A stretch of 64,000 nucleotides of DNA from Octopus sinensis. Taxonomy: Eukaryota. The notes under the pieces were generated by a model, which ran no database searches, was not told the origin of the DNA, and saw only the letters and a program-made list of their open reading frames with translations. Both the position numbers and the translations under genes were made by a program. Shown here piece after piece: positions 1 to 64,000 of the stretch (within the stretch, counting starts at the first letter, position 1; each line of letters starts with the position of its first letter). The stretch spans positions 11,594,001 to 11,658,000 of the forward strand of contig NC_043004.1 of the NCBI RefSeq assembly GCF_006345805.1, in the 5' to 3' direction.

Positions 1-554
1 ATCGGGTGGACTACATGGCATGTCTGAACCGCTTGTAGTAAGTTTATTAACTCAGATTAGTCAGTTGATAGCGTTATACGGCTCGGTTTCATTACAGCCC
101 ACTTCGGTGAACATAGAACTTACATATACGAACGTATAAAATAACACTGAAATTATTATATAAAATTTTAAGTGGGTTTTGCTTTACTGTAAGGGGAAAT
201 ACACACTTGCACACAGACACAAATGAAAACACACATATACATGTCTCTGTCTGTGCTCGTATGCGTATTTTAGTGTGTTTATGTGCATTTATCTATTTTC
301 AGTCGAACCTGATTTAACCACTTACAGTCGAATTTGTTTTAAATAATCTACCAGAATTCCAAAGCGTACTGGAACACCTAGGTGTATTGGTCCGTGCAAA
401 TGCGCATGCGTATATTTTGTAGTATATTTGCACAGTCATCCAATTCTTTTGTAAAATCATATTCATTTACCATCTCTATAAGTTTATATATAGAATCTAT
501 AGTTAATTACACTATTACAATGTATAGCCGTCACTCACAAGCGCGTATGCCATT

Positions 555-792
555 AAGGCGGCGAGCTGACAGAAACGTTAGCACGCCGGGCGAAATGCGT
601 AGCCGTATTCTGTCTGCCGTTACGTTCTGAGTTCAAATTCCGCCGAGGTCGACTTTGCCTTTCATCCTTTCGGGGTCGATAAATTAAGTACCAGTTACGC
701 ACTGGGGTCGATATAATCGACTTAATCCGTTTGTCTGTCCTTGTTTGTTCCCTCTGTATTTAGCCCCTTGTGGGTAGTAAAGAAATAGGTAT
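555..792 (+). mobile_element. tRNA-derived SINE, family A (long-tail form)
   Basis: Head AAGGCGGCGAGCTGACAGAAACGTTAG with A-box-like motif and B-box GAGTTCAAATTCC, body GCCGAGGTCGACTTTGCCTTTCATCCTTTCGGGGTCGATAAATTAAGTACCAG, tail ending AAGAAATAGGTAT; near-identical copies recur at 30584, 33669 and 60279. Confidence 0.9.
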
Positions 793-794
793 CA

Positions 795-1085
795 TGTACC
801 ATGTTTTCCCTAATTGTTCTTGATGTCTGTATAGCCGCAAGAAGATATAGGCAAATTCTTGGCATCTCTGACGCTTGAGGCAGCAAAATGCTGAGGAAAT
901 GACCAGCTGAAGAGAAAGAGGACTGCACGAGTACTGAGCCGGTACTCATTTTCAGTTGAATAAACTTGAGAAACGTAAAATGACGTTCCTTGCCCAAGGA
1001 GATAATTTGCTGCCCTAACCTCGCATCGAACCCACGACATCATGATAGTGACTCCTACTCTCTAACCATTAGACCACAATCTTCC
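795..1085 (-). mobile_element. Old tRNA-derived SINE with CORE-like segment
   Basis: Minus strand reads GTGGTCTAATGGTTAGAG (A-box) ... GGGTTCGATGC (B-box) ... CCTTGGGCAAG (CORE-like motif). Confidence 0.6.
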
Positions 1086-2019
1086 ATTCAATTACACTCT
1101 GTGTCTTTCAGTATTTATCATTTCGTCAAGAAATAATTCGACTGAATTACATTAGAAAGGATCTATTATATTTGCAGTCTTTTTCTTAACCATACTCCCA
1201 GCCCGTTATAACAGTACATCATTACTTTTATAACCAACTAACTCTGGTTTCATCGGATGGTTCTTTTAACATGCTAGGTAAAAAAAACAGGTTGCTAGCC
1301 AGTTTCGCAGCCCTATTCCACTTCTTGGTGTAGAAAATACTGTAAGTGGTTCACCCCTGTATCTCTCAGAGAGATGTGTAGCTGATTCTCAAAACGAAAA
1401 ACAGAAGAATTAACTCAAGAAAGATGTACAACGAAGATAAAGTCAGCAGCGCTAGAATTCAAAACACTCCGAACCAGAGTATCTGCCACACGACAACTTT
1501 TCGACGCTCTATTCTGCAATTCGATCTTTTTTGTAGTCCTTTGCATTGATTGAAAAACGTGTTAGATTTATGAATACTCAGGGCTGTCTATTAGACTTTG
1601 AAGTTAACTCTGAACTTGTATTTTACGTTTTATTTCGTTTTATTTCACCAGCTTGTATTATTTATGCGTCGAATTAACCATTTCTTTATTTTAAAAATAT
1701 TTGGTGTCAGTTTTGTCTATACAGGGTCTCAAAAATGATCAGTAATGTATAAACAGTCAATTTAACTACTAGCCTTCTGTCAATTATTTTACATCGATAA
1801 ACTACTACATGGTAAAATGCGTGTAGTTTGAAAATTTTGAAAGCAAGAATCTAATTTTTCAATGCAGCAGACTTCACACAGACGACTACGGAGTACGGCT
1901 TTGAAAGCCGATTATCTTTGAAAGCTCGAGAGAAAGCAACTTCACATATCAGATTCAGCAAGTTTGTTAATCTGAACTCAAAAGTCTCAACGAATGTAAT
2001 GAAAGAGTTTTGAATGGAA

Positions 2020-3170
2020 AAACGGCTTATTTTACATTTTGTACTGAAATGTGCTGGTATAATTTCCTAAGTCGAGATTGATGAGAATTGAACATGTCAT
2101 GAGAAGGTCATTATCTCTGTTTTTTGAAAGTAACTTGATGAAAATGAAGAATGAAATACTTTGAAGATACGCCAACGTCGCCAACTGCAAAACTACAATA
2201 ACATAACAAACATGCATTATTGGAAAAAAAGGGATGTATAAAGTTTCTATTCGGGAAAGCAATAAACAAATTGTCAAAGTCTTCATTTAGCAACTTACTT
2301 ATGTGTTAGTCCTTGCCCATTGAAAACACGATCGAGAGACTGGAAAAACTTGATCGAAAGACTAGGAAAAGCTACCAATTTGCCTCTTTTAGGACTTTCA
2401 AAGTTGTAAAAGGAATTATACATTGACTATTGCAGACCTAGATAAAGTATTTAAGAAAGGAAGACTTGATGATCTTGCTTTCAAATTTATGTAACATGTG
2501 TTTTCGATTCGGGCTGAACTCAACCTGAAACACAAGAACACATGGTCAGTCTAACACTGGTAAAGCAGTATATTATCAGGTAATAGTTACCTCCTATTAG
2601 GGTGTTATCGGGTAATGGCCTGCTTATCCAACAATAATGTTTGCAAAGAATTTGTAAAAGTTAAATACAAAAATAAAAATTGTTACGAGTTAGTGAATTA
2701 TATTCGATTCATTAGTGTAATGATTCTTTGGAAATATCAAAATATCCAATGTTTCGACATCGTTATGCCTTGTCAGTCAAAGCTGAATTTATAAACAAGA
2801 GCGTAGAACTCTAGATTCATTAGTTCCAGGTGCCTTTAACTGACGAGACACAAATATGTTGAAACTCAGGGTGCTAATGAATAGAGTGTTAAGAAGATAC
2901 GTTAGTCGGAAAGGAGAAGTTGTTCTCCAATGATGAAATACAGCAGCTATTATTCTATTCACGTTCGAAGCTGGAACGTATGAAGAATGTATGACGATAT
3001 ACTATATGTTGGGAGACACCAACACGCATCGAGGAATAATTTATATGCTGAGGTATTATATAAAATGCGCAAACTCTTGATAGATTCATCACTCCAGCGT
3101 GCCATTTCCTGACAAGATAAAACTTTGTTAAAACGCTGGATGTACCAAAATTTTCTAACGCTATTGAGTC
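2020..3170 (+). pseudogene. Very decayed relic of an RLE-clade non-LTR retrotransposon
   Basis: Scattered manual translations FVLKCAGII (cf. FGLEKCA) and IERLEKLDRKTRK (cf. ELSKIDRKTRK in the 57-60 kb element); many stops and frameshifts. Confidence 0.3.
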
Positions 3171-3323
3171 AAGTGCTTTTCATGAACACATATTCGTGTG
3201 AAAAGAGTTATTCTACAGTGACGTAACATTACAGCTACTAGGCTTTCCAGGTTCGAATCTTCCGGAATGTTCTAAGAATAAATATCGAGAGCGATCGTCG
3301 TATACGTACATAAAATTATAAAT

Positions 3324-3357
<34 letters not shown>

Positions 3358-5082
3358 GGGTGTGTGTGTGTGTGTGTGTGTGTATACAGGTGTAAGTTGG
3401 CTTAAATATATGGGTCTGCATGTTTATGTGTCAGTCAGACAGCTCTTATACGCAGCTGAAATTAAATACATTAATATAACTTCAAAACAACAATGTCCAC
3501 AACGGAATGTTCTTTTCAAATCAACCAATCAATTTATTTTTCCGCATTGCAATTTCATTAAATTACAACACCGTTTGAATAAAAAAAATATATACATAAG
3601 GAGTATGCATACATGCAAACATATATATGAATGCGTGTATATATGTGTATGAATGCTTATATGTATATTTGTATGTGTATTTCTACTTGTATATTTATAA
3701 TCATATACTATCGTCCATCTGTAACTAAGCATTTATTTATCTCCATTCTTCCTTTAATAACATTCCTACAAATATTTATTTGTCTATAAATTGAAATTTA
3801 GAAATGAATGGAGAAAAAATAGAACAAGCAATTCTAAAATAAAATTGAAAAAAGAAAAGAATGAGGAATAAAAACCAAAAAAAAAAAGAGCGTATTTTCT
3901 CTTCTGCAAGACTACAAGTATATGGCGATGAAGAAATATATTTCACAGTAGAAAAATAAAGAAAAGCGACATATAATTATTGTTAATAATTTACACACAC
4001 ACATAATATATATATATATATGTATTATATAAAGGTATGGATGTGTGCGTGTGTTATATATACACATAGAGAGATATATAGATATATATACATATATATA
4101 CATATAGTCATATATGTATATGCATGCTCATGTGTGTGTATGTGTGTATGTATGTACGTATAAGAAAATGTATGTAAATTCTTAGAAATTAATTATGTAG
4201 TTGCCTTGTGATAATGTTTAGTTACTTATGGTTACAGAGTCACATGCAACAGCACGCATTCGCAAACACACGCTTCCTCCTGTATGTATTAGCGTGTATG
4301 TACGCAAAGAAATTTTTACACATTTGTATATGTAAGAATGTAAATATATAAAAATATATAAAGATTTTATATACTTTAAACAAAGAAAATTTCCAAGCAA
4401 AATTTGTATTTTCGAACTATATTATAATATTAATCTAAACAGTGAATATTCATATTTGAACGGAAGTACTGAGTGAAGGATCGCTAGCATGTACTTTGTA
4501 TATAAGCTAGCGTAAAACTCCGAGTAAGTGTGGAGTAAATCGCACTACCAAACTTGTACTGATCGCTCTTTCCTTTTGTTTGTATACATATAAGAAGCAC
4601 GCAAACACACCCATGCATAAATGTATTTATTTATATATGTATGTAAATCTAATATATATATATATATATATATATAATTTAGATTCAGATGACTATGGTA
4701 CTTAAGTTGAGGCACCAGAATTTCAAAATGAGGTGATTAAAATGTGTCCTTCTAATTTAATTAAATTCTATGTCTTTGTGCAGCTGAAGATTGCTCTACA
4801 TTTTAAATTGATGTAATTAACTGATTGCATTGTCCAATTAAACGGAGTCGCATGAAACGATCGTACTGCATTACCTCTGGATATTCTTGTTGCTTCTTTT
4901 GATATATATATATACACACACAAATATCTGTGTGTTTGTGAGTATATGTACATACATGATTTATATTCATATTTATATGTCAAGTTTTCAATTCACATGA
5001 AGAAGCGCGTTATTATGTTTGCAGGCTAGTTTTACTTCATGTATAAATTCTGTTAACTGATTCTCTCTCCTCTCTCTCTCTC

Positions 5083-5141
<59 letters not shown>

Positions 5142-5257
5142 GAGGAAGGAGAGAAGAGAGAAAGATATATTATATATATATATATATATATTTAAACATA
5201 TACATATACCTACTTGTCTACCTAGCTACAACCACACACACATATACATACATACAT

Positions 5258-5470
5258 TGGTTTCAAATTTTGGCACAAGGCTAGCAGTTTTGATGAAAGG
5301 GCCACGTCTATCACATCGATCACGGCGCTCAACCGGCAGTCATTTTATCGACCCCGAAGGAAGAAAAGTAAAGTCGACCTCAACGAAATTTTAAACTCAG
5401 AAAGAAAAGACGGAAGAAATGCCGCTGAGCATTTTGTCCATTGTTCAAGCGATTTTACCAGCTCACCGCC
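5258..5470 (-). mobile_element. SINE family A, short-tail form, diverged
   Basis: Reverse complement shows GGCGGTGAGCTGG head, GAGTTTAAAATT B-box remnant, GAGGTCGACTTT body and a TTGTGCCAAAATTTGAAAC tail. Confidence 0.75.
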
Positions 5471-6349
5471 ATACATATGTGTGTGTGTGTGTGTATTCAC
5501 ACATATATATTCACACACTTATACACTCACTCGTATACTTTCCTCGTTTTTGATTTCCTAGTATGGCATTTATCTCCACGTACATACGTTTCTGTAATTG
5601 TCTGCATAGTTGTATGTATGTTTGTGTGCGTGTCAGCGTGTCGTATGTATACGTACGTGCGTGCTTGTGTTAAAACGTAATCCATGAAGTAATCATATAC
5701 CTCTATGAGGTAATTATATTTTTGAAATAATTGTGTTCTTTGCAATGCGATATTCCATTTAAATTTTCTACCTGATTGAACATACGTATTTAGTGGTATT
5801 TAAGAACGGTTGATTGAATATTGAAGTCTTGAAGTAAAGAAAGAATGTAGATTTTGATAGCAAAACTAGTCACAACAACTTCGTTGATATAAGCGGCTTG
5901 AAAATAATAACCGTCGAACATCGAAACCGTAACAGTTGTTCTTCAGTTACATGTCATTTGAGTAATTGCCCATTGCTTAAATAAAGGGAATAACTTCGCT
6001 GGACTGCTTGCCGTCGGTAGACGAGTGTGTAGGAGGGATTTTCTCAAAAAAAATCTCTATTATTCTTTCCGCTTTTTAATGTTTTCCTTTTTTCATTATG
6101 CTTTTTTTCTTTTTTTTCCCCATTATTTTGCAGTGATTGGATTGCAGTCTTACTGCGGTATCAGTAAGTTGATTACATCGACCTCGGCTCAGGTGCTTAA
6201 TCATTGCTATCTTTTCTGTTTTTTTTTGTTTTTGTTTTTTTGTCGAAGTCTTATGTTACGAGGGCGTAAGTAATCCAACATCGGTGAAAGAGGGACACAA
6301 AAAGGATTATATGAACGTATGCATGCACACACGTGTACACGCACAGACA

Positions 6350-6375
6350 AACAATCTGATAGATAGGTTGATAGA

Positions 6376-6419
<44 letters not shown>

Positions 6420-6442
6420 GACAGATATCCGGACAGACAGAC

Positions 6443-6473
<31 letters not shown>

Positions 6474-6608
6474 CAGACGAAGACAGACAGACAGAGACAG
6501 ATATCGGACAGACAGACAGATAGATAGATAGATAGATAGATAGAGATATGATAGATAGAGACAGACAGACAGACAGCGATAGATAGTAGGTAGGTAGGTA
6601 TATATATA

Positions 6609-6660
<52 letters not shown>

Positions 6661-6683
6661 GAGAGAGAGATAGATAGATAGAG

Positions 6684-6717
<34 letters not shown>

Positions 6718-6720
6718 TGC
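6350..6720. repeat. Compound (GATA)n/(GACA)n/(TA)n/(GA)n microsatellite with an internal duplicated block
   Basis: Direct reading; the block GACAGAGACAGATATC(C)GGACAG occurs twice (~6415 and ~6495). Confidence 0.9.
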
Positions 6721-7141
6721 GAGTGAGTGGACAAACGATAAAAAAGGGCGCTCAACACGTTTAGTAGGAGTTATATGTATTATTTAAAACAGTTTAATTC
6801 AGTTCCATGCTACTTCGAGTTTTGCAGACCCCTAACGTGTGCCTGATACCTTCAGGCTTCTAGAATTCCTCTCTGTAATTTAGTGGATCAGCCAAAAAAA
6901 AAAAAGAAAAAAAAAGAAAAGAAAACATCGTGAGCATACGTGGAAGATCTAGACAATTTTTTTTAAATACTGGGGTTGGTTTGTTCGACTCAAAACCCTT
7001 CAAGCCAGTGCTTCAGTTTGGTCGCAGTCCAATGATTGAAACAAGTAGAAAAGTTAAGACATTGTTCAAAACACCTGCAATCACGTTTCCGCGTGGCGTG
7101 CAGTTTTATCACAATCTGCATCAAAATTTGTTAATTTCCTC

Positions 7142-7484
7142 AAACATTATTTACATTATTTGCATTTAAATTCGATGTATATTAGTCCTCATCTATTTTG
7201 TTGTTAACACAACGTTTCGGCTGATATACCCTCCAGCCTTCTTCAGGAGACTTTGGGAAATTTCGAACCTGGGTTCTCATTCCTTAGGTATTTTTCGATG
7301 TTATAATAATAATTATTATTATTATCATTATTATATCGAAAAATACCTTAGGAATGAGAACCAAGGTTCGAAATTTCCCCAAGAAACCTGAAGAAAGCTG
7401 GAGGGTATATCAGCCGAAATGTTGTGTTAACAACAAACAAGATGAGGAAAAATATCCGTCGAATGTAAATAATGTAAATAATGT
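7142..7484. mobile_element. Inverted pair of Penelope-like terminal repeats, each with a hammerhead-like core
   Basis: Arms 7142-7299 and 7335-7484 are diverged reverse complements around a TAA-rich spacer; each carries CTGAAGA-A(G/A)GCTG-GAGGGTATAT-CAGCC-GAAA(C/T)GTT. Confidence 0.7.
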
Positions 7485-8004
7485 ACATAATTCCTCATCT
7501 CTTAAATATAAAACTGTATTCCTCAAACATTTCCTCGATTGCTGTGCAAGCGTAGATACGATTATAGGTTTATTCTTATTGAGTGGTACGCAATGAAGTT
7601 GGAAGGGTTAATATTTTCAACCGACAAATTCATAAACAGTTCAATATATTCTTAAAAAGTTCTTAAGGAAAATGAATATTACGGTATTTCTATAGGAAGA
7701 TAATTTAAATACATAAATAAACCTATTTGAATAAGTTTTATATAGAGACAAAATTGAAAGGCGAAATTCGCTTTGCAACAAAGCAACTATGGATGCAAAT
7801 TATCTTCACTTTCATTGTTATCCTCCACCGTATCATCTAACGTACTTCATTCACATTGTTAAAGATATAGAGATTTTGAAATATAAATAATCCAGTTGTA
7901 AGGATGGAAACTGTTAAAATATTACCTGTTAATCTGTGCTTGAAATAAACTATGTTTATTTTATATGGTTTTCGTTTTGTGCATATCAATATGTATATTG
8001 TAAC

Positions 8005-8160
8005 TCGTCTGTCTTTACGTTCTGAGTTCAAATTATGCCGAGGTCGACTTTACCTTTCAACCTTACGGAGTCGATAAATTAAGTACAGTTGCGTACTGGG
8101 GTCGATCTAAGTGACTGTCTCCCTCCCCCAAAATTTCGGGTCTTATGCCTAAAATAGAAA
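8005..8160 (+). mobile_element. SINE family A, short-tail form, 5'-truncated
   Basis: ACGTTCTGAGTTCAAATT, GCCGAGGTCGACTTT, AAATTAAGTAC, CTGGGGTCGAT, CCCCAAAATTTCGGGTCTTATGCC. Confidence 0.8.
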
Positions 8161-9208
8161 AGAATATGTATATCGTAACATAAATATAACGTAACAAATA
8201 CGAACACCCACATATTTGTACATATGCATTCATGCACACTTAAGCATGTAAACACAAACATATATTTATAAGTATGTATTGGTTTGTGTGTGTGTTTGTG
8301 TGCATGATTGTATGTGTGTATGTTAGTATACGAATGCGAATGTTCACTTTATGTTATTCTTACAGAGCCCGCAACTTCCTATTGTATAAAACAACGTCTC
8401 GCAATCTCATTTGAAGTACGCTGCCACACATTTGTGTATAAATATTTTGTTTTCATGGTAGCGTTGAAATCTCTAAATGTCGTCTCGTCTTACACAAAGA
8501 ACCATCGTAACGGAGACATGGTTCCATCATCTGCAGAAAAAGCAGCCATGACGTAAATCATAGTCCTATAAAATAACAAACCCTTAAGTGCTAGTGACGC
8601 TATAAAACAAACAAAACCTTTTTACGGGGTGAATACACCAACCGAACTGATGTATACGAATATCGGGCGCCTCTGGAGGGGTTTCCTCTGGTCAAATGAT
8701 CTAAACCAACCCACAAGTTTTAGGGTAACTAAACTCCACGAAGAAATTGTCCGTTTTCTAGTGCCACAGGCAAACGCAAATGTCCAGAGGAATATATTTC
8801 CCAGTGAAAACTTACCGCCAGTTATTACAGTATCCAGATCCGTCGTCTCATAATTCTCTTTAATTCCATTTAGTGACAGGTACCCCCCATAATATCGAAA
8901 ATGTTGATACAAGAAACCTACTTGAGTTTCCTAACTTCAAGGTTATTAACATACAAGGATATACGGTTGTAAATCATGAGTTGCTATTTCCTATTCTAGC
9001 ATCCTCAATTTCAATTATATCTACCATAAATTCTTACAATAACAACGCAATTTATTCCGTTTAACCACTTCTGTCCTACACAAGCATATCCGTGGATATT
9101 TGTGGAAATTTGTCGATCCTGCACATTGCTTTCGACTACCACGTACAATAAATAGAGAATCCAATGAGGAAAAAATATGTGGTCTCAGAACATGGCTGAA
9201 GTAAATAT

Positions 9209-9779
9209 AAGGCAGCGAGCTGACAGAAACTTTAGCCGGGAGAAATGCTTAGTGGTATTTCGCTTGTCGTTACGTTCTGAGTTCAAATTCCGCCGAGGTC
9301 GACTTTGCCTTTCATTCTTCCGGGATCGTATGCACTGGGGTCGATGTGATCGACTTAATCCGTTTGTCTGTCCTTGTTTGTCCCCTCTATGTTTAGCCCC
9401 TTGTGGGTAATAAAGAAACAGGTAATTCGTCTGCAGTTACTTTCTGAGTTCAAATTCCGCCGAGGTCGACTTTGCCTTTCATCCTTTCGGGGTTGATTAA
9501 ATAAGTACCAGTAATGCACTGGGTTCGATGTAATTGACTTAATCTGTTTGTCTGTCCTTGTTTGTCCCCTTTATGTTTAGCCCCTTGTGGGCAATAGAGA
9601 AATAGGTATTTCGTCTGCCGTTACGTTCTGAGTTCAAATTCTGCCGAGGTCGACTTCACATTTCATCCATTCGGGGTTGATAAATTAAGTGCCAGTTACG
9701 CACTAGGGTCGATATAATCGACTTAATACCTTTGTTTGTCCCCTCTATGTTTAGCCCCTTGTGGAAAATTAAGAAATAA
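9209..9779 (+). mobile_element. SINE family A tandem trimer (one head, three bodies)
   Basis: Full head at 9209; units 2 and 3 restart at GGTA(A/T)TTCGTCTG at ~9421 and ~9606 (period ~185 bp). Confidence 0.85.
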
Positions 9780-10112
9780 GAACATGGCAGACGTAAAAGA
9801 TTATACCCCACTTTGTTGATACCTTCTCATATTAAAAGCTGACACTATTTTAATTCATAGCAGAACGAGGAGCAAGGTAGCAGAAATAATGGACTACACA
9901 ACAGCTCCTCTTGAACATACCTCTTCAATCTACCCGTGCTCAACATAAGTATACTACAACTTCTGTAACCCAATAGTTTACTATGACGCATTATTCAGTA
10001 CACCAAAACAATGTACCTCTAGCCAACATCCGCGATATATGACACCTGATCACACAGCATCCCACTAATACATGAACATATATATATATATATATATATA
10101 TATACTTACATG

Positions 10113-10149
<37 letters not shown>

Positions 10150-10479
10150 TTATATATATGGTGGTGGAGTCCTTTATACACATGAATGTAAACAGATACA
10201 CAGCAATATTTAATTGCGAGTTCATAAACAGAATTATGTCCGAATAGCTAAATGTGTCATGCAGTTGATTGACAATCATTAAGCGAAACGGGGAAATGAT
10301 GCAGTTTACCAACTCACAGCTATCACAATACACACAGGTATTGTATGTGTGTGTGAGTGTGTGTATACACACACACATACACAAACATATATATATATAT
10401 ATATATGTGTGTATGTATGTATGTGCATATATATACATAGTGTATGTATATATATATATATGTATAAAAATTATATATA

Positions 10480-11190
10480 AAAATACAAAATGTGACAAGA
10501 ACGCAAAACACACAAAGAGACGACACAAAAATCTTCAGTTCAGGAACCGGATCATCCTCGCAATTTCGGCTGATTAATCTTGATATCGCTCCGATCCAGC
10601 AAGCCCCAAGGAAAAACTAAGCTGCGAGCATTAGATTTCTTGGAAAAAGGATCGAATGTATACGAAACAAGGACAGAAAAACGGACGATGCCACACGAAT
10701 ATAAATACAAAAAAAAAACAAAAATAAAAAAACAAGAATAGTAATAACAGGACAAAAACAGCGGGTGTCTTACGACTTTAGACAGTTTAACTTATCTTAG
10801 CTGGCGTATTTTGAAATAAATACCTTTGCGGCAGACGAAGAAAACGGTGTTGTCGTGGCGGCGGTCAAAGGCCGAAAGGCTAGTTAACAAGCGGTCACGT
10901 GAGAGGAGAGAAGAAGAGAGAGAAAACCAGGGGGCAAAGGAATTAAAGAAAGAGAGAAAAAGAGGGACAAAGGCACCAGGGGGGGGAGAAAGAAGGAATT
11001 AAAGTGGGGAGAAGAAACAGGGCGCGCCAAGGATTGGCTTGGCAAAAGAATCAGTGGTGCAAAGTGAGAAAGACAGAGAAATGTGAGAGAGTGGGGGAAG
11101 AGGAGACCAAAGAATCAGAGGCAAGAAAAGAGAAAGACAGAGACAGTGAAGTATTGAGAAAGTGTGTAGAAGTCGTACAATGGTGGAATG
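10480..11190. mobile_element. Probable Penelope-like element terminal region
   Basis: Purine-rich tract with degenerate hammerhead-like pieces (CAGACGA ... GGCCGAAAG near 10834-10880; TTTCGGCTGAT at ~10564); no RT motif recognised. Confidence 0.35.
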
Positions 11191-11231
11191 TTTACATACA
11201 TAAGGGAACACAAATATATATATATATATAT

Positions 11232-11303
<72 letters not shown>

Positions 11304-11307
11304 TGAA

Positions 11308-11630
11308 GGCGCATAGCTCAGTGGTTGGAGCGTCGAGCTTACGATCGTGAGGTTGTGAGTTCGAGTCACGGACCGAGCGGTGTGTTGTGTTCTGGAGCAA
11401 GACACTTTACTTCACATTGCTTCAGTTCACTCAGCTGCAGAAATGAGTTGTAACGTCACAGGTGCCAAGCGGTATCGGCCCCTTTGCCCTTCCTTTGGAT
11501 AACACTAGTGTCGTGGATAGGGAAGGCTGGTATGCATGGGCGACTGCTTGTCTTCCATAAACAAACTTGCCCGGACTTGTGCCTGGGAGGGTAACATTCT
11601 AGGTGACGCTAGTCATGACCGAAGGGGGTC
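11308..11630 (+). mobile_element. tRNA-derived SINE, family C
   Basis: GGCGCATAGCTCAGTGGTTGGAG (A-box) and GAGTTCGAGTC (B-box), followed by non-tRNA body GAGCAAGACACTTTACTTCACATTGC; flanked by (GATA)n and (TA)n. Confidence 0.8.
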
Positions 11631-11647
11631 TCAGTATATATATATAC

Positions 11648-11678
<31 letters not shown>

Positions 11679-11824
11679 TAGATAGATACATACATACATA
11701 CATACATACATACATACATACATGCATACATACATACATACATACATGCATGCATACATATTACATATATATACATATATATGTATATGTGTGAGTGAGT
11801 GTGTATGTGTGTGTGTGTATGTAT

Positions 11825-11965
11825 AGTTCAAATTTACTGAAACAGAAAAACGAAGACAGGTGAGAGAACAACAAGTGAGCGTATTAGTATGAAGCTCAGG
11901 AAGAATATAAATGTTCTCGATGTTTCGAGCCTACGCTCCTCGACAGAAAGGGATGAGATGGGAAT
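11825..11965 (-). mobile_element. Penelope-like terminal repeat with hammerhead-like core (CTGT variant)
   Basis: Minus strand CTTT-CTGTCGA-GGAGC-GTAG-GCTC-GAAACATC; homologous to 21870-22050 and 40685-40830. Confidence 0.65.
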
Positions 11966-12023
11966 AATAAACATAAAAATGAAAAACGGAGAGGAAAAAA
12001 TTGATGAGCATATATATATACGG

Positions 12024-12072
<49 letters not shown>

Positions 12073-12339
12073 ATGTATATTATATTATAATATATATATA
12101 CATGTATGTATATGTATATGTATATAATATATATATATATTTTACATATGTACTTTTTATTTCTGTTTCTATCGTTCACTAGACTGTGGCCATGCCTGAT
12201 GTCCACTTCAAGGTTTTTCGTCAATAAGATCGACTGCAGTAGATAATTTTTAAAAACCTACTACTTATTCTATCGGTTCTTTTGGCAAAGCGCTAATTTC
12301 TGGTGACGCAAAGAAACAACGTTGGTTGACATGTAACTT

Positions 12340-12540
12340 GAAATGCAAAACAAAAATACACTTACATACACTCACGCAACATATATGTGTACATATCCGC
12401 AGGAATTTCTTACAGTTTCCGTCTACCAAATTGGTCGGGTATGGTAGAGGATACTTGCCCAAAGTACCGCACAGTGAGACCGAACTGGATACCAAATGAT
12501 TCCGAAGTGAACGTCTTAAATCCTCAGCCATGACTGAATC
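12340..12540 (-). mobile_element. SINE family B, 5' half
   Basis: Reverse complement contains GGTACTTTGGGCAAGTATCCTCTACCATACCCGACCAATTTGGTAGACGGAAACTG. Confidence 0.75.
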
Positions 12541-12586
12541 ACACACACACACACACACACACAGATACATACACTCACATCATTCA

Positions 12587-13890
12587 TACGGATTGGGGAA
12601 AGAGGACGGACGGTTTTGAAAAATTCACAGAATCAGTGATTTTAGATGCAAAAAAATTATATTCCCATCACTATGTTTGTATTGAATTAGCATTTGGCAA
12701 AATCAAGAGGAAAACTTCATCCATCTTGTGGTGTAAGTTTTCATTGAGCATTTCAAGGTGTTCTTGGAACTTGGCTTCCACTCTCTCCAGCGTTTCTATG
12801 TCGATTTGGGCGACTTCCATGCAAATAGCTTCCTTCAAATCGTCCAATGTACGGGTCTTATGCGCGTACACACGTCCTTGAGGTTTCCCCATAAGAAATA
12901 ATCAGACATGGACAAATCAGGGGACCGAGAGGATCAAAGAATGTCAGCAAATCTGAAATTGAGGCGGTCACCAAAGAGAGGACGAAGAACGTCCATTGGT
13001 GCTCTGACTGTATGGGCCATCGCCGCATCCTGCTGCAATCACACGCATCGAATAGACAGGCATACGTTTCGTCGTAATTCAGGCACAAAGAAGTCGTTTA
13101 TGATCTCGATGTAACGCTAGGCGTTCACAGTAACATTTCCATTACTGTATTCAAAAAAGTAAGACAAAATAATGGCAGTTGTTTCAACCGCACACCTGAC
13201 CGTCACTTTTGGGCAGTGCAGTGGTCTTTCATGCAGTTTTCTCAGATTTTCAAGAGCCCAATAACAACAGTTCTGTTGATTTAACATGCCTTTAAGATGA
13301 AAATGTACATCATCACTCATTAACATCTGCCTCAAAAATTGTTTCCATTTAACGTGACCAGTTAAGCCGCTGTGCAGAGTGTCATGGCTTCAATTGTTAT
13401 CCAAGGACCAATTAGTATGGGAGGGAAGGCAGATCTTCAGGCAAAATACGACTTACTGATCGATTACCGATGCTAAGTTCAGTGGAATCCCTCTGAGCAG
13501 AACGTTTCGGACTCCGTATCAAAGCTTGTCTAACGCGTTACACATTCTCCGGGATCCGTATCGTTCGTGGTGCGCCCACCAGTCTCCTATTCACTAGTGT
13601 AATTAGTGTACCTCGGGTACGAAGTGCATTAACCCAACGAAAGATTGTGTTACGGGTGGTAACAGCCTGATTTCGGTGAATGCTGAAGTGGCGCCGAAAA
13701 TCGCACTAACCTGTTGTGACAGACTCGTTGTTCTTCACGTAACTGTCTTAGGCAAACACTCGATGCTCCATCGTCCACAACGCCATGGTTTCACCTGAAA
13801 AGGAAACAATGTATGGCAAGACACTACGGACTGAATGGGGCTGAGTAATAGGCATTTCAAAAACGTCTGCCCTCTCTGCCCTACCCTATA
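12587..13890 (-). mobile_element. Full-length decayed Tc1/mariner transposon, DD41D (rosa-type) transposase pseudogene
   Basis: Imperfect TIRs (TACGGATTGGGGAAAGAGGACGGACGGTTTTGAAA vs reverse complement TATAGGGTAGGGCAGAGAGGGCAGACGTTTTGAAA). Minus-strand translation from the ATG at ~13786: MALWTMEHRVFA..., SDDVHFHLKG, LQQDAAMAHT ... SPDLSMSD with exactly 41 residues between the second and third Asp, then VYAHKTRTLDDLKEAI. Confidence 0.85.
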
Positions 13891-13984
13891 TATATATATA
13901 TATATATATTATGTGTGTGTGTGTGTGTGTGTATGTATATATATATGTATGTATGTATATGTATATATATATATATGTGTGTGT

Positions 13985-14020
<36 letters not shown>

Positions 14021-15094
14021 GTGTGTACAAATCTGTTAACCTTTTAACGAAAGAGTTTTAAAAGTGACTTCGGAGGTTCAAGTTACGAGCTATCATCAGT
14101 GGGATCACAGAAAAACATTCGTATTCTTTCTTGCTTTCCCTTTCTTTCGGGCGAGTAATTTTCGATTTGGGGAGATTTTTCTTTAAAATCAGATCACATT
14201 TTCTTTTGTATTTAAACTTTACTGCATAATTTTCTTTCGCTAATGATACACTTCTATCACGTTACTGCATTTACGAACGCCGTACGTTTACGATTTCACT
14301 CATTGAACATATTGATAAAAATTTTATTAGCCAATTGCTTTGTGATATTTCGTAATACACTTCAACACAAGTAAGGATTTGAGCATCTCGTATCTCCAAG
14401 CATCTAAGTATATCTAATATGGCAGGCACGAAGCAAAAGATGCAATTTCCGCCTTAACTGTCCATATGCGTTCGCTTTTTGCCTCGATCTTTGACTTTCT
14501 ATTTGTAACAAAGGTTCTAGCAATTTCCAAAAATAAGAGATTTCGATTTTGCCTTTTCCAGATTTCAATATCCGGATCGTTTCAGATTATAAAGATACAC
14601 AGTGGTTTTTATTATAACCTTTCGTATATATTACATAAGTTTTTCTGTGTTCTGTATAAATTTGATAGCGTTATTGTTAAACGAATGTCTATTTATCTGT
14701 GCTAGCATTCTTATGAACACGAAATTTATCTCCTTTTGATGTATCATCTTACTTGATACCAAAATTTCGTAAGAAAATCACGATAATATGAAATAGAAAT
14801 AAACGTTATTTATTAAAAGATCAATCGGGTGTTTTACAGATATATATACATATACACATATGTATGTAAATATATATATGTATATATACAAGTATATATG
14901 TATACATATGTGAGTGTATATATTTATATAAATGTGTGTATACATATATATATATATGTGTGTGTATGTGTATATGTATATATATATATGTATATGTATA
15001 TACATATGTATATATTATATGCGTGTGTGTGTGTATATATATGATATATATCAATATGTGTTTATATTATGTATGTATATGGTATATGTGTATA

Positions 15095-15133
<39 letters not shown>

Positions 15134-15599
15134 TATATATTATATAATATATATATATATTGTGTAGTTTTACTTATTTTTGTCATACATATCATTGTTT
15201 CGTTTCTTCTAAAATCTGTCATTAAGTTCTGCTCTTTATTTCGTGTTTTCTTTTCGTTTTTTTTTTTTTTCGGAGAGGGGGCGGGGGAGATGGTAGGATA
15301 GATTTTTAGAGATACCAATGCCAAATTAAGGAAATATAGACTCATGCCATGTTTTCTAATAGCTGAATTGTCTTTGCTCTTATCTAATTTTAATAATAAT
15401 AGTTTGATATCTGGCACAACTTGAAACATGAAAAGTTGCAAATAATTCTTTCAAGTAAGAGAAGCAAATTTATTCTCTGCTAACTCGCTTATCTTCATGA
15501 ATAACTATAGCCTTTAAGCATTCTACACTTCTACAACACTGCAACACTGGTACTATACATTTTAAATGCACAGCATATGAGTATATATATATATATATA

Positions 15600-15638
<39 letters not shown>

Positions 15639-16261
15639 TTATAAATAGATTTATATATATATGTTTGTGTGTATATATATTTATGTATATATGTATATAT
15701 ATATATATGTATATATATATGTATGTACATATATATATGTGTGTGCATGTGTGTGTATGTGTGTGTGTGCGAAAACCAACGTAAGTTGTGCGCCTTTACA
15801 CAGATAAGGGACAAAGGCATTCATAAGTGGAGGCATAAATTCTTTATAAATAATTGATTTCTAATACTTGACAACAAATTTCTAAAGGAAGATAGATTCA
15901 ATGAAATGCTTCTCATTGCATCGCTGCTACCTATCACACAGATCGTGGGGCAATGCTCAACAAATTCAGACATAACATGGTATTAATACAGAATGTATGG
16001 AACCTGACTAAATAGTAAAGCTGACTTAATCGTCTATAATTCCTTTATAATATACGTTAAGGTTTTGGTATGTTCTTAACAACAGCCAGTTATAAAACTG
16101 TATGCATGTGTGTGGGTATGCATGTATTTACATATGTTTATATATATAACTATGCATTTTGGGATATTATATATATATATGTGTGTGTGGTGTGTGTGTG
16201 TGTGTCTTTGTCTGTATGTATGTATTACGTAGTATATATATATATATATATATATATAGAT

Positions 16262-16301
<40 letters not shown>

Positions 16302-16326
16302 ATAATATATAATATATATATATCTA

Positions 16327-16354
<28 letters not shown>

Positions 16355-16359
<5 letters not shown>

Positions 16360-16490
16360 CGCATGATTCTGAGTCCAGTGCCACTGCATGGCACCTCGGC
16401 CAAAGTTTTCTAATATCCTCGGATCGACCAAAGCCTTGTGAGCGGATTTGTATACGGAAACTGAAAGAAGCCCGTCGTGTAACTCTCTCT
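16355..16490 (+). mobile_element. SINE family B fragment
   Basis: GAGTCCAGTGCCACTGCATGGCACCTCGGCC ... GACCAAAGCCTTGTGAGCGGATTTG ... GGAAACTGAAAGAAGCCCGTCG. Confidence 0.8.
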
Positions 16491-17401
16491 ATAAATATAC
16501 ATATATATATACAAATTGAGATAGGGGTTGTAAATGCAACTCCATGGGATAACATATCCAATATACTGCTAGTGAAGTACCCAACAAAGTTAATACATAA
16601 ATGTTAAGGATTGCGATGCAATCAATTCATTTACTGTATTATATGGGCAGAGGTAAAATGATTTACCACAAATTACTAATACAAGATAAGAAAATGGAGA
16701 AATACATCTAAATCAAATATCAATTACCAGATAATACTCAATCACATACTTTATTAAACCACCACATAAGAGACTGTAGGGTTAAACATAAAAAAGCAGA
16801 ACAAATCAGTGTACATAAAGGAATGTACATAAAAAAGTGTACATAAAAGAGTAATGCTGTATAATAAGTAGAATATATATAAAAGAGAATATAAATATAA
16901 GTAAATATAAATATAAGTATAGATTACATCTTACAGCTGTTTCGGCCATGTAGATAAGTATGTCTTATTTTACCAATATTAGCCTTTTATGGTAGGTCAA
17001 TATATAGATATAAATGAGGCATTTACAAAAATATCATAAGGCCTCTTTGGAGATTATGTGATATAAATCAGTCCACATATATACCCATATGGGTGTGGGT
17101 ACATACCCATAATACAACATATACATATGAGTGCATATACTCACATTCCTATACATATAAAAATATACATATACATAATGATGTAAATAAATAATATAAA
17201 TTAGTAAACATATATATGTTCCACATTCAATGTTTCTGTTTTTCAACTTAATATTGTGATAATAAACATACACATATTAGTACCTAGATGCAAATATACA
17301 TAGTCAATAGTACATTATATTACTTCCTACTAATTTCTAAAGTGTCATTAAAGTTAGCATCATTATCGTTGTCAATACCATTAATGCTACCATTATTATC
17401 A

Positions 17402-17541
17402 TTCATAATATTATTAATAGCGCTTACATTAGGATCCAAAGTGGCACATATATATGTCCGGGGAAAATTACTAACTTCAACCCGGACATACATATGTGCC
17501 ACTTTGGATCCTAATGTAAGTGTTATTAATAATATTATGAA
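17402..17541. repeat. Long near-perfect inverted repeat (61-bp arms, 18-nt loop)
   Basis: Arm 17402-17462 vs reverse complement of 17481-17541: 58/61 identical by eye. Confidence 0.9.
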
Positions 17542-17679
17542 GTGTTTTGCTCAGGAACATTGTTGACATTCATTTCAGCGTTTGAGACACTGTGAACACA
17601 ATATGACTAGCAAAATATAAAAGTCTTTTAAAATAATTGCTTTCTAATAACTTCAGTAAATAGAACCTACAATAATATA

Positions 17680-18199
17680 CTGTAAATCTTCGAGTATAAT
17701 CTGCATTTTTCCCAAACTTTAAAGGTCAAAATCCCTAGTGCGTATTATATACGAGGCTAAAAATGAAAAATATTTTCTAAGCAATGTCCGAGTCTCTATT
17801 TGCTGTCCGGCAATGTTTATTGAGACGCATTTTGTGATGTCGGGCGCGAAAATACCTTAAGCTAAGCCTGAAAGCAATGAAGTCATAAAAGAATCATCCA
17901 TAACTTGCAGTAAGCAACATTTATTAAAATAAAAGTATTCAGAACACAGAATAACATGTAACAAAAACAATTTTCAAATATATTTATATTCTCATATAAC
18001 AGTTAAGAACATCACCATTATTGTATTACGCATGCGCGGAAGTGTTTATTCGACTAGGTGCTGCAGGCTTAAATACGCACGATTCAAGTTAGAGAAGGGG
18101 TGCGTATTATACACAAGGTTTAGATTTTTCAGAGGTACAACCCCCTAAAAATCCCCTGCGTATTATACTCAAGGGCGGACTATACTCGAGGATTTACGG
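17680..18199. mobile_element. pogo/Tc2-like MITE
   Basis: TA target duplications; TIRs CTGTAAATCTTCGAGTATAATCTGC vs reverse complement CCGTAAATCCTCGAGTATAGTCCGC; internal repeats of TGCGTATTATA; no ORF. Confidence 0.8.
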
Positions 18200-18519
18200 T
18201 ACATTTTGTTATATTGATGTTAACCGCAGAATGTATATTATACAGTAATTACGTTCCAACCACCAACACCACCCCGCGAAGGACAAACATTCATTGTACT
18301 GTATATTTTTCTTATTATTTTTATAATTTATATTTATTTATTTTATTATAAATGCAAAACAACACCACGAAGGATTCGACTCAAGCTTAAGTAATAAACT
18401 GCGATAGGGGAGCCGTAAAATAACGAGAGATTACTGTAACGGTATAAGTTATGGATAAGAAATAATCAAGTGAGGCTCAGCCAAAGAAATAAAAAATGTG
18501 AATATGAAATAAATTGCAT

Positions 18520-18720
18520 TAATATTGGCCCGCAGATTGGTTGATGCGGGGGGCGGCTACTCCATTACATCGACCCTAGTGTTCAATTGGCACTTATTTT
18601 ATCGACCCTGAAGGAATGAAAAAGACGACCTCAGCAAAATTTGAACTCAGAGCGTAAAGACGGACAAAATGGTACTGTCTTACTCGTTATACTGTCGATT
18701 CTGCTATCACGTCACCTTTA
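18520..18720 (-). mobile_element. SINE family A, short-tail form, diverged
   Basis: CTTATTTTATCGACCCTGAAGGAATGAAA ... AATTTGAACTCAGAGCGTAAAGACGG on + (reverse complement of family A). Confidence 0.75.
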
Positions 18721-19991
18721 AATTGCATTAATATTCATGTATCATATGGTTTATATATTTAATTTAAATCAAATGCAGCGTATTTACTACACGCACGTCC
18801 CTCTTGATTGCAAACTTACAAACATGTACGTACATAAATACTTGCGTAAATGCATCTATGTATATATATATATGTGCGCGTGGCGTTTTAGAAAATGACA
18901 ATTTTAAGGAAAAATGAATATTCAAAGAAGTTATTCTTATACATAATAAAAGTTACAGAAGTGCTTCATTTCAGTTTTTGAAGAATATCATTTTATTTAT
19001 ATTAGAACATTTACTATACAATTCCATGTCTAAAAGTACAGAAAAATATATGGATTCTGTTATCTAAGAATATTACAAAATTGTTTGAGTACATTTGAGT
19101 AAACCAGCTTCAGCCAATACTTACATATAATTTTTTATGTCATATATAATTTGTTTTTTTATTCAGAAAACCATGGTGCTACAACTATGCACAAAACTTC
19201 GAGTTGAACTCTATAGTATTAAAACGGTTTTATGTTCAAACTGACCAGACCATGTCTCTAGTACTACCATACCATATAATTCTAAAAATAAACTATCACA
19301 TCATTGAAATCCTAAAGTTTCAAGATAATTTATAGATTCAAAACAGTATGAATAAACAAGCATTACATTCGTTAGAGAAATGTGAATAATAAATGGTTGA
19401 CACGTGTCCAAAAGACCATATACCTTCTTTGAAATACCTTGCAAAGATTGACAGTTGTAGAAATATTGTCGCTGGAAAGTAAACTGATCCTAATCTTCTC
19501 TGTTGAAACATCTCCCTGGAGATCGAGGTTTGGAAGAAAAGAGGAAGGCAATAAATGTAACAAACGCAACCGCACATGAAGCATTAAATAACTGCTCGTT
19601 CGACAGCGTGGAAACGATCCTTAAAACGTAAACCAAAGCAGGAAATACTTGCCAAGATCCAGCACGCATGGGTGGCTTCCAGGGATTACATACAGCGATC
19701 AGATACACGACATCTTCTCGGCGAAGGCAGCGGCACACACAGTTGACTTGAGACTACAAGAATCCAGACTTGCATGCTTAGCAATGCAAATAGCAATCCA
19801 ACCATAGAAGCCATCTCTATGACGCCGGAGCAGATAACCATTCAAATCCACGCATAACATTATATTTCAACAAAGCAAGGAATTTCAAAATGAAATGAGC
19901 TCTAATTGAAGTAGAACAGTGTTTTTTGCATATTAACAACGCACATACATACACAAACACTATGTATATATATATATATATATTATAATAC

Positions 19992-20025
<34 letters not shown>

Positions 20026-20034
20026 ATAATATAT

Positions 20035-20078
<44 letters not shown>

Positions 20079-20087
20079 ATATATTTC

Positions 20088-20180
20088 CTTATTAGCCACA
20101 GGGGGCTTCACATAGAGGGGACAAAGAAGGACAGGCAAAGGAATTAAGTTGTGCTAACGATTCTGTCAGCTCGCCGCCCT
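20088..20180 (-). mobile_element. Internally deleted SINE family A (head joined to tail)
   Basis: Reverse complement GGCGGCGAGCTGACAGAATCGTTAGCAC joined directly to AACTTAATTCCTTTGCCTGTCC; the central part of the element is missing. Confidence 0.65.
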
Positions 20181-20186
20181 ATATAG

Positions 20187-20236
<50 letters not shown>

Positions 20237-20355
20237 CATACATACATAATATATATATGTATATATATATGCTATAGGTGTATATATATATATATATGTA
20301 TGTATGTATATATATATATATATACATGTATGTATATATGTATGTATGTGTGCAC

Positions 20356-20394
<39 letters not shown>

Positions 20395-20397
20395 CAC

Positions 20398-20835
20398 ACG
20401 AGTGGCTGTAAGGTAAGGAGCTTGCTTCCCACCCACATGGTTTCGGTTTCAGTCCCACCGCGTGGAACGTTGGGCAAGTGTCTTCCATCATAGCCTTCAG
20501 CTGACCAATGCCGTCTGAGTGCATTTGGAAGACGGAGACTGAAAGATCGTCGTATACATATACACAGTCACACACACATACATACACAAACACCCACACA
20601 CATATATATGTATATGTCTATGTGTGTGTGTGTCTGTGTCTGTGTTTGTCCCCCCATCACCACCTAACAATCGGTGTTTGTGTGCTTACGTACTAGTAAG
20701 TTAGCAGTTCGGAAAATAGGGAAAGATAGAATAACTATTAGGCTTAAGAAATAAGTCCTGGAGTCGATTTGTTAGACTAAAACCCTTCAAAGCTGTGCTG
20801 CAACATGGTCACAGTCATATAACTGAAACAAGTAA
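20398..20835 (+). mobile_element. SINE family B, full length
   Basis: GAGTGGCTGTAAGGTAAG head, TCAGTCCCACCGCG, TTGGGCAAGTGTCTTC (CORE-like), internal CA/TA/TG tract, tail CGACTAAA-type ... ACTGAAACAAGTAAAAGA. Confidence 0.85.
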
Positions 20836-20842
20836 AAGAATA

Positions 20843-21042
20843 CGTTTAAATTTCGGCACAATACCCGGAGTTTTAGAGCGGGAGGGATTAAGTCAATGAC
20901 ATCAACTCCGATGCTGGACTGGCACTTAATTTATCGACTCTGAAAGGAATAACGCCGAAGTTGAATTTGAACTCAGAACGTAAAATAGACGAAATGCCGC
21001 TAAGCATTTTACCCGACGCGCTAACGATTCAGCCGCCTCGCC
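20843..21042 (-). mobile_element. SINE family A, short-tail form
   Basis: TTTATCGACTCTGAAAGG ... AATTTGAACTCAGAACGTAAAATAGACGAAATGCCGCTAAGCATTT ... GCCGCCT on +. Confidence 0.75.
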
Positions 21043-21046
21043 TTAA

Positions 21047-21271
21047 CCCTTTCAGCCCGACTGGTACACATTTGTACCAGTCAAAAATTTTACAACCTAT
21101 GTGATGCAGTATAGTAGCGCTCCGGTTTTTCTGGTAAGCATGTTGCACCAGACGTATGATCAAAGTATATGGCGCTATAATGACAGCTCAATAGGGATCG
21201 CATGCGTACAAACCCCACGCCGTTACCGACTTGAGAAAAAATTCTTGAGAAAAAATTCCAGGTTGAAAGGG
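21047..21271. mobile_element. piggyBac-type MITE
   Basis: TTAA on both sides (21043-21046, 21272-21275); TIR CCCTTTCAGCC vs reverse complement CCCTTTCAACC. Confidence 0.8.
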
Positions 21272-21760
21272 TTAAAGATATATATCAGGTTGATTAAAAA
21301 GTAAGCAACGTTTTGAAATATGAAATTCATCCCAATATATTTCAACAATGCAGACATTTTATTCATCAAAGTAAGTTCCATTACAATCAAGACATTTTTG
21401 CCAACGAGTTACTAGTTTGTTTATTCTGGTAACTTAAAAATCTGGAGTGCTTTACGTTCTTTTTTGAAGATGAATAGCAAAATTGCTCGAGTATCGCGCT
21501 TTGACAGTTCCATTTCAGTTGATTGTAACAACGGTAAAAACAAAATATCAATGTTAATTTATTGATGCATTTAGGCAAATCTATGTCTGTGTTATCAGCC
21601 AATTGGAAAAACAAATGTTCAAAAAAATTCTAACTCTGTAAAAGTCCATTCACAAATAATTCATGATTCAAAACGTTCACTACATCTACTGAACCTGTTA
21701 TTATATATCTAAATATATATATCTATATATATATATATATATATTATATAATATCTATAT

Positions 21761-21793
<33 letters not shown>

Positions 21794-21803
21794 TATATAC
21801 TAT

Positions 21804-21860
<57 letters not shown>

Positions 21861-21869
21861 AATATATAG

Positions 21870-22050
21870 ATAGGGAGAATTCACGAAAAAAACAAAAGTC
21901 GAAGACAGGTGTGTAAACAACAAATAGACGTATTAGTTTAACGCTCGGGAATTGAAAAAAGTCTTTTACGTTTCGAGCCTACGCTCTTCCACAGAAAGGA
22001 ACACAGAAAAAACAAGGATAGAGAAAACTGTGTCTAGTGCTACCGATCTA
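21870..22050 (-). mobile_element. Penelope-like terminal repeat with hammerhead-like core (CTGT variant)
   Basis: Minus strand CCTTT-CTGTGGA-AGAGC-GTAG-GCTC-GAAACGTA-AAAG. Confidence 0.7.
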
Positions 22051-22479
22051 TCATAATATATAATATTATATATATGTATATATATTATATATATGAAACA
22101 TCGGCTTTGCAGAGATATACTGGTAGAAAAAATGTGGTTATTAGCTTACACAACTACTGTGTACATCCTCGTACATACACACAACCACACGGACAGCAAC
22201 AACAATAACAAAATCAATGCAATAATAGAAGAACAGTTTAGTAATTAGTATTAATTCTAATGAGTACATTTCACATCAAAAATATTAATTATACGTTTTG
22301 CGTTAGACATATAATATTCTCGTAAAACCAGATCGTGTTCTCATTAGTTAGAGCATATACGAATATAGGCATGTTAGGAATAAATAAAATGCCACGCACC
22401 GCCTCTTTAAGTTTGTCTGTGTTTCTCGAAAGGTAGGTTTCTATCAGTCTATCTCTCTTCCTTCCATTTTTCTTTCTTT

Positions 22480-22865
22480 CTGATACTTTTACTTGCTTCA
22501 GTCATTGGACTGCAGCCATGCTGAGGCGCTGCCTTGCTACGCTTTAGTCGACCAAATTAACGCCAGAAGTGGCTGTATGGTTAGTAGTCCTGGTTTCAGT
22601 CCCACATGGTTCAGGGTTCAGTCCCACTGCGTGGCAAGTTGGACAAGTGTCTTCTACTGTAGCATCGAGCCGACCAAAGGTTTGTGAGTGGATTTGATAG
22701 AAGAAAACTGAAAGAAGCCCGTCGTATATATGTGTATGTGTGTTTGTGTGTATGTTTGTGTGTAAGTGTTTGTCCCCCCCCCCACCATCGCTTGACAACC
22801 GAGACTGGTGTAATCACCTCCCAGTGACCGATAGAATAAATACTGAAACAAGTAAAAGAATAAAG
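22480..22865. mobile_element. SINE family B: inverted tail fragment (-) abutting an internally deleted copy (+)
   Basis: 22480-22560 is the reverse complement of the B tail; 22568-22865 is a + copy lacking the CGACTAAAGGCGGTGCTCC segment. Confidence 0.75.
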
Positions 22866-22989
22866 AAAAGAAAGTAGTGACTTAGTCATTTCTGTTATAT
22901 TAAACCGCCATATTACGGAACTGTATCTAGCACCAGTTTTCAACGGGTGTGACACGAATGCAACGACGCACACATACATACATACATAC

Positions 22990-23100
22990 ATGTGAGTGTT
23001 TTTGTGTATGTGGTTGTGTATACATATAGATAGAAAGATAGCAAGATAAATAGATAGATATAGAAAGATAGATAACAATACACAGAGACGGGTAGATAGT

Positions 23101-23132
<32 letters not shown>

Positions 23133-23181
23133 GATAGACAGAACAGACAGACAGACAGACAGACAGACCGACAGAACGGAC

Positions 23182-23228
<47 letters not shown>

Positions 23229-23351
23229 CACAGACAGACAGACAGACAGACAGGACAGACAGACGGAGACAGGGATAGATAGATAGATAGATAGATAGAT
23301 AGAAGATAGAGAGATAGATAGACAGACAGACAGCCAGACAGACAGACAGAC

Positions 23352-23414
<63 letters not shown>

Positions 23415-23531
23415 CAGACGACAGACAGACAGACGATAGATAGATAGATAGAAATAGATAGATAGATAGAAGATAGATAGATAGATAGATCAGATAGAAG
23501 ACAGATAGATAGACAGACAGACAAGACAGAC

Positions 23532-23578
<47 letters not shown>

Positions 23579-23637
23579 AGATAGAAGACAGACAGCCAGA
23601 CAGACAGACAGTTGATAATAGATAGATAGATAGATAG

Positions 23638-23679
<42 letters not shown>

Positions 23680-23680
23680 C
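22990..23680. repeat. Long compound (GATA)n/(GACA)n microsatellite
   Basis: Direct reading; source of the spurious IYLS-repeat ORFs. Confidence 0.95.
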
Positions 23681-24002
23681 AGTGAAAGAAACACACAGAC
23701 AGACAGGGAGAGAGAGACACAGAGAGAATTGTAAAAAGAGGGGAAAAGTAGAAAAGTATAAGAAGAAAGAAGAAAGAAAGAAGAAAGAATGAATGAATGA
23801 AATGAAGAGAGAAATAAAGGTGCAGATGTCGGTTTGAGGTGAAGTCCTTCGTTTTGCGATCAAATTCTTCGTATTCCGTTTTACAATGTGAGGTTTTGGA
23901 CAAATGATTCCTTCTATAGTCCCGGGCCCACTTATGATTTGCAAGTATAATTCGTTGACAGAAACTGTGCAGAAACCGGTCGTGTATACACATGTATACA
24001 TC

Positions 24003-24128
24003 GTGGCACTCCGTCGGTTACAACGTGTGTGTGAATTGCTCAGCCACTTGCACGTTAATTTCACGAGCAGGCTGTTCCGTTGATCGGATCAACTGGAACC
24101 CTCGTCGTCGTAACCGACGGAGTGCCAC
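24003..24128. repeat. 126-bp unit bounded by a perfect 19-bp inverted repeat with an internal hairpin
   Basis: GTGGCACTCCGTCGGTTAC (24003-24021) vs GTAACCGACGGAGTGCCAC (24110-24128); internal GTTGATC-G-GATCAAC. Confidence 0.85.
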
Positions 24129-24189
24129 CGATATATACATACATATATATATATATATTAGTGTCTGTTTTCATGTCATGAAATAATTC

Positions 24190-24355
24190 TTTCTACAAAA
24201 GGCTGAAGGGCATCGACCCTAATTCTCAAATCGTAATTTCATTGACGTCGAGGGATGAAGCGAAAAATCGACCTCGGTCGAATTTCAACACCGAACATAG
24301 ACCAAATACCGCAAAGGATTTTATACGGCATGCAAACGATCCTACTCACCGCTTG
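24190..24355 (-). mobile_element. SINE family A, short-tail form, strongly diverged
   Basis: GCGAAAAATCGACCTCGGTCGAATTTCAAC ... AAATACCGCAAAGGATTTT on +. Confidence 0.6.
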
Positions 24356-24389
24356 TGTCAAATTATAAAAAAAAACAATTTATCATTAA

Positions 24390-24786
24390 CCCATTGCCTG
24401 CCATGAGCCCCATCTGGGAATCTGCTCAAAACAGTTGCATTGCCGGTTGTCCGTTGTATTTGCGGAGGTGTGTTTAACAATAGTAGTTAAAGTTTGTCAT
24501 TATTAGCTCTGGCTAATTCTAGAGGACATTTTATCTCATAAATCGCAATTTTTGAACTACAAAAATATTGACTGATTTGGAAAGGTTTTTTTTTTCTTTT
24601 TGCATTTTCTATCTATATCATTCATTGATATTTCATAGACATTCGCACTTGATACTATAGTCTCATAAACATGTTTATTATTGCAATGGAATAGAAAAGG
24701 ATAATTTTTTTTTCAGCGATCTCCATTTGGGACTTTTCGAAAAGTTATCTAATTTCCAAATAATTTACATAAGAAGAAAATTGAAA

Positions 24787-24824
<38 letters not shown>

Positions 24825-24830
24825 TATATA

Positions 24831-24863
<33 letters not shown>

Positions 24864-24922
24864 TGTATGTATGTTGTATGTATATATTGTATGTATGTAT
24901 GTATATGTATGTATGATGTATG

Positions 24923-24953
<31 letters not shown>

Positions 24954-25026
24954 GTACTGTTGTAGCTCCTAAAACATTTGACAAAATCAAAAACTATAAA
25001 TAAGAAAATTAAGCAGTTTTAATGGG
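24390..25026. mobile_element. Possible piggyBac-type MITE interrupted by a TA/TATG microsatellite
   Basis: TTAA-CCCATT at 24386-24395 and AATGGG-TTAA at 25021-25030; only a short TIR match. Confidence 0.45.
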
Positions 25027-25734
25027 TTAAACTGAAATATTACTCAGTAAGTTTTGCAGAACTTGTATTTATCATTCATTTACAAGAAGGCTGATGGCGA
25101 CTTCAATGTTTCGCCTTGTTAATCTTCGTCGGATACAACGGATTTCTGTAGATTTTCAGTTTAACTGCTTCCATTCAGGATCGAAATTTAGGAATTATGC
25201 CAAAAGTGCCGCACTGTGCCATGAAACATCTCACTGCATGCATATGAATTAAACGCCTTAACCACAGAGCCAGTTATATAAAAATATAGTGGTGATGTTC
25301 AATTGATATTAATTGTTAGGTGTGGCTAGTCACATATATCAATGTTTATCTAGCTATACTTTGCCAAAACTAATTCCTACATACTCCTTTAAATATCTGA
25401 AGCATTTCGTTATAAGCGGAGGGTAGAGGGTGATTTATCTCTATAGGCACACACATATATGTACATACACAGAACCACAATAATAAACGTTCGCTCATAC
25501 ATACACAACATCGTATACATCATATATGTAGGTATGTATCTGTGTGTGTGTCTGTTTGTGTGTATATATATATATATATATATTCATATATATATATATA
25601 TCTATATATATATTATATATATCTATATATATATATAATATATACATAATATATCAATATATGCATATATACATATATATATATGTACATACCTACATAT
25701 ATATGTATATATACATGCATATATGGGTACAGGA

Positions 25735-26090
25735 CATCAAAAATACGTTGAACACAATGAGAAACGAAAACATAAAAACAAAAAGATAGAAACGAGAAAC
25801 GAGACATGCAACATAAAGAATATTCCCTTTCATCAGTTGTCCTTGTTTCATCTACTCCGCGTATATATATATATATATATATATATAGTTAATCCAAACA
25901 TGAACAAAGAGAAACCACAACAACGCGAGGACCTGGAGCAAGTATAGTGTTATTGGATGCTCGGGAAAGGAAAGAAAGAAGGAGGATTTAACGTTTCGGG
26001 CGGAAGTCATCGTCAGAAACATAGGAAAAGGAAAAGTCCAAGGAAGGGAAGAGAGAGAAAGAAAATCGCCAACGATACACGCGCAGCCAC
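25735..26090 (-). mobile_element. Penelope-like terminal repeat region
   Basis: Minus strand GTTT-CTGACGA-TGACTTCCGCCC-GAAACGTT-AAAT at ~26020-25988 (decayed stem II); purine-rich flanks like those of the other PLE relics. Confidence 0.55.
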
Positions 26091-26469
26091 ATCATTAGCG
26101 TTAAGAAGAATAAAATTCTTCAAAACCACGTTTCTCTCATTATATGTAAACACGCACGGAGAATGTATCAAATATATTTAGACAAACGGTTCATCCAGTT
26201 TGTGAATCTACAAACAGCAGTGTAGAAATCCCAGTATCAATTGATTTCGCTTTCTATGTCAAATTGACACTTAAAGCTCGTCAGCAAGGCTTACTACGTA
26301 AACTATTTTTTAAATATATATTTTCCCTTCCGTGTGCGTTAGTTCAGCCGAAAGCCCCACGACTTCCAAACGAACATTAGTGAGCAAGTATGAATTCAAA
26401 TTTCAAGTTATCTTTAAAAAATAATGGTAACGTGACCAGCAAATATCCATATATATATATATATATATA

Positions 26470-26650
26470 TATTCACCCAAAGAGCCTAAGGGACCTACAC
26501 ACAGTGGATATATGTATTTCCAAATCAAAACTGGACCTCTTCCTGTCGAGAGTCCTAGATGAACCTACCTCGCGGGCAAGATGCGAAAGAGGGTAGCGAC
26601 ATCAAACACCCTTATTCACCAAATGCCACATATCAGAGAGAAGGCTCTCA
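26470..26650 (+). mobile_element. 3' end of a CR1/Jockey-group LINE
   Basis: PKSLRDLHTVDICISKSKLDLFLSRVLDEPTSR resembles the C-terminal LP..LRD...FK..LD.FL..VPDEP motif of such LINEs; flanked by (TA)n. Confidence 0.55.
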
Positions 26651-27399
26651 ATATATATATATATATATATAGTATAGATATTATATTATATATATATATA
26701 TATTATATATATATATATTGTAGTTTCAGTCCGGAGCTGCGGCCATGCGGGGGCACCGCCGTTTTACTACACTGTTAATATTGAGAGCCTCCTCTGATAA
26801 TGAAAATAACGATACTTTAAACAAACAAGAAGTCGTCACTCAAGGATAACATATTAGTGGAATTAAGGATTATTCCATAACAGAGCCTTAATTTCTTCAA
26901 TGACTTCTGCGCTGATAATGGATTAATTCTCTGTCTGCTCTGTGGGATTATTGCTTGCTTGCCAGATAGTGACGCGTTTCATGTTGATATGCCTGATTCT
27001 TCATGGATCCTTATAATATGTGTGTGGTGTGTGTGTGTGTGTGGTGTGTGTGTGTTAAAAGTGTTCATCGTGTAATTTTATAATTTTGTATCGTGTAATA
27101 TCCGAAATTAATAATGCGCCAACACATTTAATCGTCAAACGAATTAAGCAGCTTTATCTAAAAGTACATAACAGAAAAATTAAAATATAAGATCATCTGA
27201 TGAATTCTTACAAGTTTTTAGGAGAATTCAGTTCCATGGCACCATGCTTCTAGATGTAGAAAGTTCGTTCACCGTCTCCGAGGCAGAAATGATAGAAATC
27301 ATAGTGAATCTGTATAAACGCACAAAGATGAAGCTACTCCTTTTAAACAGCAAACTTTTTTAAAAAAGCTACACATGACGTCTACAGCTGAAGCAAATT

Positions 27400-27880
27400 T
27401 GTTGCCCACAAAATAATTTTGACAAACAAGTATACAGTGAAGCCAATGGTTCCACTCCTGGGCCTACTTGTGCAGCATTCGGCGTATGCACGATGGAGAA
27501 GTGAATTAAACCAAAACATAAAGATTAGATACTTCGAAGAAACATTTATAATAGTGGATATTATAAGAGTGCCAAGGGGAAATGTGTAAATCGGCTCCGT
27601 GTGCCCCACGTGTTTTTTTTCAAATTCGTATAGCATTTCAGTTGTATATAATATCTATATACAGTTCATTTTTCGATGAGAAAACATGTATACATATATT
27701 TTATACATAGCACTCAATGTGGTAGAGGACGTTGAGAAACCAAAAGAATACTTAGAAAAGAACTTCATACTAAAACTTAACGTGCAGGATAATAGCAATG
27801 AGGCTTCTTTTCTAGAGATATACAGAGCTTGAAAAAAAATGATCAGATGCATTTGGTCGGTATTCAACAAAGAATCAAAC
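27400..27880 (+). pseudogene. Decayed Penelope-type reverse transcriptase fragment
   Basis: Manual translation gives ordered motif remnants NFDKQVY, PM/GSTPGPT (cf. G.PMGSPLGP), IRYFEETFII (cf. RYVDDTFI) and LNVQDNSNEASFLEI (cf. E....FLD). Confidence 0.45.
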
Positions 27881-27922
27881 CAAGGCATATACCTGCAAGA
27901 AGAGAGTGAATGCCCACACATC

Positions 27923-28765
27923 TACAAGGTGGGTGGAAAGTAACTAGGCATTAGAAATTGCTTGTAGAACTTTTAGTATCACTGAAATCATGACGAAAAC
28001 ATGTTTTAAACAGGCAACGCTAATGGGGATTTCTTATTTTCTTATTGTCTTATTTCTTATTTTCCCGATGGTCGGTCGCTTGATTGTTCAGGAACGAGAT
28101 GAGATAACGGTACGTTATGAAGTGTGGAATTCCATTGTTTTGGTTCAGAGATGGTGGCGTGCATGGAATAGTAATCATGCAACACTACGTCCGGAGACAA
28201 TAAATAGCTCTCATGCAAAGCTGATGACCACGGGCTCTGTGAACGATGCAAGAAGGAAATGGCCGTCCAACCACATCCCGATCAGCGGAGATCGTGGCAA
28301 CAGTGCAGGAAATGTTTAATCGCAGCCTCCAAAGATCAACATGTCAAGTAACTCGTGAAAGTGGACTAACAAGACACACAATACGTACGGTGTTGCATAA
28401 AGAATTGAATTTTCGTCCGTGGAAAACCCATTACGTGCAGGAGCTAAAGCCTGAAGGTTGTGACCACAGAAGTCCAGAACGTCAAGAAGCTCAGATCTCA
28501 CGCCATGTGACTTTTACTTGTAGGTTTTGCACAAAAGAGGAAATGTACAAGAGAAAACCTCGCAGACAGGAGGATTTGGAGACACGGATTCAGGAGGTTT
28601 TTAAATGATATACCAAACGACGTCCTTCAGAAAACTGGTTGACGCCACCGGACCTTACGATGAAATATGAAGATTTACTTTCATTTTCCCATGTAAAAAA
28701 GAAAATATATAATTTGTTTCAATGAATTTGTAAAAAGAATATGGATTTTATGACCAATCTTTAAA
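27923..28765 (+). mobile_element. Internally deleted Tc1/mariner relic (HTH retained, DDD core lost)
   Basis: N-terminal HTH region (TTGSVNDARR/GRPTTSRS...VQEL) joined at ~28460-28490 to the C-terminal RSSDLTPCDFYL...KRKPRRQEDLETRIQEVF. Confidence 0.75.
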
Positions 28766-29408
28766 GCCTTCTTTCTTTTAACCTACTCTGTGCAAGATGT
28801 ACGTTGTAAAATAACTCGTCAGAAGCACATTTGTATCGCTGTCCACAAATAATGCACCAGTCAAAAGTTTCCAGACAAAAAAAATATTAAGCAACAAAAA
28901 GTAATAATGGATATTTCAACAGACTTGTAGACGGAGCTTTATAAGAATACAATGTAATGCAGCAAATACATCAAAGACTACACTTAATAAAAGTACACAA
29001 ATCACACACGAAATTTAGTATACAAATCAAATACTTATAAAACAACGAACAGACGAATATATAATCAAAATTCTCATAAAGTGGAACACAAAATACATCA
29101 CACCTGACCATAATTATATTGTACAAAAAGCAAAATTCTTCTAATCAATAGCACACCACAGGTATGTAAGCCCGACAAAAAGTTACTTACAGATTCGATA
29201 GTAATACTGTAAGTTGTAAACGTCATAACTCCAGAGTTTACATTGGACTTGTACAATCCACTCACGTTAGTTCACCATGCTTATACAAAAAGAGCAATAA
29301 AAATACTATACCAAACACAACGAAACATACTATAATATAATATCTGCATAGTGTATTCATGTAACTTCTACACTTATTATTTAATCAACATTATTGTTAT
29401 TCGTTGTG

Positions 29409-29680
29409 GAGGCACATGGCCTAGTGGTTAGAGCAGCGAACTCGAAGGATCGCGGGTTCGAATCTCAGACCGGGCGATGTGTGTGCGTTTATGAGCGAAA
29501 CACCTAAGCTCCACGCGGCTCCGACAGAAGGTAATGGCGAACTTCTGCTGACTCTTCCGCCACAACTTTCTCTCACCCTTTCCTCTTGCAGCTCACCTGC
29601 GACAGACCGGCGTCCCGTCCGCCAAGGAAACCGGGAAACCGGCCCTAATGAGCCAGGCGTGGCTCGAGAAGGAACAAAGA
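29409..29680 (+). mobile_element. tRNA-derived SINE, family D
   Basis: GGCACATGGCCTAGTGGTTAGAG (A-box), GGGTTCGAATC (B-box), non-tRNA body ending GGCTCGAGAAGGAACAAAG. Confidence 0.75.
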
Positions 29681-30583
29681 AACAAAACATTGTTCTTAAT
29701 AATAAGTTCATTGACTGTAATCCTATTCTTCTACCCCCCTCTTTCATTCTGACTGTATTTGTGTGTGTGTACTTATGTGAACGTTTGTGGTTGTGCTTAG
29801 GTCCACTGAAGTTTGTATGGGGCGGTATGGCCTTAATCGTCTTCCCCCTCCACCCCATCACGCCCCTCTTTTGCCGGCTGTTCTCTACTATAATAATTTA
29901 ACAGTACTTATTTGCATACAGGAATATATAGCAGTCTGTACTTTGTTGAACTTTAGCTAAAATGCTGGCGAATTGGTCGGCTGGATTACGTTGCATAACA
30001 GCCCACCGACATCGGCTTACTGAAACATATGTATGTTATATAAAAGCTATAATACCAGTTATATTTTCTGTGTTCCCTTTTCTTATACCTTTTAAAAAAA
30101 ATTACCTTCAGTCACATTTACATTGTATTCATTTTAACAAAACTTCCTCTGGTGAAGGAAACATCTGTTTCAAATAATTTTGTTTCAGGATTGGATTTGG
30201 CAAAATTTTTATTTATTTTTTCAGTATGAAAGAAGGGACATTGCTTATGGCTACCGTAGTGCCTCCGAAACTGATGACTTTGATGCCGTTAATGTTCTAT
30301 TTGAGAACCAGCAAGAAAGACATAAGCAAGGGAGTTAGAGTCAATGGTAGCGATGTGAAGTAAACGATGAATGGGTCGGGGAGTTTGATTAGTATAAATA
30401 AGTGTCTAGAAAGCTTCAATTAACTTAGGTCTTTATGGTAAAGATAGAAAAACGTAGAGAGAGAAGAGATAGCAAGCCTGGAGCCAGGGTTGGAGTGTGC
30501 CCGTCAGTGATTAAATACTAATTCACTGAGTGGTACTTCGGTGGATGCGGTCCAGAATGTCTGTGTGCGTAGCGGTATGATTA

Positions 30584-30810
30584 AGGCGGCGAGCTGGCAG
30601 AAATGTTAGCACGCCGGGCGAAATGCTTTGCGGTATTTCGTCTACCGTTACGTTCTGAGTTCAAATTCCGCCGAGATCGACTTTGCCTTTCATCCTTTCG
30701 AGGTCGATAAATTAAGTACCACTTACGCACTGGGGTCGATATAATCGACTTAATCCCCTTGTTTGTTCCCTCTGTGTTTAGCCCCTTGTGGGTAGTAAAG
30801 AAATAGGTAT
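30584..30810 (+). mobile_element. SINE family A, full length, with 10-bp target-site duplication
   Basis: GGTATGATTA at 30574-30583 and again at 30806-30815. Confidence 0.92.
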
Positions 30811-32120
30811 GATTATGACAGAGGAGGGTGCAATACTCTGTTGAGCCTTGTAAAGCGTCAGTAACTGTTGGAGCTGAAATAATTCCTATCCTGAAGAATA
30901 GGGCCTGTTTTGCTGATGCGGTCTTAGCTATGCAGAGGATGAACTTTCGAGAAGAGAAAGTATTACTAATTCTGAAAGCTGACATTTAAATGATTCATGT
31001 TGATGGAGTTCTTTCTTCTATTGGCCTTGTGCATTTCAAACGCCGGGAGGTATGTCCGCATTTGACGTTTGTATGGGGGATGGGAGAATATGGTGTAACG
31101 GGGTGGAGTATCAGGGATTTTTCCAAGGATGTCTTAATCTCGTTTAAAATATGGTTAATTGTATTATAAGAGTATCTTTTTGAAATTAAAACGGTAAGTC
31201 AGATTAATGTTAAATAATAAACAGTTTTATTTGTAACAGTGGCATATGGGAAAATCATTATCTGCTAATTTTAGTGACATTTTAACAATATTAGAATAAT
31301 ACTTTAAGGCAAAATTTGTGATACAAACAAAAAAAAACTAAAAGACTCATCCTTAAGAACGTTAATGAAACAGTTATCCTTCTTTATTTATTTATTTTTT
31401 TTTTTTTTGTATTTTTATTTTCTACCGGAACTTCTGCACAAACAATTTATATGATGTGTATACTTTAATAAACTATTTGGATTTCGTTGTATCACGCTTG
31501 TTGGCTCAATTACACATAAAACCTGAGACTGCAAAGTATTATCATAAAACTGAACGGATGCTTTTTTTTTTATATATACCTCTACTTGAATTTATATAAC
31601 AATATATATGCATACATGGACTTATTCATTTCTACATACATAAATATGTGAATATATGCATGAATGCTCTGTGTATATATATTATATATGCATGGATACA
31701 GTGTGTATATATTATATATACATAGTGTGTGCGTTTGTATATTATATAATTGCGTTTCGATGTATTGTTGTGTGCTTACATAAGTGTTGCGTTTAAAACA
31801 TCCTTGTGACATAATATTTGCTTGCGGGCTCTAATTTCTGTTATAAATCGAGAGATGTTTACATTGTTATTATACATCGTATGACCATGGCCTGTCGAAG
31901 AGTCAGGCTTTTTTAAAAAAAAGTTCCTGTTTATCTATAATTATATGACATATGCCTCTGTGTAATAATATGATGGTCTTTTGCCGTCGTGTGATACATG
32001 GATTAGAGTATGTGCAGAGAAGGATAACCAAAAATATGTAAATAAAAAAAATAGTGTAAGGTTACAGGTGTACATATTTTTTTTCTTTCAATCGGTTCCT
32101 TCAAAACCATTAAGTTTTGC

Positions 32121-32169
<49 letters not shown>

Positions 32170-32227
32170 TATGGTGTATTTAAATAATTTTATACATATT
32201 TCAACATGCGTATATATATATTTCTAT

Positions 32228-32384
32228 AGGAGTGGCTGTGTGGTAAGTGGCTTGTTTATGAACCACATAGTTCCGGGTTCAGTCCCACTGCGTGTCACCT
32301 TGGACAAGTGTCTTCTGCTATAGCCTCGGGCCGACCAAAGCCTTGTGAATGGATGTGGTAGACGGAAACTGAAAGAAGCCCGTC

Positions 32385-32419
<35 letters not shown>

Positions 32420-32705
32420 GTGGTGGTGGGGTTGTTTGCGTGTGTGTGTGGGTGGTGTTTGTGTGTGTATGTGTGTGTGTGTGTGTGTTTGTATGTCTGT
32501 GTTTGTCCCTCCAACCTCGCTTGACGACCGATGCTGATGTGTTTACGTCCCCGTAACTTAGCGGTTCGGCAAAAGGGCCGATAGAATAAGTACTAGGCTT
32601 ACAAAGAATAAGTCCTGGGGTCGATTTGCTCGGCTAAAGGCGGTGCTCCAGCATGCCCACAGTCAAACGACTGAAACAAGTAAAAGAGTGGAAGAGAGTA
32701 AAGAG
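32228..32705 (+). mobile_element. SINE family B, full length
   Basis: Complete head, CORE-like motif, internal TA/TG tract and tail GGGGTCGATTTGCTCGGCTAAAGGCGGTGCTCCAGCATG ... GAAACAAGTAAAAGAG. Confidence 0.92.
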
Positions 32706-32884
32706 AGTATGTATATAAACATATACAGTAACCCCGCGCCACATCGCGATTCACCTATCGTGGTTTATTATTTAACACCCGCGATAGTCGAGGGATTATT
32801 GAATAGATGTACACATGTGTGTGTATATGTGTGTGTGTATGTATGTATGAGCATACATAATTATGCTTGTATGTGCCTTTCGCC

Positions 32885-33112
32885 GATATATATTCTCTTT
32901 TACTCTTTTACTTGTTTCAGTCATTCGACTGTGGCCATGCTGGAGCACATCTTTTAGTCGAGCAAATCGACACCAGGACTTATTCTATCGGTCTCTTGTG
33001 CCGAACAACTAATTTACGGGGACGTAAACACACCAGCATTGGTTGTCAAGTGATGTTGGGGGGGGGGAACAAAGATAGACAAACGTATACACACAGACAC
33101 ACACACACACTC

Positions 33113-33176
<64 letters not shown>

Positions 33177-33255
33177 GTTTGTCTATATATATAGGCTATA
33201 GTAGAAGACACTTTCCCAAGGTGCCACGCAAACTACTTACCACACAGTCACTCCT
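32885..33255 (-). mobile_element. SINE family B with internal deletions
   Basis: Reverse complement of the tail (32885-33060) and head remnant (33195-33255). Confidence 0.85.
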
Positions 33256-33668
33256 ACGCCTAAATGTGATTTTTTTATAAACAGATATTTAATGTAATTA
33301 CATAACGCTGTTAACTAGCAGAATCGTTTGCACATCAGGCAAAAATGCTTAGCGGCCTTTCGACCATCTCTTTACGTTCTATGCTCAATTCCCGCAGAGA
33401 ACAACTTTACCTTTCGTCCATGGAGATCGATAAAATAAAGCATTGATGTAACCGTAATAGACTTACTCTTTTATTCTTTTACACTTTTACTTGTTTCAGT
33501 GGGAATGAACCAGGAACCATGTGGTTCGTAAGCAAGCTACTTACCACACAGCCACTCCTACGCAAATGGCCAAAGAATATTCAGAAATATGATCAATCGG
33601 TACATTTACGTGAAAATCCGCGAAGTAGAAACAGTACTATGCTGTATATTTATTATTATTATTTTTGA

Positions 33669-33903
33669 AGGCGGCGAGCTGGCAGAAACGTTAGCACGCC
33701 GGGCGAAATGCGTAGCCGTATTTCGTCTGCCGTTACGTTCTGAGTTCAAATTCCGCCGAGGTTGACTTTGCCTTTCTACCTTTCGGGGTCGATTAAATAA
33801 GTACCAGTTACGCACAGGGGTCGATATAATCGACTTAATCCGTGTGTCTGTCCTTGTTTGTCTTCTCTGTGTTTAGCCCCTTGTGGGTAGTAAAGAAATA
33901 GGT
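33669..33903 (+). mobile_element. SINE family A, full length
   Basis: Near-identical to 555-792; ends AAGAAATAGGTA. Confidence 0.92.
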
Positions 33904-34184
33904 ACATTCCTGTACAAGTAACTGACTGAAATCATTGTTTTGTACTCTTGAGTATTATCCGTAAGAAGGTATTTGTTATATTCCTCTTTGCAGTTCACTG
34001 TCGGGGCCTTCTTTCATAATGATTTAGCGTTTTGCTTTACATATATCGCTACTTTCAATAACCACCTCTCATACTTCATTTCAATAGCCTGCAATTGAAC
34101 ATGTGCAACTACATACCGAAATGGATTTAGCTCCTAGAAACATAATGATGACCCGAATTAAAATATATACATACATATATGTAG

Positions 34185-34470
34185 GCGTAGAAGTGGCTGT
34201 GTGGTACGTAGCTTGCTTACCAATTACATAGTTCCGGGTTCAGTCCCTCTGCGTGGCATTTTGGGGAAGTGTCTTCTACTATAGCCTCGGGCCGACCAAG
34301 GCTTTGTGAGTGGATTTGGCAGACGGAAACTGAAAGAAGCCCGTCCTATATATGTATATATATATACGTGTGTGTGTATATATGTTTGTGTGTCTGTGTT
34401 TGTCCTCTCACCATCGCTTGACAACCGATGGTGGTGTGTTTACGTCCCCATAACTTAGCGAGTAAAAGAG
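34185..34470 (+). mobile_element. SINE family B with truncated tail
   Basis: Head through TTTACGTCCCCATAACTTAGCG, then jumps to AGTAAAAGAG. Confidence 0.88.
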
Positions 34471-34669
34471 TATATACAGAAAAAATTTTAGTATGTAAGA
34501 CTTGTTTCATTTTCACTTCATTACGGTGGTGTAGGGTTCCTGACTAACACTGAGCCTATTGGATCCTCGGACACCAGCATGAATATTTCTAAGTCCTGGG
34601 CCTCATATTCTAGTTCATATATAGCTGAGAGCATAAGCAGTGTTATGTACTACGTACGGACGTTCATGT

Positions 34670-34718
<49 letters not shown>

Positions 34719-34727
34719 TATAATATA

Positions 34728-34763
<36 letters not shown>

Positions 34764-34769
34764 TGTGTG

Positions 34770-34819
<50 letters not shown>

Positions 34820-35187
34820 GAAATATTGCATTTCTTAATCTCTCAGAGAGAGTCATGCAGTAGTAGCATGATAAAGTGATGGTTTGTTGCCAACTTAATG
34901 CAGCAGTCCCAGGAAAGGGTAAAATGCTACTATTATTTAGCCCCAGGACACACCGTTTCTAGTTGGTTACGTTGACACAAGCATTCTGTGTCCAAAAGTT
35001 TTCAAACAGTGACAATGAGGAACCCTACACTCATGTAAGGAAATGAAAATGAAATGAGTCATACATACTGAATTATTTCCGTATATGTATATAATTTTTT
35101 AATCCGGGTCATCATTATCTTCCTGGTTTGAAAGCTTAAGGACACGGAACGCCTGTGTCACGTAGCCAACTAGAAACAGTAATTCAA

Positions 35188-35300
35188 GGCGGTGGCAGAA
35201 ACGTTTGCACGCCGAGCGAAATGCTTAGCGATGTTTCGTCTGCCGCTACGTTCTGAGTTCAAATTCCGCCGAGGTCAGCTTTGCTTTTCATCCTTGTTAG
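35188..35300 (+). mobile_element. SINE family A, 3'-truncated
   Basis: AAGGCGGTGGCAGAAACGTTTGCACGCCGAGCGAAATGCTTAGCG ... GCCGAGGTCAGCTTTGC. Confidence 0.8.
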
Positions 35301-35423
35301 CACCGCCAAAATTCAAAATATGAATGAGGTTCGCTTAGCTTCCCCCGCCCTTCCGCGTGTGTCTTCAAGTAAAGTACTACAGAAAAAAATCTGCAGTTTG
35401 TTCTCAGGGAGAAAATTCTATTA

Positions 35424-35804
35424 TCTCTCTATATAAACGGCAGTTTGTCTGTCTGCGTGTCTGTGTGTCTGTTAGGTTGTACCCTCACCCTGACCACGGC
35501 TTTCAACCGATTCTGATGAAACTTGACACACACATAGCCCAATGTTATAATTCAAAACTAACACAGCGAATATTTTGAAAAGTTCCCCCAGTTCTGAAAA
35601 AATCGATAAATTCGACATGGGGTCGAGAATCAGAAACACAAACCACAGACTGTCTAGGGGACGCAACTCGACCTTTTTAACTTTCAAAAAAAATTTACCA
35701 TAATTTTTTTTCCATTTTTTTGCTATTTTTTGGCTATAACTCTCTAAAAATGCTTTATAGTTATTTTCCTTACAAACCCGAGCAACGCCGGGCGATACTG
35801 CTAG
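35424..35804 (+). mobile_element. Non-autonomous Helitron, complete copy
   Basis: 5' TC after A, followed by a GTCT-type microsatellite; 3' subterminal hairpin CCCG-AGCAACGC-CGGG, then CTAG followed by T; homologous to 44725-45031. Confidence 0.8.
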
Positions 35805-36157
35805 TCAATAATAAAGTAAAGTTAGTAAAGTATAATTTTATATTCTTTATGAAAAACCTAATTCAGAAACGCGCGTCCATGGACGACCAGATATTGATTG
35901 ATTTTCGTTGCTTTACTCTCTGCCTGTGTGAATAACCTTCAAGTGTTTTGGTTTCTCTGGAAGACCCTTTTTAAAGTAGAAGAAATAGCTACGATTTTTG
36001 GCTGCTATTTCTAAACTTCGGTGTGTGATGAAGCAAATCTTTGCTGAACCCTTTTATTACTATTACTTAGTTTACCGTGAACTGGTCCTTTTTTCATACC
36101 GAATTCTACTTGGTGAAATTATTGATTACTTCTTAATTAATTAATTTTACCCTTTGT

Positions 36158-36204
<47 letters not shown>

Positions 36205-36205
<1 letters not shown>

Positions 36206-36409
36206 TCTTTTGTTCTTTTACTTGTTTCAGTCATCTGACTGCGGCCATGTTGGAGCACTGCCTTTATTCGCACATACCAACCCCAAGACTTAATCTTTGT
36301 AAGCCGAGTACTTATTCTAACGGTTTTTTGCCGAACTACGGGGACGTAAACACACCAATATCGGTTGTCAAGCGATGGTGGGGGAACAAACACAGACACA
36401 CAAAAATAT

Positions 36410-36466
<57 letters not shown>

Positions 36467-36622
36467 ACACGCACACGCACATCGGGTTTCTTTCAGTTTC
36501 TCTCTACCAAACCCGCTCAAAAGGCTTTGTCGGGCCCGAGTCTATAGTAAGAAGACACTTGCCCAAGATGTCACGCAGTGGGACTGAACCCGGAGCTTCT
36601 TACCATGCAGCCACTCCTGCGC
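36205..36622 (-). mobile_element. SINE family B
   Basis: Reverse complement of the complete B architecture with an internal (TA)n tract. Confidence 0.88.
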
Positions 36623-36646
36623 CTTATATTTATGTATATATATATA

Positions 36647-36685
<39 letters not shown>

Positions 36686-36692
36686 CAGAGAA

Positions 36693-36726
<34 letters not shown>

Positions 36727-37185
36727 AGGGGAGCGGATGGGCACTAGATGAGGGCTAGAGAGAAACACAGAGACACAGGATGCCAGCTTTCGTACATCTA
36801 ACCATGCTGCCTTTGTTTATTTTGTAGAAGTGTAGCACAGAAAACGTACGATTGCAGCAATGCGTTCACAGTGCACACATTATACGTATGATATTGTCAT
36901 TATTGATAAATTCTTGTGATGAAGCATGAAATGATGGTTAGATATATGAAACCCCTAATGTCAATCAGACAAAAGCTCACACACGAAGACGCATACGTCC
37001 ATATGTACATACGTACATGTATAATACGTACATACATAAATACATATATTCAAACTTGCATGCATACATATATATATATAAATATACTTACACACATGCA
37101 TATATGTATATATGTATATACATGTCAATATATAGATGCACTCACACATGCACATATGCACACATAACTATATTTACATGCATAT

Positions 37186-37255
<70 letters not shown>

Positions 37256-37261
37256 GTATAT

Positions 37262-37324
<63 letters not shown>

Positions 37325-37589
37325 TAGATAGATATAGATATAAATATATATTGATGCATAAATATGTATGTATATATACACACACATATACATATGTATA
37401 CACACACATAGGTACATATATAGATAAACAAAAAGATATAGTTACATAAGTGAGAATTTATACCTACACAAAACATATATTAACACACAGACACACGCAC
37501 ACCGGTACTCACAAACACATACACACGCTCAAAAACGCAAAACATACATTTATACACACACATACACAGACTCAGAGACACAAACACGC

Positions 37590-37915
37590 ACACACGTATA
37601 CATTCATACACACACACTTATACATTCATATACACACAAACACACACACACGTATACTTCCATACACACACGTATACATTCATACACACAAAACACACAC
37701 GTAAACATTCCTACACACACAAAAACACACACGTATACATTCATACACACACAAACATACACACACGTATACTTCCATACACACAGGTATACATTCATAC
37801 ACACGCAAACACACACACACACACACGTATACTTCCATACACACACGTATACATTCATACACACACAAAAACATACACGCATACATTCATACGCACACAA
37901 ACATACGCAACCACA
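37590..37915. repeat. Minisatellite built on (CA)n: ACACACACGTATAC(ATTC/TTCC)AT units
   Basis: About ten imperfect copies in alternating ATTCAT/TTCCAT variants. Confidence 0.85.
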
Positions 37916-38514
37916 CACACGCGCGCACTCTTGTTTATTGTACGTACATACACATATACATGTATTATGTGATTGCGTTTTGGTCGACCTACTACATACA
38001 TATGTGTTTCATTTAATACATCCTTGTGTTCAAGTATGCTTCAGGATTCCAATTTCCTTTATAAATACACCGATGTTTACACTGCTATTATACTTCACAT
38101 GACCTTGTCACGTCGACGTGTCAGCCTTGCAAAAATAGCTTCTGCTCTAATATTATATATAATTATATACTTGTGTGCGTGTGGGAAAAAGTGCGTAAGT
38201 GCTTTTGTCCCAATGATTCGTGTGTATGTTCGTGGGTTCACAAAGCATGATGATAATAAATTGATACACAAAATGAATAGGCGGATATGTACCTATATTC
38301 GCAATTGCATATATATATATAATAATAATATTATTATCGTGTGTGTGGTTGTGTCGTTAAGAAGTCCGTATTACAACTCTGAGATTTGGGGTTCATTCCT
38401 ACTACGCAGAGCAGCCAATTGAACAAGAGACTTTTACTGAAGCAGCCCTAGGCCGACCAATGCCCTATGAGTGAATTTCGTAGAAAAGGGCATGAAATCC
38501 CATGTATAAGCATA

Positions 38515-38547
<33 letters not shown>

Positions 38548-38549
38548 GT

Positions 38550-38590
<41 letters not shown>

Positions 38591-38825
38591 ACATACATAC
38601 ATACATTTATACATAAAGAAAAATCGAACGGCTAATTCGTACATTACCAGTGCATCTGTGTGTGGAACAGTAAAAATATGCAAGACTTTTCTCAAGTTCC
38701 AAATGTGAATTTGCCTGGGTTAACTACATCCCAAAGATGGAACCTTGTATCTTTGTTGGAATCAGGGTCCCTCTTCAGTGGAATATTTATAATAGTTAAA
38801 AAAAAATAGCAGAAACATACATACA

Positions 38826-39095
38826 TGGGGGTCTCGTCCGTCGAAAACAACGAACAAGCGTTCAGCTTTTACCGAACGTCCTGCTCAAACGATTTGTTTA
38901 TAATGATCAAATGTAAATGCCACACATTCGCTCACTCCTTCCATCAAATCGCCGTCGTCTGAACAGGTGCACTGAGTGCCACGCGTCAGGTGGCAAAATG
39001 AGATGAAGTGTTGTGCTCAAGACCACAACGCACCACCCGTAATTGAAACTACGATCTCGCGAACGTGAGTCCAACACCCTAACCACTAGGCCATG
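38826..39095 (-). mobile_element. tRNA-derived SINE (C-like head, different body)
   Basis: Minus strand GCATGGCCTAGTGGTTAGGGTG (A-box), degenerate B-box, CTTGAGCACAACACTTCATCTC. Confidence 0.65.
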
Positions 39096-39109
39096 CGTAT
39101 GTATGTATG

Positions 39110-39140
<31 letters not shown>

Positions 39141-39174
39141 TTATGTACATATATATATATACATATACATACAG

Positions 39175-39495
39175 GCCTGGTGAGTCATCAAAATGCTCAT
39201 AGAAATCGACCCATGATAAACAATGATGTGGCTATTAAAATTCATAACAGAACGCGTATAAGATGTGGAAGGGTGTGCCTCTCAGTTGGAGGTCTAAAAA
39301 GACATGTTACGAGAGAGCATATGGCTGCACTTGTTTCTCCTGTCTGCCAGCACAATTGTCTAGTATGTAATAAAATGTGTAAAAGCTTGGCCGGGCTTAA
39401 AAGTCATATAAGGGCATCACATGGCAACAATCATGGATCATTTCAGTAAGTCTTCTTGGCAATGGCTTTTCTCGTGTAACCACGGTGTAGCTGTG
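39175..39495 (+). mobile_element. 3' end of an RTE-type LINE encoding two C2H2-like fingers
   Basis: CGRVCLSVGGLKRHVTREH and CLVCNKMCKSLAGLKSHIRASH (C-x2-C-x12-H-x4-H); no TGEKP linker; short 3' UTR; microsatellite flanks. Confidence 0.55.
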
Positions 39496-39525
39496 TGATA
39501 TACATATAGATACATGTATATAATG

Positions 39526-39584
<59 letters not shown>

Positions 39585-40399
39585 GTTGTTTTTTGTGTGT
39601 GTGTTTGTGTATAGACCCAACCAGAACCAATAAATAACAGACACGAAAAGCAATTTTATACATAATATTATCATTTTAAAAAATGCATCCCGTGATTTCC
39701 TGAATGTTTTTTCCGATATTCATATAAGCCAGCACACACACACACCCAAACACACGTCCATATACCCACACACTCACATGCACATAAAAAAACATACACA
39801 CAACACTTTATATACACACAAGCATACAAACATACACACACATGCACACAAAATAAAACAACGCAAAAAGTCAACACTCACACACACGCACAAACACATA
39901 CACTCACACATACACACGCACACACACACTCACACACACACAGCTGGTGGCCACACACATTCAAAAGAATAATAAAACCCAAAGTAAAATCCTAATTCTT
40001 TCTTCAAGACATTCTTCATAACACACACACCCATCAACTCACAGCTGGTCTTTTTTCAAAACGCATTGAAAGCACGTTCAACACAGTACACAAACACAAA
40101 CACACACTCACCCACACATACACACACACACAAGCGCGCGCGCGTAGATAGACATAAAACCCATTCAATAAATGCTTTTTAGCCACTCCATTGACAGGAA
40201 CACAAAGATTCCTTTCAGACAATAGACTCCCCATCTCTCACTCTCCATATTTTCTTTATAAAATTTTTTGTTAAATTCCCTATTAAATTGAAATGTCTTA
40301 TACTTACTTCTGTGCTATTTCCACCCCACCCCACCATCTTTTATATATAACCATTTGATTTATATAGATCTCTAATCGTTTTTCAAATATATATATATA

Positions 40400-40613
40400 T
40401 ATATACATTCCAAATTGTATCTACATGTGGATTGTTGGTGATTTTTTTTCTCTGTCTTTCTTTTCTTTTGGACTTTCATCTGTTTCCTGTTTCTGAAGAA
40501 GAGCTTTGCTCGAAACGTAAAAGACTCTTTCTTTCTTTCCCTCAGCGTCTTATCAATATTTTGCATGTAACACATCCTGGCGTTGTGATTTTTCTTGTCA
40601 TAATTTGTCCATT

Positions 40614-40686
<73 letters not shown>

Positions 40687-40863
40687 AGAGTTCACGAAAA
40701 GAACAAAAGACGAAGACAGGTGGTGTAGAAAACAAACAGATGTATAAGTATAACGCTCAGGAATTGAAAAAGTCTTTTATGTTTCGAGCCTACGCTCTTT
40801 ACAGAAAGGGACACAGAAAAAAAAAACAAGGAGAGCAACAATATATATATACATACATACAAT

Positions 40864-40896
<33 letters not shown>

Positions 40897-40958
40897 GTAT
40901 TTCGACTAATTTGTGTCCCTGTACACCGAAAAGAGTTTGCATCGGCACGTCAGTATAT

Positions 40959-40998
<40 letters not shown>

Positions 40999-41129
40999 GA
41001 TTGACGCTAATTCCACAAGTCTTTTTTATTCTCTCTCTGTTTATTTCCTCGTATACCTTTCTGTTGAAGAGCGTAGGCTAGAAACGTCAAATACTTTCTC
41101 ACTTTCCCAAGCGTCAATCTAATACACCA

Positions 41130-41130
<1 letters not shown>
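40400..41130. mobile_element. Three Penelope-like terminal repeats in +/-/+ orientation, each with a hammerhead-like core
   Basis: + CTGAAGA-AGAGC-TTT-GCTC-GAAACGTA at 40493; - CTGT..GAGC-GTAG-GCTC-GAAAC at ~40804; + CTGTTGA-AGAGC-GTAG-GCTA-GAAACGTC at 41061. Confidence 0.7.
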
Positions 41131-42018
<888 letters not shown>

Positions 42019-42179
42019 GAGGGAGAGAGAGACATAGAGAGATAGACAGAGAGTGAGACGGGGGTAAATAGATAGATATCGTATTTTCACTAATATCAGT
42101 ATGAAAAAATCCTTTCGACTTCAAAATGATATTTGGGCCGAAATCTTAATTACAGATTTAATTATGAAAATATTAAGCA

Positions 42180-42322
42180 GGATTGGCTGTGTGGTAAGTT
42201 GTTTGCATACGAACCACATGGTTCCGGGTTCAGTCTCACTGCGAGACACCTTGGGCAAGTGTCTTGTGAGTGGAATTGGTAGACAGAAACTGAAAGAAAT
42301 CCGTCGTATATATGTATCTATC

Positions 42323-42355
<33 letters not shown>

Positions 42356-42580
42356 ATGTGTGTATGTATGTTTGTGTGTCTGTGTTTGTCCCCCCCCCAA
42401 CATCGTTTGACAACCGATGCTGGTGTGTTTACGTCCCCGTAACTTTGCGTTTCGGAAAAAGAGACCGATAGAATAAGTACTAGGCTTACAAAGAATAATT
42501 TGTTGATGTGCTCGACTAAAGGCGGTGCTCCAACATGGCCACAGTCAAATGACTGAAACTAGTAACAGAGTAAAAGAGTA
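42180..42580 (+). mobile_element. SINE family B with small deletions
   Basis: Head, CCTTGGGCAAGTGTCTT, internal TA/TG tract, tail CGACTAAAGGCGGTGCTCCAACATGG. Confidence 0.88.
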
Positions 42581-42904
42581 AGAGATTAAAATAACTACGA
42601 GAGTAATGAAGTCTCTAATCAGCAACTGGTCCTGCTGCAGACTGCTCACAAATTTTACTTTGATCTTTAATTGTGCAAATTATGTAGGAAACATTTAGGT
42701 ATTTAGCCTGCAATTGCGTGGGATATATCGCTCCAAGTCCTGATATAAAATAGGACATGATGAAGAATGCCTTGGATTAAAAACTTGCTCGATAATAGTT
42801 GACTTGTGGTGAAACAACAAGAATTTACATCAAATAATTAAATAAAAGAACGGCTTTACGAATGCTTGATCTGCTACAAATAGCAGTAAAGTCTACTTCA
42901 AACT

Positions 42905-43300
42905 ATGCTCTTAAAGGGAAAATATTGACAAGCCAGTCAGTCACCGGCTGACACTCGCTGACGATGCATCGAAGAGGCCAGGGAACAGAAGAAAGAAGAA
43001 GAAGGAAGACATGCACCCAACACCAGAGCTGAAGACACCTCCGAAAGGTGGTGGGCGCCACGTCAAAACGGTAGAGGAGTAGGGGCCGAAACCGTACGTG
43101 GTTCCTCCTGATGATGTCTTGAACTAACTGGATCCGATAAAGGAGCTGTTGTGGTGGCAGACCACGAAACACGGTTGTAATTCCCCAAATAGAAAACGCA
43201 GTTGATAATATAAACCTTTCGTTTCTCACAAAGACGAAGAATGACTCGAGTAAAATGTCTCTAAATTTTGGTTGTGTCAATGAAAGATGACCTGGGGCTA
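42905..43300 (+). mobile_element. GC-richer island, probable Penelope-like terminal region with several CTGANGA/GAAAC motifs
   Basis: CTGACGA 42958, CTGAAGA 43029, GAAAC 43088, CTGATGA 43108, GAAAC 43166. Confidence 0.4.
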
Positions 43301-43703
43301 ACATCAACAATGACGACTACATTATTATGACCGTCACCAACAACGGCTGCGAAGAAAACGAAGATGAGGATTAACATTTTTCGCTGTTAAACAAAATCTA
43401 ATTTTTTTAATAAAAGCAATACAAAATTTAATGAAGCTCTTAATAATGTTACTAGTATTTAATTATCATGCTGTGTTGAGAATTCCGTGATCTCACTGTC
43501 ACCGTAATCACCACTAAAACGTTACTAGATGAACGGAGATAATTTGCTTTGCCTGACCAAGTTGGCGTGAATGAAGCTTAAATGTTGGAAAACGACCGAT
43601 TCTAATCAATAAACGAAATGAATAGGATTAACTTCAGCTGATTATTGGTAGCCATAAATATGTTTGCAATGAAAGATTTATAAGCAATGCATATTGCCTT
43701 AAT

Positions 43704-44085
43704 CAGTGATTGTCAACCAGGGTCCATGTGACCCCTGATGGTCTATATAAGATGTTCTGGGGTCCACACGAGCGAAATAGTAAACAGTACTATTTTAAGC
43801 GTTCATTAAAACATTTAGTTTTAGCTGTGTTTATTGCAAGTAACATCTCACTTTCTTTCTCTAACGTTCTACATAGCACAACCTACACATTTTTTTTTCT
43901 ATTTTCTAGTTTCAGCTCAGAGCTGCGGCCATGCTGATGCACCGCCGTTTGAAATGTTAATGTTTGAAATCAAAACAAGAATTTTGAAAGAAGTGTCCCT
44001 ACAACTAGCTTTTAAATAGCTATGGGGGTCCACCAGAATAAAATTGTAATCAAAAGGTAAAACAAAAAGTTGTTGAGAACCACTA
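43704..44085. mobile_element. hAT-type MITE
   Basis: TIR CAGTGATTGTCAAC vs reverse complement TAGTGGTTCTCAAC; degenerate 8-bp TSD GCCTTAAT/GTCATAAT (6/8). Confidence 0.7.
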
Positions 44086-44134
44086 GTCATAATAGTTCAT
44101 CGCTTTATATAGGTGAGCTTATATTGATTTCAAA

Positions 44135-44707
44135 TTACGGCACAAGGCCAGCAGATTTGGGGTAAAGGGTAAATCGATTACATTGATCCCAGTGCTTAAC
44201 TGGTACTTATTTTATCGACCCTAAAAGATGAAAAGTCGTCCTCGGTGGAATTTGAACTCAGAGCGTAAATACAAACAGAATAACTATTTCTATTTCTGTA
44301 CTACCTACAAGGGGCTAAACACAGAGAGGAAAAACAAGGACAGACAAACGGATTAAGTCGATTATATTGACTCCAATATGTAACTGGTACTTATTTAATC
44401 GACCCCGAAAGGATGAACGGCAAAGTCGACCTCGGCGGCATTTGAACTCAGAACGTAGCGGCAGACGAAATACCTATTTCTTTACTACCCACAAGGGGCT
44501 AAACACAGAGGTGACAAACAAGGACAAACAAGCGGATTAAGTCGATTGCATCGAACCCAGTGCGTAACTAGTACTTATTTAATCGACCCCGAAAGGATGA
44601 ACGGCAAAGTCGACCTCGGCGGAATTTGAACTCAGAACGTAACGGCAGACGAAATACTGCTACGTATCTCGCCTAGCGTACTAACGTTTCCGCCAGCTAA
44701 CCGCCTT
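44135..44707 (-). mobile_element. SINE family A tandem trimer (one head; last unit has the short-type tail)
   Basis: Head at 44707; re-entry at the reverse complement of GGTATTTCGTCTG near 44475; third unit from ~44290. Confidence 0.85.
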
Positions 44708-44724
44708 TGTGTGAGCCAAAAATC

Positions 44725-45031
44725 GGCTTTCAACCGATTCTGATGAAACTTGACACACACATAGCCCAATGTCATAATTCAAAACTAACGCAGCGAAAAT
44801 TTTGAAAAGTTCCCCCAGTTCTGAAAAAAATCGATAAATTCGACATGGGGTCGAGAATCAGAAACACAAACCGCAAACTGTCTAGGGGACGCAACTCCAC
44901 CTTTTTTAACTAAAAAAAAAATTTACCATCATTTTTTTCCATTTTTTTGTTATTTTTTGGCTATAACTCTCTAAAAATGCTTTATAGTTATTTCCCTTAC
45001 AAACCTGAGCAACGCCGGGCGATACTGCTAG
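44725..45031 (+). mobile_element. Non-autonomous Helitron, 5'-truncated
   Basis: Highly similar to 35488-35804; ends CCTGAGCAACGCCGGGCGATACTGCTAG. Confidence 0.82.
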
Positions 45032-45375
45032 TTTATATATAAAAGTGAAGTTGTGTGTCTGTCTCCTACGATTTAGATTCCTAACTACTCCCACATTTTG
45101 CGGTGCAGTGTAACCAAAAGCGGGTATCTTATAGTCGTGATTCATATCGAGCCCTTCCGGGTATTACCGCGCGTCTACGATGAGTCTACGATTTAAAAAA
45201 AAATTACCAACATGTTTTTCCATTTTAATGCATTTTTTTCGCTATTATATAAGGGAAGTAACTCTCTAAAAATGTCTACGACGAGTCAACGATTTAAAAA
45301 AAATTTACGATAATTTTTTTTCCAATTTTAATGCATTTTTTTGCTATTTTGGGGTATAACTCTCTGAAAATGCTT
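45032..45375 (+). mobile_element. Second Helitron subfamily: 5' end and body, lacking its 3' end locally
   Basis: Starts T(T)TATATATAAAAGTGAAGTTGTGTGTCTGTC immediately after the previous CTAG; has an internal duplication; stops at TATAACTCTCTGAAAATGCTT, which in the other copies lies just upstream of the 3' terminus. Confidence 0.7.
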
Positions 45376-45380
45376 ACATT

Positions 45381-45762
45381 CTTCTTCTTGTCTCAGTCAT
45401 TTGACTGCGGCCATGCTGGAGCACCGCCTTTAGTCGAGCAAATCGACCCCAGGACTTATTCTTTGTAAGCCCAGTACTTATTCTATCGGTCTCTTTTGCC
45501 GAACCGCTAAGTAACGGGGACGTAACCACACCAGCATCGGTTGTAAAGCAATGCTAGGGGAACAAACACACACATATACATATATACACATACATATATA
45601 CGACAGGCTTCTTTCAATTTCCGTCTACCAAATCCACTCACAAGTCATTGGTCGGCCCGGGGCTATAGTAGAAGACACTTGCCCAAGATGTCACGCAGTG
45701 GGACTGAACCCGGAACCATGTGGTTGGTTAGCAAGCTACTTACCACACAGCCACTCCTGCGC
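45381..45762 (-). mobile_element. SINE family B, young full-length copy
   Basis: Reverse complement close to the other B copies over its whole length. Confidence 0.92.
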
Positions 45763-45926
45763 CATTATATATATATATTCTCTCCCAATTTCGCAGTGTG
45801 TGTACGTGCATAAATAAATGTATTTACGGTAATGTATCCCATTGCTTAGGTTATAATATTTCATTGATATATGTTTTGATGAACGTCAGATCTGATAACA
45901 AGATTGCTTTGCACCATTCAAGGCCT

Positions 45927-48900
45927 CAGAGATCAAAGAGGGGTGCCGACAGAGATCAAAGAGGGGTGCCGACAGAGATCAAAGAAGGTGTCGACAGAGA
46001 TCGAAGGGGGTGCCGACAGAGATCAAAGAGGGTGCCGACAGAGATCAAAGGAGTGCCGACAGAGATCAAAGAGGGGTACCGACAGAGATCAAAGGAGGTC
46101 CCGACAGAAATCAAAGAGGGGTGCCGACAGAGATCAAAGAGGGGTTTCAACAGAGATCAAAGGGGGTGCCGACAGAGATCAAAGAGGGGTGCTGACAAAG
46201 ATCAAAGGGGGTGCCGACAGAGATCAAAGAGGGGTGTCGATAGAGATCAAAGAGGGGTGCCGACAGAGATCAAAGGGGGTGCCGACAGCAATCAAAGAGG
46301 GGTGCCGACAGCAATCAAAGAGGGGTGCCGACAGAGATCAAAGAGGGGTGCCGACAGGAATCAAAGAGGGTGCAGACAGAGATCAAAGAGGGGTGCCGAC
46401 AGAGATCAAAGAGGGGTGCCGACAGAGATCAAAGAGGGGTGCCGACAGTGATCAAAGTGAGGTGCCGACAGAGATCAAAGGGGATGCACAGAGATCAAAG
46501 GGGGTGCCGACAGAGATCAAAGAGGGTGCCGACATAGATCAAAGACGGGTGCCGACAGATATCAAAGGTGGTGTACAGAGATCAAAGGGGTACCGACAGA
46601 GATCAAAGAGGGGTACCGACAGAGATCAAAGAGGGGTGCCGACAGAGATCAAAGAGGGATGCCGACAGAGATCAAAGAGGGGTGCCGACAGAGATCAAAG
46701 AGGGGTGCCGAGAGAGATCAAAGAGGGGTGCCGACAGAGATCAAAGGGGGTGCCGACAGAGATCAAAGAGGGGTGCCGACAGATATCAAAGAGGGATGCC
46801 GACAGAGATCAAAGAGGAATGCACAGAGATCAAAGAGGGGTGCCGACAGAGATCAAAGAGGGGTGTCGACAGAGATCAAAGAGGGATGCACAGAGATCAA
46901 AGGGAGTGCCGACAGAGATCAAAGAGGGGTGCCGAAAGAGATCAAAGAGGGGTGCCGACAGAGATCAAAGAGGGGTGCCGACAGAGATCAAAGAGAGGTG
47001 CCGATAGAGATCAAAGCGGATGCACAGAGATCAAAGGGGGTGCCGACAGAGATCAAAGACGGGTGCCGACAGAGATCAAAGACGGGTGCCGACAGATATC
47101 AAAGGGGGTGTACAGAGATCAAAGGGGTACCGACAGAGATCAAAGAGGGGTACCGACAGAGATCAAAGAGGGGTGCCGACAGAGATCAAAGAGGGATGCA
47201 CAGAGATCAAAGGGAGTGCCGACAGAGATCAAGGGGGTTGCCGACAGAGATCAAAGGGGGTGCCGACAGAGATCAAAGAGGGGTGCCGACAGCAATCAAA
47301 GAGGGGTGCCGACAGCAATCAAAGAGGGGTGCCGACAGAGATCAAAGAGGGGTGCCGACAGGAATCAAAGAGGGTGCAGACAGAGATCAAAGAGGGGTGC
47401 CGACAGAGATCAAAGAGGGGTGCCGACAGAGATCAAAGAGGGGTGCCGACAGAGATCAAAGAGGGTGCCGACAGAGATCAAAGGGGGTACCGACAGAGAT
47501 CAAAGAGGGGTGCCTATAGAGATCAAAGGGGGTGTACAGAGATCAAAGGGGGTGCCGACAGAGATCAAAGAGGGGTACCGACAGAGATCAAAGAGGGGTA
47601 CCGACAGAGATCAAAGAGGGATGCTGACAGAGATCAAAGAGGGGTGCCGACAGAGATCAAAGGGGATGCACAGAGATCAAAGGGGATGCACAGAGATCAA
47701 AGGGGGTGCCGACAGAGATCAAAGAGGGTGCCGACAGAGATCAAAGACGGGTGCCGACATATATCAAAGGGGGGTGCCGACAGAGATCAAAGGGGTACCG
47801 ACAGAGATCAAAGAGGGGTACCGACAGAGATCAAAGAGGGGTGCCGACAGAGATCAAAGAGGGATGCACAGAGATCAAAGGGAGTGCCGACAGAGATCAA
47901 AGGGGGGTGCCGACAGAGATCAAAGGGGGTGCCGACAGAGATCAAAGAGAGGTGCCGATAGAGATCAAAGCGGATGCACAGAGATCAAAGGGGGTGCCGA
48001 CAGAGATCAAAGACGGGTGCCGACAGAGATCAAAGACGGGTGCCGACAGATATCAAAGGGGGTGTACAGAGATCAAAGGGGTACCGACAGAGATCAAAGA
48101 GGGGTACCGACAGAGATCAAAGAGGGGTGCCGACAGAGATCAAAGAGGGATGCCGACAGAGATCAAGAGGGGTGCCGACAGAGATCAAAGGGGGTGCCGA
48201 CAGAGATCAAGAGGGGTGCCGACATAGATCAAAGGGGGTGTACAGAGATCAAAGGGGGTGCCGACAGAGATCAAAGAGGGGTACCGACAGAGATCAAAGA
48301 GGGGTACCGACAGAGATCAAAGAGGGATGCTGACAGAGATCAAAGAGGGGTGCCGACAGAGATCAAAGGGGATGCACAGAGATCAAAGGGGATGCACAGA
48401 GATCAAAGGGGGTGCCGACAGAGATCAAAGAGGGTGCCGACAGAGATCAAAGACGGGTGCCGACATATATCAAAGGGGGGTGCCGACAGAGATCAAAGGG
48501 GTACCGACAGAGATCAAAGACGGGTACCGACAGAGATCAAAGAGGGGTGCCGACAGAGATCAAAGAGGGATGCACAGAGATCAAAGGGAGTGCCGACAGA
48601 GATCAAAGGGGGGTGCCGACAGAGATCAAAGGGGGTGCCGACAGAGATCAAAGAGGGGTGCCGACAGCAATCAAAGAGGGGTGCCGACAGCAATCAAAGA
48701 GGGGTGCCGACAGAGATCAAAGAGGGGTGCCGACAGGAATCAAAGAGGGTGCAGACAGAGATCAAAGAGGGGTGCCGACAGAGATCAAAGAGGGGTGCCG
48801 ACAGAGATCAAAGAGGGGTGCCGACATAGATCAAAGGGGGTGCCGACAGAGATCAAAGAGGGTGCCGACAGAGATCAAAGGGGGTGCCGACAGAGATCAA

Positions 48901-49523
48901 AGAGGGGTGCCGACAGAGATCAAAGGGGTGCCGACAGAGATCAAAGAGGGGTGCCGACAGAGATCAAAGAGGGGTGCCTATAGAGATCAAAGGGGGTGTA
49001 CAGAGATCAAAGGGGGTGCCGACAGAGATCAAAGAGGGGTACCGACAGAGATCAAAGAGGGATGCTGACAGAGATCAAAGAGGGGTGCCGACAGAGATGA
49101 AGTAGGGATGCACAGAGATCAAAGGGGGTGCCGACAGAGATCAAATGGGGTGCCGACAGAGATCAAAGAGAGGTGCCGAAAGAGATCAAAGAGGGGTTCC
49201 GATAGAGATCAAAGAAGGGTGCCGACAAGGGTCAAAGAGGGTGCCGACAGAGATCAATGGGGTGCCGAGAGAGATCAAAGGGGGGTGCCGACAGAGATCA
49301 AAGAGGGGTGCCGACAGAGATCAAAGTAGGTACCGACAGAGATCAAAGGGGATGCCGACATAGATCAAAGAGGGGTGCCGACAGAGATCAAAGAGGGGTG
49401 CCTACAGAGATCAAAGGGGGTGCCGACAGAGATCAAAGAGGGGTGTCGACAGATATCAAAGAGGGTGTCGACAGAGATCAAAGAGTATGCCGAAAAAGAT
49501 CAAAGAGGGTGCCGAAAGAGATC
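45927..49523 (+). repeat. Minisatellite array, ~160 copies of a ~19-23-bp unit (consensus GTGCCGACAGAGATCAAAGAGGG)
   Basis: Direct reading; nearly every unit retains AGATCAAAG while the G-tract length and the GCCGAC half vary; copy number estimated from length/period. Confidence 0.98.
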
Positions 49524-49563
49524 TTCTCTTACAAACCCGAGCAACGCCGGGCGATACTGCTTG
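49521..49563 (+). mobile_element. Helitron 3' terminus fused to the end of the array
   Basis: ATCTTCTCTTACAAACCCGAGCAACGCCGGGCGATACTGCTTG|T matches ATTT(T/C)CCTTACAAACCCGAGCAACGCCGGGCGATACTGCTAG|T at 35763-35805. Confidence 0.85.
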
Positions 49564-49584
49564 TAACTAAATAAAGGGTTGTTA

Positions 49585-49752
49585 TAGAGGGTGAATTGAT
49601 TACATTGATTGCTACTTATTTCATTGACGCCCTAAAGGATAAAAGGTGAAGTCAACCTCAGCGGAATTTGAACTTAGAGCGAAAAGATGGACGAAATACC
49701 GCTAAGCAATTTGTTTGGCGTGCTACCGATTCTGCTAGATCGCCGCCTTTAT
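49585..49752 (-). mobile_element. SINE family A, short-tail form
   Basis: GAAGTCAACCTCAGCGGAATTTGAACTTAGAGCG ... GAAATACCGCTAAGC ... CGCCGCCTT on +. Confidence 0.75.
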
Positions 49753-51044
49753 ATTCGCTAATATTAGGTGCTAATTGCTCATAAGGTAACTGGTAAATCT
49801 GTGAATCAGTAAATATATAAATAGATGGTTGTTATATTTATTTTTTTAGTTCTTGATATGGAAATATTTGCCGAAGATTTACTAAACTCCAATTTTACAT
49901 GCAAATTTTTTAATGCCTGAGCAAAGACTTGCGTCTTTCTTAAAAGCCATTTAGCATAAAAGATTTAAATATGAGTTCACAGTTTGGCACAGAGCCATAC
50001 ATATTTTTGGTGATGTATGGGTGGGTGCTTAGTCTTTGCAGTCGATTACATCGATTCGAGTACTTGATAATGAAAATACCAAGTTTATTATTTGCATCTT
50101 TCGTGAATACTTGAAAATATTTTCATTTCACTAGCAATAGAGTAAAATTATCGCCATTAATCTGAGCTATGCGTAAGTATTTTATGATAATTATCTTCTT
50201 TCATCTTTGAAGAAGAAATACCAGAAGTAAAATACAAACAAAATCTTAAAAATAAATAAAGATAAGCGGGGAGAAGCTGAGGAATGTAATCAAAGACTCG
50301 CCTGTCTTGCCACCACCGTTACCACTACCGCACCCACCTCCTCCTCCTTTTCCTCCGCCGCCATCTTCATAATGAACAGCTAGCGACAGTAGAAATACCG
50401 GGTGAGATATAAGTTAATGTAAATATTGTAATAGAACTAAATAATGTAAATATTGTAGCAGAAAATAGAGGAAATATTAGAGTGAAGTCGTTATTATACT
50501 AAAGATGCCTGTTATTATTGGTTACTCTCCAGACCCTCCCTGAAAGAACAGAACTTTGTTCAAAGGAATTTCAGTATTTACTATCCCGCCCTGCTCATTA
50601 TTTTCTTGTCTTTTCCTTTTTGTTTTTGTTTTTTTTTTTTTTTTTTTTTTTTTTTGTTTTTTCAGGCATAAAATACCTAGGAATATATTATTTAGTGTTT
50701 CTTCCAATTTGTAAGACGCTCTAAGTGTAGAGAGATTTTTTGTTGCTATCAGGCGATCATTTAGAGTCCCCTCCCTCCGCCCCGCCCCCCGCCTCCCACT
50801 CGTTCGGTTCAATGGAATCACGGTTTATTGTTAAGTGGCTATAGAATGTATCCTACACCTTAGTGCAACGCATCATTTCTCTCTCTTACCACATCAGTAA
50901 TAGGGTAGAAGAAAAATAGACGATGAGACAGTCAGGAAGAGAACGAAAAGGAAGAATGAAAAAAGGGAAAGTGGAAGACTAAAAAGAAGGAAAAAAGTGG
51001 CAGAAAGGAGTGAAAAAGGCTAAGAGAGAGGGAGGCAGAGATAC

Positions 51045-51455
51045 TCTTTACTCTTTATACTCTTTCGCTTGTTTCAGTCATGTGATTGTGGCCATGCTGG
51101 AGCATCGCCTTTAGTCGAGCAAATCGACCCCAAGACTTATTCTTTGGAAGCCTAGTACTTATTCTATCGGTCACTTTTGCCGAACCGCTAAGTTACGGGG
51201 ACATAAACACACCAGCATCGGTTGTCAAGCGATGTTGTGGTGGGGGGCGACAAACACAGACACACAAACATATGTACATACATACATATATATATATATG
51301 CATATATACGACAAGCTTCTTTCAGTTTCTGTCTACCAAATCCACTGACAAGGCTATAGTAGAAGACACTTGCCCAAGGTGCCACGCAGTGGGACTGAAC
51401 CTGGAACCATGTGGATCGTAAGCAAGCTACTTACCACACAGCCACTCCTACGCCT
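51045..51455 (-). mobile_element. SINE family B
   Basis: Reverse complement of the full architecture with a short internal deletion. Confidence 0.9.
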
Positions 51456-51724
51456 ATTAAATCTCCTATTAAACACTTATCAAAGTTTAAAATAAGGCTC
51501 AAATAGACAGTAGATCGATAGTAACGCCAGAATCTTTCAGATTTAGTCAACAAGAAGTGTAGTGAACCAAAAGATTCTTTTTAATTTGGCCCAAGAGCCG
51601 CAATTTTAAGATGAGAAGCAAATCGGTTACATCGACCAGAGTATTCAAGTGGTACTTATTTTATCGACCTCGAAAGGATGAAAAGGCAAAATCGATCATG
51701 GTGGAAATTAAAACGTACATATAT

Positions 51725-52990
51725 CTAAATGATAAACTTCTGGAAAGTTTTACAAATATTTACATTTCCAGTGATCAATTGGATCTTTAATCTTCGAATT
51801 AGCTTTCTCCTTTCTGGTTTTGAGAAGCTTAATTTCTCAAGATTGGTATTTAGGCAGTGTGTTACATATCCCAGGGCCCCAATAATTACTGGTATAAATC
51901 TGAACTTGTAATCGGGATAGAGTAACTTCAGATTTCTCAATAGTTCAACGTAAGTATTCTGTTTTTAACTGAACTTCAGCTTCATGTTAACATTTGCTGG
52001 GCAGCTAATTTCCACAACTGTACGCAGTTTCTCTTCTCTATCCCAAATAATTATATCAGGTCTGTTGCGCTTACATTTTATTGAGGTCTTCACTGGTACA
52101 TCCCACCAGTATTCCTTTTTGTTGAGTGGTTATGGCTTCTACCATATTGTGGGTTCTTATTTCTTTGTCCTCGGGATTATCCCTGCGACGGATTTCATTA
52201 TAGAGTGTTCTAGCTGCAACATCATGTCTCATTGGTAGACAATACCGTGTTGACATTTCGGACAACTGCTTATGATGAGGGTGATATCTTCAGTGTGAAC
52301 ACTACAAAGTCTGCATTGGTTGTCACATTTTACAGCTTTTCCTGAATCTCTATCCCTTTTGTGCATCAAGTACATGGTTGATATTTCCTGTTCCTGGATC
52401 GCAAACGCATACTTTTCAAAGTGGGAGGTAGTAATCCGGCTATTGGTCCATGATAAACTGCTTTGATGATCAATGTTACTATCATCACGGAGCTTTCTTC
52501 AAATATATCCATGCATAGTCTTCTGCTCACATAGGCTCATCCTTTCATCTGATGATATGTTGCGATAGAGTTGTGCGACTTTGGGCATGTATTCTAGGTT
52601 ATTAGACAGTGTTGCTCAAGTCTTATGATGTTATCAGCCTCAAGTATGCAAGCTTAGTAAAGGGATGCACTTCGAAACTTGGTGGTTAAAAGATGTTGCC
52701 GGAGGGATATGATGCGTCATTCAAAGGCATTTTGGATCGATATTAAGCCCCTGCCGCCTTGTTTTCGTCTTAGGTAGAGGCGGTCTACTTCACTGTTTAT
52801 GTGGAAATTATGTGTGCTTGTTAATATTTTTCCGGTTTTCACATCAATGGCTCAGATCTCATCAAGCGTGCAATCAAGCACTCCACATGTTGGTATGAGT
52901 TCTGGCACTGCAAGCACATTGTTAGCAACTGTTTTATTGAATGCAGAGTGTTCTGAGGTCCAAATTTTCTTTACTCAGCTGTAATACAAC
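51725..52990 (-). pseudogene. Decayed RLE-clade (R4-like) non-LTR retrotransposon, C-terminal part
   Basis: Minus-strand fragments NKTVANNVLAVP, HINSEVDRLYLRRKQGGRGL, FEKYAFAIQEQEI, CRLCSVHTEDITLIISSC (zinc-knuckle position), RHDVAAR, RPDIIIWD, EISCP, IPVIIGALG. Confidence 0.8.
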
Positions 52991-54079
52991 AGACATTTTT
53001 CAGTTTCCACCTACTAAATCATCTACAAGGCTTCAGTTGGTGTCCGAAGCTATAGCAAAAGAAATTTGCACAGAGAGCCACACCGTCAGTCTGAATCTGG
53101 GACCATGTGATTGGGAAGCAAATTTCGTACAACATAACAGGTGTTACCTGTCCCCATTTTCTTCACCTTCTTTTTCTTTCCTTCACCCTCTTCCCAAACC
53201 ACAAGTATAATGCCAATATAAGATATCTCTAACAAATGACATAACCGGAAAGTTAGGCACTTGCTCTTCAAAGTAAACCAGGCCCTGATAAAGACAGACA
53301 GAGGCCCTAAGCACTTGTAAGATTTTGGTGCCCCCATATATAAGTAATTCAAAATATAAAGCATCATAAACCATAAAATAAATTTGTATTTTTCAAGCCC
53401 AAGAAGAAGATGGAAAATTATGTTTAATTTGTCTATTTCCACTTTATTTATACTTGAAAAGTTTTTTCCTACGCCTTTTCTTAATTACAATGTCTTTGAT
53501 CAGATACTTGCTATGACACATCGAAATTATATTTCCCGTCATATAAACCACTTCACATATCACTTTAGCAAAATTTAAATGGTTTCTTTTGTGCCGTAGA
53601 CCATTTACCATTTCTGCGGTACCCCCAATTTCCCTTGATGTTTTTAAACACGTACTTATTTAGCTTAATGGTTAATCTAGCGCTGAGGTAAACCAATGTA
53701 TTCCACTTACTAACATAGTTATATTCGCTAATAGCTGACACAGACCTCTACAAATTTGTTTCCTCAAATTTCTACAGCGAGACCAGCTCTGAAGATATAA
53801 ACAAGAAAATGTGAAGTTTCATAGGAAGTAATAATATAATACATCTTGACAGAAAAAAACAAAACAAAAACGTGTTATACCGTAAGTTTACGACCTTTTA
53901 ATGTGTGAGAAACCTTGGATGCTTCTTGTGTACAAATAATTAAATAACACATTGAAAATATTTCTCATACAGACACCCTATCGAATGTCAGATATTAATG
54001 AATCTGGGTAATAGTTAGAAAAGAGAGGAGGAGTAATGGAGAAAAGGTGAGGGTGGGGAGAAAGCGTATATGTGTGAGC

Positions 54080-54103
54080 GTGTATGTATGTGCGTTTGTT
54101 CAG

Positions 54104-54169
<66 letters not shown>

Positions 54170-54330
54170 TGCATGTATGCATGTATGTATGTATGTATGT
54201 ATGTATGTATGTATGTATATATGTATGTATGTATGTATGTGTATATATATATATATACACACACACACATATATAGAAATGTATCCACACATGAATATAT
54301 TTAGTTTTGTATGTGTGTATATATATATGT

Positions 54331-54383
<53 letters not shown>

Positions 54384-54395
54384 CATACATATACG

Positions 54396-54451
<56 letters not shown>

Positions 54452-54521
54452 GTGCTATTAGTTAGACATGGCCTGGGCCAATAATGGCCGAAACCTATCA
54501 AAGTATCAAAGTATATATATG

Positions 54522-54555
<34 letters not shown>

Positions 54556-54576
54556 ATATATATATATATACGCATA

Positions 54577-54619
<43 letters not shown>

Positions 54620-54696
54620 CCACATACATATATGGACATGTATATACGTGTGTGTATGTGTCTAAAAAACATTATGTATATATGTATATTATATAT

Positions 54697-54760
<64 letters not shown>

Positions 54761-54830
54761 TAAATATATAATATATATAGATATAATGTGTTTATACGCA
54801 TGTGTGGTTATATATGTATATATATAGAGA
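54080..54830. repeat. (TA)n/(TATG)n/(TG)n microsatellite field
   Basis: Direct reading; source of the YI/VC ORFs. Confidence 0.95.
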
Positions 54831-55014
54831 GAGAGGGGGGTGACAGAGTGATGGACAGAATGAAAGTGAGGAAAATGAAGGTGTACCGAATAAGTACTCG
54901 ATACTCCCGTAAATATATTATTTTGCACTCAGATTTTTTTAATGAGAATCCAAGTTAATTTCGCGAGCAGCAAAAAATAAAAAAAGGACCCTAGGTGGTG
55001 TTCATATTCATTGC

Positions 55015-55476
55015 TATTATTATTACTATTTATCATTAATAACTCTCATCATCATCATCATGGTCATCATTATCATCGTCATCATCATCGCCATCATCGT
55101 CATCATCATCATCATCGTCGTCGTCGTCGTCGTCGTCATCGTCGCGCCGTCGTCTTCCTCGTTTTACGTCGTTGCTATTGTCAAACGATATCGTCATTAT
55201 CATCATCATCATCATCTCCGTGAGTTATCGATCATCATCGCCATCAACTTTATGTGTTATTCACTCTAAAATCCTCCTCCCCTCCTCATCATCATCATTA
55301 TCACCAACAACAACAACAACGGCACTACCGCCGCCGACGCTACCACCACCACTACCATCCTCATCATCATCACCAACATCATCATCATCATCATCATCGT
55401 CAATATCATCATCATCATCACCACCACCGCCGCCACTACTTCCACTCATCATCATCACCAACATCATCATCACCAA

Positions 55477-55519
<43 letters not shown>

Positions 55520-55770
55520 TTCATCGTCATAATCATCGTCAATATCATCATCATCATCACCACCGCCGCCGCTGCCGCCGCAACCACCACCACTATCATC
55601 ATCATCATTTTCATCATCACCACCACCACCACCACAACAACATCAACATCATCATCATCACCACCACCACCATCACCATCATCATCATTATCATCATCCC
55701 CACCACCACCAGCACCACCGTCACCACTACCACCACCACCACCACCACCACACACCAGCTCCACCACCAT
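55015..55770. repeat. Mosaic trinucleotide repeat (CAT/CGT/CAA/CAC/CCG blocks)
   Basis: Direct reading; yields poly-His/Ser/Ile/Pro/Thr ORFs in all frames. Confidence 0.92.
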
Positions 55771-55879
55771 CATGACAAAATGCTTAGCTGCATTTCGTGC
55801 GCCATTACGTTCCTGATGTCAAATTCTACCGAGTTTGAATTTGCCCTTCATCCTTTCAAGGTTGATAATTACGATTATT

Positions 55880-56445
55880 GATGATGTTCGTTCCCATTCC
55901 TTGTTGAATTTATGTGGGTAGTAGGTTACTTCCTGTAACACCAGGTATCCACCAGCTTTCAATGATCTTTGAAAAACGCTTAAAACCCTCTTGATAAACT
56001 TTCCCGTCCTTAAGAGACAAAATTTCTGTAGAAATTCTTTTCCAAATGTCCGTGAACCATGTGTCAATATATTTAGTCATACCTCCCGAATGCTCCTATT
56101 ATTACAGTTTTCTCACTTCAAATTCTTGCAGTTTCAAATTTTAAAGGTTTGTATTGTTTCAATTTTTTTCATTGCCTTTCATTACAGTCGTGCAATCAAA
56201 CGAACACGAAGGATCAATTATTAAGCAACTTCGATCTTGCTTATCAATTATTGTTATGCCCGGTTTATTATTTTCTAACTTTATATCTGTTTGAATTAGT
56301 AAGTCCCTCAGAAGTTTCGCCTTTCTCTGACTCCTGCACTCTTTCGACCCGATGATCATATCAGCTTTAGACCTCTATTTCTGATAAAAGCTTCCAGTAT
56401 AAAACTCTTACAACTTGGTCATGCCTCCATTTATGAAATTCTTCC
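55880..56445 (-). pseudogene. 3' fragment of another RLE-clade retrotransposon
   Basis: IQTDIKLENNKPGITIIDKQDRSCLIIDPSC (cf. TD..I..NRPDI...D....C.IIDV..P) and WKEFLQKFCLLRTGKFIKRVL (cf. QK.ALLGTA.ILR..L). Confidence 0.65.
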
Positions 56446-56451
56446 CTGGGT

Positions 56452-56878
56452 CATACTCTCTTTTACTCTTTTACTCTTTTTCTTGTTTCAGCCATTTGAC
56501 TGTGGCCATGTTGGAGCACTGCCTTTAGTCGAGCAAATCGACCCCGGGACTTATTCTTTGTAAGCCCAGTACTTATTCTCTTTTGCCGAAACACTAAGTG
56601 ACGGGGACGTAAACACACCAGCATCGGTTGTCAAGCAATACTAGGGGGACAAACACAGACACACAAACATATACACACACACCTATATATATACATATAT
56701 ATACATATATACGACAGGCTTCTTTCAGTTTCCGTCTACCAAATCCACTCACAAGGCATTGGTCGGCCCGGGGCTATAGCAGAAGACACTTGCCCAGGAT
56801 GCCACGCAGTGGGACTGAACCCGGAACGATGTGGTTGGTTGGCAAGCTACTTACCACACAGCCACTCCTGCGCCTATG
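56452..56878 (-). mobile_element. SINE family B, young full-length copy
   Basis: Reverse complement of the full architecture. Confidence 0.92.
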
Positions 56879-57125
56879 TCTCATCTTGAGACATTCTGCA
56901 ACAAAGTCTTTCACTGTCTCATTTCTAATTCCTCAGACTCTGCATTTTACAGACACCTCCCAATATACTTTATTTCTCAAGTGGTTTGTTTTTACCTCCT
57001 CATCTTGAGATTTTGTTCACTGTTCTCAGGGCTCCGACAATTATTGGTACTACTGCTACCTTTTTCATCTACACAACTGCTTATGTTATCATTATCATTA
57101 TTATTATTATATTATTATTATTATT

Positions 57126-60120
57126 CAGTAGTTTTATTTTTATAGCGTGCTTTCACTTCACTACCGAGCGCAGCTCTGTGTGCCTTGGGTATGTGCTGTG
57201 ATTTGTTGTGATGCTCTGATGGTTATTGTATGGAAAGTGTTCTGCGTAGGATGTGTGCAGTGCCTAGTAGTGCAATTTTCTGTATGTTATATGTGTTTGT
57301 AAGTCCTGGTGTTTTTGTTATGTATTTGTCTGAATATTTTTTATCATGCCTAATGCACCTACTATGATAGGAATTGTTTCTGTTTTCAGGTTCCACATTC
57401 TAGTTACCTCTATTTCCAGGTCTTTGTATTTTGAGAGTTTCTCCATTTCTTTTAGAGACACGTTGTCATCTGCCGGTATTGATACATCAATTAGAAAGCA
57501 TTTTTTTTCTTCATGATCTCTGACAACTATATCTGGTCTGTTGGCCTTAATTTCTCTATCTGTGTGTATCGGCATATCCCAGAGTATGGTTGCTTTCTCG
57601 TTTTCTGTGACCTTTTCTGGTGTGTGCCTATACCATCTTTTTTCTGTTGTTATTCCATAATGTTGGCATAGCTTCCAATGTATGTAGGTTCCAACTCTGT
57701 CATGTCTGTGAATATATTCCTTCTTAGCCAGGACTGGGCAGCTAGAGATAATATGATTTATTGTTTCTTGTCCATCTCCACATATTCTGCAGTTACTTGT
57801 AATATTTCTTTTCATTACATGTTTTTGGTAATTTCTGGTGGGGAGGCTTTGGTCTTGTGCTGCAATTAAAAATCCCTCTGTTTCTGCTTTGAGTCCTGAG
57901 CTTCTCAACCATTGCTGGGATTTTTCTTTGTCTATTTCTTTTGCGTTTAGTTTAGTGCAGTATTTACCATGAGGGGGTTTTTCTTGCCATCGTTTTACCA
58001 TGGCTCGTTGCTGTTCTATTTTTAGTTTGGATTTCATTTGTTTTATAGCTTTTGTTGTTTCTTCATCATCTTCTTCTTTTTCTTTGTGTTTATTAGGTGG
58101 TATGATTTCTTGTTTGTATTTGTCAGCTTCCTTAAATACTGAGAACAGTTTTTTGTTTTGCTCGTGTTTTGCTGCTATCTGGATCAGTTTTCCTTCCTTC
58201 TGAAGTAGGTATTTTTGCAGTCCTATGGTGGTTATTTTATAGTAGTTTTCCAGCTGTATAAGGCCTCTACCACCTTCTATACGTTGTATATATAGTCTTT
58301 CTATGTCAGATTTTGGGTGATGCATCCTAGATCCTGTCAGTATTTTTCTTGTTTTCCTATCTATTTTGGACAGTTCATTTCGTGTCCAGTTAAGGATATT
58401 GTAGCTGTAACTTATAACTGGGACAGCTAAAGTGTTGATACCTATTATCTTGTTTTTAGCATTGAGCTCTGTGTTTAGTATTGATCTAACTCGTCTATAA
58501 TATTCTTTTTTTATTTTCTCTTTCATTTGTGGTGTGTTGTGTCTTATCTAGTTCATGGATTCCTAAGTATTTGTAAGTTTGGCTTTGGTCTAATTCTTTT
58601 ATTTCATTGGTTTTATCTAGTGTGATGTTGTTACTCTTAACTAGTTTTCCTCTTTTCATGGTTACTTTGGCGCATTTTTCTAATCCAAATTTCATATCTA
58701 TTTCTTTGGTAAATCCATGAACTGTCTTTAATAGTGTTTCCAGCTGTTTGTCATTTGCAGCGTATAGTTTTAGGTCATCCATATATAAAAGGTGGCTGAT
58801 CGTTTTGCCGTAACATTTATATCCGCATCCAGTTCTATTTAGCATATCAGATAGAGGTGACAGTGCCAAGCAGAAAAGGAGTGGAGAGAGCGTGTCTCCC
58901 TGGAATATTCCTCTTCTAATGGGGATGTCTTTGGTTTTCATGAGTCCCTCTTTTGTTTGGAGGTGTAGGACTGTTTGCCATTTATTCATAGAGTGCTCTA
59001 TGAATTTTATGATTGTTGGTGCTACTTTGTTAATGGCTAGTGTTTCGAGGATCCATGTGTGGGGATGCTATCAAACGCCTTTTTGTAGTCAATCCAGGCC
59101 ATACTGAGGCCTTTCTTCTTTCTGTGGCTGTCTTCAGTTACGGCTTTATTAATCATTAGTTGATCTTTACAGCCATATGAGCCCTTGCGGCATCCTTTCT
59201 GCTCTTCTGGGAACAGTTTGTTTTCGTCCAGGTGCTTGTTCAGCCTTTGCGATATCACTGCAGTAAATGCCTTGAACATAGTAGGGAGACAGGTTATTGG
59301 TCTGTAGTTTTCTGGTTTTGTTGTTTCATTTGATTTGAGAATTAAGACGGTTTTCCCCTTCGTGAGCCATTCAGGCATTGTCTCTGGCTCTGCTAGTATG
59401 CTGTTAAAGTTTTCAGCCAGCTTTTTGTGCATTCCTGTTAGATATTTCAACCAGAAGTTGGGGATCTTGTCATGCCCAGGTGCCTTCCAGTTGCTTAGTT
59501 TTTGCAGTGCCTGGGTGACCTCTTCAGTTGTTATGGGGGTCCAAAGTTGTTCAGATGCCGAGTTTGTTATTTTCATACTCCTTTTTTTTGGCTGTTCGTT
59601 CGCCGACCATATTTCTTTCCAGAAATCTTCCAATTCTTCTGCCGTTGGTGCTGCAGTGACTTCTATTTTATTTTTGCCCAGTTCTTGGTAGAACTTTTTG
59701 GGGTCGGAGTTGAACTTTTTGTTTTGTTCAAAGAAGCGTTGGCGTTTCTCGTACCGGCGGATCCTTTGAGCTTTGGCAAGGATATCTTGCTTCAGCTTTT
59801 CTTTTATCTCCGGCAAATCTTTTTCTGTGATGTTATATTTGCGGAGCATTTTTGTTCTCTTTTTGTTGCTCAGTAGCGTTGCTTGTTCGCTGATTTCATT
59901 AAGAATCGACAAGTCTTTTCTAATTTTTTTTATTTTGTTTTGGATGTTATTTATCCACAGGGTTTGTTTGGGTGGTGGTACTCCTGTTTGGGCGGGTTTG
60001 GGTGAGTATCCAGCTTCTTTTGTGGCTGCAGTGGCTGCTGCGTATATCAAGTCATTTAGTTCAGTGATATCACTTTTTTTTGTTTCAGTGGCTAGTTCAG
60101 TGACGGCTAGGTTTATGTTG
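57126..60120 (-). mobile_element. 5'-truncated R4/Dong-like non-LTR retrotransposon (RT + CCHC + restriction-like endonuclease) inserted in (TAA)n
   Basis: Flanked by TAA tracts on both sides (57087-57125 and 60122-60278); ~100-nt 3' UTR ending ACTACTG-AATAATAAT; see the ORF entry. Confidence 0.93.
57223..60120 (-). pseudogene. RT-RLE ORF broken by three single-base indels, no premature stops seen
   Basis: NYRPITCLPTMFK, WIDYKKAFDSIP, GIFQGDTLSPLLF, HLLYMDDLKLY, YKYLG, CRICGDGQETINHIISSC, RHD, RPDIVV, DVSIP, EKLSKYKDL; the corrected C-terminus reads QKIALLGTAHILRRTLSIQ with the stop at 57223-57225. Confidence 0.92.
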
Positions 60121-60194
<74 letters not shown>

Positions 60195-60226
60195 CATCAT
60201 CATCATCATTATTATTATTATTATTA

Positions 60227-60278
<52 letters not shown>

Positions 60279-61500
60279 AGGCGGCGAGCTGGCAGAAAAG
60301 TTAGCACGCTAGGCGAAATGCGTAGCAGTATTTTGTCTGCCGTTACGTTCTGAGTTCAAATTCCGCCGAGGTCGACTTTGCCGTTCATCCTTTCGGGGTC
60401 GATTAAATAAGTACCAGTTACATATTGGAGTCAATATAATCGACTTAATCCGTTTGTCTGTCCTTGTTTGTCCCCTCTGTGTTTAGCCCCTTGAGGGTAG
60501 TAAAGAAATAGGTATTTCGTCTGCTGTTACGTTCTGAGCTCAAATTCCGCCGAGGTCGACTTTGCCTTTCATCCCTTCGGGGTCGATTAAATAAGTACTA
60601 GTTACGCACTGGGGTCGATGTAATCGACTTAATCCCTTTGTCTGTCCTTGTTTGTCCCCTCTGTTTTAGCCCCTTGAGGGTAGTAAAGAAATAGGTATTT
60701 CGTCTGCTGTTACGTTCTGAGTTCAAATTCCGCCGAGGTCGACTTTGCCGTTCATCCTTTCGGGGTCGATTAAATAAGTACTAGTTACGCACTGGGGTCG
60801 ATGTAATCGACTTAATCCCTTTGTCTGTCCTTGTTTGTCCCCTCTGTCCCTGGTGTTTAGCCCCTTGAGGGTCGTTAAAGAAATAGGATCTTTTCGTCTG
60901 CTGTTACGTTCTGAGTTCAAATTCCGATTCCGCCGAGGTCGACTTTGCCGTTCATCCCTTCGGGGTCGATTAAATAAGTTCTAGTTACGCACTGGGGTCG
61001 ATGTAATCGACTTAATCCCTTTGTCTGTCCGTGTTTGTCCCCTCTGTGTTTAGCCCCTTGAGGGTAGTAAAGAAATAGGTATTTCGTCTGCTGTTACGTT
61101 CTGAGTTCAAATTCCGCCGAGGTCGACTTTGCCGTTCATCCTTTCGGGGTCGATTAAATAAGTACTAGTTACGCACTGGGGTCGATGTAATCGACTTAAT
61201 CCCTTTGTCTGTCCTTGTTTGTCCCCTCTGTGTTTAGCCCCTTGAGGGTAGTAAAGAAATAGGTATTTCGTCTGCTGTTACGTTCTGAGTTCAAATTCCG
61301 CCGAGGTCGACTTTGCCGTTCATCCTTTCGGGGTCGATTAAATAAGTACTAGTTACGCACTGGGGTCGATGTAATCGACTTAATCCCTTTGTCTGTCCTT
61401 GTTTGTCCCCTCTGTGTTTAGCCCCTTGAGGGTAGTAAAGAAATAGGTATTTCGTCTGTCCTTACGTTCTGAATTCAAATTCTGCCGAGGTTGACTATCA
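60279..61500 (+). repeat. Tandem array of SINE family A bodies: one head, six full ~184-bp units and a partial seventh
   Basis: Unit starts at 61086, 61270 and 61454 (184-bp period); units 5 and 6 are identical by eye; all six share CTTGAGGGT rather than the CTTGTGGG of the dispersed copies. Confidence 0.95.
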
Positions 61501-61518
61501 TTATCATTATTATCATTA

Positions 61519-61572
<54 letters not shown>

Positions 61573-61573
<1 letters not shown>

Positions 61574-62169
61574 GAGTGAGAGAGAGCAGTTCATGCCATC
61601 AAAGTGACACTGGAGTAAAATATACGAAGCCCAGTATACCCATCATGACTACCCATCCGATAAAAGTACACCAGGCACATGCATCACAACCATATGTGCG
61701 CGACATGGTGATCTCATATCAAGATAAACAGCATATGACCTTGCAGGTGGGACCCAGTTAGAATTTTCTTCTGGTCGAGTAACCCATCCCGCTCAAAAGG
61801 TCCCTGATTAAGGGTTGTTTAAGGATGTTGAACGAAACACCCACGTTTTCAGAGGCGAATTATTCAGACCCCAAAGAATCCCTCTCAACACATGGCTATG
61901 ATGCTCCCCCACTACTTCTGCTCGTGATCAGAGATGCACATATCGTCAGCCACTAAGGAACATGCTCAACTGGTTAAGGTCAAACAACTGACAAGCAAAT
62001 CTGTGGTATTGAGCAGAATATTTGCTGTAGCCCATCTTTTATACCAAGACAAAACAATGTACATGATAACACTTCCAATCAGTTAAGATCAGAAGCCACG
62101 AGAGCCACTGCCTGACACTGCAATAGGGCATTTAGGTACTGTATCAGGGCATTGGTTCTGCATCAGGTC

Positions 62170-62172
<3 letters not shown>
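61573..62172 (-). mobile_element. ~600-bp non-coding element flanked on both sides by (TAA)n
   Basis: Complex sequence with sharp boundaries against TAA tracts; no long ORF, TIR or clear pol III boxes; same polarity relative to the TAA strand as the Dong-like element. Confidence 0.55.
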
Positions 62173-62223
<51 letters not shown>

Positions 62224-62240
62224 CATTATTATTATTATTA

Positions 62241-62296
<56 letters not shown>

Positions 62297-62336
62297 GTTA
62301 TTATTGTTATTATTATTATTGTTATTATTGTTGTTA

Positions 62337-62373
<37 letters not shown>

Positions 62374-62390
62374 CATTATTATTATTATTA

Positions 62391-62474
<84 letters not shown>

Positions 62475-62540
62475 TTGTTGTTGTTGTCGTTGTTGTTGTT
62501 ATTATTATTATTACTGACGCGTCACCGTCGTCGTCGTCAG
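62173..62540. repeat. (ATT)n/(ATC)n/(GTT)n microsatellite
   Basis: Direct reading. Confidence 0.95.
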
Positions 62541-62698
62541 TGTAATATCTTGTTTTTGTTGCTGTAATTTTTCATAGCCTTTTTCTTTCTTCTTTTCTTT
62601 GCGTTGTTCTTAATAAATGATAAATTACAGCGAATTCCTTGTCCAGTTCACTTTCCTTTCCCTTTTTTTATTTTATTTTCCTCACTTCCCCTCCTCAG

Positions 62699-62767
62699 CA
62701 CGACCGACCGAAAATGACGTCAAGAATGCAAATCAGCTGGAATACCAACTCTTACCTGATAATAAAA
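62699..62767 (+). CDS. Candidate 69-nt internal coding exon of an unidentified host gene
   Basis: Long polypyrimidine tract ending CCTCCTCAG, donor AAA|GTAAGA, length divisible by 3, open in phase 1 (xRPTENDVKNANQLEYQLLPDNK) and phase 0; no homology recognised. Confidence 0.4.
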
Positions 62768-63105
62768 GTAAGATTTACGGCACTAGAACTAATGACATTT
62801 TTTTTTATTTGTTTTTACTGTTATATTTTTGTTTCTATTTTTGTTGAAATTCTGAGGGGGTAGAGTGGTGGTGGTGGGGGTGGTGATGTGAGTTGTTTGC
62901 CTTTGTTTTGTTGTTGTTTTTAGTTTGTTTTTCCGCAGCAAAGAATTTTAATAAATGTTTTCGGTGGATTATTGGTTGGCAGGATATGAGGGTGGGTGTG
63001 ATTTGGTGGGGAGGAGATGGGTGTGACTGGAAGGGTGAGAGAGGGGCAAACGGCAACGTGCATAGAAGCAAAAGAAAAGGATATGAAAATCGTTAGAAAC
63101 AGAGG

Positions 63106-63339
63106 TTGAAGAAGAAAAAGAAGAAGAAGAAGAAAGAAGAAGAAGATAGAAGAAGAAAGAAGATGATGAAGAAGAAGAAGAAGGAAAAAGAGGAGAAGAA
63201 GAAGAAAGAGAAGAAGAAAAGAAAAAAAGAAGAAGAAAAGAAAGAGAAGAAGGAGGAGAAGAAGAAGAACAACAACAGCAAGAAAGAGAAGAAGAAGAAG
63301 AAGAAGAAGAAGAAGAAGAAGAAGAGAAAGAAGAAGAAT

Positions 63340-63370
<31 letters not shown>

Positions 63371-63404
63371 CGACGACGACGACGATGATGATGGGGATCA
63401 TGAA

Positions 63405-63473
<69 letters not shown>

Positions 63474-63910
63474 AGAAAGAAAGAAAGAAAGAAAGAAAGA
63501 CAGGAAACAACAGCAACAGGGTCAACAATAACCCCGAAACACAAATTCCTTCGCAGCTTCTCTAATCATTTTAGATTACTGTTATCCTTAGTATTTTCTT
63601 GTTACCTTTGCTGCTGCCGCCGCTGCTGATGGTGTTGTTGCAGTTGTTTGTCTTCTCCTTCTTCTTCTTTTCCTTCTACTTACTCTTCTCCACCATCTCA
63701 ATCACTCAATCGCCTTCTTAATCCTTCACTACTTTTTTCTTCTCCCTTACTTCTTTCTTCTTCTTCTTCTTCTTCTTCTTCTTCTTCTTCTTCTTCTTCT
63801 TCTTCTTCTTTCTTCTTTCTTCTTCTTCTTCTTCTTCTTCTTCTTCTTCTACTACTCCTACTACTACTATTACTACTACTCTTTTTCTTATTCTTCTCTT
63901 TCTTATTTTT

Positions 63911-63944
<34 letters not shown>

Positions 63945-64000
63945 CGAATTCCACATTCTCGTCTTCCACCTTCAATTTTCTTCTTCTTCCACTTCTTCTT
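63106..64000. repeat. (GAA)n/(GAT)n/(GAAA)n purine tract followed by a (CTT)n/(CTA)n pyrimidine tract
   Basis: Purine-rich on + from 63106 to ~63500, pyrimidine-rich from ~63650 to the window end. Confidence 0.92.

What the first reader, a model, noticed from the sequence alone, without database searches (positions are those of the whole stretch)
45927..49523. Natural TOPFlash-like array: ~160 tandem TCF/LEF sites, each paired with a GCCG helper-like motif
Seen: nearly every unit keeps AGATCAAAG (CTTTGATCT on the minus strand). The common variant AGATCAAAGGGGGT occurs repeatedly (e.g. 46154), and 47475-47489 reads AGATCAAAGGGGGTA. Most units also carry GCCGACA one base 5' of the core. Established: the TCF/LEF HMG box binds SCTTTGATS; AGATCAAAGGgggta is the multimerised monomer of the SuperTOPFlash Wnt reporter; invertebrate TCFs have a C-clamp that binds GC-rich helper sites (RCCG; GCCGCCR in Drosophila). 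Inference: this could be a very dense bipartite Wnt-response element, or a TCF sink, built by minisatellite expansion. The core looks more constant than the flanking G-tract. A rough chance estimate for an 8-mer core in a random 23-bp unit is about 1 in 1,400, before requiring the helper motif, so coincidence among a genome's many minisatellites remains possible.
Basis: partly seen in the sequence, partly recalled or inferred. Interest (0 to 1): 0.88.

Follow-up and report, generated by a model that had tools for sequence, protein, structure and literature searches.

The report
Octopus minisatellite carrying TCF-like motifs
About 160 head-to-tail copies of a 23-base unit that spells a Wnt-pathway (TCF) binding site are really there and belong to a repeat family scattered through the octopus genome, but the copies change like an ordinary, neutrally expanding repeat, and no evidence here shows it is a working regulatory element.

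Summary
Window 45927-49523 is a 23-bp tandem array of 161 copies with consensus CAGAGATCAAAGAGGGGTGCCGA. It holds 135 exact AGATCAAAG, 153 ATCAAAG and 98 GCCGACA, and none of the 9-mers occurs elsewhere in the window.

The array is one member of a dispersed 22-23-bp minisatellite family. I found three more arrays in Octopus vulgaris on two chromosomes, of 2.1 kb, 0.35 kb and 9.2 kb.

It grew by multi-unit duplications, so the sites are copies of one ancestral unit, not independent events. It lies inside a short interspersed element in transposon-rich DNA with no host gene recognised (long-ORF and Pfam check only).

Each HMG-type site has GCCGACA directly 5' (KK0) and 4-5 bp 3' (AK4/5, close to the fly optimum AK6).

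The apparently more constant core is explained by its A/T richness. Unit-private substitutions hit the core as often as base composition predicts. Core-broken variants and a CAAAG-less 10-bp derivative have been amplified.

One point mildly favours constraint: between arrays the 18-nt helper-plus-HMG block is constant and the spacer varies.

Most likely this is a neutral minisatellite. TCF binding is plausible but untested.

The parts
45927..49523 (+). 23-bp minisatellite array: 161 units, consensus CAGAGATCAAAGAGGGGTGCCGA. Each unit is an HMG/TCF-like GAGATCAAAG[A/G], a G-rich 4-5-bp spacer and a helper-like GCCGACA.
   Evidence: TRF; motif counts; unit table; 57 unit haplotypes.
47494..47801 (+). 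Example of an internal multi-unit duplication. Units 71-84 are repeated at 48201-48507 (units 103-116), with 12 of 14 units identical. Other blocks: 47134-47449 and 48508-48824; 46959-47179 and 47914-48133; 46264-46445, 47267-47449 and 48642-48824.
   Evidence: Unit-level self-comparison.
49524..49564 (+). Conserved 3'-terminal module of a short interspersed element ('E' family). It starts 5-8 bp after the last repeat. The 31-mer AAACCCGAGCAACGCCGGGCGATACTGCTTG lies at 49533-49563.
   Evidence: BLAST and alignment to copies at 35774-35804 and 45001-45031. The same 31-mer, with 0-2 mismatches, occurs 2x in L001 and 2x in L002 of O. vulgaris.
45034..45375 (+). Left part of the same E-family copy ('E3'). 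It has the 5' motif ATAAAAGTGAAGTTGTGTGTCT at 45039-45060. Two ~100-bp tandem pieces (45173-45274, 45274-45375) are homologous to the segment that directly precedes the 3' module in intact copies.
45376..45778 (-). SINE-like insertion (an abundant family in the window) interrupting the E3 element between its left part and the array.
   Evidence: Many 70-86% identical copies in the window. The same family flanks array A4 in O. vulgaris.
45779..45926 (+). 148-bp AT-rich segment between the SINE and the first repeat, unique in the window. Together with the array it replaces the ~10 bp (TAGTTATTTT) found at this point in intact E copies.
   Evidence: No other match in the window or L001; alignment.
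35430..35805 (+). Intact reference copy of the E-family element (E1) with no array. A second copy, E2, at 44724-45033 is 94.5% identical.

Best explanation
The feature is a recently expanded member of a dispersed 22-23-bp minisatellite family of an Octopus genome (O. vulgaris or a close relative).

A single ancestral unit happened to contain GATCAAAG next to GCCGACA. It was multiplied by replication slippage and unequal exchange, including duplications of blocks of 8-14 units, to about 160 copies here and up to about 400 elsewhere.

In the window the array sits inside a copy of a short interspersed element, just upstream of that element's conserved 3' end. The surrounding DNA is full of SINEs, LINE fragments and simple repeats.

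The variation among units is what mutation bias predicts: G/C sites, a G-run and a CpG vary most, followed by amplification of chance variants. The TCF/LEF motif is therefore carried along as part of the unit rather than maintained for Wnt signalling.

Shown here: the array, its mosaic structure, its relatives, its position in the element and the neutral-looking mutation pattern. Inferred: the expansion mechanism and the lack of selected function.
For: - Array and counts.
- Mosaic of multi-unit duplications with 12/14, 12/14 and 9/10 identical units.
- Three further arrays in O. vulgaris. A2 is at L001 8672-10795 (92.5 copies, GCCGACAGAGATCAAAGAGGAAT, alternating a/b units). A3 is at L001 ~24960-25310. 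A4 is at L002 2150-11363 (9.2 kb, 22-bp unit, 271 exact AGATCAAAG). They lie on chromosomes OX597822.1 and OX597818.1.
- The four arrays share no flanks except a common SINE.
- In W the invariant positions include A2, T18 and A23 outside the core. G5 inside the 9-mer is among the more variable. Substitutions per site are 10.9 (non-core G/C), 6.7 (core G/C), 2.7 (core A/T) and 2.0 (non-core A/T).
- Substitutions private to single units in the 9-mer core, observed versus expected from base class: W 14 vs 13.3, A2 28 vs 31.2, A4 12 vs 14.8.
- Core-destroying variants spread. In A4, CAGAGATCAAGGAGTGTGCCGA occurs x10, and about 2.5 kb consists of derived 10-bp units GATCAAACCG/GTTCAAACCG.
- 36 W units have lost the helper-like CCG through variants that were then duplicated.
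- Context: the array abuts the E-family 3' module. No host gene was recognised from long ORFs and Pfam; the only protein domains are LINE reverse-transcriptase fragments.
- Chance is adequate. The probability is 1 in 1,200-10,000 per unit. The genome is 2.8 Gb and ~66% repeats (PMC13282606). This one 64-kb window alone gives 147 TRF rows.
Against: - Between arrays the 18-nt block GCCGACA[G/A]AGATCAAAGA is constant. 6 of the 9 extra character states among eight unit types fall in the 5-nt spacer. The binomial P is 0.005 uniform and 0.03 if only G/C sites mutate. The test is post hoc and the positions include a slippage-prone G-run.
- The conserved blocks coincide with what a TCF with a C-clamp would contact. 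The geometry (KK0 plus AK4/5) is one that fly TCF binds well.
- Raw variation at ATCAAAG is lower than elsewhere in all three large arrays.
- With hundreds of redundant sites, selection on single units would be invisible anyway. The within-array neutrality test therefore cannot exclude array-level function.
- Tandem repeats with tens of homotypic TF motifs can be real, normally repressed enhancers (PMC13373173).
Confidence: 0.7

Rival explanations
1. The arrays are functional bipartite TCF/C-clamp binding arrays. Octopus TCF binds GAGATCAAAG[A/G] through its HMG box and the flanking GCCGACA through its C-clamp. The arrays would then act as Wnt-responsive tandem-repeat enhancers, possibly kept repressed, or as a buffer or sink for TCF/beta-catenin.
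For: - GATCAAAG fits the WRE CTTTGWWS exactly in 136 units.
- The first four helper bases GCCG, the most critical in fly mutagenesis, are present.
- The geometry is KK0 plus AK4/5, and AK6 and AK5 are bound well by TCF/Pan.
- The helper-plus-HMG block is constant across four arrays while the spacer varies.
- Four arrays hold at least 480 exact 9-mers.
- There is precedent for homotypic-motif tandem-repeat enhancers and for chromatin sink ideas.
Against: - There is no exact GCCGCCR or RCCGCC helper. Position 5 is A in every array.
- 87 of 161 units have A rather than S after CAAAG.
- Private mutations are not depleted in the motif.
- CAAAG-less derivatives and helper-less units have been amplified.
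- No gene or promoter was recognised in the window.
- The motif was found after the fact, among very many minisatellites and many known TF motifs.
- Whether octopus TCF has a C-clamp was assumed from the general statement about invertebrate TCFs and was not tested.
Confidence: 0.15
2. The constant 18-nt block is kept because it serves the repeat itself or another factor. It could be a binding site for a different protein, a recombination or amplification signal, or a remnant of a mobile element that seeds arrays. On this reading the TCF likeness is incidental.
For: - The constant block is one contiguous stretch running across the unit boundary (GCCGACAGAGATCAAAGA), not two separate boxes.
- The arrays are dispersed on at least two chromosomes without shared flanks, which calls for some seeding mechanism.
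- The window array is embedded in an interspersed element at the slot just before its 3' module. This resembles TE-borne tandem repeats in oysters (PMC7492417).
Against: - The three O. vulgaris arrays do not abut the E-family module.
- The unit shows no significant similarity to E-family sequence.
- No candidate factor or signal can be named.
- A G-run hot spot could by itself produce the spacer variability.
Confidence: 0.12
3. The array encodes a repetitive protein. ORFs of up to 753 aa are open on the + strand, and O. vulgaris annotations translate related arrays.
For: - Open reading frames exist in all three + frames.
- O. vulgaris gene models CAI9728524.1 and CAI9722894.1 contain such translations.
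Against: - The unit simply contains no stop triplet. By my arithmetic about a third of random 23-mers would share this.
- The period is 22-23 bp, not a multiple of 3, and indels shift the frame constantly.
- No Pfam family reaches its cut-off.
- The peptide repeat changes order between 22- and 23-bp arrays.
Confidence: 0.02

Closest known systems
Synthetic TOPFlash / 7xTCF Wnt reporters
   Same: Both are head-to-tail multimers of AGATCAAAGG followed by GGGT(A). 24 units read AGATCAAAGGGGGT and one reads the full 15-mer.
   Different: This one is natural, with 161 units at a 23-bp period. Most units read AGATCAAAGA. Each unit also carries GCCGACA. There is no adjacent minimal promoter or gene, and activity is untested.
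Bipartite HMG-Helper Wnt cis-regulatory modules of Drosophila TCF/Pangolin (nkd, Notum) and vertebrate TCF1E/TCF4E
   Same: An HMG site is paired with a GCCG-type motif in KK0 and AK4/5 arrangements, within the ranges reported as bound or active.
   Different: The helper is GCCGACA, which is 6/7 of GCCGCCR and 5/6 of RCCGCC. Known modules hold a few pairs in unique sequence near target genes, not hundreds of tandem copies. Binding and Wnt response are not shown.
Classical minisatellites (VNTRs) and dispersed satellite-like families
   Same: The unit is 22-23 bp, G-rich and strand-asymmetric. There are length variants, mosaics of duplicated blocks, and related arrays at several loci with array-specific consensus.
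   Different: Nothing essential differs. Population polymorphism could not be checked.
Tandem repeats carried inside non-autonomous mobile elements (oyster Cg_HINE, Drosophila DINE-1; by analogy the VNTR of SVA, from my own knowledge)
   Same: In the window the layout is a left module with a GTCT-like microsatellite, a variable segment, the repeat array, and then a short conserved right module with a small GC palindrome.
   Different: The E family has 10-13-bp direct repeats at its ends, one perfect. It has no subterminal inverted repeats and no 5' TC, and its hairpin is no better than shuffles. So it is not a Helitron or Helentron. Three of the four arrays are not in such an element.
Homotypic TF-motif tandem-repeat enhancers (MORC3-restricted PU.1 repeat at IFNB1; GGAA microsatellite enhancers)
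   Same: Tens to hundreds of copies of one TF motif are created by tandem repetition.
   Different: Those have demonstrated TF occupancy, regulated accessibility and target genes. None of that is known here.

Membership tests
Minisatellite / VNTR-type tandem repeat | Head-to-tail copies of a 10-100-bp unit | tested here: met
   Period 23, 161.3 copies.
Minisatellite / VNTR-type tandem repeat | Variant units and multi-unit duplications, the signature of slippage or unequal exchange | tested here: met
   57 unit haplotypes. Duplicated blocks of 8-14 units with 75-90% of units identical.
Minisatellite / VNTR-type tandem repeat | Related arrays at other loci with array-specific consensus (dispersed family) | tested here: met
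   A2 and A3 in L001, and A4 in L002, of O. vulgaris.
Minisatellite / VNTR-type tandem repeat | Copy-number polymorphism among individuals | not testable with these tools
   No population or read data were available.
Bipartite TCF (HMG + C-clamp Helper) Wnt response element | HMG site matching CTTTGWWS, or the 11-bp fly consensus | tested here: met
   GATCAAAG occurs in 136 units. The 11-mer GAGATCAAAG[A/G] fits 9-10 of 11 positions. The strict S..S form fits in 47 units.
Bipartite TCF (HMG + C-clamp Helper) Wnt response element | Helper site GCCGCCR (fly) or RCCGCC (vertebrate) | tested here: inconclusive
   There are 0 exact GCCGCCR. GCCGACA occurs in 98 units and is 6/7 of the consensus, with the first four bases intact. 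The minimal RCCG occurs 124 times. In the fly, all seven bases matter and the first four matter most.
Bipartite TCF (HMG + C-clamp Helper) Wnt response element | Helper close to the HMG site in a permissive orientation and spacing | tested here: met
   KK0 on the 5' side and AK5/AK4 on the 3' side, by the oligonucleotide definitions of Table S1. 86 units fit AGATCAAAG[AG]N4-5GCCG.
Bipartite TCF (HMG + C-clamp Helper) Wnt response element | Motif positions under more constraint than the rest of the unit, within arrays | tested here: not met
   Private substitutions in the core match base-class expectation: 14 vs 13.3, 28 vs 31.2 and 12 vs 14.8. Core-broken variants have been amplified.
Bipartite TCF (HMG + C-clamp Helper) Wnt response element | Motif blocks conserved between related arrays while the spacer diverges | tested here: inconclusive
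   6 of 9 extra states fall in the 5-nt spacer (P 0.005 uniform, 0.03 for G/C sites only). The test is post hoc, the spacer is a G-run, and there are few events.
Bipartite TCF (HMG + C-clamp Helper) Wnt response element | TCF occupancy and beta-catenin-dependent transcriptional activity | not testable with these tools
   This needs EMSA, reporter assays and CUT&RUN.
Helitron / Helentron-type HINE carrying central tandem repeats | Array lies between a left module and a short conserved right module with a palindrome | tested here: inconclusive
   The layout is met for the window array. It is not met for A2, A3 or A4. The palindrome is a 4-6-bp stem with z -0.8 to -1.2 against shuffles.
Helitron / Helentron-type HINE carrying central tandem repeats | No target-site duplication; subterminal inverted repeats; 5' TC | tested here: not met
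   A perfect 13-bp direct repeat flanks the L001 copy, and AT-rich imperfect ones flank the others. No subTIR was found. The 5' ends read CTGAAGTTG or CGGCAGTTTG.
Homotypic TF-motif tandem-repeat enhancer | Many copies of one TF motif generated by tandem repetition | tested here: met
   135 exact 9-mers in 3.6 kb.
Homotypic TF-motif tandem-repeat enhancer | TF-dependent enhancer activity on a target gene | not testable with these tools
   No functional data. No gene was recognised in the window.

The most novel reading that the evidence does not exclude
The 22-23-bp family is a cephalopod-lineage amplification of genuine bipartite TCF/C-clamp sites (KK0 plus AK4/5). Octopus TCF occupies the arrays, which hold hundreds of sites each on several chromosomes. 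The arrays act as Wnt-responsive, perhaps normally silenced, tandem-repeat enhancers or as a buffer for nuclear TCF/beta-catenin. Array-level selection keeps the 18-nt helper-plus-HMG block constant while the spacer drifts.
Probability: 0.1. Interest if true: 0.8.

Novelty: new member of a known kind. Interest (0 to 1): 0.33.

Why it matters
On the likely reading, this is an ordinary minisatellite. It then matters in two ways.

It is a caution. A striking transcription-factor motif repeated 135 times is one evolutionary event, and "core conservation" inside a tandem array can be produced by base composition alone.

It is also an annotation warning. At least four O. vulgaris gene models translate arrays of this family.

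If the minority reading were true, it would be a natural TOPFlash. That would be a repeat family spreading hundreds of optimally spaced TCF/C-clamp sites through a cephalopod genome. It would extend the recently described class of homotypic-motif tandem-repeat enhancers to Wnt signalling and to invertebrates. It could be tested cheaply by gel shift and reporter assay.

Tried and rejected
- Exact-pattern scans of JGI metagenome contigs and IMG/VR for two adjacent units found nothing. These collections do not hold cephalopod genomes.
- Locating the window in an assembly by exact products of a LINE ORF and of the longest ATG-started array ORF found nothing on record. The species is therefore inferred only from shared repeats and from the O. 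vulgaris relatives.
- I first read the flanking element as a Helitron or Helentron (HINE): 3' CTAG followed by T, a GC hairpin, and a GTCT microsatellite in the left part. I rejected this because one copy has a perfect 13-bp target-site-like duplication. There are also no subterminal inverted repeats and no 5' TC, and the hairpin is no better than shuffles.
- Derivation of the 23-bp unit from E-family sequence or from the 148-bp leader failed. Local alignment was no better than shuffles on either strand.
- The four arrays share no founder flanks, only a common SINE.
- Divergence shows no clear gradient from edge to centre along the array.
- Rfam at gathering threshold and ARAGORN found no RNA gene in the window or near the array.
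- The coding-repeat reading was rejected. The period is not a multiple of 3, the frame shifts constantly, and the only Pfam hit is a sub-threshold artefact.
- A literature search for minisatellites of TCF sites found nothing relevant.
Full report
**1. What is there**

Window 45927-49523 is a single tandem array of period 23, with 161.3 copies, 87% matches, 5% indels and consensus CAGAGATCAAAGAGGGGTGCCGA.

Exact counts in the array:
- AGATCAAAG 135
- ATCAAAG 153
- AGATCAAAGA 87
- AGATCAAAGG 45
- AGATCAAAGGGGGT 24
- AGATCAAAGGGGGTA 1, at 47475-47489
- GCCGACA 98
- GCCGACAGAGATCAAAG 71

No AGATCAAAG occurs elsewhere in the 64 kb. All 91 near-matches to the 23-mer lie in the array.

The nuances are these. 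Only 33 units are the exact consensus, and there are 57 different unit sequences. Units are 20-23 bases long. 117 units keep both ATCAAAG and RCCGA, 36 have lost the helper-like part and 8 the core.

**2. How the array was built**

At unit level the array is a mosaic of duplicated blocks:
- Units 71-84 recur as 103-116, with 12 of 14 units identical.
- Units 55-68 recur as 117-130.
- Units 47-56 recur as 90-99.
- Units 16-23 recur as 61-68 and as 123-130.

The 161 sites are thus not independent observations. They descend from one unit by slippage and unequal exchange, with very recent multi-unit duplications. I saw no clear gradient of divergence from edge to centre.

**3. Relatives elsewhere**

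Because the unit has no stop triplet, the + strand is open in all three frames. I used the 753-aa translation as a probe.

It retrieved an O. vulgaris gene model, CAI9728524.1 ("proton myo-inositol cotransporter-like"). Its first ~270 residues are a translated array.

The locus is L001, on chromosome OX597822.1. It holds array A2 at 8672-10795, with 92.5 copies of GCCGACAGAGATCAAAGAGGAAT. Units of type ...GAATGCCGA and ...GAGTACCGA alternate. It also holds a small degenerate array A3 at about 24960-25310.

An exhaustive profile search found a second model, CAI9722894.1. Its locus is L002, on chromosome OX597818.1.

L002 carries array A4 at 2150-11363. This is 9.2 kb with about 305 parsed 22-bp units (GATCAAAGACGGTGCCGACAGA) and 271 exact AGATCAAAG. 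These are interleaved with about 2.5 kb of a derived 10-bp repeat, GATCAAACCG/GTTCAAACCG.

The window array is thus one member of a dispersed family present on at least two O. vulgaris chromosomes. The four arrays share no flanking sequence other than a common SINE.

The window's own species could not be fixed. It shares the interspersed-element termini and SINEs with O. vulgaris.

**4. Context in the window**

The array ends 5-8 bp before a 41-bp module at 49524-49564. This module is the conserved 3' end of a short interspersed element that I call E.

Intact copies lie at 35430-35805 and 44724-45033 and are 94.5% identical. The 31-mer AAACCCGAGCAACGCCGGGCGATACTGCTAG recurs with 0-2 mismatches twice in L001 and twice in L002.

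Upstream, 45034-45375 carries the E-type 5' motif. It also carries two ~100-bp pieces homologous to the segment that directly precedes the 3' module in intact copies.

Between this left part and the 3' module lie:
- a SINE insertion (45376-45778, minus strand),
- a unique 148-bp AT-rich segment, and
- the array.

In intact copies about 10 bp occupy this slot. The array therefore lies inside an E copy.

This layout resembles tandem repeats carried by Helentron-type HINEs in oysters (PMC7492417). However, the E family fails the defining features of that group:
- One copy has a perfect 13-bp flanking direct repeat, and others have imperfect AT-rich ones.
- There are no subterminal inverted repeats.
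- The small GC hairpin is no better than shuffles.

The three O. vulgaris arrays do not abut an E module, so the association is local, not general.

The rest of the window is SINEs, simple repeats and frameshifted LINE reverse-transcriptase fragments. No host gene or RNA family was recognised, from ORFs of 110 aa or more, Pfam, Rfam and ARAGORN. Spliced exons would not have been detected by these checks.

**5. Is the TCF core specially conserved?**

Raw per-position variation is indeed lower at ATCAAAG in W, A2 and A4.

But in W the positions A2, T18 and A23 outside the core are equally invariant. G5 inside the 9-mer is among the more variable positions.

Substitutions per site sort by base type rather than by motif:
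- non-core G/C 10.9
- core G/C 6.7
- core A/T 2.7
- non-core A/T 2.0

Indels concentrate at A13, the G-run and the CCG.

To avoid counting amplified variants, I took substitutions private to singleton unit haplotypes. The table compares observed hits in the 9-mer core with the number expected from the G/C versus A/T rates of the same array.

| Array | Observed in core | Expected |
|---|---|---|
| W | 14 | 13.3 |
| A2 | 28 | 31.2 |
| A4 | 12 | 14.8 |

None of these differs from expectation.

Variants that break the site do spread. A CAAGG haplotype occurs x10, and kilobases of CAAAC units occur in A4. Helper-less units recur through duplicated blocks in W.

The limitation is that, with hundreds of redundant sites, selection on single units would be undetectable in any case.

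**6. What favours the TCF reading**

By the oligonucleotide definitions of Archbold et al. 2014:
- AK6 = AAGATCAAAGG + 6 bp + GCCGCCA
- KK0 = GCCGCCA + AAGATCAAAGG

The tandem arrangement GCCGACA|GAGATCAAAGA|GGGGT|GCCGACA therefore gives every HMG-type site a helper-like motif in KK0 and in AK5 (AK4 in 22-bp units). AK6 was the best-bound and most active configuration, AK5 was used in the original binding work, and KK0 was intermediate.

The helper matches 6 of 7 positions, with the critical first four intact. No exact GCCGCCR or RCCGCC occurs.

Across eight unit types from the four arrays, the contiguous 18-nt block GCCGACA[G/A]AGATCAAAGA is constant. 6 of the 9 extra character states fall in the 5-nt spacer (P 0.005 uniform, 0.03 for G/C sites only). 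This is post hoc, rests on few events and involves a slippage-prone G-run. Still, it is what array-level constraint on a bipartite site would look like.

Tandem repeats with tens of homotypic TF motifs are now known to act as strong, normally repressed enhancers in mammals (PMC13373173).

**7. Chance**

A random 23-bp unit read as a tandem repeat contains:
- GATCAAAG in about 1 of 1,200-1,500 cases,
- AGATCAAAG in 1 of 3,500-5,500 cases,
- the 8-mer plus RCCG in 1 of 7,000-10,000 cases.

The O. vulgaris assembly is 2.8 Gb and about 66% repeats. This single 64-kb window yields 147 TRF rows.

By my own inference, many such coincidences are expected genome-wide for this factor alone, and more once all well-known motifs are allowed. 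As an illustration, the array next to A3 has a unit containing TGACGTAG, which is CRE-like.

**8. Verdict**

The sequence is a competent-looking bipartite TCF site by published rules. Nothing testable here shows selection for, or use of, that property, and several observations fit neutral turnover.

I rate it a new member of a known kind: a dispersed minisatellite family. There is roughly a 10-15% chance that the arrays are biologically meaningful TCF targets.

Noticed in passing
window 9330-9741, 44170-44657, 60328-61496: SINE-like sequence (..GTTCTGAGTTCAAATTCCGCCGAGGTCGAC..) is arranged as tandem arrays of period 184 bp, with 2.2, 2.7 and 6.3 copies at 83-93% matches. Single copies of the same family are scattered through the window.
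   Followed up: no
window 35430-35805, 44724-45033, 45034-49564; L001 50344-50709 and 66300-66704 (minus); L002 1368-1398 and 14574-14604: A family of ~370-410-bp interspersed elements. It has a conserved 5' motif (ATAAAGCTGAAGTTGTCTGTGT with a GTCT-like microsatellite) and a nearly invariant 31-nt 3' end (AAACCCGAGCAACGCCGGGCGATACTGCTAG). Internal sequence is heterogeneous. AT-rich flanking direct repeats are present, including a perfect 13 bp at the L001 copy. The class is unresolved: it looks Helitron-like at the 3' end but makes target-site duplications.
   Followed up: partly
L001 9382-9903 and 10001 onward; L002 1-7468 and 10001-10753: At least four gene calls listed for the O. vulgaris assembly (two traced to accessions: the N-terminus of CAI9728524.1 and CAI9722894.1; plus a 173-aa and an 840-aa call) are, or overlap, translations of this minisatellite family. 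They are probably annotation artefacts caused by the stop-free unit.
   Followed up: partly
L002 2318-2514, 2619-2797, 3141-3305, 4350-5003, 7230-7483, 8637-8890, 10874-11048: Blocks of a 10-bp repeat (GATCAAACCG/GTTCAAACCG) are interleaved with the 22-bp units. The 10-bp unit appears to derive from the 22-bp unit by internal deletion. The two together form higher-order repeats of ~282 bp and more.
   Followed up: partly
L001 25310-25700: Directly after array A3 lies an unrelated tandem repeat of ~38 bp (AAATGACGTAGCGGTTCGCCAAACGAGATCGATAA). Its unit contains a CRE-like TGACGTAG. This is another minisatellite that spells a transcription-factor motif.
   Followed up: no
window 57318-60209 (minus strand): A LINE-type retrotransposon remnant. 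Three consecutive ORFs carry RVT_1 and zf-RVT domains in different frames (frameshifted). A (TTA)n run flanks it at 60122-60277.
   Followed up: partly
window 55046-55769 and 62172-63942: Long compound trinucleotide arrays, (TCA/TCG/CAT/CCA)n and (TTA/TTG/GAA/ATG/TTC/CTA)n, give long low-complexity ORFs on both strands.
   Followed up: no
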